From NCBI RefSeq assembly GCF_000022265.1, contig NC_011979.1, positions 2,760,001-2,792,000 on the forward strand: a DNA stretch of 32,000 nucleotides. Reading direction: 5' to 3'. This DNA comes from Geotalea daltonii FRC-32 (GTDB taxonomy: Bacteria > Desulfobacterota > Desulfuromonadia > Geobacterales > Geobacteraceae). Positions within the stretch are counted from its first letter, which is position 1; each line of letters starts with the position of its first letter. The position numbers were made by a program, and so were the translations under genes. The notes below the pieces were generated by a model, which was not told the origin of the DNA, did no database searches, and worked only from the letters and a program-made list of their open reading frames with translations. Below, piece by piece: positions 1 through 32,000 of this stretch.

Positions 1-322
1 CAACTTCGACACAGGTGTTGGCCCGCCAGGAACATGGGCTGACCGGCCTCAAGGTGATTTCATTAACTTATACCATCACTACACCAAAAATATGGTCAAC
101 TCAATGGGAAAATTAGAATGCAACTGAGTGGGCGGCAACAAGCGGACGGGGATTACTGCTGCGGGGCTATTGCTTCAGTTCAATGGCTTCCATCTCCGGA
201 CAACACAGGATGAGCTCTATCGCTTTACTGTGGCCAAGGCTGCTGGTAAGGCTGGTGCCAAGGAAGCGGAAGACTGGTTACGCTCTGGCGCTCATTTTCG
301 AAATATCTGCTCTTGTCCTTGA
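1..322 (+). pseudogene. Fic/Doc (death-on-curing) family toxin remnant; 5' end outside the window
   Basis: 128-322 translates to GGNKRTGITAAGLLLQFNGFHL..., the GNKRT core of the Doc/Fic HxFx(D/E)GNKR motif plus the following helix. The preceding in-frame codon is TGA (125-127), and the His-x-Phe part of the motif is not recoverable in any frame. Upstream Doc-like residues (..LARQEHG..) lie in a different frame. Confidence 0.4.
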
Positions 323-470
323 AATGCCCCGCCTAATTATCTGATGATAAAGGGTGCACATCAGGGTATAATTCCGCCATGAAGAATTTCGCTGTCTGTA
401 ATGTTGGGACACTCTGATAGAAATGGGGTAGGCTGGGGGAGCAGGCAACTTTTTTCTCCAACGACAGGTT

Positions 471-1532
471 ATGGCAAAACACATCAAGAGATCCATCAAG
501 AGCGGCCTCCCTCCGGGCACCCTCGTCCACATCGGCGCGAAGAGCGACCGGGAAATCAGGATCACCGTCATGGATTACCATGCCGGCGGTTGTGAGGAGA
601 AGGAGATCAAGGCGCTCAAGGAATGCGTCTACTACTCCGATACCTCTATTGTCAGCTGGATCGATGTGGAGGGGCTCCATGAAGTGGAGATCGTCCGCCA
701 GGTGGGGGATTGCCAGGGACTCCATCCGCTGGTCCTGGAGGATATCCTCAACACCAATCAGCGGCCCAAGGTGGAGGACTACGGTGACTATCTCTACATC
801 GTCCTGAAAATGCTGCACAATGGGGACGGAACGGGCATAGTCGCCGAGCAGGTGAGCCTCGTGCTCGGCAGCAATTTCGTCATTTCTTTCCAGGAGGGGA
901 TGAAAGGGGATGTGTTCAACCCCATCAGGGAGCGTCTCCGCAGCGGCAAGGGCAAAATCAGGGAAATGGGAGCGGATTATCTTGCTTATGCCCTGATGGA
1001 TGCCGTTGTCGATAATTACTTTGTTGTATTGGAGCGGGTAGGTGAGCGGATCGAGGAGCTGGAGGACGCCGTGATGGCTGACCCGCGCCCTGAGACGGTG
1101 CGGGAGATCCACCAGTTGAAGCGTGAAGTGATTCTGCTGCGCAAGGCGGTCTGGCCCCTCCGCGAGGTGATCAGCGCCCTGGAGCGCCGGGAATCGAAGC
1201 TGATCAGCGAGAAGGTGGTCGTCTATCTGCGAGACCTTTACGATCACACCATTCAGGTGATCGACAACATCGAAGCCAGCCGCGACATGCTGGCGGGCAT
1301 GCTCGATGTCTATCTCTCCAGCATCAGCAACCGCATGAATGAGGTCATGAAGTTCCTGACCATCATCGGTACTATCTTCATTCCCCTGACCTTCATCGCC
1401 GGGGTCTACGGCATGAACTTCCAGAACATGCCGGAACTGCACTGGCAGTGGGGCTACTTCGCCTGCCTGTTCCTGATGGCCCTGGTCGCGGTGTTTTTGC
1501 TTATCTATTTCAAGCGAAAGCGATGGTTGTAG
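471..1532 (+). CDS. corA: Magnesium/cobalt transporter CorA
   Basis: 353 aa. It has the signature YGMNFQNMPEL (GMN motif) followed by two C-terminal TM helices and a KRKRWL tail, with a typical CorA cytoplasmic domain. Confidence 0.95.
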   Translation: MAKHIKRSIKSGLPPGTLVHIGAKSDREIRITVMDYHAGGCEEKEIKALKECVYYSDTSIVSWIDVEGLHEVEIVRQVGDCQGLHPLVLEDILNTNQRPKVEDYGDYLYIVLKMLHNGDGTGIVAEQVSLVLGSNFVISFQEGMKGDVFNPIRERLRSGKGKIREMGADYLAYALMDAVVDNYFVVLERVGERIEELEDAVMADPRPETVREIHQLKREVILLRKAVWPLREVISALERRESKLISEKVVVYLRDLYDHTIQVIDNIEASRDMLAGMLDVYLSSISNRMNEVMKFLTIIGTIFIPLTFIAGVYGMNFQNMPELHWQWGYFACLFLMALVAVFLLIYFKRKRWL

Positions 1533-1704
1533 GTTACCTTCTTGCTAGCAGATGCTAGGATAGGGGGAAGCCCGCTTCTTGATGGCTCACATTGATTTGA
1601 CGCGGCTAATAATTGCGGTAAAGTAGTTACTGAATTCTGTTTCACTGATGTAATCCATAAATCCTTCTTAGGAGGGGGCAGAGAGATACGGTCCAACTAT
1701 GATG

Positions 1705-1750
1705 GCCGAGCTGCTGAAGGATAAGTTCCTTTCGGTTGCTCGGCTTTTTT
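1705..1750 (+). terminator. Possible intrinsic terminator downstream of corA
   Basis: GCCGAGC (1705-1711) pairs with GCTCGGC (1738-1744), with inner AAGGA/TCCTT pairing, followed by T6 (1745-1750). The loop is long, so the call is weak. Confidence 0.3.
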
Positions 1751-1815
1751 GTTTTCTATCATAGTAACCTTACAGCAAAGGAACCTCCTTTTTTGGGGTT
1801 GGTTTCTTCGTTGAA

Positions 1816-2656
1816 GTGTCATTCACCCAACCGTTTCCCCTTAACTCGCCCCTGATCGTGACGATTCCCCCACCAAAGGGTGCGTCTGGACCCGCCACAC
1901 CTACCGGGATAGTTTTCAACGGTACCAAGGATTTTGAAGTCGTCCCAGACAAACCGGCCACCTTCATCTTTGTTACCGAAGATGGGACAATCTCGGCCTG
2001 GAACCAGTCGGCGAACCAGAAAAATGCCATCCTCAAGGTGGATAACTCCAGTTCGGCAGTCTACAAGGGAGCAGCCACCGCCTTGAACGATGGCGAGCTT
2101 TTTCAATTTCAAGGGTGGAAGCATAGACGTCTTCGATAGCAACTTCAAGCCGGTGACGCTGGCCACGGACGCTTTCACCGACAACAAGATTCCTGCCGGA
2201 TTTGCCCCCTTCAACGTCATGAACATCAGCGGCAGGCTGTTCGTCACCTATGCCAAGCGGGATGCAGACAAGCACGATGATGTTGCCGGAGCGGGAAATG
2301 GCTTTGTCGACATCTTCGACCCCAACGGCACCTTGCTCCAGCGCCTGGAGACCGGCAAATGGTTGAATTCTCCCTGGGGCGTCGCCCTTGCCCCGGCGGA
2401 TTTCGGGAAATTCAGCAACAGACTCTTGATAGGGAACTTCGGGAGTGGCCAAATCGCCGCTTACAACGCTGAAACGGGAAAATTCCTCGACCTTCTGCAG
2501 ACAAGCGATGGCAAGGCACTGGCCATCGAGGGGCTCTGGGGGCTGGAATTCGGCAATGGCAAGGCTGCCGGGCCAATAAATACCCTCTTTTTCGCAGCCG
2601 GCTTCAACGGTGAAAAAGACGGTCTCTTCGGCACAATCACCCCGACCAGCAAGTAA
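1816..2656 (+). pseudogene. TIGR03118-family (beta-propeller) protein gene, 5'-truncated and frameshifted
   Basis: ORFs 1816-2139 and 2090-2656 are in different frames. Together they read QPFPLNSPLIVTIPPPKG..PTGIVFNGT..FIFVTEDGTISAWN..AVYKGAA..NDGELF / FNFKGGSIDVFDSNFKPV..PAGFAPFNV..DADKHDDVAGAGNGFVDIFD..LNSPWGVALAP..FGNG..NTLFFAAGFNGEKDGLFGTI, which matches the family consensus as I recall it. The frame switch falls at the T5 run 2099-2103. No signal peptide or N-terminal ~70 aa is present (in-frame stop at 1765-1767). Confidence 0.75.
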
Positions 2657-2678
2657 CAAGAGATAGCAACCGATGTAT

Positions 2679-2713
2679 GGCCACAACGGCTCGAAGATTC
2701 AGCCGTTGTGGCC
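2679..2713. repeat. Perfect 13-bp inverted repeat (hairpin) without a U-tract
   Basis: GGCCACAACGGCT (2679-2691) and AGCCGTTGTGGCC (2701-2713) with a 9-nt loop, 23 nt after the stop of the TIGR03118 remnant. Confidence 0.7.
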
Positions 2714-3018
2714 CCATCAGTCGGCCCCCTTCAGGGCATAAACTCTTTGTTAGCCCATTTCCATCAGCTTCAGCGCCACACTGGCGCTGGTACCCTCGTC
2801 CGGTCAGGCGCAGTACAGGATCAGCGTCTTTTACTGATAGTTCTTCGCCCAGAAATAGGGAAGTTTCCTGCATTTGCTCCTACCACGCCAGAAATTGTGG
2901 GCTCGCAAGTTGCACTCTTCTCGTTGGCCTAAACACCGGCCTAACCTGCGATAGTTGCATTTAGCAGGGATTCTGCTTGTTCTTTCACTTAAACCGGCTA
3001 GCATTAAGGAAACGACTA

Positions 3019-3390
3019 ATGACAAATATCGTCAATGATCATGAACAAAGGGGCAAAACCAGGTATACGGTTCGAGTTGCAATCTTTCGAGGGCCTGATG
3101 AAAAACGGCTTTTACAAGACTATTCTATAAATATGAGTATCGGAGGATTATATATTGAAACCTCCGATCTTCTCCCCGTTGATACGATACTCCATGTGGA
3201 ATTCAAGTTACCCGGCAAAGAATATCCAGTTGCGTGTAGAGCCAAGGTTGCTTGGACAAATGGGCCTGATTCACCTAAAAAAGCAGCTTTGCCAACTGGA
3301 ATGGGTATTCAGTTTCTCACCCTGACAATAGAGGATATGCATACCATTCGCGACTTCCTCACGCATTATGATTGCGTTCCGACATGGTAA
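3019..3390 (+). CDS. PilZ domain protein (putative c-di-GMP receptor)
   Basis: An RxxxR-like N-terminal segment (RGKTRYTVR) and D/NxSxGG (NMSIGGLYIE) are followed by a beta-barrel region ending GMGIQF. ATG 3019 is preceded by AAGGA (3006-3010). The ORF is open from TTG 2977. Confidence 0.8.
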   Translation: MTNIVNDHEQRGKTRYTVRVAIFRGPDEKRLLQDYSINMSIGGLYIETSDLLPVDTILHVEFKLPGKEYPVACRAKVAWTNGPDSPKKAALPTGMGIQFLTLTIEDMHTIRDFLTHYDCVPTW

Positions 3391-3409
3391 AAACCAGGTA
3401 GCCCCAGGG

Positions 3410-3445
3410 GTACATGAGTCGGCGGAGGTGTATGGCTCCGACGGC
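3410..3445. repeat. 36-nt dispersed repeat, copy 1 (imperfect hairpin), between convergent PilZ and ppc genes
   Basis: GTACATGAGTCGGCGGAGGtgtatGGCtCCGACGGC matches 9369-9404 at 32/36 positions. GTCGGCGGAG and CTCCGACGGC can pair. The element abuts the ppc stop codon (3447-3449). Confidence 0.7.
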
Positions 3446-3446
3446 G

Positions 3447-6242
3447 CTACCCCGTATTCCGCAGTCCGGCAGAGATACCGCTGATGGTGGCGGCAAGGAC
3501 GTAGTTCAGCTCCTCGCTCTCTTCCCCCGCCCTTTTCCGCCGTAGTAGTTCGATCTGGATCAGGCTGAGAGGATCCACATAAGGATTCCGCAGTCGAATG
3601 GAGCGCGCCAGGGGGGCGTTGTTCTCCAGCAGGTGCGACTGCCCGGTAATGGCCAGCAGCATGCGCCGGGTACGCTGATACTCTTCCACCACCAGATCGA
3701 ATACCCGTTGGCGTAGCTCCATATCGGTCACCAGAGTCGAGTAGCAGCGAGCCAGGGGCAGATCGACCTTGGTCAGGGCAAGTTCCACGTTTCTGAGCAG
3801 ATCGATAAAGAAAGGAAACCGGCCCATCATGGCCTGCAGTTGCCCCATCGCTCCAGGTTGTCGGGCCGCAAAGCGCTCCAGGGCATACCCGACACCAAAC
3901 CAGCCCGGGATCACATGACGGCTTTGCATCCAACCGAAGCCCCAGGGAATGGCCCGCAGGTCTGACAGATCACGGGTTACTCCCCGGCGCGCCGGACGTG
4001 ATCCGATTTTCGCCAGTTCAAACTCCAGTACCGGTGTCGCCTGTTCGAAATAAGGGAAAATATCGGGATTCTCGGCAATATGCTTGCGATAGAAGGCAAA
4101 GGCATCGGACGAAAGCGTTTCCATGGTCTGCGCCCATTTCGGGCTTGCCTGTTCCTCCTGCATCCCGGTGAGCGCCAGTGCCTCCAGGGATGCGGCGACC
4201 ATTACCTCCAGGTTCCGTTGTGCCAGAGAGGCATCCGAATACTTCCAGTTGATGACTTCGCCCTGTTCGGTAATCTTCAGCGACCCGGTAAAGGCGCCGG
4301 CCGGCTGAGCCACAATGGCCCGGTGGGTGGGCCCTCCCCCTCTGCCGACCGTCCCCCCCCGGCCATGAAAAAGCACCAGTCGCACCCCGCACTCGGCGGC
4401 CACCCGGTGCAACTCCCGATGCGTCTTATGGATCTCCCAGGCGCTGGTTAGCATGCCGCCATCCTTGTTGGAGTCGGAATAGCCAAGCATCACTTCCTGT
4501 CGGCGTCCCCACGAATCGAGATACGGTTTATAGTCGTCCGAGCTCCAGAGAATGCGACAGATGTGCGGAGCCTGGCGCAGGTCCTCGATGGATTCGAACA
4601 GCGGCACCGGCATCAGCCCCGGATCGCCACTGTTATCGGCCGCCACGCGCACCCCGCAAAGCTCCAGCAGCCACACCAGCGCAAGGCTGTCCTGGACGCA
4701 GCTGGCGCCGCTGATCACGTAACGCTGGATAGCCTGCGGGGGATAGCTTCGCTTCAGACCGGCGATGGCCCGCAAGGTGTCGAGGAGTTCAGTGGTGGCG
4801 GCCGAAGGTGCTGGCGGCAGTGCGGCTGACGTAACTGTGCCTGTCGTGGCGCCGGCAGCCAGTTCCTTTACTGCTGTGGCGTGAACCTTGGCATGTTGGC
4901 GGATATCCAGGCTGTGTAAATGAAAACCAAAAGTATCGATGCGTCGCAGCAGCGGATCCACCAGGGAACGGGCCAAGCGTTCCCCGCCACCGGCTGCCAG
5001 GCTTGCCCTGATCAGGTGCAGATCGGTGCTGAATTCAACGGCAGCGACATAGGCATCGGCATGCTCCGGCTCCCGCAGTGTACGGCGCAGCCGATACAGG
5101 ATACAGTCTGCGAACCTCCGGTATTGTTCGCACTCCGGGATGGCGCTTTTCTGTAATTCGGCAAAGTTCAGGGTGGCGTGATAGTTTGTGACTGCCGCCG
5201 CCAGCTGCGGGGAGACGGGCACCCGGCAGGTGGAAGAAGTGAGCAGTCGGCGAAGCTCCTCCAGAGTGGTAGTGTACTCACCCAAAATGGCTTCGCGACC
5301 CTTTTGCAGAGCGGCACGGGTGGAATCGGCGGTTACATATGGATTACCGTCCCGGTCGCCGCCGATCCAGGAACCAAAGTGGACCACTGTCGGCAATTCA
5401 CTCTGGGAGATGCTAAGGCCGTAGATTTCCTGGATGGCCGCCGCCATGTCCTCGTACAGAGCAGGAAGAGGTGTGATCAGCGAGTCGGGATAATGGTCCA
5501 ACCCCATCTTGATCTCGTCCAGAACCGTTGGTTTGCGTCGTCGCACCTCGTCGGTCTGCCAGAGGGCGGATACTTCGGCCAGCATGGCATTCTGCCCCTG
5601 CAGGGCCTTAGCATAAGTCAAAGGGAGGGTATCGAGCGCCTCCAGGTCCTGGGCGATGCGGCGGCGCTTGAAATGGACCACACGCCGCGCCACATCGGTG
5701 GGATGTGCGGTAAAAACCGGCACCACATCCACCATGCGAAGCCATTGCAGCGCCTGCTCGACGCTGATGCCGCTCTGCCGCATTCGGAGCAGGGTGCCGC
5801 GCAGCGAGCCCGGTTTATCCGGCGCTGTGCTTATCAGTCGGGACGCACGCTGCCGTCGTTTGCGGTGATTGGTTTCCGCCAGGTTGGTCAACTCGAAATA
5901 GGTGGAAAAGGCCTTGACGATCTGGTAGGCCTCGGCAACAGTCATCCTGCCGATGATGCTTTCCGCCTTTTCCTGCAGTTCCCGCTCGCCGGGTAAGTCG
6001 AGACAAGCCGTTGCCTGATTGTCATGCAGCTGACGATGCTGAATCGCCAAGTGGCGCAGTTCTTCCTCGGCAATAAAAGCTTGTTCTCCGGCCTGCTCCC
6101 GGATCACCATTCCAAGCAGCATTCCGAGAGAGCGGACATCCCGCCGCAGGGGGATTTCCTTCAGATCTCCCTCCCGGCTGATCAGCTCTGCCAATCGGGC
6201 AGCCTGATCCTCAACTTGCCAAAACAATTCCATTACCGCCAT
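3447..6242 (-). CDS. ppc: Phosphoenolpyruvate carboxylase
   Basis: 931 aa. It carries VMLGYSDSNKDGG, FHGRGGTVGRGGGP and TAHPT motifs, and the C-terminus ends in NTG. Confidence 0.97.
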   Translation of the reverse strand: MAVMELFWQVEDQAARLAELISREGDLKEIPLRRDVRSLGMLLGMVIREQAGEQAFIAEEELRHLAIQHRQLHDNQATACLDLPGERELQEKAESIIGRMTVAEAYQIVKAFSTYFELTNLAETNHRKRRQRASRLISTAPDKPGSLRGTLLRMRQSGISVEQALQWLRMVDVVPVFTAHPTDVARRVVHFKRRRIAQDLEALDTLPLTYAKALQGQNAMLAEVSALWQTDEVRRRKPTVLDEIKMGLDHYPDSLITPLPALYEDMAAAIQEIYGLSISQSELPTVVHFGSWIGGDRDGNPYVTADSTRAALQKGREAILGEYTTTLEELRRLLTSSTCRVPVSPQLAAAVTNYHATLNFAELQKSAIPECEQYRRFADCILYRLRRTLREPEHADAYVAAVEFSTDLHLIRASLAAGGGERLARSLVDPLLRRIDTFGFHLHSLDIRQHAKVHATAVKELAAGATTGTVTSAALPPAPSAATTELLDTLRAIAGLKRSYPPQAIQRYVISGASCVQDSLALVWLLELCGVRVAADNSGDPGLMPVPLFESIEDLRQAPHICRILWSSDDYKPYLDSWGRRQEVMLGYSDSNKDGGMLTSAWEIHKTHRELHRVAAECGVRLVLFHGRGGTVGRGGGPTHRAIVAQPAGAFTGSLKITEQGEVINWKYSDASLAQRNLEVMVAASLEALALTGMQEEQASPKWAQTMETLSSDAFAFYRKHIAENPDIFPYFEQATPVLEFELAKIGSRPARRGVTRDLSDLRAIPWGFGWMQSRHVIPGWFGVGYALERFAARQPGAMGQLQAMMGRFPFFIDLLRNVELALTKVDLPLARCYSTLVTDMELRQRVFDLVVEEYQRTRRMLLAITGQSHLLENNAPLARSIRLRNPYVDPLSLIQIELLRRKRAGEESEELNYVLAATISGISAGLRNTG

Positions 6243-6324
6243 AACGTGCTCCCTTGTTCCTGGCGACCGGCAGAAAACGATCTGTCCATAGGTTAGAGGC
6301 TATTCTACTTCTGCGGTGGCACCG

Positions 6325-7350
6325 TCAAAGCTTCAGGACAACGCGCCCACTCACCTGGCCGCGCTTCAGCCGGTCAAACACCTCATTGACAGCTTCCAGT
6401 GCCTGTGTCTCGATGACGGCTTTGACTTTGCCTTCGGCGGCAAACTGCAAGCATTCCTGCAGATCTTTACGTGTCCCCACGATCGAGCCGCGAACGGTAA
6501 TCCCTTTCAGCACGATGTCGAAGATCGGCATGGGAAACTCCCCCGGAGGGAGACCGACCAGCGTGCATGTACCGCCACGCCGCAGCATGTCCAGTGACTG
6601 CCGGAAGATCCTGGGTGAAACTGCGGTGACCAGGACACCATGTGCCCCGCCGACCTGCTTCTGAATCATTGTGGCAGCATCCGTCTTTTCCGCATTGACT
6701 ATCAGTTCAGCGCCGAGGCTCCTTGCCAGCTCCAGCTTCTCCTCGGAAATATCGACAGCCGCCACATGCAGTCCCATTGCTTTTGCATACTGGACCGCCA
6801 TGTGTCCCAATCCGCCGATACCGACTATGGCCACCCAATCACCGGCCTTGGTGTCGGTCTGCTTGAGCCCCTTGTATGTGGTCACGCCGGCACACAGGAT
6901 CGGGGCAGCTTCTGTGAAATCCAGACCGTCGGGTATGCGTGCCACATAGGCTGCGGGTGCCAACACGTATTCCGCATAGGCGCCATCGACCGAGTAACCG
7001 GTGTTGTCTTGCTGCTGACAGAGTGTTTCCCAGCCCGTCAGGCAGTAATCACAATGTCCGCAGGCGCTGTGCAACCAGGCAACGCCAACGCGGTCTCCCT
7101 CTTTCAGAACCGTTACCCCCGGTCCTACGGCGGCAACATACCCGGCGCCTTCATGACCCGGAATAAACGGCAATTTGGGCTTCACGGGCCAATCCCCATC
7201 GGCGGCATGGAGGTCGGTGTGACATACCCCACTGGCCATAACCCTCACCAGGACCTGTCCCAGTCCGGGCCGGGGAACCGATACGTTTTGAATGCTCAAG
7301 CGCTTCCCGAATTCATGGACAACGGCAGCCTTCATGGTTTCAGGTAACAT
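6325..7350 (-). CDS. Zinc-dependent alcohol dehydrogenase (AdhP-like, MDR family)
   Basis: 341 aa. It has [16 protein letters not shown], the structural-zinc segment [15 protein letters not shown], and the Rossmann motif GIGGLGH. Confidence 0.93.
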
Positions 7351-7473
7351 TGCTCTCTCCTCCGATAGTTGGCTCGGCTGGACAAGCTTGTAAACGGTAC
7401 ATCCGCCGCTGGTTTATTCAATTATAGCCGGTAATGGATTTCTATCCAGAGAAGCGGAGGGGGCGCTGCAGGA

Positions 7474-7523
7474 GCAGTCAGTGGTGGCGCGGTTGGAATC
7501 TGGTCATCCCCTGCCAAGTCTCC
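7474..7523 (+). pseudogene. Relic fragment of an XRE-family antitoxin gene (left copy of a 50-bp direct repeat)
   Basis: It matches 9245-9294 at 45/50 positions, and the first 27 nt are identical. It reads QSVVARLESGHPLPSLQ* in the frame corresponding to the intact antitoxin. No start codon or HTH N-terminal half lies upstream. Confidence 0.7.
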
Positions 7524-7643
7524 AGTAGGACCCAGCATGCTTTCGGGTTCCCGGTCATCCCGAAAACTGTTGACCTTCTAAGGAGTGGGGAGTATTTAAT
7601 AAGGACTTAATGATGTAGGGGTGTGATGATGGTTGCATGAGAT

Positions 7644-7679
7644 GAAAAGCCGTTTCCATTGATAAGGAAGCGGCTTTTC
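7644..7679 (+). other. 14-bp stem hairpin immediately upstream of the RBS of the 7693 gene
   Basis: GAAAAGCCGTTTCC (7644-7657) pairs with GGAAGCGGCTTTTC (7666-7679), with one G-U pair and an 8-nt loop. GGGAGGG and ATG 7693 follow within 14 nt. Confidence 0.6.
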
Positions 7680-7692
7680 ACTTTCGGGAGGG

Positions 7693-8949
7693 ATGATGGC
7701 GGCAAATCTCAAGGAACTGGTCCAGCGCTACAAGGCGGACCCGGAGTCGGTCTATAACACCTGGTTTATCGATAACGAGGCACGGATGAAGGCGTTTCGG
7801 TCCATCCGGCGCGGCGTGACGGAGGTGATTGAGGCTATTAAAGCCGGAACATTCGGCAATGATTTCAAAGGCTCACCATTGGAGTTCGTCCTCACCTGCA
7901 TCACCGAGCAAAAGCAGGTCTTCGAGGGGGCCGCGCACCCGTTCTATTGGAAACCAAAACTGCGCATTCCCGACATCTACGAGAACGAGGAGAACAAGGC
8001 CGCCTTCGGCCGCTTCCTGGAAAGCTGCCTGTCCTGCTCCACTGCCGATCGCATCATCCGCGAAATCCTCACCCTCGACGACTGCCGCATCAAGGGACTC
8101 GGCCCCGCCGTCGCCAACATCCTCTACTTTCTCCATCCGACCCACATGCCCCCCTTTAACACAGCCATGCTTAATGGCTTTAATACCCTCTTTGCCGACA
8201 AGAAACCCCTCGGCTCCTGGACTGCCTATCTGGAGATGCGCGAGGCGATTATTCACGCCAATGAAGAACTGCAGCCTGCGCTCTCGAAGGACCTGGGGGC
8301 GATCTCCGGGTTGCTCTTTGATGTGGGGGTAGGCAAGATCGCCTTGGCAGGTAATTTCCAGACGGCGCTGGAGTTTGACCGGGCAAAGCTTGAGAAGGCG
8401 CTAAAGAAGCGACATGACGATGTGCGCAAGGCCCAGGAAGAGGAAAATTCCCATCTGGAGATGCAGTTTACCCTGACACGAATGGGGCGTGACCTTGGTT
8501 ATGACGTGTGGGTGGCCGCCAACGACCGGACCCGCAGCTTGGCAGGCATTAGCCTGCAGTCGCTGACCCTGCCGGAGCTGCCGCTGCTGGAGATGGCGTC
8601 CGAGACCCTCAAGACGGTATCCCTGATCGACGTCATCTGGATAAACCGACTGAGCCGCCAGATCGAGTGTGCCTTCGAGATCGAGAAGAGCACTTCCATT
8701 TACTCAGGAATGCTGCGGCTGCTCGATCTGGCCTCGTCCTTGGGGGACCGGAAGTACGACTTCTTCCTCGTCGCGCCGGATAACCGGGAAAAGGAGATCC
8801 TTGCCCAACTGCAACGGCCTGCCTTTCGTAATCTCGGGAGTGTGGCGTTCCGGTATCTGCTCTTTTCTGATGTTTCCTGTAACTGTGAGGCGATGGGAAG
8901 GTTTGGGGATGATTGGCGGGTTTTGTTGAAGGTGGCGCGGGGGGAATAA
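7693..8949 (+). CDS. Hypothetical protein with a C-terminal PD-(D/E)xK restriction-endonuclease-like domain and an N-terminal HhH-like region
   Basis: 418 aa. The C-terminal part reads E(MQF)..GYDVWVAAND..IDVIW..x12..AFEIEKST..YSGMLRLLDL, a D...ExK arrangement. The N-terminal part contains IKGLGPAVANILYFLHP, resembling helix-hairpin-helix segments of OGG-fold/DNA-binding proteins. No methyltransferase gene is adjacent. Confidence 0.6.
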   Translation: MMAANLKELVQRYKADPESVYNTWFIDNEARMKAFRSIRRGVTEVIEAIKAGTFGNDFKGSPLEFVLTCITEQKQVFEGAAHPFYWKPKLRIPDIYENEENKAAFGRFLESCLSCSTADRIIREILTLDDCRIKGLGPAVANILYFLHPTHMPPFNTAMLNGFNTLFADKKPLGSWTAYLEMREAIIHANEELQPALSKDLGAISGLLFDVGVGKIALAGNFQTALEFDRAKLEKALKKRHDDVRKAQEEENSHLEMQFTLTRMGRDLGYDVWVAANDRTRSLAGISLQSLTLPELPLLEMASETLKTVSLIDVIWINRLSRQIECAFEIEKSTSIYSGMLRLLDLASSLGDRKYDFFLVAPDNREKEILAQLQRPAFRNLGSVAFRYLLFSDVSCNCEAMGRFGDDWRVLLKVARGE

Positions 8950-8961
8950 CCGGAGTTGTAT

Positions 8962-8981
8962 TTATAGCAAAAAAGCTATAA
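8962..8981. promoter_or_regulatory. Palindrome upstream of the toxin stub/antitoxin pair (possible TA operator)
   Basis: TTATAGC-aaaaaa-GCTATAA has 7-bp arms and lies 14 nt upstream of ATG 8995, with GAGGTG as the RBS. Confidence 0.35.
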
Positions 8982-8994
8982 GATTGAGGTGCCG

Positions 8995-9075
8995 ATGAAA
9001 TGGTACGTTGAATTTTTGAATGGTGAAGTCGAGAGCGAGTTTCTCTCTCTTCCGAAGGACATGCAGGCGCGGTGA
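8995..9075 (+). pseudogene. HigB/Gp49-like (RelE superfamily) toxin stub, 26 codons
   Basis: MKWYVEFLNGEVESEFLSLPKDMQAR* matches the N-terminus typical of Gp49/DUF891 toxins (MKW.VEFL....E...LP.DM.AR), which are normally ~100-110 aa. The reading frame stops at 9073-9075, 2 nt before the antitoxin ATG. Confidence 0.65.
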
Positions 9076-9077
9076 AC

Positions 9078-9410
9078 ATGGGAAGAAAATTGAATCAAGT
9101 CAAGCAGGAGCTGATGGCGGATGAGGAATTCAGACGGGAATACGATGCGCTGGAGGAGGAATTCTCAGTTGCTGCGCAGTTAATAGAAGCCCGGACGAAG
9201 GCAAACCTGACGCAGGAACAGGTGGCCCGGCGGATGGGGACGACGCAGTCAGTGGTGGCGCGGTTGGAATCGGGTCATCCATTGCCGAGTCTTCGGACGC
9301 TGCGCAAGTATGCATCTGCGGTAGGGAGCAGGGTGGAGATACGGTTGGTGGGGAAGCAGGTGAATGCCGTACATGAGTCGGCGGAGGGATACGGCGCCGA
9401 CGGCAACTGA
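9078..9410 (+). CDS. XRE-family helix-turn-helix antitoxin (HigA-like)
   Basis: 110 aa. The HTH reads LTQEQVARRMGTTQSVVARLESG. The gene sits downstream of the Gp49-like stub. The last ~13 codons are supplied by the dispersed repeat at 9369-9404. Confidence 0.8.
   Translation: MGRKLNQVKQELMADEEFRREYDALEEEFSVAAQLIEARTKANLTQEQVARRMGTTQSVVARLESGHPLPSLRTLRKYASAVGSRVEIRLVGKQVNAVHESAEGYGADGN
9369..9404. repeat. 36-nt dispersed repeat, copy 2
   Basis: GTACATGAGTCGGCGGAGGgatacGGCgCCGACGGC matches 3410-3445 at 32/36 positions and lies inside the 3' end of the antitoxin ORF. Confidence 0.7.
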
Positions 9411-9503
9411 AACCGATGGTTTAACTGTAAGAAGGGTTTAGCTTCGAGAATGGCAGAAAGGTAACCTGACACCGTTGTTTTCCCCTTGACTTTACTTATC
9501 ATG

Positions 9504-9537
9504 GATGTCCCCAGAATTCTGATGTCCCCGGAATTCT
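9504..9537. repeat. 2 x 17-bp tandem direct repeat
   Basis: GATGTCCCCAGAATTCT (9504-9520) is followed by GATGTCCCCGGAATTCT (9521-9537). ATGTCCCC recurs at 9750-9757. Confidence 0.85.
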
Positions 9538-9578
9538 CTTTGGGATGGGCAACTTCTTGCTATTAGCCGGTTTAAATG

Positions 9579-9607
9579 TTGACACAGGAACGGGAAGGGC
9601 GTACTAA
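9579..9607 (+). promoter_or_regulatory. Possible sigma70-type promoter ahead of the GHKL-nuclease gene
   Basis: TTGACA (9579-9584), a 17-nt spacer, then TACTAA (9602-9607). Confidence 0.3.
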
Positions 9608-9826
9608 ATCAACTATTATTAAGTTGTTTTGTTTATTCCCGGAGGATGGGATGGAATCCATTTTGGGTTATGTCGATTGGGAAGAACGCTTAAGTAAACT
9701 TCGGGCTGATGAACGTGCTTTTTGTTGATAGGAACAATTAATCCCTACCATGTCCCCCTCGGAATATTGAACAGTGGCCGTCGGAGAAATCTGACAGCAG
9801 AAGATACAGCCTATTTCGGAGCCCTT

Positions 9827-11848
9827 ATGAAAAACCTAGATGTTCTTATCACGACCCCCGGAATCAAAAAAACATTAAAGGGAATGACTGTCGAGAAGGC
9901 TATAGCTGAGTATATATGGAATGGATTTGATGCTAGTGCAACTAGTATTGAATTAGAATACCACACTAATGAGTTCGGTGCGGTTACTGAGATATCAGTA
10001 AAAGACAATGGCTATGGTGTTCAGTATGAAAATCTTGATAATAAGTTTGGCGTATTTATGTTCTCTGAAAAAGAAGCCCTCCACACAGGCAAACGCTTTT
10101 TATCAGGCATAAGAGGTAAAAGAGGCGTTGGTCGTCTGTCATTTTTTCACTTCTCACGGCACGCTAAATGGGAAACAACTTACCAAACAAAAACAGGAAA
10201 GTTGCACTTCGATATAAATGTCACTTCAGATAATTTGGTAAAGTACGCTGCATCACCAATTGAACCAACTAATGATGGCATAGGAACTAAAGTTGTTTTG
10301 CAGGAGGTAAGTGACGTATACGATACTTCGTTTAAAGAGGAAATAATACCTTATCTGTGTAAAGAATTTTGTTGGTATTTGAAGTTAAACAAACAATATT
10401 CAATAAAGGTCAATGGTGTGGAAATAGATTATTCTAAGTTAATAGCTGAAGAAGATAGTGCTTCTTTCATATTTGACGAATCAAAAACATTGTTTTCTAT
10501 AGATTACGTCCGTTGGTCAGAAAAACCAAATGATGAATACTCTCGTTATTATTGTAAATCTTTGAATGAAGAGGAAAAGCTCACCAATCCAACAACATTA
10601 AACAATAAGGGCGATGAATTTCATCACAGTGTATATATTACGAGCAGCTTCTTCGAAAAGTTTGCACCTGTAAGAACAGATGGTGAGGATCAAGTTAGTT
10701 TTGAGTTCAGCAACAATATGAGCAGTCCAGAATTTAGATATATCATGTCCGAAGTATCAGACTTTTTGAGAAAAAAACGAAAACCCTTTCTCAAAAAATA
10801 TACTGATAAACTCATTGCTGATTATGAACAAGAAGGTGTTCTACCCAAGCTAAAAAATGCGAATGATTGGGAAGTAGTGAAGCATAAAGTTCTCGAAGAC
10901 ACCATCCGAGAATTGTATCAGGTCCAACCAAGGATATTTACTAGACAGAATGTGATTCAAAAAAAGGTCTTTGTCAGGTTTCTGGAACTATTAATGGATA
11001 GCCATGAATTTGAAAGGGTCTTTGATATTATAAAGGAGGTTGTAGAGCTTGAACCAACTGAACGAAAGCAACTTGCAGAGATATTAAAGACCTCAAGATT
11101 GTCTTCTGTAATACGAACGATTGAGCTTATTCACAACCGATATAAAGCAGTGTCGGGGTTAAAAAAATTAGTATTTGACGAAGATCTTAAAGCTAAAGAG
11201 GTCCCACATATACAAATTTTTATGGAAAATAATTATTGGTTAATCGGAGAACAGTACAATATTATCACTGCTGCTGAACCGACATTTGAGGAAGCGCTTA
11301 GAAGATATAACTATCTTCTTACAAAGGAAGATAAAAAAATTAAGATCAATCACCCAAACAAGAATTGTCAAATGGACCTTTTCCTTATCAGGCAAGATTA
11401 CGACGGCGACATTATAAAGAATGTTGTCTTGGAGCTTAAGCACCCAAATGTAAGACTAGGTAAAAAACAACTCGATCAGATTGACAAATATTTTGAGGTC
11501 ATATTAAAACAACCTGAATTTAATGCAAGTAACATGACTTGGGAATTTCATTTGATCGGGAATAGATTGGATGCAAGTGAATACATAGAGAGACAATATA
11601 AAAATGCGTCACTTCATGGAGAAAGATGCTTAGTTTATAAAGATGATAGATATAAGATATACGTAAAAACTTGGAGTGAAATATTCAACACTTTTGAACT
11701 TAGGCACAAATTCCTGAATGACAGACTGGAAATAGCACGAGATACGGTAGCGCGAGATACAATAGGTAAAAATGCAGATGACATAGTAAAAACTGCAAGC
11801 ATGAACCTTGTACCGATGGAGTCTAGTGTCTTTATTGCTACTGCCTAA
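9827..11848 (+). CDS. GHKL (Bergerat-fold) ATPase fused to a C-terminal Shedu/DUF4263-like PD-(D/E)xK nuclease domain
   Basis: The GHKL motifs are an N-box AEYIWNGFDASA, G1 DNGYG, G2 GKRGVGRLSFF and G3 GIGTKVVL. The C-terminal part reads HIQIFMENNYWLIGEQY...QMDLFLIRQD...NVVLELKHPNVRLGKKQLDQIDKY, a D...ExK arrangement with a Q..Y tail. The ORF is open from TTG 9722. ATG 9827 is preferred because GGAG lies 5 nt upstream and the AT-rich composition begins there. The gene uses strongly AT-rich codons, unlike its neighbours. Confidence 0.75.
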   Translation: MKNLDVLITTPGIKKTLKGMTVEKAIAEYIWNGFDASATSIELEYHTNEFGAVTEISVKDNGYGVQYENLDNKFGVFMFSEKEALHTGKRFLSGIRGKRGVGRLSFFHFSRHAKWETTYQTKTGKLHFDINVTSDNLVKYAASPIEPTNDGIGTKVVLQEVSDVYDTSFKEEIIPYLCKEFCWYLKLNKQYSIKVNGVEIDYSKLIAEEDSASFIFDESKTLFSIDYVRWSEKPNDEYSRYYCKSLNEEEKLTNPTTLNNKGDEFHHSVYITSSFFEKFAPVRTDGEDQVSFEFSNNMSSPEFRYIMSEVSDFLRKKRKPFLKKYTDKLIADYEQEGVLPKLKNANDWEVVKHKVLEDTIRELYQVQPRIFTRQNVIQKKVFVRFLELLMDSHEFERVFDIIKEVVELEPTERKQLAEILKTSRLSSVIRTIELIHNRYKAVSGLKKLVFDEDLKAKEVPHIQIFMENNYWLIGEQYNIITAAEPTFEEALRRYNYLLTKEDKKIKINHPNKNCQMDLFLIRQDYDGDIIKNVVLELKHPNVRLGKKQLDQIDKYFEVILKQPEFNASNMTWEFHLIGNRLDASEYIERQYKNASLHGERCLVYKDDRYKIYVKTWSEIFNTFELRHKFLNDRLEIARDTVARDTIGKNADDIVKTASMNLVPMESSVFIATA

Positions 11849-11865
11849 AATCTTACGAATAAGTA

Positions 11866-11925
11866 GGGGTCGCGTCTCAACTTCTGACGTTGTCAAGAGT
11901 TGAGACGCGACCCCTTTGTGTTTGG
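11866..11925 (+). terminator. Intrinsic terminator of the GHKL-nuclease gene
   Basis: A perfect 17-bp stem, GGGGTCGCGTCTCAACT (11866-11882) with AGTTGAGACGCGACCCC (11898-11914), has a 15-nt loop and is followed by TTTGTGTTT. Confidence 0.8.
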
Positions 11926-12042
11926 GGAGTAATAGGGGACGTTGTTTGTTTGTCGATTTGTACTTACTAACTAGCTGAAATTATGTCTATGAAGTCAACT
12001 GCATCTCGATGCGAAAAATATGTTAGCAAACCAGCAAACAAC

Positions 12043-12095
12043 GTCCCTGTCCCCTTTCCGTCCCCGTCCCCTTTCCCGTCCCCGTCCCCTTTCCG
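12043..12095. repeat. C-rich tandem repeat (GTCCCCTTTCC(C)GTCCCC x ~3); G-runs on the minus strand
   Basis: The sequence reads gtccct gtcccctttcc gtcccc gtcccctttccc gtcccc gtcccctttcc. That gives at least 7 runs of C3-4 separated by 2-5 nt. Confidence 0.9.
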
Positions 12096-12112
12096 TTGTC
12101 TGTGTGAATCTA

Positions 12113-12256
12113 TCAATTTTTTGGATTTATTACGCTTCTCCTCCCGTTCTTACCAGCTCCATTACGGTTATCGTTATGATCACCGTGCATAAAGGAGCAC
12201 ATACATCCTCCCAACAAAGCAAGCGCTGCAATCGATAGCAAAATCATTTTCTTCAT
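12113..12256 (-). CDS. Putative small lipoprotein (47 aa)
   Basis: On the minus strand, GAGGT lies 6 nt ahead of the ATG. The product is MKKMILLSIAALALLGGC MCSFMHGDHNDNRNGAGKNGRRSVINPKN, with a signal peptide and an L-L-G-G-C lipobox-like site. It is too short for the ORF track and I recognise no homologue. Confidence 0.35.
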   Translation of the reverse strand: MKKMILLSIAALALLGGCMCSFMHGDHNDNRNGAGKNGRRSVINPKN

Positions 12257-12462
12257 GCATTAACCTCAAGCACGTTGGCTAACAGGACACTGTGTTTACC
12301 TGCCTGTGCCCCTTCAATTTTATCTCACCCTATCAGCAACGTTGCCTTGGAAAATGGTGCAAAATCAGTAATCTTGTATACTTTGGCTATTCGAGACGTT
12401 GGTAAGTCAACAGGATCAAAGTTATTGTACTACCTTCTATATTGGACTGCAAAGGGGCAACC

Positions 12463-13425
12463 ATGCCAATAAAGGGTCAGGTGCAAACCAGCGCGATAAT
12501 AAAACTAATTATCCTGTCAGTGATCGTTTTGGTGGTCACGCTTCTCCATTTCATGACTCCCACAGAGCCTCATATCTATCATCAACTGCACATAATTTTC
12601 AGAAAACTTTATTTCCTACCTCCAGTGATGGCCGGTGCCTGGTTTGGCTTGCGCGGTGCGTTGATTACTACGCTCAGCATTAGCATCCTCTTCTCTCTTC
12701 ATGCTTTTCTTGATTGGCCAGGCAATTACATGGAGCAGGCAAATCAACTGGGTGAACTGGCGGGCTTCTGGGTGGTCGGATTGGTGCCGGGATATCTCTT
12801 TGATCGCCAGAAAAAGCTGTTGATTGACGTTGCCAATGCCAACGAAGAAACCTTGATCGCCTTGGTATCTGCCCTTGATCTGAGGGAACATAATACTCAA
12901 ATGCATTCCCGGCGAGTGCGGGAATATGCGCTGCTCATTGCCAGGCAGTTAGGGATTGATGAACGAAGATCTGTCAATATCGGCTTCGGGGCTCTTCTTC
13001 ATGATGTGGGAAAGATTGCCGTCCCAGACCATATTCTTCTTAAACAGGGAAGGCTTACGGAAGACGAATGGAAAGAGATGCGCAAGCACCCAGAAGCTGG
13101 CTATGGCATCATAAAGAAAATCAACTTTTTAAAGGAAGCGGCCGAAATTGCCTATACACACCATGAACGATTCGATGGGCAAGGGTATCCGCGTGGGCTG
13201 CGGGGAGAAGAGATACCATACGGCGCTCGTATCTTTATGGTGGCTGATGTCTTTGACGCCCTTAGTTCCACCCGGTCTTACCATACAGCTTCTACCTACG
13301 AAGAATGCACAAAAATGATCAAGGAGGAGAGTGGCAAACATTTTGATTCGAAAGTAGTGGGCGCCTTTCTCCTGATCGATCGGAAGCAAATAGAAGCAAT
13401 CCAGACCGAATACGCCGATGGTTGA
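12463..13425 (+). CDS. Membrane-anchored HD-GYP domain phosphodiesterase (c-di-GMP)
   Basis: HDVGKIAVP, HPEAGY and HHERFDGQGYPRGL motifs follow about four N-terminal TM segments. ATG 12463 is preferred over TTG 12442. Confidence 0.88.
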   Translation: MPIKGQVQTSAIIKLIILSVIVLVVTLLHFMTPTEPHIYHQLHIIFRKLYFLPPVMAGAWFGLRGALITTLSISILFSLHAFLDWPGNYMEQANQLGELAGFWVVGLVPGYLFDRQKKLLIDVANANEETLIALVSALDLREHNTQMHSRRVREYALLIARQLGIDERRSVNIGFGALLHDVGKIAVPDHILLKQGRLTEDEWKEMRKHPEAGYGIIKKINFLKEAAEIAYTHHERFDGQGYPRGLRGEEIPYGARIFMVADVFDALSSTRSYHTASTYEECTKMIKEESGKHFDSKVVGAFLLIDRKQIEAIQTEYADG

Positions 13426-13464
13426 TTTGTGCGGAAGAAATAAGGGACATGATACGCATAACGA

Positions 13465-13492
13465 AAGAAGAGGCGCTCAGGCGCCTCTTCTT
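13465..13492. terminator. Bidirectional hairpin terminator between the convergent HD-GYP and cupin genes
   Basis: A perfect 12-bp stem, AAGAAGAGGCGC (13465-13476) with GCGCCTCTTCTT (13481-13492), has a TCAG loop and is flanked by A-rich and T-rich sequence. Confidence 0.65.
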
Positions 13493-13553
13493 GTTCGGAC
13501 GAAATTCTGGGAGGGGAGGCCATACCGATAATGAAACCAAATCCCCTTAGCCC

Positions 13554-14024
13554 TCACTCTTTAGGCGCTTTCAAGACCTTCAAGCTCCACGGCCCCGTGG
13601 TTGCAATCTGCAGAATCGTTTCCTCGTCTACCCAGGCGTTGTGGACCAGTCCTGCGGGGAGAGAAAAATAACCGCCGGCTGGCAAAACGGTGGGACTTTT
13701 CTGCTCATCACCCATGGCCAGATTGATGCTCCCGGAAATCACGGTTACCCTTTCCACATTATCATGAATATGGGTAGGTATTTTAGTTCCTGCAGGAAGC
13801 ATGAGCCGCATGACGAAGAATCCCTTTTTCTTGGGATTTCCTTCCAATACCGCCACTTTGGATGTGGGCAGCGAGGGTGGGCCGTTTTTCCACTGGAGCT
13901 GATTCGGTGCCAGGATGATCTTGTCGGTCGCCGACCCCTTTTTCTTTTCCGCCGTCAATCCAGCCGTCACCCAGCTAAGCGAAACCAGCACAAGGAGTAC
14001 AACCGATAGCCATTTGCTTTTCAT
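13554..14024 (-). CDS. Secreted cupin domain protein
   Basis: 156 aa. It has a signal peptide (MKSKWLSVVLLVLVSLSWVTAGLTA) and a cupin core (PTHIHDNVERVTVISG...LPAGLVHNAW). The RBS is AGGAGG. Confidence 0.75.
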   Translation of the reverse strand: MKSKWLSVVLLVLVSLSWVTAGLTAEKKKGSATDKIILAPNQLQWKNGPPSLPTSKVAVLEGNPKKKGFFVMRLMLPAGTKIPTHIHDNVERVTVISGSINLAMGDEQKSPTVLPAGGYFSLPAGLVHNAWVDEETILQIATTGPWSLKVLKAPKE

Positions 14025-14173
14025 GAGCGTTCCTCCTGTAATGAGCGTTCCTGCCTAAGATAACTGTAATATCCATTTCCAAAGCGTCAAATGTTCAAGC
14101 GTCTCAAACTCCTTTGCCCCTCATCCTCTCACTCGTTATAATCCTGTTATAACAAGAACCAAAGGAGCATCGT

Positions 14174-14419
14174 ATGCGCCGAAAGATTTGCGCCATAGGC
14201 AACAGCCGAGGGGTGTCGCTTCCCAACGAGGCCCTGGAAAAGCTGAAACTGGCGGTGGGATCGGAAGTGGATGTGCAGGTGGATGAGGAACATGGACGGA
14301 TCGTGATTGAACCGGTCAAAGCGGCGTCTTATGCGGAAGGGGGGGATGAAGCCTTTGCCTCTCAGGTCAATGATTTCATCGAGCAGTACAAACCGGCGTT
14401 GAAAAAGCTCGCCGAATGA
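14174..14419 (+). CDS. AbrB/MazE/SpoVT-family antitoxin (Phd-type partner of Doc)
   Basis: 81 aa. It reads ICAIGNSRGVSLPNEALEKLKLAVGSEVDVQVDEEHGRIVIEPV, a swapped-hairpin AbrB fold signature. The RBS is AAAGGAG. Its stop overlaps the ATG of the Doc stub. Confidence 0.8.
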   Translation: MRRKICAIGNSRGVSLPNEALEKLKLAVGSEVDVQVDEEHGRIVIEPVKAASYAEGGDEAFASQVNDFIEQYKPALKKLAE

Positions 14420-14487
14420 TGAAATACCTGACGCCTCAACAGATACTCTTCATCCATTACCGTCTTACCAGACCCTTGATGAGCTGA
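14416..14487 (+). pseudogene. Doc (death-on-curing) toxin stub, 23 codons
   Basis: MMKYLTPQQILFIHYRLTRPLMS* matches a typical Doc N-terminus (YLT..(E/Q).(I/V)L.IH..L). The ATGA overlap with the antitoxin stop is typical of TA operons. There is no Fic motif, so the body of the gene has been deleted. Confidence 0.6.
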
Positions 14488-14584
14488 TCGAGAGCTTTAC
14501 CCGCAACACCATCCCTAAATGATAATGCAGGAACGACATACCGCTTAAATCTCTTTTTCTTCCCGAACAAATGACACTTTCGCC

Positions 14585-14613
14585 TTGACATGAATAACTT
14601 CTTAAACTACTAT
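14585..14613 (+). promoter_or_regulatory. Sigma70-type promoter of the Rrf2 gene
   Basis: TTGACA (14585-14590), a 17-nt spacer, then TACTAT (14608-14613), 31 nt upstream of the TTG start. Confidence 0.45.
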
Positions 14614-14644
14614 TCCTACAAATTTAGTCATAAAAGGCCATCCT

Positions 14645-15049
14645 TTGAAACTCACCTCCCGAAGCGAATATGCACTTCTGGCACTTATCTATCTGGCCCG
14701 TACCGGCAGCGAAAATCTTGTCCCCGTCCAGACCATTGCCACCGCCCAAGGCATTCCCCCAAAGTTTCTCGAACAGATTCTCCTGATCCTGAAACGGGCC
14801 AAGTTCCTCCGCAGCCTGCGGGGGCAGGCGGGGGGCTATGCCCTGGCCAGACCTGCAAGCCAGATCCATCTTGCCGAGGTGATCAGGCTCTTCGATGGGG
14901 CGCTGGCTCCCACGGAGTCGGTAAGTGTCTACTTTTACGAATCGACCCCAATTGAGAAAGAGCAGAAACTCATTTCCGTATTTAAGGATATCCGGGACTA
15001 CGTTGCCGGAAAGCTGGAGAACACCACCCTGGCTGACGTGAGCGAATGA
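14645..15049 (+). CDS. Rrf2-family transcriptional regulator without cysteines (CymR-like rather than IscR-like)
   Basis: 134 aa. It reads MKLTSRSEYALLALIYLAR...IPPKFLEQILLILKRAKFLRSLRGQAGGYALAR, a winged-HTH of the Rrf2 family. The whole protein contains no Cys, so it cannot bind an Fe-S cluster the IscR/NsrR way. The start codon is TTG. Confidence 0.85.
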   Translation: MKLTSRSEYALLALIYLARTGSENLVPVQTIATAQGIPPKFLEQILLILKRAKFLRSLRGQAGGYALARPASQIHLAEVIRLFDGALAPTESVSVYFYESTPIEKEQKLISVFKDIRDYVAGKLENTTLADVSE

Positions 15050-15236
15050 AACGGTTCTTTTTTGCCCTGGCTGTGCCAATCAGCGGGCTTGCTTGTGCGG
15101 CGTGCAGATGTACGCCGCCGCGCAATCCCTTTATTTCCTTGCCAGAACAAAAAAATCCTCGTTTCAGAAGGTAAAGAAGAGAAACTTTTTTTGTACATTA
15201 ATACGACAAAACCGGTAGGAAAAGGAGGAAAAGCAA

Positions 15237-16022
15237 ATGGTGACAAGTATCACGATTATCGGCGGCAAAGGCAAGAATGGAGCGGCAGAGGCGGTGGAGA
15301 GGCTGGAGTTGAAAATGGGGGATGTGGTCAGCATTGTCGGCCCGACCGGATCGGGGAAGACCACGTTGATAAATGACCTGGAGCTGTTCGCCGATGGCAG
15401 CACTCCTACGGGCCGCCGGGTGCTCATCAACGGTGCCTTGCCGGAGGCTGAGTATCGCCATGACCCCTCCCGCAATCCCATTGCCCTGATTACCCAGCAC
15501 ACTACCTTTCTCTCCGATCTTCCCGTAAAGGAATTTCTCAGTACCCATGCCCGTATCCGCAGTACCGACGGCATAGAGGGAGAGCAGATCGTTGCCGAGA
15601 CCCTGGACTTTGCCAACCAGCTTACCGGCGAGGCCATTGCCCTGGACAGCCGCATGACCGAGCTTTCCGGCGGTCAGACCCGTGCCCTGCTCATTGCCGA
15701 TGCCACCATCATCTGCAATACCCCCATCGTTCTTCTGGACGAGGTGGAAAATGCCGGCATCCACCGTAGCCGCGCCCTGGAGCTGCTGCGCCAGTACCGC
15801 AAGATCTTCATCTTCGTCACCCACGATCCGCGCATTGCCCTGTTATCGGACTATCGCATCGTCATGGAAAAGGGAACGATGACAAAAGTGCTGCATACCG
15901 ACGAACAGGAACAGCGACTTTCCCACCAGGTAAGCCGTCTGGACGACATTCTGTCTGTTTTGCGGGAGAAGATGCGGCTTGGCGAAAACCTGGGTGGATT
16001 GGAACTGGAGGGATTGGCATGA
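15237..16022 (+). CDS. Stand-alone ABC-type ATPase (no cognate permease adjacent)
   Basis: 261 aa. It has Walker A GPTGSGKTT, signature LSGGQTRA, Walker B IVLLDEV and H-loop VTHDP. The RBS is AAGGAGG. Its stop overlaps the next ATG (ATGA at 16019-16022). Confidence 0.85.
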   Translation: MVTSITIIGGKGKNGAAEAVERLELKMGDVVSIVGPTGSGKTTLINDLELFADGSTPTGRRVLINGALPEAEYRHDPSRNPIALITQHTTFLSDLPVKEFLSTHARIRSTDGIEGEQIVAETLDFANQLTGEAIALDSRMTELSGGQTRALLIADATIICNTPIVLLDEVENAGIHRSRALELLRQYRKIFIFVTHDPRIALLSDYRIVMEKGTMTKVLHTDEQEQRLSHQVSRLDDILSVLREKMRLGENLGGLELEGLA

Positions 16023-16741
16023 AACTGGTCATCTGTGCAGGGCCGGCCACCACCGGCAAAACTTCCGTACTACGGCACATGGTTCGTAAGATCCTTGCCG
16101 GTGGACGCAAGGCGGCATTCCTGAAAATCGACGTTCAGTATGCCGATGAGGATCTGGCCCTTGCCGGAGAGTTCGGCATTCCCACGCGCAAGGTTTACTC
16201 GGGGGAACTTTGCCCTGACCACTGCAACGTCATGGTGCTGGGTGACGCCCTGCAGTGGGCGAGGAAGGAAGGATGCCAGGTGCTGCTGGTGGAGACGGCG
16301 GGGCTGTGTCTGCGCTGCTCTCCCTATGTGGAGGGCGCACTGGGCATGATCGTCCTGGAGGCGACCAGCGGCATGAACCTGCCGCTCAAGGTGGGGCCGA
16401 TGCTTTCACTGGCGGACATTGCCGTAGTGACCAAGATCGACAGGGTCTCCCAGGCTGAACGGGAGGTGTTCCGGGCGCGCATCCAGGATGTGGCGCCCTT
16501 GGTTAAGATCCGGGAAGTTCACGCCCTGCACGGCATCGGTATTGATCCTCTCCTTGACTATCTGGATCAGAGCCCGGACGTGCTCTTCAACGGCGACAAT
16601 ACGCCACAGCGCATGCTGCTCCGCGGCAATCCACCGGTGGGGACCTGTACCATCTGTGTCGGCAAGAAAGAAATCGGCTGGCAGTCCCACTTTGGCGTGG
16701 TTCGGCCCCTGGAAAACCAGACCTTCTATCGCGGGGAATGA
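16019..16741 (+). CDS. G3E-family (HypB/UreG/CobW-like) P-loop GTPase, putative metallochaperone
   Basis: 240 aa. It has the P-loop GPATTGKTS, a switch II VETAG followed by LCLRC, and TKID (an NKxD variant). It is start/stop-coupled to both neighbours. Confidence 0.75.
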   Translation: MKLVICAGPATTGKTSVLRHMVRKILAGGRKAAFLKIDVQYADEDLALAGEFGIPTRKVYSGELCPDHCNVMVLGDALQWARKEGCQVLLVETAGLCLRCSPYVEGALGMIVLEATSGMNLPLKVGPMLSLADIAVVTKIDRVSQAEREVFRARIQDVAPLVKIREVHALHGIGIDPLLDYLDQSPDVLFNGDNTPQRMLLRGNPPVGTCTICVGKKEIGWQSHFGVVRPLENQTFYRGE

Positions 16742-17877
16742 TCATGTCAGCACGGATCTATTTCGACAATTCGGCTACCACGCCCCTGGACCCGCAGGTG
16801 CGGCAGGCCATGTCTCCCTTCCTCGATGCCGTCTACGGCAATCCATCCAGCATGCACCGGGAAGGATTGGAGGCGCGTCAGGCGGTCGAATATGCCCGAA
16901 GTCAGGTGGCAGCGCTGCTCGGCGCCAATGGGGATGAGATTATCTTTACGGCCAGCGGTACCGAGGCGTCCAATCTGGCCCTTTGGGGTACGGTGCAGGC
17001 TCAACTGGGTTGCCACGTAATCACCACAACCATTGAACATCCGGCGGTACTCCAGACTTGCCGCGCGCTGGCATCGGCAGGGATCGAAGTCACCCGCCTT
17101 CCGGTAGGGGGCGACGGCATCGTCGATCCGGCAGCCCTTGCGGTAGCACTGCGGCCCACGACCCGACTGGTATCGGTGATGGCTGCCAACAACGTGGTGG
17201 GGACCTTGCAACCCATTGCCGAACTGGCACTCATTACCCGTAACCATGGGGCGGTATTCCACTGCGATGCGGTGCAGGCGGTGGGGAAGATTCCCCTGGA
17301 CATGGGGAGGCTGCCGGTTGACTTGCTCTCCCTTTCCGCCCACAAGTTCCATGGTCCCAAGGGGGTAGGGGCTCTGTACATTCGAAAAGGAGTCAGGCTT
17401 TCGCCCCTTATCCACGGAGGCGGTCAGGAAAAGGGCTTGCGTTCGGCAACGGAGAATGTCGCCGGCATCGTCGGTCTGGGCGCTGCGGCTGCCATCGCCG
17501 CCAATGGCATGTCGGCAGAAACGGCCAGGCTGGTTTGTTTGCGTGACCGCCTTCTAGATCGCCTTCTGCAGCGCATCCCCCAGGCCTACCTGATCGGTCA
17601 CCGCTACCGGCGCCTGCCCGGGCATCTCTGCCTCGGGATAGACGGCAGGGAAGGGGAGACCATCAAGCTCCTCATGGCCTTGGATGACGCAGGCATTGCC
17701 GTCTCCACCGGCAGCGCCTGCAGCGCCAGCCATGGCGGTGAGCCTTCGTACATTCTTTCGGCCATGGGCTACGACCCGCTGCGGGCTCGCGGTTCGCTGC
17801 GCATAACCCTTGGCCGATTCAATACTGAGAAGGAAGTGGATCATTTTATTGATGTCATTGCTGCACAAATAAATTAA
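16738..17877 (+). CDS. nifS: Cysteine desulfurase, NifS/IscS class
   Basis: 379 aa. It has the PLP lysine SAHKFHGPKG and the catalytic Cys loop STGSACSA. ATG 16738 overlaps the GTPase stop, and ATG 16744 is an alternative start. Confidence 0.93.
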   Translation: MIMSARIYFDNSATTPLDPQVRQAMSPFLDAVYGNPSSMHREGLEARQAVEYARSQVAALLGANGDEIIFTASGTEASNLALWGTVQAQLGCHVITTTIEHPAVLQTCRALASAGIEVTRLPVGGDGIVDPAALAVALRPTTRLVSVMAANNVVGTLQPIAELALITRNHGAVFHCDAVQAVGKIPLDMGRLPVDLLSLSAHKFHGPKGVGALYIRKGVRLSPLIHGGGQEKGLRSATENVAGIVGLGAAAAIAANGMSAETARLVCLRDRLLDRLLQRIPQAYLIGHRYRRLPGHLCLGIDGREGETIKLLMALDDAGIAVSTGSACSASHGGEPSYILSAMGYDPLRARGSLRITLGRFNTEKEVDHFIDVIAAQIN

Positions 17878-17896
17878 CAAACCTTAAAGTCAGTAA

Positions 17897-17977
17897 CCAC
17901 GAATGACACGAATAAACACGAATTTGTCAAACCTTGGGGTTTTGTTCTTCATTCGTGGCCATTCGTGCGATTCGTGG
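17897..17977. repeat. Symmetric heptamer array: 3 x CACGAAT then 3 x ATTCGTG
   Basis: CACGAAT occurs at 17898, 17907 and 17917. ATTCGTG occurs at 17951, 17961 and 17970. The spacings of 9 and 10 nt mirror the spacings of 10 and 9 nt around a centre near 17937. Confidence 0.9.
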
Positions 17978-18017
17978 CTAATAAAGCTTGTATTAATAGG
18001 GTAAAGGAGCATCAACA

Positions 18018-18743
18018 ATGAGTGAACCAGTAAAAATGATAGATATAAACGACCTTCCAGGCTTGAACTGTGGGGTCTGCGGTTTTCGTCTCTGCGAGGA
18101 ATTTGCTGCCAGATTGAAAACCGACCCCGGCCTTCTGCCTCGCTGCATTCATCTTTCTGCCAACAGCCATGCGGCCCCCAATTCTCCTGAACAGTCGAAA
18201 ACTGTCCCTCAAAGCTGCGGCGGCTGCCACAGCTTTGTCGATGGCACAACAGCGAAGGTCGATCTGGCGGACGCCCAGTGGACCGATTCCCTGGGGCGGG
18301 AATTCGATTTCTACCTGGAACATTTTCCCGAAGAGCCGGGACCCAGGGAAATCATCATTCCCCATAACCCGATCATTACCCGGGAGATGGAGATTGCCCC
18401 CGGCGACATCCTCATCGGCCGCCCCCTGGGCATGTCCTGCGGATGCCCCATCACTCACTGCGGAGTGGTCAAGGAGGTTGACTTGCGCACCGGCGTCATC
18501 GTCTGGTGCGTGACTGGGCCACTGACCCCAAGGGAAAAAGGCTTCAAGGATATGGGCTATTACATTGCCGAAGGGTACGAGGGGCTGATTGCCAAAAGCA
18601 GGGTGGACCCCAAGATCGGCATGCGTTATTACTTCCAGCCCAGCATGTGCATGCTCCAGTGGCGTCACAGCGGCCTGGTCAATTACCTGAACCGTACGGA
18701 GAGCGGACTGCAGGTCAGGGTAGAAGGGCTGTGGATTGGCTGA
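18018..18743 (+). CDS. Cys-rich protein with an N-terminal RnfB/CODH-type putative Fe-S cluster domain
   Basis: 241 aa. LPGLNCGVCGFRLCEEFAARLKTDPGLLPRC gives a C-x2-C-x4-C-x16-C pattern, as in the Pfam FeS (PF04060) domain. Further Cys clusters are SCGGCH and GMSCGCPITHCG. The RBS is AAAGGAG. Confidence 0.7.
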   Translation: MSEPVKMIDINDLPGLNCGVCGFRLCEEFAARLKTDPGLLPRCIHLSANSHAAPNSPEQSKTVPQSCGGCHSFVDGTTAKVDLADAQWTDSLGREFDFYLEHFPEEPGPREIIIPHNPIITREMEIAPGDILIGRPLGMSCGCPITHCGVVKEVDLRTGVIVWCVTGPLTPREKGFKDMGYYIAEGYEGLIAKSRVDPKIGMRYYFQPSMCMLQWRHSGLVNYLNRTESGLQVRVEGLWIG

Positions 18744-18770
18744 CGCATGGCTGTCAGCGGCATTGCAGTT

Positions 18771-18885
18771 CTAGGAGTCTGTCGGACTTAGAATGAATCG
18801 GCTGCGAAAATGGCAAATCGGTCCGGATCTCTGTAAATTTTCGACAATTCTCTCGCTTCTATCCCTAAGTCCGACAGACTCCTAG
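18771..18885. repeat. 115-bp element bounded by a perfect 21-bp inverted repeat (MITE-like or structured RNA)
   Basis: CTAGGAGTCTGTCGGACTTAG (18771-18791) and CTAAGTCCGACAGACTCCTAG (18865-18885) are separated by a 73-bp spacer. Confidence 0.85.
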
Positions 18886-18933
18886 TATCAGCTATATTTG
18901 CCTGCCAGGGAGACTGAAAGTGCAAATATAAAA

Positions 18934-18962
18934 TTGACAAGAAAAAGATGTAAGCCTATAAA
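18934..18962 (+). promoter_or_regulatory. Sigma70-type promoter of the GAPDH gene
   Basis: TTGACA (18934-18939), a 17-nt spacer, then TATAAA (18957-18962), in an AT-rich stretch. Confidence 0.45.
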
Positions 18963-18996
18963 GTTGATAGACTTAAAAAAAAGAGTTCTATCATTT

Positions 18997-20031
18997 ATGG
19001 ATAAAATAAATAATAATCAGCGCCCGGTGCGCGTCGCCATCAACGGTTTCGGTCGCATCGGTCGCACTGTTTTGCGCCAGGCCCTAGGGCAACCCCACAT
19101 TCAGATCGTCGCCATCAACGATCTTGCCGATTCGACCATGATCATACACCAGCTCAGGTACGATTCTACCCATGGCGTTTATCCCGGCAATATCGGGCTT
19201 CGGGGCGATGTTATGACCCTTGGTGGAAGTTCAATCCGGCTGTTGCACCAGAGCTCTCCGGCGGATCTGCCCTGGTTCGAGGAGAAGGTGGATGTGGTAA
19301 TCGAGGCGACCGGTCGTTTCACCTCCCGGGCTGCAGCTGCATTACACCTGGGTGCCGGTGCCGGCAGGGTTGTCATTTCTGCACCGTCTGCCGACGCCGA
19401 TCTTATGCTGGTGATGGGGGTTAATGACCGTCTTTTTGATCCCGATCGTCACGTGGTCATCTCCAATGCCTCATGTACCACCAACTGTCTGGCGCCACTC
19501 CTCAAAGTCCTTCATGAATCCTTCGGCATCAAAAAAGCGCTGATGACTACTGTTCATCCCTACACCAACAATCAACCGCTCCACGACGCCCCCCATTCCG
19601 ACCTGCGCCGGGGCAGGGGGGGCGCCCAGTCTATTATTCCCACCACAACAACGGCCATTCAGGCTGTAACACAGGTCATGCCGGAGCTTTCCGGCAGGAT
19701 CGACGGCATGGCCATCCGTGTGCCGACCGCGGCTGTTGCCAACATCGATCTGGTGGCAGAGCTGGAAAGTACGGCCGATACAGCGATGATCAACGCTGCA
19801 TTTGCCAAGGCAGCCAAGGGGCAACTGAAAAATATTCTCGCCATATCCAATGAATCGCAGGTTTCAACCGATTTCCAGGGGTGCAGATATTCTGCTGTTC
19901 TTGATGCACCCTGCACCAGCGTCATTGAAGGGAATCTGATCAAGATCCTGGCCTGGTACGATAACGAGAGCGGTTATTCAAGCCGATTACTCGACCTGAT
20001 CAGGCTGGTCGGCATATCATGCCCATCCTGA
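18997..20031 (+). CDS. gap: Type I glyceraldehyde-3-phosphate dehydrogenase family protein (paralog)
   Basis: It has NGFGRIGR (NAD binding), the catalytic SNASCTTNCLAP, and WYDNESGYS. The start is moved to ATG 18997, because the ORF-track extension from 18898 runs through AT-rich promoter sequence. Confidence 0.88.
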   Translation: MDKINNNQRPVRVAINGFGRIGRTVLRQALGQPHIQIVAINDLADSTMIIHQLRYDSTHGVYPGNIGLRGDVMTLGGSSIRLLHQSSPADLPWFEEKVDVVIEATGRFTSRAAAALHLGAGAGRVVISAPSADADLMLVMGVNDRLFDPDRHVVISNASCTTNCLAPLLKVLHESFGIKKALMTTVHPYTNNQPLHDAPHSDLRRGRGGAQSIIPTTTTAIQAVTQVMPELSGRIDGMAIRVPTAAVANIDLVAELESTADTAMINAAFAKAAKGQLKNILAISNESQVSTDFQGCRYSAVLDAPCTSVIEGNLIKILAWYDNESGYSSRLLDLIRLVGISCPS

Positions 20032-20137
20032 CCATCAATTGAGACTCCTCCATAACGTTCTGATGCCCGCGCCTGAAGCAGCCCATCCTTAGCACCCTTC
20101 ATAAACAGAAAAAGGTATATATCTGCTTATTCCTTTT

Positions 20138-20171
20138 CTTCGTGCCATGGGCTCGGAGTGGGTTTTTTTTT
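20138..20171 (+). terminator. Possible intrinsic terminator after gap
   Basis: CTTCGTGC and GCTCGGAG form an imperfect 8-bp stem with a 5-nt loop, followed by TGGG and T9 (20163-20171). Confidence 0.4.
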
Positions 20172-20230
20172 GCCTGATCCAGGAGGCTCTTATTAGTCTA
20201 CAAAATAAATCTACTAAATAGAAAAAATTC

Positions 20231-20259
20231 TTGACTTGTCAACTTTGGTTAGTTACGAT
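20231..20259 (+). promoter_or_regulatory. Sigma70-type promoter of the nifX-like/cysK pair
   Basis: TTGACT (20231-20236), a 17-nt spacer, then TACGAT (20254-20259). An ATAGAA box lies at 20218-20223. Confidence 0.4.
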
Positions 20260-20338
20260 TATTTCCACTGCAGCTCACCATAGAACCAAGATGTGGATTT
20301 AATGGCGAGCTAATCATATCTGGCAATGCGGGGGCAAA

Positions 20339-20692
20339 ATGGAGATAAGGGTGGCTGTTGCCAGCAGTAATGGCGCAACAGTAAACGAACATTTCGGCAG
20401 AGCGAAAAATTTCACAATTTATCGTCTGGTGGAGGAGATCTGGCAGCATGTGGAGGAGCGCCCAAATCTGCCCCCCTGCAATGGACACTGTCACAGCGAT
20501 GCCCTGCTGGAGCAAACCGCTACCCTGCTCAGGGACTGCCAGGGGGTCATCGTCAACCAGATCGGTCCCGGAGCCATGGATACCCTGCTGTATCGCAATA
20601 TCCTGCCCTTTGCCCTGAGCGGGTCAATTGAAGATGCCCTGGCAACGGTACGTGATTCAAAGCTGTTCCGGGTCCGCAATAAAATCGGATAA
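20339..20692 (+). CDS. NifX/NafY/NifB-C-terminal-like protein (dinitrogenase iron-molybdenum cofactor family fold)
   Basis: 117 aa. It reads RVAVASSNGATVNEHFGRAKNFTIYRL...LLRDCQGVIVNQIGPGAMDTL, the canonical pattern of the Nitro_FeMo-Co (PF02579) family. Confidence 0.8.
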   Translation: MEIRVAVASSNGATVNEHFGRAKNFTIYRLVEEIWQHVEERPNLPPCNGHCHSDALLEQTATLLRDCQGVIVNQIGPGAMDTLLYRNILPFALSGSIEDALATVRDSKLFRVRNKIG

Positions 20693-20741
20693 ATTCGACT
20701 CAAGGCAGAGTCGGTAATCAATTAAAAGGAGATCAATCATT

Positions 20742-21671
20742 ATGGCACGCATTGCGAGTAACCTGACGGAGCTGATCGGCAGAACACCACTTTTGCGACT
20801 CAGTCGCCTTGCCGAAGGCGCTGCTGCTGAAGTGGTGGCCAAACTGGAGTCATTCAACCCCGGAGGAAGCGTTAAGGACCGGATCGGCTTTTCCATGATC
20901 AAGGATGCCGAGGAGAAAGGGCTCATCACCAAGGATACGGTCATTATCGAGCCGACCAGCGGCAATACCGGCATTGCCCTGGCCTTCGTTGCAGCGGCAA
21001 AAGGGTACCGGCTTATCCTGACCATGCCCGACACCATGAGCGTTGAACGGCGGAACCTGCTCAAGGCATACGGTGCTGAACTGGTCCTTACTCCCGGAGC
21101 CAAGGGGATGAAAGGTGCCATTGAAAAAGCCGAGGAACTGGCTGCCGCCACACCCAATTCATTCGTTCCCCAACAGTTCAAAAATGCCGCCAATCCCGCC
21201 ATTCATCGCGCCACTACAGCTGAAGAAATATGGGCGGATACGGACGGCAAGGTGGATATACTGGTTGGTGGCGTAGGCACCGGCGGCACCATCACCGGCA
21301 TCGGCGAAATCATCAAGGGACGCAACTCTGACTTCAAGGTCGTAGCAGTTGAACCCTTCGATTCGCCGGTCCTGTCCGGCGGCGTACCTGGACCCCACAA
21401 GATCCAGGGCATCGGAGCCGGCTTTGTTCCAGGCGTACTCAATACCGGGATCATAGATGAAATTTATAAAGTTAAAAACGAAGAGGCTTTTGAAACTGCT
21501 CGCCGCGTTGCACGGGAAGAGGGTGTTCTGATCGGCATTTCCGGAGGTGCCGCAGCTTTTGCTGCTCTGCAGATTGCCAAAAGACCCGAGAACAAGGGGA
21601 AGCGAATCGTGGTGATCCTGCCTGACACCGGCGAGCGGTATCTGTCGACGGCGCTTTTTCAGGAAGTATAA
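20742..21671 (+). CDS. cysK: Cysteine synthase A (O-acetylserine sulfhydrylase)
   Basis: 309 aa. It has the PLP lysine [11 protein letters not shown], the substrate loop [12 protein letters not shown], and GTGGTITG. Confidence 0.95.
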
Positions 21672-21712
21672 ATATTATTCTATTAAAACGATAGATTTAT
21701 AGAATTAAATTG

Positions 21713-21741
21713 TTGACAATGTAAGCAGAACAAAGTAATAA
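21713..21741 (+). promoter_or_regulatory. Sigma70-type promoter of the ABC importer operon
   Basis: TTGACA (21713-21718), a 17-nt spacer, then TAATAA (21736-21741). TTCTAT-N15-ATAGAA (21678-21704) lies just upstream. Confidence 0.4.
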
Positions 21742-21813
21742 AATAAGTACACCATTTAAGTGGCTTATTATTTTTTCACAGAACTACCCAAGATTGACTG
21801 ACCAGAAATACTG

Positions 21814-21866
21814 GAGGTCAAGGATAGGGCGCTTGAAGCGCTTCGTTTCCTTGACCTCTTTTTTTT
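21814..21866 (+). terminator. Strong intrinsic terminator in the cysK-ABC intergenic region (cysK terminator or leader attenuator)
   Basis: GAGGTCAAGGA (21814-21824) pairs with TCCTTGACCTC (21848-21858), with an inner GCGCT-tga-AGCGC hairpin, followed by T8 (21859-21866). It lies 73 nt downstream of the predicted -10 and 54 nt upstream of ATG 21920. Confidence 0.7.
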
Positions 21867-21919
21867 ACCCATTTCTGGCCAATTCTGCTGCGAATCAACC
21901 AAAAAGGACGTGGTTCAAA

Positions 21920-22735
21920 ATGCACGAAATTACCCTGACTAATATTTCATATGCCTATGGGGAACAAACTGTTCTTGAGGATATCAATTTTACTGCGGCA
22001 GCTGGTGAGTTCATCTGTCTGCTGGGGCCTTCTGGATGTGGCAAAAGCACCCTCCTTCGCCTGCTTGCCGGTCTTGCACGGCCAACCACCGGTACCCTGA
22101 CCCTTGATGGAAAACCGATCAATGGACCGGGACTGGACCGTGGGGTGGTCTTTCAGGATTACAGTCTTTTTCCCTGGATGACAGCAGGACAAAATGTCGT
22201 TCTGGCGCTTGAACAGGCTTTTCCAGGGAAATCCAGGGCCAGACTTCGCCAGACGGCCCAGGAGTATCTGGAGATGGTCGGGCTTCGGGATGTCTTCCAT
22301 AAACTGCCTGGGGCACTGTCCGGCGGGATGCGGCAGCGAGCTGCCATTGCCCGGGCTTTTGCCATCAATTCCCCGGTTTTGCTCATGGATGAACCTTTCG
22401 GCGCCCTTGACGCCATTACCCGTGCCCGGCTGCAGGACTTGCTGCTTCAACTGTGGCAGCAGAACACTGCCGAACGCAAAACCGTCTTCTTCGTCACCCA
22501 TGATGTGGAGGAAGCCATTCTCCTGGCCAGCAGGGTCATGGTCATGGGGCTGAATCCCGGTTCGGTGCGCGGTGTCTTTCCGGTGGACATTCCGCGACCG
22601 CGACGGCGCCAGGCACTGTACACCGATCCAGCCTTTCTCACCCTGCGCGACCGTCTGATCAGAGAACTTCATGCGGATGTGCTGGATGAACTGGATGAGG
22701 GACGAACGGTGCGAACGGCAGGGGAAGGTATCTGA
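21920..22735 (+). CDS. ABC transporter ATP-binding protein, NitT/TauT (nitrate/sulfonate/taurine/HMP) family
   Basis: 271 aa from ATG 21920, with an AAGGA RBS. It has Walker A GPSGCGKST, signature LSGGMRQR, Walker B LLMDEPFGALD and H-loop VTHD. The ORF-track extension from 21794 crosses the terminator. Confidence 0.9.
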   Translation: MHEITLTNISYAYGEQTVLEDINFTAAAGEFICLLGPSGCGKSTLLRLLAGLARPTTGTLTLDGKPINGPGLDRGVVFQDYSLFPWMTAGQNVVLALEQAFPGKSRARLRQTAQEYLEMVGLRDVFHKLPGALSGGMRQRAAIARAFAINSPVLLMDEPFGALDAITRARLQDLLLQLWQQNTAERKTVFFVTHDVEEAILLASRVMVMGLNPGSVRGVFPVDIPRPRRRQALYTDPAFLTLRDRLIRELHADVLDELDEGRTVRTAGEGI

Positions 22736-22736
22736 G

Positions 22737-23507
22737 ATGGCAGCGAGACGCCATGGAATCAGTGTCCTGCTGCTTATGGCCGTGCTGTTGATTCCTCATA
22801 CCGGGTTTACTGCGGTTAAAAAGCCCATTCGTATCGGTTACCTGGATAATCCTGGTGCCTTATTGGTGGTACAGGCGGCGACATATGGCTTCTATGATGA
22901 GCAAGGGATTAGGGTGATCCTTGTGCCTTTCAGGGATTCGCATAAGGGACTTGCGAAACTGGATCGACGCAAGCTGGATGCAGGGGCGTTTTCAGTCGGT
23001 GAAACACTCAAGAGAATAGCTGCCGGCTCCAGGATCAGCATTATCGCCGGGGGGGGCAGAAACCAGCAGCCGGACCAGCTTGCCGATCTGAAAACTGACG
23101 ATGTAGGGAAAGAATTGAGCCAGGGAATCGTCCTTGCCGTGTCCACCCAGTCGGGCGCTTCCGGCAAAGAGCTGCAGGTCAGGCTGGTAAAGGCCCTTAT
23201 TCTGGCCCATCGAGCCTTGGCCAACAGGACTTCAACCGGCGGTGCCGCAGCTGAAGCGGTCAGCCTCCACCTTGATCCAAACCCGGACTTCTGGAAGCTG
23301 CAGCAGCTCTGGACCTACCATGGGCTGCAGAACGAAACGATGACAAGGGATTTCCTCGCCAACCATGTGAACGAAGAGATCTACTGTGACGCCCTGGATG
23401 AACTGCTTGATGAAGACGGGCGCAAGGACCCGGTGCTGCTGAAGCTGAACAGCAGGGCTGTCTGTGTTCCCGACTGCTGTCCTGCTAAACCCGAAAAAAA
23501 ACGCTGA
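22737..23507 (+). CDS. Divergent, short NMT1/THI5-like periplasmic binding protein paralog (SBP1)
   Basis: 256 aa. It has a signal-like N-terminus (ISVLLLMAVLLIPHTGFTA). KPIRIGYLDNPGALLVVQAATYGFYDEQGIRV..KLDAGAF aligns with the N-lobe of the three downstream SBPs. The C-terminal half is divergent and ends in CVPDCCPAKPEKKR. Confidence 0.6.
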   Translation: MAARRHGISVLLLMAVLLIPHTGFTAVKKPIRIGYLDNPGALLVVQAATYGFYDEQGIRVILVPFRDSHKGLAKLDRRKLDAGAFSVGETLKRIAAGSRISIIAGGGRNQQPDQLADLKTDDVGKELSQGIVLAVSTQSGASGKELQVRLVKALILAHRALANRTSTGGAAAEAVSLHLDPNPDFWKLQQLWTYHGLQNETMTRDFLANHVNEEIYCDALDELLDEDGRKDPVLLKLNSRAVCVPDCCPAKPEKKR

Positions 23508-23523
23508 ATAAGGAGGGTATACG

Positions 23524-24552
23524 ATGAAACGACTGATTCTGTTCGTCCTGTTGCTGACAATGGTCGCAAGCAACGCCATTGCCGGAGGGCTGCCGAAACT
23601 TCGGGTGGGCTATATTCCCGAACCTGCCCATGGGCTGTATTTTGTGGCCAATGAAAAGGGATATTTCAAGGAAGAAGGCGTGGATGTGGAACTCTTCCAA
23701 TTCGGCAGCGCCGCGGAAGGACTGGCTGCCCTCAAGGCGGAAAAACTGGATGTTGGAACCTTCGGCACCACGGCCCCCATTCTTTTCATCAGCAAGGGGA
23801 GCGAGTTTACCTTTATCGGCGGCATGATGATAGGCGGCCAGGCCATTATCACCCGCCCGGAGCGCCTGGCTGAGCTGTCCGGCAAAAATCTCAAGGTCTA
23901 CAAGGGTAAGAAGATCGGCCTGGTGAAACTTTCCACCGGCGACGTCATCTTTAAGGGAGCCCTGAAGAAAGCAGGTATCGATTATAAAAAGGATATCACC
24001 TTTGTCGAGTTGGGAACTGTCGCTTCGGTGGTAGAGGCAGTGAAAAAGGGTGCCGTTGACGCCGGTCTCGTTTATCCCCCCCATTTTTCCCTGGCCGAGA
24101 AGAACTACGGGCTGAAGGTCGCACATTACATCGAGGATTTCTATCCGGATTACACCTGTTGCCGCATCGTCGCCCACACCAAGCAGGTGAATGCCGATCC
24201 GGAAACCTATCGGAAGTTCCTGGCCGCCCTGATTCGCGCCTATCGTTTTTACAAGACCAATCCCGCCGAGACGGTAAAGATCTACGCCAAGGCCCTTAAA
24301 ATCGATGAAGACATCATCCGCAATGAAACCTATGTGAAAAAGGTGGCTGATTCCAATCCCGATCCGCTACGCAAGGGCATCCTGGACTTCTGGCAGCATA
24401 TCCGCGATGCGGGCTACATTGCACAGGACTATCCCTTGGATAAGCATATCAACACCACCATCTATAAGCAGGCCCTTGACGGGGTGATCAGGAAGTCTCC
24501 CAAGGACAAGATCTACAAGCAGATGCTCACCTTTTATAAAAGAAACAACTAG
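23524..24552 (+). CDS. ABC transporter substrate-binding protein, NMT1/THI5-like (SBP2)
   Basis: 342 aa. A signal peptide is followed by LRVGYIPEPAHGLYFVANEKGYFKEEGVDVELFQFGS..KLDVGTFG and the motif YTCCRIVAH. Confidence 0.85.
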   Translation: MKRLILFVLLLTMVASNAIAGGLPKLRVGYIPEPAHGLYFVANEKGYFKEEGVDVELFQFGSAAEGLAALKAEKLDVGTFGTTAPILFISKGSEFTFIGGMMIGGQAIITRPERLAELSGKNLKVYKGKKIGLVKLSTGDVIFKGALKKAGIDYKKDITFVELGTVASVVEAVKKGAVDAGLVYPPHFSLAEKNYGLKVAHYIEDFYPDYTCCRIVAHTKQVNADPETYRKFLAALIRAYRFYKTNPAETVKIYAKALKIDEDIIRNETYVKKVADSNPDPLRKGILDFWQHIRDAGYIAQDYPLDKHINTTIYKQALDGVIRKSPKDKIYKQMLTFYKRNN

Positions 24553-24727
24553 GCGGGGGCGGCCTTCACGCCATCTCGACGCCGTCCTCGTCGTCTCCTT
24601 GTGCGGCGTAGCGTGAGCTACGCCTCCGCGGGACTTCTCCGGGCGACGCCGACCTGGCGCAAATTCCACCCCCGGATGGTAGAACCTCATATTCACATAG
24701 CTGAGTGACAGCAGAAAGAGAGCCAAT

Positions 24728-25777
24728 ATGAAAAAGATAGTGTCCATAGTTCTTACCATTGCCCTGCTTGCCTTAGGAGCCGCAGTCAGCCAGGCCGCAC
24801 CGCTGAAGAAACTGAAAGTGGGCTATCTGCCCACCTCCGGCCACCTGCTCTATTTTGTCGCCAAGGAAAAGGGGTTCTTTCAGCAGGAGGGGCTTGATGT
24901 GGAGCTGTTCCGCTTCACCAATTCCGGCGAGGGGCTTACCGCCATCAAGAGCGGCAAGCTGGATGCCGGTTCCTTCGGCACCTCGGCGCCCCTGGCCTTT
25001 ATTGCCAAGGGTGCCGACTTCACCATCTTCGGCGGGCAGATGGGGGAGGGGCACGCCCTGATCGCCAAGCCGGAAAAGGCCGAGCGATTCAAGAATCTGA
25101 AAAACTATAAAGGAGCTACCATAGCTGCCGTCAGGCTGGCCACCGGCGATGTGGTCTTCCGCGCTGCCCTGCATGAAGCAGGGTTGGACTGGAAGAAGGA
25201 CCTGACCATCAAGGAATTCGACTCGCCGGCGGCGGTGCAGGAGGCGGTAAAGAAGGGAGCGGTGGACGCAGGACTGACCTGGATTCCTTACTACACAATG
25301 GCCGAAAAGCAGGGCCTGGTGGTGGTCAAATACTCAGGCGACGTCATCAAGTCCCATACCTGCTGCAGACAGGTGGCAGTTACCTCGACACTGAAAGAGC
25401 GCCAGGCCGATTTCGAAAAATTCCTGGTGGCCCTGCTCAAGGCCTACCGCTTTTACCAGAGCAACAAGAATGAGACAGTCAATGTGGTAGCCAAGTACGT
25501 GCAGATCGACAAGGCTGACCTGTACAAGGACATCTATGGCGGCCACCTGCTGGTAAGCCCCGATCCGCACAAAAAGTCGGTCGTCCAGTTCTGGGACTTC
25601 ATGAAACAAGCGGACTACATAACCTCCGCGGAAAAAATAGATAATCGTGTCAATACGAGTATCTATGCCGGTGCGCTGGCTGCTTTAGTGAAGAGGGAGC
25701 CGAAAGAAAAACTCTGGAAGAACCTGGATAAGGAATTCCGGGCGGGCGATGCCAACCTGCACATCAAGAAACATTGA
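24728..25777 (+). CDS. ABC transporter substrate-binding protein, NMT1/THI5-like (SBP3)
   Basis: 349 aa. A signal peptide is followed by LKVGYLPTSGHLLYFVAKEKGFFQQEGLDVELFRF and the motif HTCCRQVAV. It is a clear paralog of SBP2. Confidence 0.85.
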   Translation: MKKIVSIVLTIALLALGAAVSQAAPLKKLKVGYLPTSGHLLYFVAKEKGFFQQEGLDVELFRFTNSGEGLTAIKSGKLDAGSFGTSAPLAFIAKGADFTIFGGQMGEGHALIAKPEKAERFKNLKNYKGATIAAVRLATGDVVFRAALHEAGLDWKKDLTIKEFDSPAAVQEAVKKGAVDAGLTWIPYYTMAEKQGLVVVKYSGDVIKSHTCCRQVAVTSTLKERQADFEKFLVALLKAYRFYQSNKNETVNVVAKYVQIDKADLYKDIYGGHLLVSPDPHKKSVVQFWDFMKQADYITSAEKIDNRVNTSIYAGALAALVKREPKEKLWKNLDKEFRAGDANLHIKKH

Positions 25778-25834
25778 TCAAGCTCTCTTTCCTCATGCCC
25801 TTTGGGGTATGACAAGGAAGGGGAGGGGGAAGCC

Positions 25835-26737
25835 ATGAAACGATTTGTCACAATAGCCAATCTGCTGTTCATCGTCCTAGTCGGAACGCTGTTTTTAGCA
25901 GCAAATAAGGGCATTCCCGACCACCTTCTGATTGTAACACTTGCCGTAGAGCTGATCTACCTGGTGCGTGTTACCTTCGACGGTGATGAAAAAGGGGGGA
26001 GCAGTGCCGGAGATGTTGCATCCATAATCTACCTGTTCCTTTTGCTCTGGTTTTTGGTCACCGGGAAGTCGGCGCTGCTGGACAAGATGCTCTTCCCACA
26101 ACCTGAGCCGGTGCTGGAACTCTTTGTGGCCGAACTGCCGGACATGCTGAAGGGACTAGTCAACTCCCTGATCCTTCTGGTCAGCGGTTACCTGCTGGCA
26201 CTGATTACAGGGGTTCCCTTGGGGCTCCTTATCGGCTGGCGCGGTAGACTCTTTCGGGCGGTCAATCCCTTCACCAAGGTGCTGGGGCCGATCCCTCCCA
26301 TCGTCTACATACCCTATGCCATTGCCTTGTTGCCCAGCTTTCGCGCCGCATCCATCTTCGTCATCTTCATCGGCGCCTTCTGGCCGATCTTCATCAATAC
26401 CGTTAATGGCGTGTTCAACATACCCAAGGGGCTGATCGATTCGGCCCGGGTGCTCAATCTGCGGGAGACGACGCTGCTGTTCCGGGTAATCCTGCCCGGC
26501 GCCATGCCTTCCATATGCACCGGGGCAACCCTGGCACTCGTATTCTCGCTGGTCCTTCTTACTGCCGCCGAGTTGATTGGCGCCAATTCCGGCATCGGCT
26601 GGTATGTGAAGAACTTCGCCGATTTCGCCGATTACCAGCGGGTCATTGTCGGCATCATCTTCATCAGCCTGGTGGTGACAGGCATTACCTGGGGGACGGA
26701 GCGGCTGGAGCGGCGGCTGTTGCGCTGGAGAAATTGA
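25835..26737 (+). CDS. ABC transporter permease (binding-protein-dependent inner membrane component), copy 1
   Basis: 300 aa from ATG 25835, with a GGAGG RBS 8 nt upstream. It is multi-TM and has an EAA-loop-like DSARVLNLRETTLLFRVILPGAMP. Confidence 0.85.
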   Translation: MKRFVTIANLLFIVLVGTLFLAANKGIPDHLLIVTLAVELIYLVRVTFDGDEKGGSSAGDVASIIYLFLLLWFLVTGKSALLDKMLFPQPEPVLELFVAELPDMLKGLVNSLILLVSGYLLALITGVPLGLLIGWRGRLFRAVNPFTKVLGPIPPIVYIPYAIALLPSFRAASIFVIFIGAFWPIFINTVNGVFNIPKGLIDSARVLNLRETTLLFRVILPGAMPSICTGATLALVFSLVLLTAAELIGANSGIGWYVKNFADFADYQRVIVGIIFISLVVTGITWGTERLERRLLRWRN

Positions 26738-26781
26738 GTGTTTACTCAGAAAAACTGATCCAATACACGGAGGTTTTGACA

Positions 26782-27822
26782 ATGAATCATTTAAAGAAAC
26801 TTGCACAGGCGGCTCTGGCCTTGACGTTCGCCGTTACATTGGCCAGTCCGGCAACGGCAGCAAACAGGCCGACACTCAAGGTTGGCTACGCCCCTGGCGG
26901 CGGCAGCGTTCTGACCTTTATTGCCAAGGATCAGAAGCTGTTCGAAAAAGAAGGGATAGAAGTGGAACTGGTTCAGTTCGCCAGCTCCGCGGACGGGCTC
27001 AATGCCCTTAACAGCGGCAAAGTGGATGTGGGGATTTCCTTTGGCACCGCAGGCCCCCTGACGTTCATTTCCAAGGGTTCCGACTTTACCATTATCGGCG
27101 GCCACCTCTCGGGCGGTCATCCGGTTCTCGCTTTGCCGGCCAAAGCCGGACAATTCAAGTCCATCAGGGATTTCAAGGGTAAGACCGTGGCCACTCCCCG
27201 TATTTATACTGCCGACATCGTCTGGCGCGGCGCCCTCAAACGAGCCGGTCTGGATCCCAACAAAGATGTGAAGATTATCGAGCTGAAGAATCCATCTGCC
27301 GTTCTCGAGGCGGTAAAGGCGGGCAAGGTGGACGCCGGTATCGGCGCTTCTTCAGTGCTGGTAAAGGCCAGGGAATCCGGTGTGGCCATAGTGGGCTGGA
27401 GCAATGATTACTTCCCAAACCACCCCTGCTGCAGGATCGTGGCCAAAGGAAAGGCGGTCAAGGAAAACCCCGAAGCTTACCGTGCTTTCTTGCGGGCGGT
27501 TCTCCAGGCGGAAAAACTGAAGGCCGCAAACCCACGATTGGCAGTGGAGGAGAATAAGAAGTTCCTGGGCATGGATGAAAGCATGGCGAAGGAATTTACC
27601 CTGGAACCGCACCAGCATGTTCAAGCCGACCCCGACAAAAAAGGTGTCAAGCAGATGTGGGAGGACATGAAGTCCATCGACTACCTGCAGACCGATCTGG
27701 ATGTCAATCGCCACATCAATGTCGAGTTGTACCGCGACGCCTTGAATGAGCTTTTGCGTCGCAACCCCAAGGACAAATACTTCAAGAATGCAAAAAAGAT
27801 CTTTGCCAGGCAGAACCTATAG
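26782..27822 (+). CDS. ABC transporter substrate-binding protein, NMT1/THI5-like (SBP4)
   Basis: 346 aa from ATG 26782, with a GGAGG RBS. The signal peptide is MNHLKKLAQAALALTFAVTLASPATA. It reads LKVGYAPGGGSVLTFIAKDQKLFEKEGIEVELVQF and carries the motif HPCCRIVAK. The ORF-track extension from 26515 overlaps the permease gene. Confidence 0.85.
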   Translation: MNHLKKLAQAALALTFAVTLASPATAANRPTLKVGYAPGGGSVLTFIAKDQKLFEKEGIEVELVQFASSADGLNALNSGKVDVGISFGTAGPLTFISKGSDFTIIGGHLSGGHPVLALPAKAGQFKSIRDFKGKTVATPRIYTADIVWRGALKRAGLDPNKDVKIIELKNPSAVLEAVKAGKVDAGIGASSVLVKARESGVAIVGWSNDYFPNHPCCRIVAKGKAVKENPEAYRAFLRAVLQAEKLKAANPRLAVEENKKFLGMDESMAKEFTLEPHQHVQADPDKKGVKQMWEDMKSIDYLQTDLDVNRHINVELYRDALNELLRRNPKDKYFKNAKKIFARQNL

Positions 27823-27852
27823 AAATTGATAGGGAATTGGGGAGTGAACGGG

Positions 27853-28608
27853 ATGACGATCATTAAAAAATATGGCGGATCAATCGCTCTGCTGGTGCTG
27901 CTGATGGCGCTTTTCGAGATAGCCACCGACCTGACCGGCTGGCTTGAGCCGGTCCTCTTTCCCGGATTGGTTAAAATCCTGCCTGAACTGAAGCGGTCTT
28001 TTCCCAAGCTTTTGCAGGGACTGGTGAACTCCTTCGGGCTGCTCCTTCCCAGTTATGCCCTGGCCCTGGTGCTCGGCATCGGGGGTGGCCTGCTGGTGGG
28101 CTTTTGCGGGAGGCTCAGGACAATTCTGATGCCGATCTTCCGGGGCGTCAGCCCGATCCCCCCGACCATGCTGATTCCTTATGCCATAGCGATTCTGCCA
28201 ACTTTCTGGCTGTCTTCGGCCTTCATCATCTTTGCCGGGGCCTTCTGGCCGATCCTGATGGGGACCATCCACGGAGTTACGCTATTGGAGGAACGCTATC
28301 TTGATAACGCCAGCGCTTTGGGGTTGGGCGGTTTCCGGCTGATGAGAAAAGTCATCTTCCCCGGTGCCCTGCCGATGATTTTCAGCGGCGCCGGCATGGC
28401 GCTGGTTTTCAGCTTCATCCTGCTGACCGTGGCGGAGATGTTCGGCGCCAAAGCCGGGATGGGGCACTTTATCCAATATTACGCCGATTTTTCCGATTAC
28501 CCGAAGGTGTTGGCCGGCATGCTCTTCATGTCATTGGTCATCGTGCTGATAATGGAACTGTTCGACCTGCTCCAGAAGCGCCTTCTCCATTGGACCGGCA
28601 AAAGATAG
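27853..28608 (+). CDS. ABC transporter permease, copy 2 (paralog of 25835-26737)
   Basis: 251 aa. It aligns by eye along its whole length with permease 1 (GLVNS..PIPP..IPYAIA(L/I)LP..FWPI..(A/S)LVFS(L/F).LLT.AE). Confidence 0.85.
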   Translation: MTIIKKYGGSIALLVLLMALFEIATDLTGWLEPVLFPGLVKILPELKRSFPKLLQGLVNSFGLLLPSYALALVLGIGGGLLVGFCGRLRTILMPIFRGVSPIPPTMLIPYAIAILPTFWLSSAFIIFAGAFWPILMGTIHGVTLLEERYLDNASALGLGGFRLMRKVIFPGALPMIFSGAGMALVFSFILLTVAEMFGAKAGMGHFIQYYADFSDYPKVLAGMLFMSLVIVLIMELFDLLQKRLLHWTGKR

Positions 28609-28620
28609 GAACCTGATACG

Positions 28621-29970
28621 ATGCTACCGCAAGGCGATCACAATTCACTGTTTATCAACGAGATTCCCAAATGGGGGGAGCCATATCCCAACATCCTGAA
28701 CCGGCAGTCGGTCCTTGAATGCCTGACCGATTACCTCCTCCAGGTGAACTACCGGGGATACAGGCCAGACCCTCGCAAAGTGCTGGCGGTAAGGCAATCT
28801 GACCGGACGGCGACCCTGCGTAACGCCTCTGCTCCCATTCGCCAGGAGGTTTACTACTTCATCGAGGGGGAGATCTTCCCCAAGGAAGGAACCACCCGGA
28901 TGAAAGTGGGACAGTCACCGTCAGAGCTTGCCGAGGAACTACTGGTACAGCATTATGAGCGGCTTTACATCTGGGTCGCTTATGACTTTACCAAGGGGTC
29001 GCCCCCCGGCTTCAGAAAGCCATTCGACAATCCCTTGATCATCAAAGGTTCATCGTGCCCGAATCCTGAACAGGTCAATAGACGTCAGGCGCCGGAAGGG
29101 GTTAACCCGCGATTTTTCCTTCCCGACCCTCTAGCGGCCAATATTGGTGATGGGGGTATCAGCCCCGATGTTGCCCTGGATGAGATCGCCAGCTTTGTGA
29201 CGGACCTGGTGAAGAGGGATTTCCGCAATGCCTTGCCGGAGGGGGACAACCCCCCTATCTGGGACGAGCCGCTCATTGGTATAGCCTCAGCCACCGATCC
29301 TCTTTTCGAGCGGTTCCAGGACCCTGAGGTGGTTGGCCCCTGTCACCGTTTCCCCGAGGAATGGCTGCCGGGCGCCCGCTCGGTCATCAGCGTCTTCCTG
29401 CCGTTTACCGGGCATATTTCGGAGAACTACAGCAGGAGCCAGCGTTATTCGGCGGTGGAATTCTCATCGGGCAAATGGAACGGTTCCAAGTTCCTCAATG
29501 TGGTGCGCAGGGCCTTGGTCCGCTTTGCCGAAAGCCATGGGGCAAGCGCCGTCGCCCCCAACATCGATCCCCGCTATGACTCTGACGGCTGGCTGCCGTT
29601 CTGGTCCGAGCGCCATGCCGCCCTTGCCGCCGGCTTAGGTACCTTCGGCCTGCATCAGAACTTCATCAGCGAAAAGGGTGCTTTTGGCCGCCTCTGCAGC
29701 GTGGTCACCACCCTTAATCTCAAACCGACGGAACGCCGCTACACGGAAGTGTATGGCTACTGTCTCTATGCTTTTGACGGTAGCTGCCGGGCCTGCATCA
29801 ACCGCTGCCCGACGGGGGCGATCACCGATGCCGGGAAAATACCGGGAAGATGCGAGACCCATGGTAACAAGGAGCATCTCAAGGACTGGAACTATGGCTC
29901 CTGCGGCCACTGCTCCACCTGGATTCCTTGCTCCCGTGGCATTCCGGCCAAGATCAGGAAAACTCTGTAA
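28621..29970 (+). CDS. QueG/RdhA-superfamily (epoxyqueuosine-reductase-like) Fe-S protein with a ~200-aa N-terminal extension
   Basis: 449 aa. The C-terminal half resembles QueG: LIGIASATDPLF..ARSVISVFLPF, ERHAALAAGLGTFGLHQNFISEKGAFGRLCSVVTTLNLKP, the ferredoxin motif CRACINRCPTGAI, and a second cluster CGHCSTWIPC. I do not recognise the N-terminal extension. Confidence 0.65.
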   Translation: MLPQGDHNSLFINEIPKWGEPYPNILNRQSVLECLTDYLLQVNYRGYRPDPRKVLAVRQSDRTATLRNASAPIRQEVYYFIEGEIFPKEGTTRMKVGQSPSELAEELLVQHYERLYIWVAYDFTKGSPPGFRKPFDNPLIIKGSSCPNPEQVNRRQAPEGVNPRFFLPDPLAANIGDGGISPDVALDEIASFVTDLVKRDFRNALPEGDNPPIWDEPLIGIASATDPLFERFQDPEVVGPCHRFPEEWLPGARSVISVFLPFTGHISENYSRSQRYSAVEFSSGKWNGSKFLNVVRRALVRFAESHGASAVAPNIDPRYDSDGWLPFWSERHAALAAGLGTFGLHQNFISEKGAFGRLCSVVTTLNLKPTERRYTEVYGYCLYAFDGSCRACINRCPTGAITDAGKIPGRCETHGNKEHLKDWNYGSCGHCSTWIPCSRGIPAKIRKTL

Positions 29971-30002
29971 TTGCATAATTCGATACAAGAAAGGAAACAC
30001 CC

Positions 30003-31532
30003 ATGAGTTACTTCGACAACAAGGTCCCTCCCAAGCGTGAGGATCGACTGAAAGCAGTCATTGCCCATGAGGACACCATCTGCAACATGGCCAGAAAGGC
30101 TGGCGGCAAGAGCTGCCTGATCGACGACGGGGAGCGGGGCTTCACCCAGGGATCAATCTGCCTGCTGCTGCCGGCGTTGGCCATGCTCAATACTCTGCCG
30201 GACAACGTGGTGCTTCTGCACAGCGCCCTGGGATGCGGTTCCTGTACCCACTCCCAGAACGCCAATGTGCGGGTGGGGAGCAATATTCGCCAGGGTAAGG
30301 CGAAAGACGGCATCTGGCTTTCCACGGCACTGGATGAGACCGACGTCATCAGCGGCGGCGAGCCGAAGCTGGAACAGGCCATCATCGAGGCCGACCGGCG
30401 TTATCGTCCGTCGACTATTGCCATTGTGGCGGGCTGCGTGCCCGGCATCATCGGTGATGATATCGATGGCGTGGCGCTGAAGATCCAGCCCCAGGTTAAC
30501 GCCAGACTGCTGCCGGTTCACTGCGAAGGCTTCAAGACCAAGATCTGGGCCACCGCCTATGACGCGGTTTACCATACCATCGGCCGCAATCTGCTGGAGG
30601 AGCGGGGAATACATGATCCTGCACCGGAAGACGAACTTGCCGTGTTCCTGGAGCAGCAGCGCCTTGCCCGAACCGTCAACCTGATGAATGTCTCTTCCAT
30701 GGGACGGGTCGACGAACAGGAACTGGAGCGGCTTCTCAATTCCATCGGCCTGGAAACCAATGTTTTTCCCGTTTTCTCCCATCCGGATTCCTTCATCAAG
30801 GCCACACGGGCGGCCCTGTCCATCAGCACCTGCCCGACCCACGACGATTACTTCCTCGGCTATCTGCAGGAGCGCTTCAAGGTGCCGTCCATCATCAGGC
30901 ATATGCCCATCGGCATTGATAACACAAGCCTCTGGCTGCGGGACGTTGCAGCTGTTTTCGGCGCTGAAGAGCAGGCGGAGCGGCTCATTGCCGCCGAAGT
31001 TGCGGAACTGAAAGAAGCATTGGGGGAATTCCGCCCCCTGTTCGAAGGGAAGAAGGTTTTTGTAAGTGCCGGTGAGTTCCGTGCCCTGGCCACTTCCCGG
31101 CTATTACAGGAAATAGGGCTGGAAGTGGTGGGAATCCGCTCCTTCCACCATGATGACTTCGCCAATGTGGAATATGAGAAATTGGCCGGTGAGGCCAAAA
31201 GCGACTATGTGGTGGACATTGCCAATGTCCAGCCCTTCGAGGAGGCAAACCTGCTCAAGCGGCTGAAACCGGACCTGTTCCTGGGACATGCAAACGGCAA
31301 CATGACCGCTGCCAAGCTGGGCATCCCCACCCATGTCATCTACAATACCGGTCTTTCTTACATCGGTTACCGGGGTGTTTACGAGGTCGCCCGCAGGCTG
31401 CATCGCCAGCTGAAGAATCCGTCTTACAACCGGAACCTGTCCCAAAACACCAGGCTCCCCTATACGGAGAACTGGTATGGGGCCGAGCCGTTTTCCTATC
31501 TGAATACCAGCGGGAGGGCTGTCAATGAGTGA
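30003..31532 (+). CDS. Nitrogenase-like oxidoreductase, NifD/NifE-like (alpha-type) subunit
   Basis: 509 aa. By eye it is collinear with NifD: GSIC (Cys62 position), HSALGCG (Cys88), AGCVPGIIGDDI (Cys154), PVHCEGF, LSISTCPTHDDY (Cys275 position), GIPTHVIYNTGLSYIGYRG (His442 region). Confidence 0.85.
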   Translation: MSYFDNKVPPKREDRLKAVIAHEDTICNMARKAGGKSCLIDDGERGFTQGSICLLLPALAMLNTLPDNVVLLHSALGCGSCTHSQNANVRVGSNIRQGKAKDGIWLSTALDETDVISGGEPKLEQAIIEADRRYRPSTIAIVAGCVPGIIGDDIDGVALKIQPQVNARLLPVHCEGFKTKIWATAYDAVYHTIGRNLLEERGIHDPAPEDELAVFLEQQRLARTVNLMNVSSMGRVDEQELERLLNSIGLETNVFPVFSHPDSFIKATRAALSISTCPTHDDYFLGYLQERFKVPSIIRHMPIGIDNTSLWLRDVAAVFGAEEQAERLIAAEVAELKEALGEFRPLFEGKKVFVSAGEFRALATSRLLQEIGLEVVGIRSFHHDDFANVEYEKLAGEAKSDYVVDIANVQPFEEANLLKRLKPDLFLGHANGNMTAAKLGIPTHVIYNTGLSYIGYRGVYEVARRLHRQLKNPSYNRNLSQNTRLPYTENWYGAEPFSYLNTSGRAVNE

Positions 31533-32000
31533 GCATTTCGTCGAACGGGCACGTTACATGTGTTCTTTGGGGGGGGCGACCGGCACCGTAACCGCCCTGC
31601 CTGGTGCTATCCCGATTCTCCATTCCGCATCGGGCTGCGCCGGCAATTTCGCCTGGACCCAGAACGGCGGCAGCGGCCTTCAAGTGGGGGGATACTGCGG
31701 CTCTCTGACTGTTCCCAGTTCCAATATGCAGGAGAATGAAGTCGTCTTCGGCGGCGAGGATCGCCTGCGGGAACAGATTGCCAGCACCCTGAAAGTCATG
31801 GATGGCGGCCTGTACGTGGTCCTGACCGGCTGTGTGCCCGAGATGATCGGTGATGACATCTTTGCCGTCGTTAATGATTTCCGTGAAGAGGGTGCCCCGA
31901 TTATCGGCGCCATCACCGGCGGTTTCCGCGGCAACTCCTATTGGGGATACGACCTGGTGCTGCAGGCTTTGGTGAAGGATTTCCTTACTAGAGGCTTGTC
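31525..32000 (+). CDS. Nitrogenase-like oxidoreductase, NifK/NifN-like (beta-type) subunit, 3'-truncated by the window edge
   Basis: ATG 31525 overlaps the upstream stop by 8 nt (ATGAGTGA). It reads MSEHFVERARYMCSLGGA (Cys70 position), HSASGCAG (Cys95), TGCVPEMIGDDI (Cys153). The frame is open to the end of the window. Confidence 0.8.
   Translation, partial: MSEHFVERARYMCSLGGATGTVTALPGAIPILHSASGCAGNFAWTQNGGSGLQVGGYCGSLTVPSSNMQENEVVFGGEDRLREQIASTLKVMDGGLYVVLTGCVPEMIGDDIFAVVNDFREEGAPIIGAITGGFRGNSYWGYDLVLQALVKDFLTRGL

What the first reader, a model, noticed from the sequence alone, without database searches (positions are those of the whole stretch)
9827..11848. Single AT-rich gene fusing a complete GHKL ATPase to a Shedu/DUF4263-like PD-(D/E)xK nuclease: candidate stand-alone defence system
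The N-terminal ~200 aa contain every Bergerat-fold motif (N-box EYIWNGFDASA, DNGYG, GKRGVGRLSFF, GIGTKVVL), as in MutL/MORC/Hsp90-type ATPases. After a ~300-aa helical middle region, the C-terminus reads ENNYWLIGEQY...DLFLIRQD...VLELKHPNVRLGKKQLDQIDKY. This is the layout I associate with the Shedu SduA nuclease domain: a (h)npWL(f/i)GexY helix, a catalytic D, ExK, then Q..Y. Prokaryotic GHKL/MORC-like ATPases associated with restriction-type nucleases are an established comparative-genomics theme. Shedu nucleases are known to carry variable N-terminal sensor domains. I do not know of any experimental characterisation of a GHKL-regulated Shedu-type nuclease. The gene is compositionally foreign and has its own terminator. 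It sits among toxin-antitoxin debris and another nuclease gene, which is a typical defence-island setting.
Basis: partly seen in the sequence, partly recalled or inferred. Interest (0 to 1): 0.8.

Follow-up and report, generated by a model that had tools for sequence, protein, structure and literature searches.

The report
GHKL ATPase–nuclease fusion defence gene
This AT-rich gene of Geotalea daltonii encodes one protein joining an ATP-driven clamp (GHKL ATPase) to a DNA-cutting domain, a class named paraMORC3 in 2008 and shown to block phages in Vibrio cholerae in 2025, so it is a new untested member of a known kind.

Summary
Window 9827-11848 (+) is a 673-aa ORF identical to Geob_2519 of Geotalea daltonii FRC-32. 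It has 35% GC against 55% around it and ends in a strong terminator hairpin. All quoted motifs are present and invariant in homologues. The N-terminus is a real GHKL ATPase (Pfam HATPase_c_3, 96.7 bits against a cutoff of 25). A MutL/Hsp90-like middle domain follows it. The C-terminus is a PD-(D/E)xK nuclease with E475, D517, E536-x-K538 and Q551-xxx-Y555.

The architecture is already known as paraMORC3 (Iyer 2008) and Shedu type I-D (Gu 2023/2025). One example, VcSduA of V. cholerae, was shown in 2025 to defend against phage, and this needed both its ATPase and nuclease residues.

Geob_2519 belongs to a separate, very divergent sister family. BLASTP finds no similarity to VcSduA. hhalign gives 95% probability, 17% identity and collinear catalytic motifs.

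The specific Shedu/DUF4263 label is weakly supported. SduA_C is below threshold, HSDR_N_2 matches more often, and no solved Shedu structure was recovered.

Context is defence-island-like and no partner gene is universal. Verdict: new member of a known kind, of modest interest.

The parts
9827..11848 (+). CDS of the 673-aa GHKL ATPase-nuclease fusion (Geob_2519 / WP_012647599.1), stop codon included
   Evidence: ORF. It is 100% identical to P0001. The start position agrees with homologues.
9818..9821 (+). GGAG, probable ribosome-binding site 5 nt before the ATG
   Evidence: Read directly from the sequence. This is an inference only.
9884..10267 (+). Core of the GHKL (Bergerat-fold) ATPase domain, aa 20-147. 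The full domain spans roughly aa 8-190.
   Evidence: Pfam HATPase_c_3, E=1.6e-27, 96.7 bits against a cutoff of 25. Foldseek matches MLH1, MutL and Hsp90/TRAP1 at E down to 1.7e-12.
9908..9931 (+). GHKL motif I (N-box), E28-YIW-N32-GF-D35
   Evidence: N32 and D35 are invariant and E28 is >=90% conserved. E28 occupies the same motif position as VcSduA E27, whose E27A mutant loses defence.
10004..10018 (+). GHKL motif II, D60-N-G62-Y-G64 (DxGxG)
   Evidence: Invariant in 32 homologues. It aligns to the VcSduA-family DNGCG in hhalign.
10115..10132 (+). GHKL motif III, G97-KR-G100-V-G102 (glycine-rich end of the ATP lid)
   Evidence: Invariant. The preceding lid, aa 79-100, has low pLDDT, as expected for a mobile lid.
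10283..10288 (+). GHKL motif IV, G153-T154
   Evidence: Invariant.
10400..10666 (+). Beta-rich transducer (S5-like) domain, about aa 192-280, including the invariant T256, N259, K261 and D263
   Evidence: DSSP strands at 192-272 in the model, with pLDDT mostly 80-93. Foldseek alignments of 312-360 columns to MutL LN40, MLH1 and PMS2 N-terminal fragments (GHKL plus transducer) have TM-scores of 0.41-0.49 normalised by the target.
10727..11176 (+). Helical middle/linker region, about aa 301-450
   Evidence: Helices at 301-450 in the model. There is weak sequence similarity of aa 282-435 to the Hsp82 middle domain (E=0.02-0.04). Hsp90/TRAP1 Foldseek alignments run to 400-445 columns.
11189..11746 (+). 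PD-(D/E)xK nuclease domain, about aa 455-640
   Evidence: The C-terminal model has pLDDT 79.7 and pTM 0.73, with the canonical topology. The top Foldseek hits are MspJI, McrC, Cap4, EcoO109I, Can2 and FokI, all weak. HSDR_N_2 matches 23 of 24 family members and SduA_C matches 5 of 24, all below threshold.
11249..11251 (+). Nuclease motif I, E475 (in W471-LI-G474-E475-QY)
   Evidence: Invariant across the wide alignment A4 at 26-65% identity. It aligns to VcSduA-family E498.
11375..11377 (+). Nuclease motif II, D517
   Evidence: Invariant. It aligns to VcSduA-family D527.
11432..11440 (+). Nuclease motif III, E536-L-K538, followed by the invariant P540
   Evidence: Invariant. K538 aligns to VcSduA K557, whose K557A mutant loses defence.
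11477..11491 (+). Nuclease motif IV, Q551-IDK-Y555 (QxxxY)
   Evidence: Invariant. It aligns to VcSduA-family Q575/Y579.
11865..11925 (+). Intrinsic terminator: a 24-nt-arm hairpin followed by TTTGTGTTT, starting 17 nt after the stop codon
   Evidence: Inverted repeat I1. RNA fold dG -47.5 kcal/mol, z = -9.93, with 0 of 200 shuffles folding as well.

Best explanation
Geob_2519 is a horizontally acquired, single-gene nucleic-acid defence effector of the paraMORC3 / GHKL-nuclease class.

**Architecture (shown here):** one polypeptide carries, in order, a catalytically intact GHKL ATPase, a MutL/Hsp90-like transducer and helical middle region, and a PD-(D/E)xK nuclease with a complete E...D...ExK...QxxxY active site.

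**Mechanism (inferred):** this rests on the established behaviour of GHKL+transducer engines (MutL, Topo VI/II, Hsp90, MORC) and on VcSduA.
1. ATP binding drives dimerisation of the two N-terminal GHKL domains.
2. This closes a clamp formed by the middle domains around DNA.
3. The conformational change brings the two C-terminal nuclease domains into a cleavage-competent arrangement, so foreign (phage or plasmid) DNA is cut.
4. ATP hydrolysis resets the enzyme.

The ATPase therefore acts as the gate or sensor and the nuclease as the effector. No partner gene is required in G. daltonii.
For: **Domains and motifs**
- HATPase_c_3 scores E=1.6e-27.
- All Bergerat and nuclease motifs are invariant in 32 homologues. 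The nuclease set is still invariant at 26% identity.
- The full-length model matches MLH1, MutL and Hsp90/TRAP1 over 312-446 columns.
- The C-terminal model has the PD-(D/E)xK topology, and its best, though weak, structural neighbours are restriction or defence nucleases.

**Link to a validated system**
- hhalign of this family against the VcSduA family gives 95.2% probability and E=2.7e-8 over 466 collinear columns. E475/D517/E536/K538/Q551/Y555 fall on E498/D527/E555/K557/Q575/Y579.
- VcSduA E27A and K557A abolish phage defence, and protection holds at all MOIs tested.

**Defence-type genomics**
- GC is 0.35 against 0.55 in the window. The gene is AT-richer than its flanks in 37 of 37 loci examined.
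- Distribution is patchy across many bacterial phyla and some Archaea.
- Neighbours include RES-Xre, Abi_2, HicB, type I and type IIG RM, PLD-SNF2, TIR/SEFIR, a reverse transcriptase, an integrase and IS21.
- Distant full-length relatives sit on conjugative plasmids and in two Pasteurella phages.

**Stand-alone status**
- No neighbour family is shared by more than 11 of 78 loci.
- The gene has its own terminator.

**Literature:** paraMORC3 and Shedu type 1D are described.
Against: - There is no experimental result for this family. The only validated relative shares 17% profile-level identity and no BLASTP similarity.
- The nuclease domain alone aligns only weakly to VcSduA (hhalign E=0.0028, probability 10.8%).
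- Dimerisation, clamp closure and the coupling of ATP to cleavage are all inferred. No multimer model could be run.
- No defence-specific HMM recognises the protein (PADLOC). The same library also misses VcSduA, so this silence is uninformative.
- In about 13% of loci the gene is embedded in a type I RM operon. Distant relatives abut type ISP RM or helicase genes. So 'stand-alone' may not hold for the whole family.
- I found no promoter for the gene.
Confidence: 0.72

Rival explanations
1. It is a true Shedu (SduA) in the strict sense. On this reading the C-terminal domain is a DUF4263 nuclease that tetramerises through the nuclease domains as in B. cereus and E. coli SduA, senses free DNA ends, and is held inactive by its N-terminal (here GHKL) domain.
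For: - The motif I-IV grammar is present. The motif I-to-II spacing is 42, against 43-45 in EcSduA and BcShedu.
- Weak, in-register hits to two independent Shedu models appear in some family members. Pfam SduA_C hits 5 of 24; in P0021 residues 458-539 match profile positions 5-55 at 16.4 bits. PADLOC SduA hits P0021 at E=0.006.
- Gu et al. report that PSI-BLAST from the BcShedu DUF4263 domain reaches proteins with HATPase_c_3 plus a middle domain.
- The remote relative VcSduA is published as a Shedu.
Against: - Geob_2519 has no PF14082 hit at E<=1. None of 10 divergent members or 4 distant relatives hits it.
- HSDR_N_2 is the more consistent match, in 23 of 24 members, and passes its threshold in the Pasteurella phage homologue.
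- Three profile searches of the PDB returned 0 hits at E<=10. That library should include the EcSduA entries 8PS4/8PS5 reported.
- No Shedu structure is in the top 50 Foldseek hits.
- The motif III-to-IV spacing is 13 with QxxxY, against 29 in classical Shedu.
- Adams et al. found a tetramer model of VcSduA poorly supported and a dimer well supported.
Confidence: 0.3
2. It is an accessory subunit of a restriction-modification system, not an autonomous system. It would work with type I or type ISP R-M enzymes or SFII helicases, looping or processing DNA between recognition and cleavage sites, as Iyer et al. proposed for paraMORCs. In G. daltonii it would work with the adjacent REase-like gene and HTH regulator.
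For: - About 10-11 of 78 loci have the order hsdR-[gene]-hsdS-(AlbA_2)-hsdM on one strand, with median gaps of 11 and 32 nt.
- Type I RM lies next to the gene in L004 and L005.
- The Phaeobacter plasmid homologue overlaps a type ISP R-M gene by 4 nt. The Bradyrhizobium homologue follows a DEAD/DEAH helicase.
- In the window, a type II REase-like ORF (7693-8949) and a C-protein/XRE-like HTH (9072-9410) lie upstream on the same strand.
- Iyer 2008 links paraMORCs to R-M systems.
Against: - Most loci (about 87%) have no R-M neighbour, and no partner is universal.
- Iyer et al. themselves note that nuclease-bearing paraMORC3s often stand alone.
- VcSduA works alone when cloned.
- In the window the gene differs by 20 GC points from the REase and HTH genes and has its own terminator, which argues for separate acquisition.
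- R-M operons are common landing sites for unrelated defence genes (own knowledge).
Confidence: 0.15
3. It is a housekeeping-type DNA repair or recombination enzyme: a MutL-like ATPase-endonuclease recruited for mismatch or damage processing, not for defence.
For: - The layout of GHKL, transducer and C-terminal endonuclease mirrors MutL/PMS2. MLH1, MutL and PMS2 are among the best structural matches for the N-terminal part.
- Iyer et al. raise occasional recruitment of paraMORCs to repair.
Against: - The MutL equivalog model scores 17.9 bits against a cutoff of 180.
- The gene is compositionally foreign, patchily distributed, and carried on plasmids and phages.
- No MutS-like or other repair partner is conserved nearby.
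- The nuclease is a PD-(D/E)xK restriction-type domain, not the MutL metal-site endonuclease.
Confidence: 0.04

Closest known systems
VcSduA of Vibrio cholerae WASA lineage (A1552VC_00276, AWB73059.1; Adams et al., Nat Microbiol 2025, PMC12137116)
   Same: - Both are single 673-aa polypeptides with an N-terminal GHKL ATPase, a clamp-like middle region and a C-terminal PD-(D/E)xK nuclease.
- The two family profiles align collinearly (95% probability, E=2.7e-8), with all nuclease motifs in register.
- The ExxxN motif sits at the same position (E27/N31 in VcSduA, E28/N32 here).
- VcSduA acts as a stand-alone gene, and the setting here looks the same.
   Different: - There is no BLASTP similarity and only 17% identity at profile level.
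- VcSduA's GHKL is too divergent for Pfam to detect. Geob_2519 is a strong HATPase_c_3 match.
- Nuclease motif spacings differ: 29/28/18 in VcSduA (counted on the orthologue P0274) against 42/19/13 here.
- G. daltonii and the genera I searched from this family (Geobacter, Brevibacillus, Alkalihalobacillus, Dehalococcoides) are absent from the published 543-hit VcSduA table.
- VcSduA is validated experimentally. This family is not.
paraMORC3 family (Iyer, Abhiman & Aravind 2008, PMC2292703)
   Same: The family is defined by a GHKL with intact motifs, an S5 domain and an extra C-terminal RE-fold nuclease with E-D-ExK and RecB-like affinities. Its distribution is sporadic and laterally mobile, and the nuclease-bearing members are often stand-alone. 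Geob_2519 shows every one of these features.
   Different: This is a purely computational family whose member list I could not inspect, because the supplement is not held. Formal inclusion of Geob_2519 is therefore inferred. The 2008 paper proposed an R-M-linked DNA-looping role, not autonomous defence.
Classical Shedu: B. cereus SduA (Gu et al.) and E. coli SduA (Loeff et al., PDB 8PS4/8PS5)
   Same: Both are single-protein systems with a C-terminal PD-(D/E)xK nuclease (motifs E, D, ExK, Q/E) controlled by a variable N-terminal domain. The motif I-to-II spacing is similar. Gu et al. list HATPase_c_3 N-terminal domains as Shedu type 1D.
   Different: - PF14082 and the PADLOC SduA model do not reach threshold.
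- I recovered no sequence or structure link to solved Shedu.
- The motif III-to-IV spacing is 13 with QxxxY, against 29.
- Classical Shedu is a nuclease-domain tetramer that senses DNA ends through small N-terminal clamps. Here a roughly 450-aa ATP-driven GHKL module is expected to dimerise.
N-terminal nuclease domain of type I restriction R subunits (Pfam HSDR_N_2 / HSDR_N; RecB-family D...ExK...QxxxY)
   Same: HSDR_N_2 is the most consistent Pfam match to the C-terminal domain. It hits 23 of 24 members and reaches 27.7 bits (cutoff 25) in the Pasteurella phage homologue. The QxxxY motif lies 13 residues after the ExK lysine, much as in EcoR124I HsdR (about 12; own knowledge).
   Different: The match is below threshold for Geob_2519 itself (16.5-18.2 bits against 25). 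In HsdR the nuclease is N-terminal to an SF2 translocase. Here it is C-terminal to a GHKL ATPase.
MutL / MLH1 / PMS2 and Hsp90/TRAP1 (GHKL + transducer/middle-domain engines)
   Same: These are the best structural matches for the N-terminal 320-440 residues. They share the principle of an ATP-driven N-terminal dimerisation clamp. MutL/PMS2 also carry a C-terminal endonuclease.
   Different: The MutL equivalog HMM is far below cutoff. The nuclease fold is different. The genomics are those of mobile defence cargo.

Membership tests
GHKL (Bergerat-fold) ATPase superfamily | Pfam HATPase_c_3 or HATPase_c match above the gathering threshold | tested here: met
   PF13589 scores 96.7 bits against a cutoff of 25, E=1.6e-27, aa 20-147.
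GHKL (Bergerat-fold) ATPase superfamily | Motifs I (ExxxNxxD), II (DxGxG), III (GxxGxG) and IV (GT) intact | tested here: met
   N32, D35, D60, G62, G64, G97, G100, G102, G153 and T154 are invariant, and E28 is >=90% conserved, in 32 homologues.
GHKL (Bergerat-fold) ATPase superfamily | ATP binding and hydrolysis | not testable with these tools
   This needs biochemistry.
paraMORC3 (Iyer et al. 2008) | GHKL followed by an S5-fold transducer domain | tested here: met
   The model has a beta-rich domain at aa 192-280. Foldseek aligns 312-360 columns to MutL LN40, MLH1 and PMS2 N-terminal fragments, with TM-scores of 0.41-0.49 normalised by the target. I did not verify the S5 fold separately.
paraMORC3 (Iyer et al. 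2008) | Extra conserved C-terminal RE-fold nuclease with E-D-ExK motifs and RecB-like affinity | tested here: met
   E475, D517 and E536-x-K538 plus Q551xxxY555 are invariant. The model has the PD-(D/E)xK topology. HSDR_N_2, PDDEXK_9, PDDEXK_3 and VRR_NUC give weak hits.
paraMORC3 (Iyer et al. 2008) | Sporadic, laterally mobile distribution, with nuclease-bearing members often stand-alone | tested here: met
   488 species representatives across many bacterial phyla and some Archaea carry a copy. No neighbour is universal. The gene is AT-richer than its flanks in 37 of 37 loci.
paraMORC3 (Iyer et al. 2008) | Listed among the authors' family members | not testable with these tools
   The supplementary member list is not held.
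Shedu (SduA / DUF4263) | PF14082 (SduA_C, formerly DUF4263) match above the 27-bit gathering threshold | tested here: not met
   Geob_2519 has no hit at E<=1. Of 24 family members, 5 hit below threshold, with best E=9e-4. P0021 scores 16.4 bits. None of 10 divergent members or 4 distant relatives hits. Control: the published GHKL-Shedu VcSduA also gets no PF14082 hit with this Pfam copy.
Shedu (SduA / DUF4263) | Recognised by a defence-system SduA model (PADLOC) | tested here: not met
   PADLOC returns only MzaB at E=0.057. P0021 hits SduA weakly at E=0.0063. Control: VcSduA orthologues also get 0 PADLOC hits, so the test has low power.
Shedu (SduA / DUF4263) | Nuclease motifs I (E), II (D), III (ExK) and IV (Q/E) with the spacing of characterised Shedu | tested here: inconclusive
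   All motifs are present and invariant. I-to-II is 42 against 43-45, and II-to-III is 19 against 14-15. III-to-IV is 13 (QxxxY) against 29 in BcShedu and EcSduA.
Shedu (SduA / DUF4263) | Sequence or structural similarity to solved Shedu nuclease domains | tested here: not met
   Profile searches of the PDB with A2 and A4 gave 0 hits at E<=10. Foldseek with the C-terminal model gave no hit at E<=1e-3 and no Shedu entry in the top 50. I could not run a direct hhalign against a DUF4263 alignment, because no genuine Shedu sequence was obtainable.
Shedu (SduA / DUF4263) | Single-gene system with a variable N-terminal regulatory domain and a C-terminal nuclease | tested here: met
   Architecture. 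Stand-alone contexts.
Shedu (SduA / DUF4263) | Homotetramer formed through the nuclease domains, and anti-phage activity | not testable with these tools
   No multimer prediction or experiment was available.
VcSduA family (Adams et al. 2025) | Detectable homology over the full architecture, with catalytic residues E27 and K557 conserved | tested here: met
   hhalign of A1 against A3 gives 95.2% probability and E=2.7e-8 over 466 columns, and K538 aligns with K557. E28/N32 occupy the same motif position as E27/N31. BLASTP alone finds nothing.
VcSduA family (Adams et al. 2025) | Recovered by the authors' VcSduA MacSyFinder model (543 hits) | tested here: not met
   There are no occurrences of daltonii, Geotalea, Geobacter, WP_012647599, Brevibacillus, Alkalihalobacillus or Dehalococcoides in the hit table. 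Caveat: I could not confirm that the G. daltonii genome was in their search set.
HSDR_N_2 (PF13588, type I R-subunit N-terminal nuclease) | Pfam match above the 25-bit gathering threshold | tested here: inconclusive
   Geob_2519 scores 16.5-18.2 bits. 23 of 24 family members hit below threshold, with best E=8.4e-6. The distant Pasteurella phage homologue passes at 27.7 bits.
MutL (DNA mismatch repair) | NCBIfam/TIGR00585 equivalog score | tested here: not met
   17.9 bits against a cutoff of 180, covering the N-box region only.

The most novel reading that the evidence does not exclude
The HATPase_c_3-type family containing Geob_2519 may be a lineage mechanistically distinct from both classical Shedu and VcSduA. 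It has about 1,200 clusters at 50% identity and none has been tested. On this reading it is a dimeric, ATP-gated clamp nuclease whose catalytic domain is of the HsdR/RecB QxxxY type. In some lineages it would be functionally wired into type I or type ISP restriction-modification operons (hsdR-X-hsdS-hsdM). There it would act as a back-up or co-processing nuclease that reads out the state of the R-M enzyme, by analogy with PrrC and EcoprrI. It would not be an autonomous DNA-end sensor.
Probability: 0.15. Interest if true: 0.55.

Novelty: new member of a known kind. Interest (0 to 1): 0.3.

Why it matters
**For the scan.** The result turns a 'candidate new defence system' into a correctly filed one. 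GHKL-nuclease single-protein systems were predicted in 2008, were folded into the Shedu census in 2023, and had one member validated in 2025.

**What is still useful**
- Geob_2519 represents a large, phylogenetically very broad sister family that no defence-finder model used here recognises and that nobody appears to have tested.
- Its GHKL domain is far more canonical than VcSduA's, which could make it a better biochemical model for how an ATP-driven clamp gates a restriction-type nuclease.
- The evidence here questions whether the 'Shedu' label, defined by DUF4263, really fits these fusions. The nuclease looks nearer to HsdR/RecB-type domains.
- A subset embedded in type I R-M operons hints at functional coupling that could be tested.

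None of this would overturn current understanding.

Tried and rejected
1. **Sequence link to solved Shedu.** HMM profiles of the C-terminal domain (A2), of a broadened superfamily alignment (A4) and of the VcSduA family (A3) each gave 0 PDB hits at E<=10.
2. **Structural link to Shedu.** The full-length model was dominated by GHKL hits. The separate C-terminal model gave only weak generic PD-(D/E)xK hits and no Shedu entry.
3. **Transitive link through a whole-library profile search.** All 150 listed representatives belong to the same GHKL fusion family or are fragments. The distant tail is not shown.
4. **Nuclease module with swapped N-terminal partners.** P0246 (HTH + N6-methylase + this nuclease domain) looked like support. 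I rejected it: P0246 is a singleton on a 2.8-kb low-coverage contig, and all its relatives share only the N-terminal 72% with other C-termini. It is a probable assembly chimera or one-off recombinant.
5. **Published homologue lists.**
   - Adams et al. Table 7 is truncated in the PMC copy.
   - The bioRxiv copy lists 543 hits without G. daltonii, but its sequences are cut at 400 aa.
   - The Gu et al. supplement is not held.
   - The Iyer supplement is not held.
6. **Bridging through divergent members and plasmid or phage relatives.** None reached SduA_C.
7. **A conserved partner gene.** Clustering 833 neighbour ORFs from 78 loci found none that is universal.
8. **Island borders and associated RNA.** I found no convincing target-site duplication or terminal inverted repeats, no tRNA in the window and no Rfam family above threshold.
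9. **Promoter scan.** It found no more sites than shuffled sequence would give.

Full report
**1.

The window carries an ORF at 9722-11848 (+). The ATG at 9827 gives a 673-aa protein. Its N-terminus coincides with that of 31 aligned homologues, and a GGAG lies 5 nt upstream. The protein is identical to Geob_2519 / ACM20870.1 / WP_012647599.1 of Geotalea daltonii FRC-32, which is annotated only as 'hypothetical' or 'ATP-binding protein'.

The key residues are invariant across homologues of 44-60% identity.

The gene is 35.2% GC against 55.2% for the rest of the window. Seventeen nucleotides after the stop codon there is a hairpin with 24-nt arms followed by a T-rich tract. It folds at -47.5 kcal/mol with z = -9.9. 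So the 'own terminator' claim is right, although the simple scan missed it.

**2. Domain anatomy**

- **GHKL ATPase.** Pfam places HATPase_c_3 on aa 20-147 at E=1.6e-27, with 96.7 bits against a cutoff of 25.
- **Transducer and middle region.** An AlphaFold2 model built on 32 sequences (mean pLDDT 75) shows three parts. These are the GHKL domain with a disordered ATP lid (aa 79-100), a beta-rich domain (about aa 192-280) and a helical region (about aa 301-450).
- **Structural matches for the N-terminal part.** Foldseek against the PDB returns MLH1, TRAP1/Hsp90, MutL and PMS2. Alignments run to 312-446 columns at E down to 1.7e-12. That covers the GHKL, the transducer and the middle domain, as in other GHL engines. 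phmmer also finds a faint Hsp82 middle-domain resemblance for aa 282-435.
The '~300-aa helical middle' is really a transducer-like beta domain followed by about 150 aa of helix.
- **Nuclease.** The C-terminal 238 aa modelled alone (pLDDT 79.7, pTM 0.73) have the classical PD-(D/E)xK alpha-beta-beta-beta-alpha-beta core. D517 lies just before beta2. E536 and K538 lie at the end of beta3. Q551 and Y555 lie on the following helix.
- **Structural matches for the nuclease.** None is significant (best E=6e-3). The leading hits are nevertheless restriction or defence nucleases of this fold: MspJI, McrC, Cap4, EcoO109I, Can2 and FokI.

**3. Which nuclease family?**

- **Pfam.** Geob_2519 has no SduA_C/DUF4263 (PF14082) hit at E<=1. 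It has a sub-threshold HSDR_N_2 hit.
- **Across the family.** Of 24 members, HSDR_N_2 matches 23 (best E=8e-6) and SduA_C matches 5 (best E=9e-4).
- **Register of the Shedu hits.** The one SduA_C match I could see is in the correct register, running from the helix before motif I to motif III. It scores only 16.4 bits against a cutoff of 27. PADLOC's SduA model gives a similarly faint hit to that same member. PADLOC gives nothing for Geob_2519.
- **More distant relatives.** Ten divergent family members and four much more distant relatives never reach SduA_C. The Pasteurella phage relative passes the HSDR_N_2 threshold at 27.7 bits.
- **PDB searches.** Three profile searches of the PDB returned nothing at E<=10. 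The library should hold the EcSduA entries 8PS4/8PS5 reported.
- **Motif spacing.** The table shows one agreement and one clear difference.

| Spacing | Geob_2519 | EcSduA / BcShedu |
|---|---|---|
| Motif I to II | 42 | 43 / 45 |
| Motif III to IV | 13 (with QxxxY) | 29 / 29 |

The short spacing with QxxxY is the RecB/HsdR signature (own knowledge of EcoR124I). It also agrees with Iyer et al.'s remark that the paraMORC3 nuclease recovers RecB-family nucleases.

- **Controls.** The published GHKL-Shedu VcSduA also gets no PF14082 hit and no PADLOC hit with these libraries. The negative results therefore have limited power.

I conclude that the domain is certainly PD-(D/E)xK. Its strict DUF4263 membership is unproven and, on present evidence, less likely than not.

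**4. The class is already known, and one member has been tested**

- Iyer, Abhiman and Aravind (2008) defined paraMORC3. It is a GHKL plus S5 plus a C-terminal RE-fold nuclease with E-D-ExK. It is sporadically distributed, and the nuclease-bearing members are often stand-alone.
- Gu et al. (2023/2025) listed HATPase_c_3 plus an Hsp90-like middle domain among the enzymatic N-terminal domains of 'type 1D' Shedu.
- Adams et al. (2025) showed that V. cholerae VcSduA (GHKL plus PD-(D/E)xK, 673 aa) protects E. coli against T1-like phages and V. cholerae against phage X29. E27A and K557A abolish protection. Protection holds at all MOIs tested. A dimer model is well supported and a tetramer model is not.

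**5. Relationship to VcSduA**

I recovered VcSduA's first 400 residues from the bioRxiv supplement. With that fragment I retrieved full-length orthologues.

- BLASTP between Geob_2519 and a 90%-identical VcSduA orthologue finds nothing beyond the GxxGxG motif.
- Profile-profile comparison of the two family alignments gives 95.2% probability and E=2.7e-8 over 466 collinear columns at 17% identity. The alignment runs from GHKL motif II to the end of the nuclease core.
- In that alignment E475/D517/E536/K538/Q551/Y555 fall on E498/D527/E555/K557/Q575/Y579.
- The nuclease domain alone gives the same register but only weakly, at E=0.0028.
- G. daltonii and the genera I searched from this family are absent from the 543-hit VcSduA table.

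Geob_2519 is therefore a remote sister family with the same architecture. It is not a VcSduA orthologue.

**6. Size, spread and context of the family**

- **Size.** There are 845+ proteins at E<=1e-3 among the 8,000 candidates scored. The C-terminal profile finds 1,197 clusters at 50% identity.
- **Spread.** Copies occur in 488 species-representative genomes. These span Bacteroidota, Chloroflexota, Firmicutes, Pseudomonadota, Cyanobacteria, Patescibacteria, Acidobacteriota and some Archaea, all at about 38-48% identity.
- **Distant subfamily.** A further full-length subfamily at 24-26% identity (E to 1e-48) sits on plasmids, 14 of 47 typed as conjugative. It also occurs in two Pasteurella phages, where it lies like a moron among the tail genes.
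- **Invariant core.** Across all of this divergence the invariant C-terminal residues are the catalytic set plus a few aromatics and one arginine.
- **Composition.** The gene is AT-richer than its flanks in 37 of 37 loci examined, with a median of -7 GC points and a minimum of -29.
- **Neighbours.** They include RES-Xre, Abi_2, HicB, type I and type IIG R-M, PLD-SNF2, NYN, TIR/SEFIR, HEPN, a reverse transcriptase, an integrase and IS21.
- **No universal partner.** Clustering 833 flanking ORFs from 78 loci found none that is universal.
- **R-M-embedded subset.** About 10-11 loci, mostly Bacteroidota, have the gene inside a type I R-M operon in the order hsdR-[gene]-hsdS-(AlbA_2)-hsdM. Median gaps are 11 and 32 nt.
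- **Distant relatives.** Some abut a type ISP R-M gene or a DEAD/DEAH helicase. This echoes the R-M linkage that Iyer et al. reported.

**7. Mechanism**

- **Shown here:** the domain order, intact catalytic motifs in both enzymatic domains, structural likeness of the N-terminal two-thirds to MutL/Hsp90 engines, and a mobile, defence-type genomic setting.
- **Inferred:**
  1. ATP-driven dimerisation of the GHKL domains closes a middle-domain clamp on DNA.
  2. This licenses paired PD-(D/E)xK sites to cut foreign DNA.
  3. Hydrolysis resets the enzyme.
- The inference rests on established GHL-ATPase mechanism and on the VcSduA mutant data.
- I give this 0.72.
- The rivals are strict Shedu-type tetrameric end-sensing (0.30, and it overlaps the main model), an R-M accessory role (0.15) and a repair role (0.04).

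**8. Verdict**

The sequence observation is confirmed and the domain calls are right. The 'Shedu-like' label is only weakly supported, and the claim of novelty is not supported. Geob_2519 is a new, untested member of a known kind. Interest is modest (0.3). It rests on three points:
- The family is large and invisible to the defence-finder models used here.
- The DUF4263 assignment for GHKL fusions is questionable.
- A subset is embedded in type I R-M operons.

Noticed in passing
window 7693-8949 (+): A 418-aa ORF just upstream has no Pfam or NCBIfam hit. Its C-terminal half (aa 252-394) matches a PADLOC type II restriction-enzyme model at E=3e-9 and shows a D...EIEK motif. I saw no methyltransferase gene next to it: the upstream neighbour is a zinc alcohol dehydrogenase on the other strand. 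It may therefore be an orphan or modification-dependent REase.
   Followed up: partly
window 9072-9410 (+) and 9504-9537: An XRE/HTH_3 protein of 112 aa resembles antitoxins, C-proteins, CapH and RmrA. About 95 nt after it come two tandem 17-nt repeats, GATGTCCCC(A/G)GAATTCT, each containing a GAATTC palindrome. These could be an operator sitting between the HTH gene and the GHKL-nuclease gene. I found no toxin partner. A short reverse-strand ORF (9275-9502) begins MISKVKGKTTVSG and looks like a P-loop remnant.
   Followed up: partly
window 12042-12096: Three tandem copies of a 17-18-nt C-rich unit (CGTCCCCGTCCCCTTTCCGT) lie just downstream of the island. An 18-nt inverted repeat (11936-11953 and 12030-12047) brackets the intervening stretch. 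Their function is unknown.
   Followed up: no
window 14174-14419 (+): A MazE/AbrB-type antitoxin gene of 81 aa has no recognisable cognate toxin ORF next to it, so it is an orphan antitoxin. An HD-GYP-type HD_5 protein with an N-terminal membrane region lies at 12442-13425.
   Followed up: no
L019, L020, L024, L026, L027, L028, L031, L038, L050 (and partly L010, L066, L076): In about 13% of species-representative loci, mostly Bacteroidota, the GHKL-nuclease gene is inserted inside a type I R-M operon. The order is hsdR-[gene]-hsdS-(SLFN/AlbA_2-HATPase_c_4-Fic_C protein)-hsdM, all on the same strand, with median gaps of 11 and 32 nt. This suggests co-transcription and possibly functional coupling.
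   Followed up: partly
L087 4932-6890 (Pasteurella phage Pmp14) and phage Pmp3: A distant full-length homologue (25% identity) is encoded in two Pasteurella multocida phages. It lies between tail-assembly genes and the tape-measure gene, like a moron. Its nuclease domain passes the Pfam HSDR_N_2 threshold. It may be a phage-carried superinfection-exclusion or anti-competitor nuclease.
   Followed up: partly
L089 3929-5917 (Phaeobacter plasmid pGal_E78) and L088 (Bradyrhizobium pBBta01): Distant homologues on conjugative plasmids are translationally coupled to large upstream genes. One has a 4-nt overlap with a type ISP restriction/modification gene. The other follows a DEAD/DEAH helicase of over 1,200 aa and lies near Abi and VapBC genes. 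This matches the paraMORC-helicase-R-M linkage of Iyer et al.
   Followed up: partly
P0246 / L091: A 771-aa metagenomic protein joins an HTH plus N6-methylase (PglX/type IIG-like) to this family's nuclease domain. It is a singleton on a 2.8-kb contig at about 2.7x coverage, going by the cov value in its record name. Its many 98-100%-identical relatives carry other C-termini. It is probably an assembly chimera and should not be read as a real fusion.
   Followed up: yes
P0272-P0391 (VcSduA family): The experimentally validated VcSduA and its close relatives get no significant Pfam hit (neither HATPase nor SduA_C) and no PADLOC hit with the libraries used here. UniRef nevertheless names the V. 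cholerae protein 'DUF4263 domain-containing'. The defence-annotation models used here therefore miss this whole class.
   Followed up: yes

Follow-up and report, generated by a model that had tools for sequence, protein, structure and literature searches.

A widespread, extremely conserved bacterial operon with an ABC ATPase, a G3E GTPase and a Cys-rich FeS protein: a putative metal-sulfur cluster assembly system

The operon described here is uncharacterised but widespread and extremely conserved, being present in at least 10 bacterial phyla and some phages; a literature search found no paper on the family and no characterised member. It was analyzed in a 32,000-nucleotide stretch of Geotalea daltonii FRC-32 DNA (the window), in which the original prediction had recognised a triad of coupled genes for an ABC-type ATPase, a G3E GTPase and a NifS protein. 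The three coupled genes were confirmed, but two members had been missed: the triad is the middle of a five-gene operon that encodes an Rrf2 regulator, the ABC ATPase, the G3E GTPase, NifS and a Cys-rich FeS protein. The module most likely builds or loads a metal-sulfur centre. Tentatively, and at somewhat less than an even chance, we read it as a putative sulfur-status-regulated, NTP-driven system for the assembly of Fe-S or metal-S clusters, in which the FeS protein would be scaffold or client. The features of the locus are:

14585-14613: sigma-70-like promoter, overlapping the operator copy at 14609..14635
14609..14635, minus strand: a copy of the Rrf2-type operator, immediately 5' of the Rrf2 gene (PWM 17.8 bits)
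14645..15049, plus strand: Rrf2-family transcription regulator (PF02082 109 bits; TIGR00738 114 bits, cutoff 73.3)
15199..15225, plus strand: 27-bp conserved operator, consensus ATATATGACTAAnCCnATAGGATAAGt (27.9 bits), 12 nt upstream of the ABC start
15237..16022, plus strand: soluble ABC-type ATPase, a single NBD with a helical C-terminal tail (PF00005 60.4 bits, cutoff 25)
16019..16741, plus strand: G3E GTPase of a distinct HypB/UreG-like clade (PF02492 39.4 bits, cutoff 20.7)
16738..17877, plus strand: class I (NifS/IscS-type) cysteine desulfurase (PF00266 268.7 bits)
17898..17976, plus strand: CACGAAT in three direct and three inverted copies, which form a three-helix hairpin within the spacer between the NifS and FeS protein genes
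18018..18743, plus strand: Cys-rich "FeS" protein, the invariant third member (PF04060 28.4 bits, residues 13-35 only)
20742..21671, plus strand: CysK, O-acetylserine sulfhydrylase (TIGR01139 479.5 bits, cutoff 351)

The ABC ATPase (261 aa), the GTPase (240 aa) and NifS (379 aa) are encoded by three plus-strand ORFs, which are joined by ATGA start/stop overlaps at 16019-16022 and 16738-16741, and a strong Shine-Dalgarno sequence, AAAGGAGG, lies ahead of the ABC gene. The 4-bp overlap of the ABC and GTPase genes recurred in 68 of 76 related loci from many phyla (as ATGA in 67 of those 68), so it is not a matter of chance. The GTPase and NifS genes overlap or abut in most of the loci that carry NifS.

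For the comparison of gene neighbourhoods, 80 loci were taken from species-representative genomes of 10 phyla with flanks of at most 10 kb, and all flanking ORFs were clustered without bias. The data showed that the ABC gene adjoined the GTPase gene in 72 of 72 evaluable loci, with a median ABC identity of 73%, and that the FeS protein gene was downstream of the GTPase gene in 65 of 65. ABC ATPase, GTPase and FeS protein form an invariant trio. NifS was encoded between GTPase and FeS protein in 46 of 65 evaluable loci (71%) and was missing from 29%; it is a frequent yet dispensable member, and the FeS protein is the steadier partner of the ABC/GTPase pair. Of 66 evaluable loci, 43 (65%) had an Rrf2 gene beside the module. 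A CysK-family gene was present within 10 kb in 18 of the 80 loci, often directly 3' of the FeS protein gene, and CysK is a frequent companion rather than a core member. Beyond these genes, no recurrent neighbour was found in the 80 loci. The identity of NifS as a cysteine desulfurase was verified by its PF00266 score, the PLP lysine Lys203 in SAHKF and the catalytic Cys328 in GSACSA, which place it in class I. It scored 460 bits against TIGR03402 (NifS), under the cutoff of 530.75, and was therefore not assigned to the nitrogenase-type NifS.

All five NBD motifs claimed for the ABC ATPase were located: Walker A GPTGSGKTT (aa 35-43), Q-loop ITQHT (85-89), signature LSGGQ (143-147), Walker B IVLLDE (164-169) and H-loop VTHD (194-197). 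The sole deviation was in the D-loop, which reads ENAGI in place of SALD. Among other non-transporter ABC ATPases, component A2 of the methyl-coenzyme M reductase (MCR) activation complex has two NBDs in one chain. The absence of an adjacent permease or binding protein, noted in the original prediction, also held; the nearest such genes (from 22671) are those of a NitT/TauT-type importer, which comes with an ATPase of its own (21794-22735). A transporter role was rejected, because no permease or binding protein recurred in the 80 loci and the ATPase is coupled or fused to the GTPase. Identity with SufC was also rejected, since the ABC ATPase is 23% identical to SufC, SufC was absent from its best 25 NCBIfam matches, and SufBCD genes were adjacent in one distant variant only. 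The ABC partners of distant GTPase relatives are 39-42% identical to the window ABC ATPase and have in common with it the D-loop DE(V/I)ENAGI; judged by sequence, they are orthologous to the module ABC ATPase. In two distant relatives, P0286 and P0292, ABC ATPase and GTPase are fused.

The GTPase belongs to the G3E superfamily, with a PF02492 match above the gathering score, the P-loop GPATTGKTS, the motifs CPDHC, ETAGLCLRC (including ETAG) and TKID, and SIMIBI-fold proteins as top structural matches. The best Foldseek matches of its AF2 model (pLDDT 86) were HypB (2hf8, 2wsm, 4lps) and UreG (4hi0, 5xkt), with E of about 1e-10 and TM of 0.76 or less, in agreement with the HypB/UreG-like layout, with Cys residues right after switch II (ETAGLCLRC), that had been predicted. 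Conserved Cys and His residues are found in C65-P-D-H68, C97-x-R-C100 and a C-terminal C210-x-x-C213; of these, C65-P-D-H68 and C97/C100 align to HypB Cys-His...Cys and UreG Cys-Pro-His and constitute a predicted metal site. Haas and colleagues reportedly recognised, in 2009, four G3E subfamilies: HypB, UreG, MeaB and COG0523. The profile-HMM classification that had been proposed for the GTPase placed it under the HypB, UreG and MeaB equivalog cutoffs and gave no CobW_C match. HypB was rejected (TIGR00073 47.2 bits against a cutoff of 121.2, and no hyp or hydrogenase gene recurring in the 80 neighbourhoods), as was UreG (TIGR00101 17.7 against 204.2 bits, with no ure genes found nearby). COG0523/CobW/ZNG1 was rejected on the lack of CxCC and of a CobW_C Pfam match and on the lack of COG0523 structures among the top structural matches. 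The GTPase shares with HypB and UreG the fold, the P-loop, ExxG, (N/T)KxD and the Cys/His residues at the metal-site position. However, it is only 18-22% identical to them, has no hyp or ure neighbours, has two additional elements, a conserved CxRC that follows switch II and a CxxC tail at the C terminus, and is always paired with an ABC ATPase, which to our knowledge is true of no described G3E subfamily.

A conventional pairing, in which the ATPase serves an ordinary importer whose permease is encoded at another site and the GTPase is a standard nickel insertase of HypB/UreG type for hydrogenase or urease, would account for the ABC_tran domain with its complete catalytic motifs, for HypB as the best named NCBIfam match of the GTPase (47 bits) and for the HypB/UreG fold. 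We consider this explanation extremely improbable, and it is already contradicted by the context data: permease, binding protein, hyp and ure genes were not recurrent in the 80 neighbourhoods, the tau-like importer in the window owns a separate ATPase, and the ABC ATPase, with its atypical D-loop, is translationally coupled and sometimes fused to a GTPase that has the extra CxxC tail and scores far under the HypB (121 bits) and UreG (204 bits) cutoffs. Hydrogenase and urease genes, whose presence beside the triad had been named as a sign against the original prediction, did not recur among the neighbours in the 80 loci.

The regulator is a general Rrf2 protein, well above the TIGR00738 cutoff. 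It has no Cys in its 134 aa, and 20 of 33 orthologues with at least 60% identity were Cys-free; the three-Cys site is not conserved. An Fe-S-cluster Rrf2 protein (IscR, NsrR, RirA) was rejected because the three ligating Cys are absent and the IscR score was 67 bits against a cutoff of 207.55. The best named NCBIfam match was CymR (76 bits, equivalog cutoff 195). Operator sites were scored with a PWM derived from the motif that is conserved ahead of ABC genes, for which 20 shuffles of the window reached a maximum of 12.2 bits. The motif was present ahead of the ABC gene in about 45 loci across phyla and in the same position upstream of the Rrf2 gene in 40 related loci, and across 1.13 Mb of locus sequence the matches that reached 15 bits were nearly all before ABC (43) or Rrf2 (40) genes. 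Further sites preceded a truncated CysK-like gene in locus L006, CstB-like persulfide dioxygenase-rhodanese genes in L026 and L065, and a transporter-NflDK block in L100. The Rrf2 protein probably represses this operon as its dedicated regulator. Within the operator there is an ATAGGA half-site, which we take to be similar to the Bacillus CymR box. CymR-type (cluster-less) Rrf2 regulation in Firmicutes likewise uses a regulator without the three cluster-ligating Cys, and the regulon here similarly includes cysteine desulfurase, CysK and sulfur-acquisition genes; however, the present Rrf2 protein scores well under the CymR equivalog cutoff and occurs in other phyla. As the regulator is closer to those of cysteine metabolism than to Fe-S sensors, the module could serve sulfur metabolism directly.

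The module was correctly predicted to lie upstream of a nitrogenase-like (Nfl) enzyme, with a NifD-like gene at 30003-31532, about 12 kb downstream on the same strand. The genes downstream of the module, for CysK, a tau-like ABC importer, NflD/K, a corrinoid protein, two URO-D methyltransferases and RACo, follow the same pattern as Mar/Isr-type NFL loci and type-1 MGC corrinoid methyltransferase clusters (PMC10418091; PMC13474568). However, no GTPase is mentioned in the preprint PMC10418091 or the review PMC13474568, nor an Rrf2 protein in the preprint, and the module is an independent unit, joined to such loci in Geobacter relatives only.

The original prediction took the triad for a private assembly or insertion pathway that serves the Nfl enzyme and replaces NifB/NifEN. 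The arrangement in the window agrees with it, as do the same juxtaposition in L006 and L100 (with the shared operator in L100), a paralogous GTPase-ABC pair, 35-38% identical, beside NifH/D/K-like genes in two independent contigs, and the lack of a NifB radical-SAM gene in the window and 6 kb beyond. However, when co-occurrence was examined in the loci with flanks of up to 10 kb, a NifD-like gene was within 10 kb in only 1 of 80, and the other 79, from 10 phyla, had none; nor did Nfl genes recur among the neighbours. The module thus occurs widely without Nfl genes, the very outcome that had been named as speaking against a private Nfl pathway, which is not supported; membership in Nif/Nfl cofactor maturation was rejected on the same count. 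Moreover, the trio is found on phage contigs and beside sufBCD, the constant partners of the paralogous pair are a FecBCD-type importer and an SBP_bac_6 protein that are present also without Nfl, and NifB or MarB is the source of the clusters in known Mar-type enzymes (PMC13474568). We regard the private pathway as very improbable, and its distribution brings it already close to refuted. What survives of the prediction is its general idea, without dedication to Nfl: a sulfur donor, a HypB/UreG-like metallochaperone GTPase and a soluble, non-transporter ABC ATPase that act jointly on a metal-sulfur centre would agree with all findings.

The one locus with a nearby NifD-like gene, L006, is from a Desulfuromonadaceae relative. 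In L006 and L100 (GTPase of L100 94% identical), as in the window, NflDK lies downstream of the operon; the Nfl link is confined to one lineage, the Geobacter relatives. The same Rrf2 operator before the transporter-NflDK block of L100 points to co-regulation in one sulfur-responsive regulon rather than to dedicated maturation. Apparently through this shared operator, the operon heads a sulfur-scavenging Nfl island only in Geobacter relatives. There it would have been set at the head of an island of CysK, tau-like importer, Mar-like NflDK and corrinoid methyltransferase genes, with a regulon common to operon and Nfl enzyme and the operon itself not Nfl-specific.

The GTPase was 76-90% identical across the 10 phyla, with 4-fold degenerate sites saturated, and GC3 ranged from 0.33 to 0.92, following the host. 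About 80% protein identity with saturated 4-fold sites is typical of Fe-S scaffold machinery. The trio was also present on phage contigs, in versions without NifS; phages also carry other Fe-S assembly genes. A distant variant on a single contig has the gene order ABC-GTPase-x-FeS protein-SufB-SufC-SufD-ferritin. Other relatives of the GTPase-ABC pair adjoin DUF364, which we take to be described in Pfam as "putative heavy-metal chelation".

The FeS protein has a predicted N-terminal RnfB/CFeSP-type [4Fe-4S] domain (C18, C21, C26, C43), a variable linker with a CxxC (C67, C70) and an all-beta C-terminal domain of about 155 aa with GRPLGMSCGCPITHCG, C164, C211 and H217. The C-terminal domain is 79-90% identical across the family, and down to the phage and distant versions a core of C143, H147, C211 and H217 only is kept. 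It had no match in Pfam, NCBIfam or PDB sequences and no structural match (best Foldseek E 0.066, TM 0.21; model pLDDT 68). Its non-significant Foldseek matches were small beta-barrels of PUA, ASCH or PilZ type. No sequence or fold similarity of the FeS protein to IscU, NifU, SufB or A-type scaffolds was detectable. Membership in NIF, ISC, SUF, MIS or SMS was rejected, because the module has no U-type (IscU/NifU/SufU) or SufB-type scaffold domain.

The FeS protein could itself be the end product, a redox or metallo-enzyme of cysteine or sulfur metabolism whose catalytic metal the GTPase inserts, as HypB and UreG do for hydrogenase and urease, while the ABC ATPase drives insertion or an ATP-dependent reductive activation. 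We judge this possible, though on the unlikely side. No separate client gene is conserved beside the module, the universal core of two Cys and two His is typical of a single metal site, the protein has its own [4Fe-4S] electron-input domain, and nickel insertases are the nearest structures to the GTPase. The regulon and neighbours are related to sulfur (Cys-free Rrf2, CysK, a CstB-like gene, and the tau/Nfl island in Geobacter relatives), and there is a precedent in the soluble ABC ATPase A2, with a proposed role in the Fe-S activation complex of MCR (PMC12176620). However, such extreme conservation of three proteins, together with presence in phages, would be unusual for a peripheral metabolic enzyme, and no catalytic domain is recognisable in the FeS protein. 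Moreover, the third partner in the paralogous systems is a binding protein (SBP_bac_6, DUF364) and not an enzyme, and the sufBCD-ferritin adjacency points to cluster assembly.

Modification of a conserved macromolecule, for example thiolation of tRNA or another nucleic acid, in which NifS donates the sulfur and the FeS protein binds and converts the substrate through its all-beta C-terminal domain, would fit identity of about 80% across phyla at saturated synonymous sites, which is typical of proteins that contact universal macromolecules. Bacillus has an operon cymR-yrvO(iscS)-mnmA, which the Rrf2-NifS pairing recalls, and carriage of the trio by phages and the weak PUA/ASCH/PilZ-type beta-barrel matches would fit as well. 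We give this explanation little weight: the structural matches lack significance, neither a PP-loop nor a radical-SAM domain like those of known thiolation enzymes was found with Pfam or NCBIfam, 29% of loci and the phage versions have no NifS, and the relatives occur in metal-handling contexts.

Several lines of evidence argue for cluster assembly: the invariant trio with its ATGA coupling and GTPase-ABC fusions, the metallochaperone character given to the GTPase by its HypB/UreG fold and invariant Cys/His residues, conservation like that of Fe-S scaffolds, and the trio on phage contigs. The sufBCD-ferritin contig and the relatives with FecBCD-type importers, SBP_bac_6 or DUF364 provide a link to Fe-S and iron, and the Cys-free Rrf2 protein and its operators before CysK-like, CstB-like and transporter-NflDK genes a link to sulfur. 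Against it, the FeS protein has no detectable similarity to known scaffolds, an enzyme with a mononuclear metal site could also have a core such as C143/H147/C211/H217, 29% of loci lack NifS, the SufBCD adjacency is from a single contig, the proteins structurally closest to the GTPase handle nickel instead of iron, and the regulator is nearer to those of cysteine metabolism than to Fe-S sensors.

As a cluster assembly system, the module may work as follows. The cluster-less Rrf2 repressor would bind the 27-bp operator before its own gene and the ABC gene, and the operon would be released by cysteine or sulfur status. Translational coupling would fix the ABC:GTPase ratio and thereby give one two-NTPase engine, a complex that the fusions suggest. 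As its fold and motifs suggest, the HypB/UreG-like GTPase would use its Cys/His site to hold either a nascent cluster or a metal, which may be Fe and possibly Ni or Zn, and would free it on GTP hydrolysis. NifS, from what is known of its family, would supply persulfide sulfur from cysteine. The FeS protein would offer its C-terminal Cys/His domain as the site where the centre is assembled and supply electrons from its N-terminal [4Fe-4S] domain, and the ABC ATPase may power assembly or release, as SufC does in SufBC2D. The product would be a cluster of Fe-S type, the FeS protein a scaffold or carrier for several clients, and the whole an extra Fe-S assembly route turned on by sulfur status.

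Like the module, the SUF system (SufS-SufBC2D) has a single operon, with a dedicated repressor, that encodes a cysteine desulfurase and a Cys-containing assembly protein together with a soluble ABC ATPase, and one distant module variant is contiguous with sufBCD and ferritin. However, the ABC ATPase here is only 23% identical to SufC, there is no SufB/SufD-type or U-type scaffold, the module has an additional GTPase, and its desulfurase is of class I (NifS/IscS-like) and not SufS. The MCR activation complex is similar in that component A2 is a non-transporter ABC ATPase which acts with Fe-S proteins on a metal centre (PMC12176620). It is not known to involve a GTPase, and it is confined to methanogens and methanotrophic archaea. 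A bolder proposal, which we hold to be rather unlikely, is that the trio, usually with NifS, is an unrecognised machinery for the biogenesis of Fe-S or mixed-metal-sulfur clusters, distinct from NIF, ISC, SUF, MIS and SMS, in which the G3E GTPase is a dedicated nucleotide-gated metal donor, and that this machinery has spread over at least 10 phyla and been borrowed by phages. If so, a G3E GTPase would act as metal donor, which no G3E GTPase is known to have been firmly shown to do in Fe-S assembly.

The spacer between the NifS and FeS protein genes holds 6 of the 8 CACGAAT copies in the window. Its RNA folds at -37.7 kcal/mol (z = -3.1), and none of 200 shuffles folded as well. No T-run follows the hairpin, so it is not a canonical terminator; it may be an RNA stabiliser, a processing site or a protein-binding array.

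The ABC-type ATPase, the G3E GTPase and NifS are encoded in the window together with the following genes.

14645-15049, + strand, Rrf2 regulator
15237-16022, + strand, ABC-type ATPase
16019-16741, + strand, G3E GTPase
16738-17877, + strand, NifS/IscS-type cysteine desulfurase
18018-18743, + strand, FeS protein of 241 aa with an N-terminal PF04060 'FeS' motif
18898-20031 (probable start 18997), + strand, GAPDH paralogue, best matches including ArsJ-associated GAPDH
between the GAPDH paralogue and CysK, + strand, NifX-like protein
20742-21671, + strand, CysK
21794-28608, + strand, NitT/TauT-type ABC importer with its own ATPase, several binding proteins and two permeases
28621-29970, + strand, QueG/RDH-like protein of 449 aa, directly upstream of NflD
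30003-31532, + strand, NifD-like gene (NflD), followed by the start of a NifK-like gene

The ATGA overlaps predicted at the ABC/GTPase and GTPase/NifS junctions were both confirmed. The ABC/GTPase overlap was kept in 68 of 76 related loci, and because of this conservation it is a real feature and not a product of chance. The overlapping genes are translationally coupled. The expected nucleotide-binding motifs of the ABC ATPase (Walker A, Q-loop, LSGGQ, Walker B and H-loop) were all located, and the D-loop (ENAGI) was the sole atypical motif. The P-loop, CPDHC, ETAGLCLRC and TKID motifs were all present in the GTPase, and NifS had both its PLP lysine and its catalytic cysteine.

The distribution of these genes was analyzed by scanning one genome per species with the GTPase. 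Close relatives were encoded in 440 stretches, and the best 80 loci were analyzed with 10 kb of flank on each side. According to the record titles, these 80 loci belonged to Chloroflexota (31), Planctomycetota (19), Verrucomicrobiota (8), Omnitrophota (6), Desulfobacterota (5), Armatimonadota (3), Acidobacteriota (2), Pseudomonadota (2), Actinomycetota (1) and Bdellovibrionota (1), with 2 unclassified. The window proteins were mapped onto them, and presence was counted among evaluable loci only. The ABC gene lay directly upstream of the GTPase gene in 72/72 loci (median identity 73%), and the FeS protein gene lay downstream in 65/65 loci (median identity 64% overall, with 79-90% across the family in the C-terminal domain). 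NifS was found between the GTPase and the FeS protein in 46 of 65 loci (median identity 65%), and Rrf2 was found upstream in 43 of 66 (median identity 71%). The invariant core is ABC, GTPase and FeS protein, rather than ABC, GTPase and NifS.

When all 1,171 ORFs flanking the best 80 loci were clustered without bias, CysK (18 loci) emerged as a recurrent extra neighbour, and no other recurrent neighbour family was found. Two contig look-ups, one in Anaerolineae and one in Verrucomicrobiia, showed the same operon amid unrelated genes. The triad thus belongs to a larger, self-contained module of five genes (Rrf2, ABC ATPase, GTPase, NifS and FeS protein). No transporter, hyp or ure partner recurred in the 10-kb flanks, and Nfl partners were generally absent. 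The original prediction took the triad for a private cluster assembly or insertion pathway of the nitrogenase-like enzyme Nfl, replacing NifB/NifEN. A NifD-like gene was present within 10 kb in 1/80 loci and no recurrent Nfl neighbour was seen, which argues against such a private pathway and leaves it very unlikely. For the Nfl/Mar field, a tempting but very probably wrong cluster-maturation candidate is thereby removed.

The GTPase was 76-90% identical across phyla, and that of the window was 99% identical to the GTPase of Geotalea toluenoxydans. Identity at 4-fold degenerate sites was 0.18-0.51, that is, saturated, and GC3 tracked each host (0.33-0.92). These two results point to an old divergence under very strong purifying selection, and the explanation that the roughly 80% identity stems from recent horizontal transfer was rejected on this basis. 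Of the representatives in a library clustered at 50% identity, 363 at most matched the GTPase at E ≤ 0.001, many of them as fragments, and the family consisted of one tight cluster and a few remote subfamilies at 30-41% identity. The module is among the most strongly conserved uncharacterised protein sets of anaerobic Chloroflexota, Planctomycetota, Verrucomicrobiota, Omnitrophota and Desulfobacterota.

The structures nearest to the AF2 model of the GTPase (pLDDT 86) were HypB and UreG. The GTPase scored far under the cutoffs of the HypB, UreG and MeaB family models, and an ordinary transporter or HypB function, in view also of the missing transporter and hyp partners, is highly improbable. 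Residues C65-P-D-H68, E92, G95-L-C97-x-R-C100 and the C-terminal P206...C210-x-x-C213 were invariant, remote relatives included; C65-P-D-H68 sits where UreG has CPH and HypB has CH. The FeS protein carries four invariant cysteines of the RnfB/CFeSP type at its N-terminus, a variable linker with an invariant CxxC, and an all-beta C-terminal domain that holds GRPLGMSCGCPITHCG, C164, C211 and several invariant histidines. Comparison of bacterial, remote and phage versions reduced the universal core of this domain to C143, H147, C211 and H217. Against PDB and Pfam, only the [4Fe-4S] motif at the N-terminus of the FeS protein had matches, namely RnfB and the large subunit of CFeSP, and sequence and profile searches gave no match for the C-terminal domain. 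Its AF2 model, of moderate confidence (pLDDT 68), gave nothing significant against PDB in Foldseek (best E 0.066, TM 0.21). A profile search for fusions of the C-terminal domain recovered its own family alone, with PF04060 as the sole annotated domain. Neither the GTPase clade nor this domain has a specific NCBIfam/Pfam family or a solved structure, and the ABC protein had generic ABC matches only in NCBIfam/Pfam. A defence-system function was rejected, as PADLOC gave generic ABC-like matches for the ATPase and none for the GTPase or FeS protein.

The remote GTPases also had ABC partners, and two of them (P0286 and P0292) were GTPase-ABC fusion proteins. These partners were 39-42% identical to the window ABC, with the same D-loop and tail, and on sequence grounds they are orthologous to it; the window ABC was 23% identical to SufC. 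The third partner varied. On contig L089 it was an FeS-type protein followed by sufB, sufC, sufD and ferritin genes, a single-contig observation; there, positions 1001-7725 encode on one strand ABC, GTPase, a 198-aa protein without a Pfam match, FeS protein, SufB, SufC, SufD and ferritin. The third partner was an SBP_bac_6 protein beside FecBCD-type importers on L085, L087 and L091, an ArsC-like protein on L093, and on L095 a DUF364 protein, a family annotated in Pfam as 'putative heavy-metal chelation'. The SBP_bac_6/FecBCD-type variant may be a metal- or tetrapyrrole-handling form of the ABC-GTPase engine. NifH/D/K-like genes lay beside it on L085 and L091 and were absent from L087. The regions with the paralogous GTPase-ABC pair and these neighbours are 171-8953 on L085, 1510-10226 on L091 and 6198-12062 on L087, and the pair is fused on L085 and L087.

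GTPase relatives were encoded on four IMG/VR contigs, next to the ABC gene or a fragment of the FeS protein. One of these contigs (L104, IMGVR_UViG_3300020814_000008, trio at 8056-9925) had the full trio of ABC, GTPase and FeS protein, and the other three (L101-L103) carried part of it. L104 is clearly a phage, with a portal/adaptor protein and a major head protein (E 2e-36) followed directly by ABC, GTPase and the third protein, which here is the C-terminal domain alone, without the N-terminal [4Fe-4S] domain. All three trio genes were also present on L098, a contig with a phage adaptor match. What these relatives appear to share is a two-NTPase engine of ABC ATPase and G3E GTPase that acts together with a metal-binding partner.

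The Rrf2 protein of the window and most of its orthologues contain no cysteine, so Rrf2 is not a sensor of the IscR, NsrR or RirA type. A 27-bp motif, ATATATGACTAAnCCnATAGGATAAGt, was found upstream of ABC in about 45 loci across phyla; we presume that it resembles the CymR box. Across 1.13 Mb of loci, nearly all matches that scored 15 bits or more lay before ABC (43) and Rrf2 (40), and the exceptions included a truncated CysK-like gene (locus L006) and a PstS-like binding protein gene. Further exceptions were genes for proteins of about 500 aa, judged by eye to be CstB-like fusions of a persulfide dioxygenase with two rhodanese domains, downstream of the operator at L026 18659-20285 and L065 14946-16464; they connect the regulator with persulfide and sulfide metabolism in Chloroflexota. 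Predicted operators of the window were as follows.

15199-15225, 27.9 bits
14609-14635, 17.8 bits, overlapping a promoter-like site

Weak sites at 18951, 20193 and 21675 (10.4-11.6 bits, inside the shuffled range with its maximum of 12.2) precede GAPDH, the NifX-like gene and the importer, the first lying 20 nt before the probable GAPDH start at 18997; as operators they are suggestive only. An operator-like site at 88-114 (15.1 bits) beat all 20 shuffles; a CorA-type Mg/Co/Ni transporter gene (471-1532) begins about 360 nt downstream of it.

Past the window end, NflK, a corrinoid protein, two URO-D-family methyltransferases and a RACo-type activator were encoded (contig L094, 10001-17413), and no NifH-like or NifB gene was found in the 6 kb beyond the window. 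The NflDK-corrinoid-URO-D-RACo set matches the published pattern of type-1 MGC/Mar-like methyl-sulfur clusters (PMC10418091; PMC13474568). The 449-aa protein before NflD had no Pfam family and showed weak similarity to QueG and reductive dehalogenases (Fe-S/corrinoid-type enzymes). In L100, a related locus, a strong site (23.7 bits) lay ahead of a permease-SBP-NflDK-GAPDH block. The module apparently adjoins Nfl genes in Geobacter relatives (the window, L006 and L100) because of a shared regulon, and the Nfl island of these relatives probably belongs to an Rrf2-controlled sulfur regulon. A GAPDH paralogue accompanies NflDK in L100 (15691-16746) as well as in the window.

Our tentative preference is for a role in assembling or carrying Fe-S type clusters, turned on by sulfur or cysteine status, because of the NifS partnership, Rrf2 control, sufBCD-ferritin adjacency (single contig), scaffold-like conservation, lack of a neighbouring client and phage carriage. 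In such a system the GTPase would hold and then release metal or a nascent cluster, and NifS would give sulfur. In the FeS protein, the Cys/His domain would be the site where the centre is built and the [4Fe-4S] domain would supply electrons, and the ABC ATPase would power assembly or release. The main rival, possible though rather doubtful, holds the FeS protein itself to be a metalloenzyme of sulfur metabolism that the two NTPases mature or activate reductively; for a soluble ABC ATPase acting in this way, the MCR activation complex offers a precedent (PMC12176620). Modification of a macromolecule by the module is unlikely.

No paper on the module, or on its ABC, GTPase or FeS protein, was found in the literature searches. 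The NFL review (PMC13474568) makes no mention of a GTPase, and in the Mar preprint and the MGC preprint (PMC10418091) neither a GTPase nor Rrf2 is mentioned. The parts belong to known superfamilies, and the module is of the NTPase-assisted metallocentre assembly kind, not categorically new; no counterpart has been described for the third protein or for the pairing of ABC with G3E. Should the module prove to be an assembly system for metal-sulfur clusters, it would be new machinery for a field that recognises just a handful, would use a G3E GTPase and ABC ATPase pair undescribed for any metallocentre pathway, and would offer Fe-S assembly a specific candidate for metal delivery under nucleotide control. 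The family is notable even in the case that the FeS protein is an enzyme, for its third protein has a C-terminal domain that matched no known fold, and the module brings a regulator-operator pair ready for experiments.

In the spacer between NifS and the FeS protein (17898-17976), the heptamer CACGAAT occurs three times in direct and then three times in inverted orientation, which accounts for 6 of its 8 copies in the window. These repeats fold as a three-helix hairpin (-37.7 kcal/mol, z = -3.1), and no T-run follows it. Just upstream of the Rrf2 gene, an 81-aa ORF (14174-14419) resembled MazE/AbrB-type antitoxins, and no obvious toxin partner was seen among the called ORFs next to it. A low-GC stretch of the window (7693-11848; GC 0.35 at 10-12 kb, compared with about 0.55 elsewhere) encoded the following.

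7693-8949, type II restriction-enzyme-like ORF
9072-9410, HTH protein
9722-11848, HATPase_c_3 protein of 708 aa

This stretch looks like an acquired restriction or defence island.

What the first reader, a model, noticed from the sequence alone, without database searches (positions are those of the whole stretch)
30003..32000. Nitrogenase-like D/K pair with a full P-cluster cysteine set, in a sulfur/cysteine context rather than a nif or bch context
Two overlapping genes encode NifD-like and NifK-like proteins. By eye-alignment with Azotobacter NifD/NifK, each keeps all three P-cluster cysteines. The D-like protein also keeps a Cys (LSISTC) at the position of the FeMo-co ligand Cys275. The His195 region (SLGHH) is replaced by ATAYD, and the His442 equivalent is ambiguous (PTHVIY needs a 2-residue gap). 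No nifH, nifEN, radical-SAM nifB or bch/chl genes occur in the 17 kb upstream. The neighbours are cysK, a NitT/TauT-type importer, a Cys-less Rrf2 regulator, NifS and a NifX-like protein. The only characterised nitrogenase-like enzyme I know with comparable context is methylthio-alkane reductase (MarBHDK of Rhodospirillum rubrum), which cleaves C-S bonds of volatile organosulfur compounds for sulfur salvage. Gene order and accessory content here differ, so this may be a distinct Nfl lineage or activity.
Basis: partly seen in the sequence, partly recalled or inferred. Interest (0 to 1): 0.85.

Follow-up and report, generated by a model that had tools for sequence, protein, structure and literature searches.

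The report
Nitrogenase-like sulfur-salvage reductase gene pair
These two overlapping genes encode the catalytic half of an untested relative of nitrogenase that probably cuts carbon-sulfur bonds so an anaerobic Geobacter-type bacterium can scavenge sulfur; its gene neighbourhood has been noted before, but no enzyme of this branch has been studied.

Summary
Window 30003-31532 encodes a 509-aa NifD-like protein. An overlapping NifK-like gene starts at 31525 and is cut by the window end; it is 447 aa on an identical longer contig. All six P-cluster cysteines and the cofactor cysteine (Cys277) align with the structure-verified ligands of R. rubrum methylthio-alkane reductase (MarDK). They are invariant in about 80 orthologues. 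MarDK is the closest solved relative by sequence and fold, at only 31% (D) and 37% (K) identity. A bootstrapped tree puts this family outside the clade that holds MarD and the Nfa-like (IV-A) proteins.

The downstream extension shows no Fe protein. It shows a corrinoid protein, two MtaA-like S-methyltransferases and a corrinoid activase, which together form a "type 1 mlp gene cluster". In Geotalea toluenoxydans (98% identical D), NifH- and NifB-like genes lie about 79 kb away. In other relatives they sit inside the locus.

Best reading: an ATP-driven C-S bond reductase that works with the corrinoid demethylase, SsuA-type importers and CysK to turn organosulfur compounds into cysteine.

The link between sulfur genes, mlp clusters and nitrogenase-like genes was already published from sequence analysis (2012, 2023). 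This is therefore an uncharacterised variant of a known kind, not a new system.

The parts
30003..31532 (+). NFL alpha (D-like) subunit, 509 aa. P-cluster Cys53/78/145. Cofactor Cys277. Invariant His382, His429 and Trp182; His444 is conserved in 76 of 80 orthologues.
   Evidence: PF00148 at 3e-78. Best PDB hit is MarD 9fmg_A at 211 bits. Ligand columns are invariant in 80 orthologues. AF2 model plus Foldseek gives 9fmg_A as top hit.
31525..32000 (+). NFL beta (K-like) subunit, first 158 of 447 aa. It overlaps the D stop by 8 nt. P-cluster Cys13/38/103.
   Evidence: Translation. Full length on identical contig L001:11523-12866. Best PDB hit is MarK 9d9u_C at 294 bits. Cysteines conserved in 76 orthologues; Cys13 has one gap.
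28621..29970 (+). 449-aa Fe-S protein distantly related to epoxyqueuosine reductase and reductive dehalogenase, 32 nt upstream of D. It travels with the SBP3-permease module in relatives.
   Evidence: TIGR00276 at 5e-12. QueG 5d08 at E 0.003. Cys motifs. Module behaviour.
27853..28608 (+). ABC permease 2 (NitT/TauT family).
   Evidence: Gene call and PF00528 on L001. Synteny.
26782..27822 (+). Substrate-binding protein 3 (SsuA family, with an OpuAC-like hit).
   Evidence: TIGR01728 at 135 bits. Pfam list.
25835..26737 (+). ABC permease 1 (SsuC/TauC/NtrB-like).
24728..25777 (+). Substrate-binding protein 2 (SsuA family).
   Evidence: TIGR01728 at 128 bits.
23524..24552 (+). Substrate-binding protein 1 (SsuA family).
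   Evidence: TIGR01728 at 126 bits.
22695..23507 (+). Short, poorly conserved NMT1-like binding-protein homologue.
   Evidence: Weak PF13379 hit. Gene call. Only 50% identical to G. toluenoxydans.
21920..22735 (+). ABC transporter ATPase (TauB/NtrCD-like).
   Evidence: TIGR01184 at 262 bits.
20742..21671 (+). CysK (O-acetylserine sulfhydrylase), the presumed sink for released sulfide.
   Evidence: PF00291. Present in 37 of 80 related loci.
20339..20692 (+). NifX/NafY-like cofactor-carrier protein, first gene of the presumed operon.
   Evidence: PF02579 at 3e-20. Present in 29 of 80 related loci.
14645..15049 (+). Cysteine-free Rrf2 regulator (CymR-like). A possible sulfur-responsive regulator; its link to the operon is inferred only.
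   Evidence: PF02082 at 2e-31; CymR model at 76 bits, below its cut-off. Rrf2 paralogues recur next to K in 7 related loci and in the second NFL cluster.

Best explanation
D and K form the catalytic alpha2beta2 component of an ATP-dependent nitrogenase-like reductase. It is expected to carry a P-cluster at the D/K interface and an Fe-only [Fe8S9C]-type cofactor in D, bound by Cys277 and a histidine that is most likely His429.

Electrons would come from a MarH/NifH-type Fe protein, and the cofactor from a short NifB-like radical-SAM enzyme through the NifX-like carrier. In this genome type both genes lie outside the locus, about 79 kb away in G. toluenoxydans.

Proposed pathway:
1. SsuA-type ABC importers take up organosulfur compounds.
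2. The DK enzyme reductively cleaves one C-S bond of a thioether, giving a hydrocarbon and methanethiol or another thiol.
3. The downstream corrinoid protein, two Zn-dependent Mlp S-methyltransferases and the RACE activase remove the S-methyl group and release sulfide.
4. CysK fixes the sulfide into cysteine.
5. Expression is expected to respond to sulfur limitation through CymR-like Rrf2 regulators.

Shown here: family membership, ligand conservation, conserved synteny, and the location of the H and B genes. Inferred: cofactor type, substrate class, order of steps, and regulation.
For: **Relationship to MarDK**
- MarDK is the closest solved homologue by sequence and by fold.
- All six P-cluster cysteines, Cys277, Trp182 (MarD Trp195) and His382 (MarD His375) are conserved across about 80 orthologues. 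The Mar ligands come from PMC12552129.

**Downstream genes on the identical contig**
- A B12-binding corrinoid protein with a DTHDIG motif.
- Two MtaA-like methyltransferases with His-Cys-Cys zinc sites.
- A RACE activase.

**Synteny in 80 genomes**
- Any Mlp in 67 loci, corrinoid protein in 43, ABC ATPase in 54, CysK in 37, NifX in 29, NFL-type NifH in 28 and NifB-like in 19.
- Locus L007 (D 88% identical) has the window's gene order with NifB-NifH-Mlp in front.
- Other recurring neighbours are Cys/Met PLP enzymes, MetQ/MetI transporters and an SrpI-type encapsulin with a cysteine desulfurase.

**Partner genes**
- The G. toluenoxydans NifH (passes the TIGR01287 cut-off) and NifB-like gene lie on the same contig, next to a second CysK and an Rrf2 gene.

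**Literature**
- Mar homologues are induced by sulfate limitation, and nflX is needed for growth on DMS in R. palustris.
- An Mlp2 catalyses methyl-cobalamin:sulfide/selenide methyl transfer, and MarHDK-like genes were noted near non-selenium MGCs.
Against: - There is no biochemical or genetic data for any member of this clade.
- D is only 31% identical to MarD.
- Residues lining the Mar active site and substrate channel differ: Cys73/Gln74 become Ala/Met, His194 becomes Ile, and M70/Y98/I101 become P/Q/N.
- The Arg428-His429 hallmark of Mar is replaced by Gly-His-Ala, with the His shifted by one residue.
- No Fe protein or NifB gene lies within 30 kb upstream or 10 kb downstream.
- The binding proteins look like sulfonate binders rather than thioether binders.
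- The acceptor of the methyl group is unknown; no H4folate methyltransferase is nearby.
- R. palustris NflDK3 shows that a sulfur-regulated Mar-like DK pair can lack any detectable activity on volatile organic sulfur compounds.
- No sulfur-related riboswitch or recognisable operator was found.
Confidence: 0.5

Rival explanations
1. Same components, opposite order. The Mlp/corrinoid system first demethylates an imported methylthio compound to a thiol. The DK enzyme then reductively cleaves the remaining C-SH bond and releases H2S directly for CysK.
For: - In Bacillota an extra Mlp sits immediately upstream of D in 30 of 80 loci, which suggests tight coupling.
- R. palustris Mar2 acts on ethanedithiol, so Mar-type enzymes can cleave thiol C-S bonds.
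- CysK needs sulfide.
Against: - Characterised Mar enzymes release methanethiol from thioethers.
- The only Mlp2 activity measured is methyl transfer to or from sulfide and selenide, which fits methanethiol as the Mlp substrate.
- No data discriminate between the two orders.
Confidence: 0.2
2. The DK enzyme is a reductive desulfonase for sulfonates imported by the SsuA-type transporter, functionally like isethionate reductase. It would release sulfite or sulfide.
For: - The three binding proteins, the permeases and the ATPase match SsuA/SsuC/TauB-type families best.
- A nitrogenase-like isethionate reductase exists and is induced by sulfur limitation.
Against: - IsrDK (group IV-F) is predicted to hold only a [4Fe-4S] cluster, whereas this pair keeps the full P-cluster and cofactor ligand set.
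- No sulfite reductase is in the locus.
- This reading does not explain the near-universal linkage to S-methyltransferases.
- The SsuA-family scores are below the model cut-off.
Confidence: 0.08
3. The DK enzyme serves the corrinoid chemistry itself. It might dispose of the methyl group by reducing methyl-Co(III) or a methyl-thiol to methane. Alternatively it might supply very low-potential electrons to the corrinoid protein.
For: - The linkage between DK and the corrinoid/Mlp genes is tight.
- No methyl acceptor enzyme is encoded nearby.
- An L-type [Fe8S9C] cluster was recently modelled next to CoM and the corrinoid in the Mtr complex.
Against: - A dedicated RACE activase is already present.
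- No precedent exists for a D/K-type enzyme acting on a protein-bound corrinoid.
- Some orthologous loci lack the MGC altogether, for example Geobacter sp. SVR.
Confidence: 0.07
4. It is an Nfa-type (group IV-A) alternative nitrogenase that reduces N2 or nitrogen oxides.
For: - Kountz and Balskus labelled MGC-linked MarHDK-like genes as group IV-A.
- IV-A enzymes are implicated in N2 fixation in Endomicrobium proavitum.
Against: - The cysteine spacing published for NfaDK matches a different family (P0141 and the second DK pair in L052), not this one.
- The tree separates the two families.
- The NifD residues Gln191, His195 and Lys426 are absent.
- The context is sulfur, with no nitrogen-regulatory genes.
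- From general knowledge, Geobacteraceae carry a normal nif system.
Confidence: 0.04
5. It is a NifEN-like scaffold that only matures or stores an L-type cluster for another enzyme, for example the second DK pair.
For: - NifE is the top NCBIfam hit.
- A NifX-like carrier is in the operon.
- The genome carries a second NFL DK pair next to NifB and NifH.
Against: - The NifE score is a third of the family cut-off, and PDB NifE hits are far weaker than MarD.
- The buried Mar-type ligand set (Cys277, His382, Trp182) is invariant.
- MAR and the Fe-only nitrogenase assemble their cofactor without NifEN.
Confidence: 0.04

Closest known systems
Methylthio-alkane reductase MarBHDK of Rhodospirillum rubrum (group IV-C; PDB 9FMG, 9D9U)
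   Same: - D/K architecture with all six P-cluster cysteines.
- The cofactor cysteine, plus Trp and His near the S2B sulfide.
- The NifD catalytic Gln and His are absent.
- Sulfur-assimilation context.
- Relatives carry a NifB lacking the NifX domain, together with an NFL-type NifH.
- Best sequence and fold match.
   Different: - Identity is only 31% (D) and 37% (K).
- The family lies outside the Mar clade in the tree.
- Arg428-His429 is replaced by Gly-His-Ala.
- Channel and pocket residues differ.
- The genes are fused into an operon with importers, CysK and a corrinoid S-methyltransferase cluster rather than marBHDK alone. H and B are not adjacent here.
Type 1 mlp gene clusters (Kountz & Balskus 2023 preprint), non-selenium clade
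   Same: - Corrinoid protein, two UroD-family Mlps with His-Cys-Cys zinc sites, and a RACE activase.
- No H4folate methyltransferase nearby.
- MarHDK-like genes and CysK alongside, exactly as that preprint describes.
   Different: - The preprint does not mention Geobacteraceae in its text.
- It labels the linked nitrogenase-like genes as group IV-A, whereas this DK family separates from the Nfa-like family.
- Assignment of these two Mlps to the Mlp2 and Mlp3 clades was not tested here.
Group IV-A NfaBHDK (Endomicrobium proavitum, Heliophilum fasciatum)
   Same: - P-cluster cysteine set, cofactor cysteine and a loop-I histidine.
- Fe-only cofactor predicted.
- The Nfa-like family occurs in the same neighbourhoods, for example as the second DK pair in L052.
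   Different: - The cysteine spacing differs. Nfa has extra Cys50 and Cys60 in D, and K spacing 13/37/97 against 13/38/103 here.
- Nfa has an ARHGG loop against GH[A/W/M]NG here.
- The two form separate clades.
- There is no nitrogen context here.
Orphan NflDK pairs of purple bacteria (R. palustris NflDK3; R. rubrum NflDK)
   Same: - DK pairs without their own H and B genes.
- Located among sulfur genes and induced by sulfate limitation.
- Function unknown.
   Different: - NflDK3 is 52-56% identical to MarDK1, so it is much closer to Mar than this pair is.
- No corrinoid methyltransferase linkage is reported for them.
Isethionate reductase IsrBHDK (group IV-F)
   Same: A nitrogenase-like enzyme for anaerobic sulfur scavenging, next to sulfonate-type ABC transporters.
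   Different: It is predicted to hold only a [4Fe-4S] cluster, whereas this pair keeps the full P-cluster and cofactor ligands.

Membership tests
Methylthio-alkane reductase MarDK (group IV-C) | Six P-cluster cysteines: MarD C66/C91/C158 and MarK C32/C56/C121 | tested here: met
   They align to D C53/78/145 and K C13/38/103. All are conserved in 80 D and 76 K orthologues; K Cys13 has one gap.
Methylthio-alkane reductase MarDK (group IV-C) | [Fe8S9C] cofactor cysteine ligand (MarD Cys270) | tested here: met
   D Cys277 aligns to it and is invariant in 80 of 80 orthologues.
Methylthio-alkane reductase MarDK (group IV-C) | Loop-I Arg428-His429 dyad, with His ligating Fe8 (the proposed Mar hallmark) | tested here: inconclusive
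   An invariant His429 exists but aligns with Arg428, one residue early. There is no Arg; the next residue is Ala, Trp or Met. His444 is a second candidate, conserved in 76 of 80.
Methylthio-alkane reductase MarDK (group IV-C) | Phylogenetic placement inside the MarD clade | tested here: not met
   NJ tree, 105 sequences, 100 bootstraps. The Mar + Nfa-like clade has 97% support and excludes the query. The query's wider clade has 93%. MarD's 50%-cluster representative is 28% identical to D by BLASTP.
Methylthio-alkane reductase MarDK (group IV-C) | Adjacent marB and marH genes | tested here: not met
   No NifH-like gene was found in the 32-kb window, and none lies 10 kb downstream in G. toluenoxydans. 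They are present about 79 kb away there, and inside the locus in 28 (NifH) and 19 (NifB) related loci.
Methylthio-alkane reductase MarDK (group IV-C) | Reduction of DMS, methylthioethanol or EMS to methanethiol plus a hydrocarbon | not testable with these tools
   This needs enzyme assays or genetics.
Group IV-A NfaDK | Published E. proavitum cysteine pattern: NfaD C50/53/60/78/81/146/257 and NfaK C13/37/97 | tested here: not met
   The query D has cysteines at 27/38/53/78/81/145/174/277 and K at 13/38/103. The exact published pattern occurs in the P0141 family.
Group IV-A NfaDK | Clade membership with Nfa-like sequences | tested here: not met
   P0141 and L052_D2 group with MarD, not with the query. 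The reference is indirect, because no named E. proavitum sequence was retrieved.
Type 1 mlp gene cluster (MGC) | At least two UroD-superfamily Mlps with a His-Cys-Cys zinc site | tested here: met
   L001:13555-14601 and L001:14719-15741 match PF01208 and the MtaA/CmuA models. Zinc ligands are H238/C240/C321 and H242/C244/C318.
Type 1 mlp gene cluster (MGC) | [quoted passage not shown] | tested here: met
   L001:12890-13555 matches TIGR02370 at 210 bits and has a DTHDIG motif. L001:15743-17413 has Fer2, Raco_middle and RACo_C_ter domains.
Type 1 mlp gene cluster (MGC) | No H4folate:corrinoid methyltransferase in the cluster | tested here: met
   No pterin-binding domain appears among the called genes within 10 kb on either side.
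Type 1 mlp gene cluster (MGC) | The Mlps fall in the Mlp2 and Mlp3 (non-selenium) clades | not tested
   No reference Mlp sequences were available. The only hint is that MlpB is closer to MtaA than MlpA is.
Mo/V/Fe nitrogenase NifDK and NifEN | NifD Gln191, His195, Lys426 and His442, and scores above the equivalog cut-offs | tested here: not met
   The positions carry Trp182, Tyr186, Asn431 and Tyr447 (the Lys426 position is from manual register counting). nifD scores 150 bits against a cut-off of 654, and nifE 167 against 505.

The most novel reading that the evidence does not exclude
This clade may be a nitrogenase-like enzyme that is mechanistically coupled to a corrinoid methyltransferase system. 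Its Fe-only [Fe8S9C]-type cofactor would be bound through a ligand arrangement different from both Nif and Mar. Together with methyl-corrinoid chemistry it would dismantle thioethers completely, into a hydrocarbon, a transferable methyl group and sulfide.

The Nfa-like (IV-A) family lies in the same neighbourhoods. If the coupling is real, sulfur scavenging rather than N2 fixation could be the ancestral job of this whole group IV branch.
Probability: 0.15. Interest if true: 0.8.

Novelty: new variant of a known kind. Interest (0 to 1): 0.55.

Why it matters
Anaerobic routes from organosulfur compounds to cysteine are poorly known. Mar is so far the only characterised enzyme outside nitrogenase maturation shown to use a P-cluster together with an [Fe8S9C] cluster.

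This family is widespread. It occurs in Geobacteraceae, many Bacillota, termite-gut Treponema and Acidobacteriota. It keeps the Mar-type metal sites but has a different pocket and loop. It is almost always wired to corrinoid S-methyltransferases.

Characterising it would do several things:
- It would define a second substrate class for these clusters.
- It could explain hydrocarbon (methane, ethylene) release in anoxic soils and sediments.
- It would test the proposed function of the mlp clusters.
- It would bear on whether the sulfur-linked enzymes preceded true nitrogenases.

It is also a caution for nifD/nifH-based surveys of diazotrophs in Geobacter-rich soils.

Tried and rejected
- **NifEN, BchNB/BchYZ or CfbD membership:** rejected by NCBIfam scores far below cut-off and by PDB ranking.
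- **Fe protein just downstream of the window:** rejected. The extension carries corrinoid, Mlp and RACE genes, then unrelated genes.
- **The upstream HypB-like GTPase or soluble ABC ATPase as a substitute Fe protein:** dropped. They show only remote UreG/HypB similarity. They are absent from all 80 related loci. A bona fide NFL-type NifH exists in the nearest genome.
- **Group IV-A label taken from the 2023 preprint:** tested against the published NfaDK cysteine positions and the tree, and not upheld for this family.
- **Naming the nearest 50%-identity clusters with the listing of cluster members:** gave almost no names.
- **Searching with P0141 for a named E. proavitum protein:** none was retrieved.
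- **Riboswitch or other RNA regulator:** none found in the window or in three related loci.
- **Promoter and terminator scans:** at chance level.
- **AF2 model:** only moderate quality (pLDDT 71) and no coordinates were returned, so the His429 versus His444 question could not be settled.


Full report
**1. The observation**

The window carries a 509-aa ORF at 30003-31532 (+). It has an AGGA-type ribosome-binding site 8 nt upstream. A second ORF starts at ATG 31525 and overlaps the first gene's stop by 8 nt. It runs off the window after 158 codons.

- Both proteins match Pfam PF00148, 'nitrogenase component 1' (3e-78 and 2e-27).
- Against NCBIfam they hit NifE, NifD, Vnf, Anf, Bch and CfbD models only far below the curated cut-offs. 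The best is nifE at 167 bits against a cut-off of 505.
- They are therefore nitrogenase-like (NFL) proteins, not members of any named equivalog.
- A public contig (L001, Logan SRR29904085) is 100% identical to window 20003-32000. It extends 5.7 kb further and completes the K-like protein at 447 aa.

**2. Metal-site residues**

The best PDB matches by a wide margin are chains A and C of 9FMG/9D9U.

| Subunit | Best hit | Next best hit |
|---|---|---|
| D | 211 bits, E 3.5e-61 | 122 bits, a NifD-type chain |
| K | 294 bits, E 1.8e-86 | 104 bits, a NifEN fusion |

The two entries are the R. rubrum methylthio-alkane reductase MarDK(H) complexes.

The structure paper (PMC12552129) lists the ligands:
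- P-cluster: MarD Cys66/91/158 and MarK Cys32/56/121.
- [Fe8S9C] cluster: MarD Cys270 and His429. His429 sits in a Mar-specific 'Loop I' next to Arg428.

In the HMMER alignments, and in MAFFT alignments with 80 D and 76 K orthologues:
- D Cys53/78/145/277 occupy the corresponding MarD positions and are invariant. K Cys13/38/103 occupy the MarK positions; Cys38 and Cys103 are invariant and Cys13 is present in 75 of 76 orthologues.
- Trp182 (MarD Trp195), Tyr186 (MarD Phe199) and His382 (MarD His375) are also conserved.
- The NifD catalytic residues Gln191 and His195 are Trp182 and Tyr186.
- His429 is invariant in a GH[A/W/M]NG motif. It lies one residue before MarD His429, on the Arg428 position, and no Arg is present.
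It is present in 76 of 80 orthologues and lies three residues before the NifD His442 position, which here is an invariant Tyr447.

Which histidine binds the cofactor is unresolved.

Several Mar pocket and channel residues differ. Cys73/Gln74 become Ala60/Met61. His194 becomes Ile181. M70/Y98/I101 become P57/Q85/N88.

An AF2 model (pLDDT 71, pTM 0.72) finds MarD as the top structural neighbour:
- 9fmg_A: E 5e-29, TM 0.70/0.76.
- NifD chains: E about 1e-23, TM about 0.6.

**3. What lies around it**

Upstream on the same strand are:
- a NifX-like protein (20339-20692);
- CysK (20742-21671);
- a NitT/TauT-type ABC system with an ATPase, a short binding-protein homologue, three SsuA-family binding proteins and two permeases (21920-28608);
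- a 449-aa Fe-S protein remotely related to epoxyqueuosine reductase (28621-29970).

Further upstream lie a GAPDH paralogue and a separate set of overlapping genes. That set comprises a Cys-less CymR-like Rrf2 regulator, a soluble ABC-type ATPase, a HypB/UreG-like GTPase, NifS and a PF04060 Fe-S protein.

Downstream of K, beyond the window, the identical contig encodes:
- a B12-binding corrinoid protein with a DTHDIG motif;
- two MtaA/CmuA-type UroD-family methyltransferases with His-Cys-Cys zinc sites;
- a RACE-type corrinoid reductive activase.

This matches the 'type 1 mlp gene cluster' (MGC) of Kountz and Balskus. Their preprint notes that MarHDK-like genes, CysK and methionine genes accompany the non-selenium MGCs. 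It proposes methyl-sulfide valorisation or methionine salvage.

**4. Where the Fe protein and NifB are**

tblastn finds no NifH-like gene anywhere in the 32-kb window. None lies in the 10 kb downstream in Geotalea toluenoxydans, whose D orthologue is 98% identical.

A scan of species-representative genomes returned 80 loci with D orthologues at 58-92% identity. They come from Geobacteraceae and Desulfuromonadales, many Bacillota, termite-gut Treponema, Holophagaceae and Mesoterricola.

| Neighbour within 10 kb | Loci (of 80) |
|---|---|
| Any Mlp | 67 |
| ABC ATPase | 54 |
| Corrinoid protein | 43 |
| RACE activase | 39 |
| CysK | 37 |
| Extra Mlp immediately upstream of D | 30 |
| NifX-like | 29 |
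| NFL-type NifH (Cys97/Cys133) | 28 |
| ~296-aa NifB-like radical-SAM protein lacking the NifX domain | 19 |

- Locus L007 (uncultured Geobacter, D 88% identical) has the window's gene order preceded by NifB-NifH-Mlp.
- Searching with that NifH found a G. toluenoxydans orthologue (90% identical) on the same 566,610-bp contig as the D gene. It lies about 79 kb upstream in the same orientation.
- That second cluster reads: Rrf2, a sulfate-type binding protein, a NifH-like protein, a NifB-like protein, NifH, CysK2, D2 and K2.
- The electron donor and cofactor maturase therefore exist but are unlinked in this genome type.
- Other recurrent neighbours are Cys/Met PLP enzymes, MetQ/MetI transporters, DUF1847, DUF2325 and an SrpI-type encapsulin with a cysteine desulfurase and CysE. 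All point to sulfur metabolism.

**5. Which branch of the superfamily**

- A HMMER search of 1.84 billion 50%-identity representatives gave closest clusters at 51%, 43% and 42% identity. The cluster containing MarD is about 28-30% identical to D.
- By BLASTP, D-MarD identity is 30.8% and K-MarK identity is 37.3%.
- A neighbour-joining tree used 105 sequences, 467 columns and 100 bootstraps.

| Clade | Bootstrap support |
|---|---|
| The family | 100% |
| Wider clade including eight unnamed representatives | 93% |
| Separate clade with MarD, its representative, and P0141/L052_D2 | 97% |

- The 2026 review (PMC13474568) gives the cysteine positions of E. proavitum NfaD (50/53/60/78/81/146/257) and NfaK (13/37/97).
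- Exactly this pattern occurs in the P0141 family. That family has an ARHGG loop. It includes Acetivibrio thermocellus and Syntrophobotulus glycolicus. It also forms the second DK pair after NifB-NifH in L052.
- I therefore read P0141 as the group IV-A (Nfa) family, and the window's pair as a different, unnamed group IV lineage. The 'IV-A' label in the 2023 preprint does not fit it.

Caveats: the tree is distance-based. The Nfa reference is indirect. No references for groups IV-D and IV-E or for R. rubrum NflDK were available.

**6. Most likely mechanism**

By analogy with Mar, supported by the conserved ligand set and the NifB, NifX and NifH partners, D2K2 should hold P-clusters and an Fe-only [Fe8S9C]-type cofactor. 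It should catalyse ATP-dependent reductive C-S cleavage.

The conserved wiring suggests a division of labour on thioethers:
1. The NFL enzyme breaks one C-S bond, as Mar does, yielding a hydrocarbon and methanethiol.
2. The corrinoid/Mlp system removes the S-methyl group. An Mlp2 catalyses the reverse reaction with sulfide and selenide.
3. CysK traps the sulfide as cysteine.

The reverse order, demethylation first and then thiol C-S cleavage, is equally compatible with the synteny. It is also compatible with Mar2 activity on ethanedithiol.

The remaining rivals have less support, for the reasons given under the rival explanations. They are sulfonate reduction, a role in corrinoid chemistry itself, Nfa-type nitrogen reduction and a scaffold role.

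Sulfur-limitation control is inferred from three things. One is the CymR-like Rrf2 genes. Another is the CysK and encapsulin neighbours. The third is the behaviour of Mar homologues in R. palustris. No riboswitch or significant promoter signal was found.

**7. Novelty and verdict**

- The sulfur context of NFL genes in Geobacter sp. FRC-32 was noted in 2012 (PMC3464626).
- The pairing with mlp clusters was noted in 2023.
- No later characterisation was found in the held literature.

What this analysis adds:
- The family is a well-supported lineage distinct from both Mar and the Nfa-like family.
- It has its own loop-I arrangement.
- It has very consistent Mlp linkage.
- In Geotalea its H and B partners sit about 79 kb away.

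I rate it an uncharacterised variant of a known kind. It is a good experimental target but not a categorically new system.

Noticed in passing
window 7693-11848: A 708-aa GHKL-type ATPase (PF13589) lies in a 35.5% GC island, against about 55% GC elsewhere. Next to it is a 418-aa protein with weak type II restriction-enzyme similarity (PADLOC REase_II, 3e-9). This is probably a horizontally acquired defence-like island.
   Followed up: partly
window 14645-18743: A compact gene set reads: Cys-less Rrf2, soluble ABC-type ATPase (261 aa), HypB/UreG-like GTPase with CxxxC/CxxC motifs (240 aa), NifS, and a PF04060 Fe-S protein (241 aa). The ATPase, GTPase and NifS genes overlap by 4 nt. It looks like a metal-cluster maturation module. 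The ATPase, GTPase and Fe-S protein were not found near D in any of the 80 related loci.
   Followed up: partly
window 22731-23266: The 5' part of the short binding-protein-like gene has no blastn match in G. toluenoxydans, although both flanks are about 94.5% identical. The protein is only 50% identical. This is a replaced or hypervariable segment inside an otherwise collinear operon.
   Followed up: partly
L086:6069-14868 (G. toluenoxydans, about 79 kb from the D orthologue): A second sulfur-linked NFL cluster has two different NifH-like genes (275 and 292 aa), two DUF2292 genes, a NifB-like gene, a second CysK and a D2K2 pair. D2 is 31% identical to D. It has a cysteine (LSCPFQG) where the loop-I histidine sits, which suggests yet another cofactor ligation.
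   Followed up: partly
L052:5853-8662; also L041 and L046: These loci show a tandem [Mlp-D-K][NifB-NifH-D'-K'] arrangement. In L052 and L046 the D' protein carries the cysteine spacing published for E. proavitum NfaD, and in L052 K' also matches NfaK. This highly conserved family includes Acetivibrio thermocellus and Syntrophobotulus glycolicus. The putative 'alternative nitrogenase' group IV-A thus sits in sulfur and mlp neighbourhoods.
   Followed up: partly
window 26782-29970; L011-L013 and L059 (downstream of RACE): Binding protein 3, permease 2 and the QueG-like Fe-S protein move together as a three-gene module. They lie upstream of D here and after the RACE gene in Geomonas. A DUF1847 protein occupies the slot upstream of D in other relatives.
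   Followed up: partly
L004:1-3845; L016, L022, L026, L027: A type 2A encapsulin shell protein (SrpI-like, with a cNMP-binding domain) lies next to the DK pair in Geobacter sp. SVR and in uncultured Desulfuromonadaceae/Geobacteraceae genomes. Beside it are a 581-aa cysteine desulfurase and serine acetyltransferase. Oryzomonas loci (L016, L022) carry the desulfurase and serine acetyltransferase, and L022 also the shell protein.
   Followed up: no
window 18898-20031: A GAPDH paralogue sits between the Fe-S module and the NFL operon. It is read from a TTG start with an N-terminal extension of about 40 residues. It passes the type I GAPDH model but also scores 354 bits on the ArsJ-associated GAPDH model, below that model's cut-off.
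   Followed up: no
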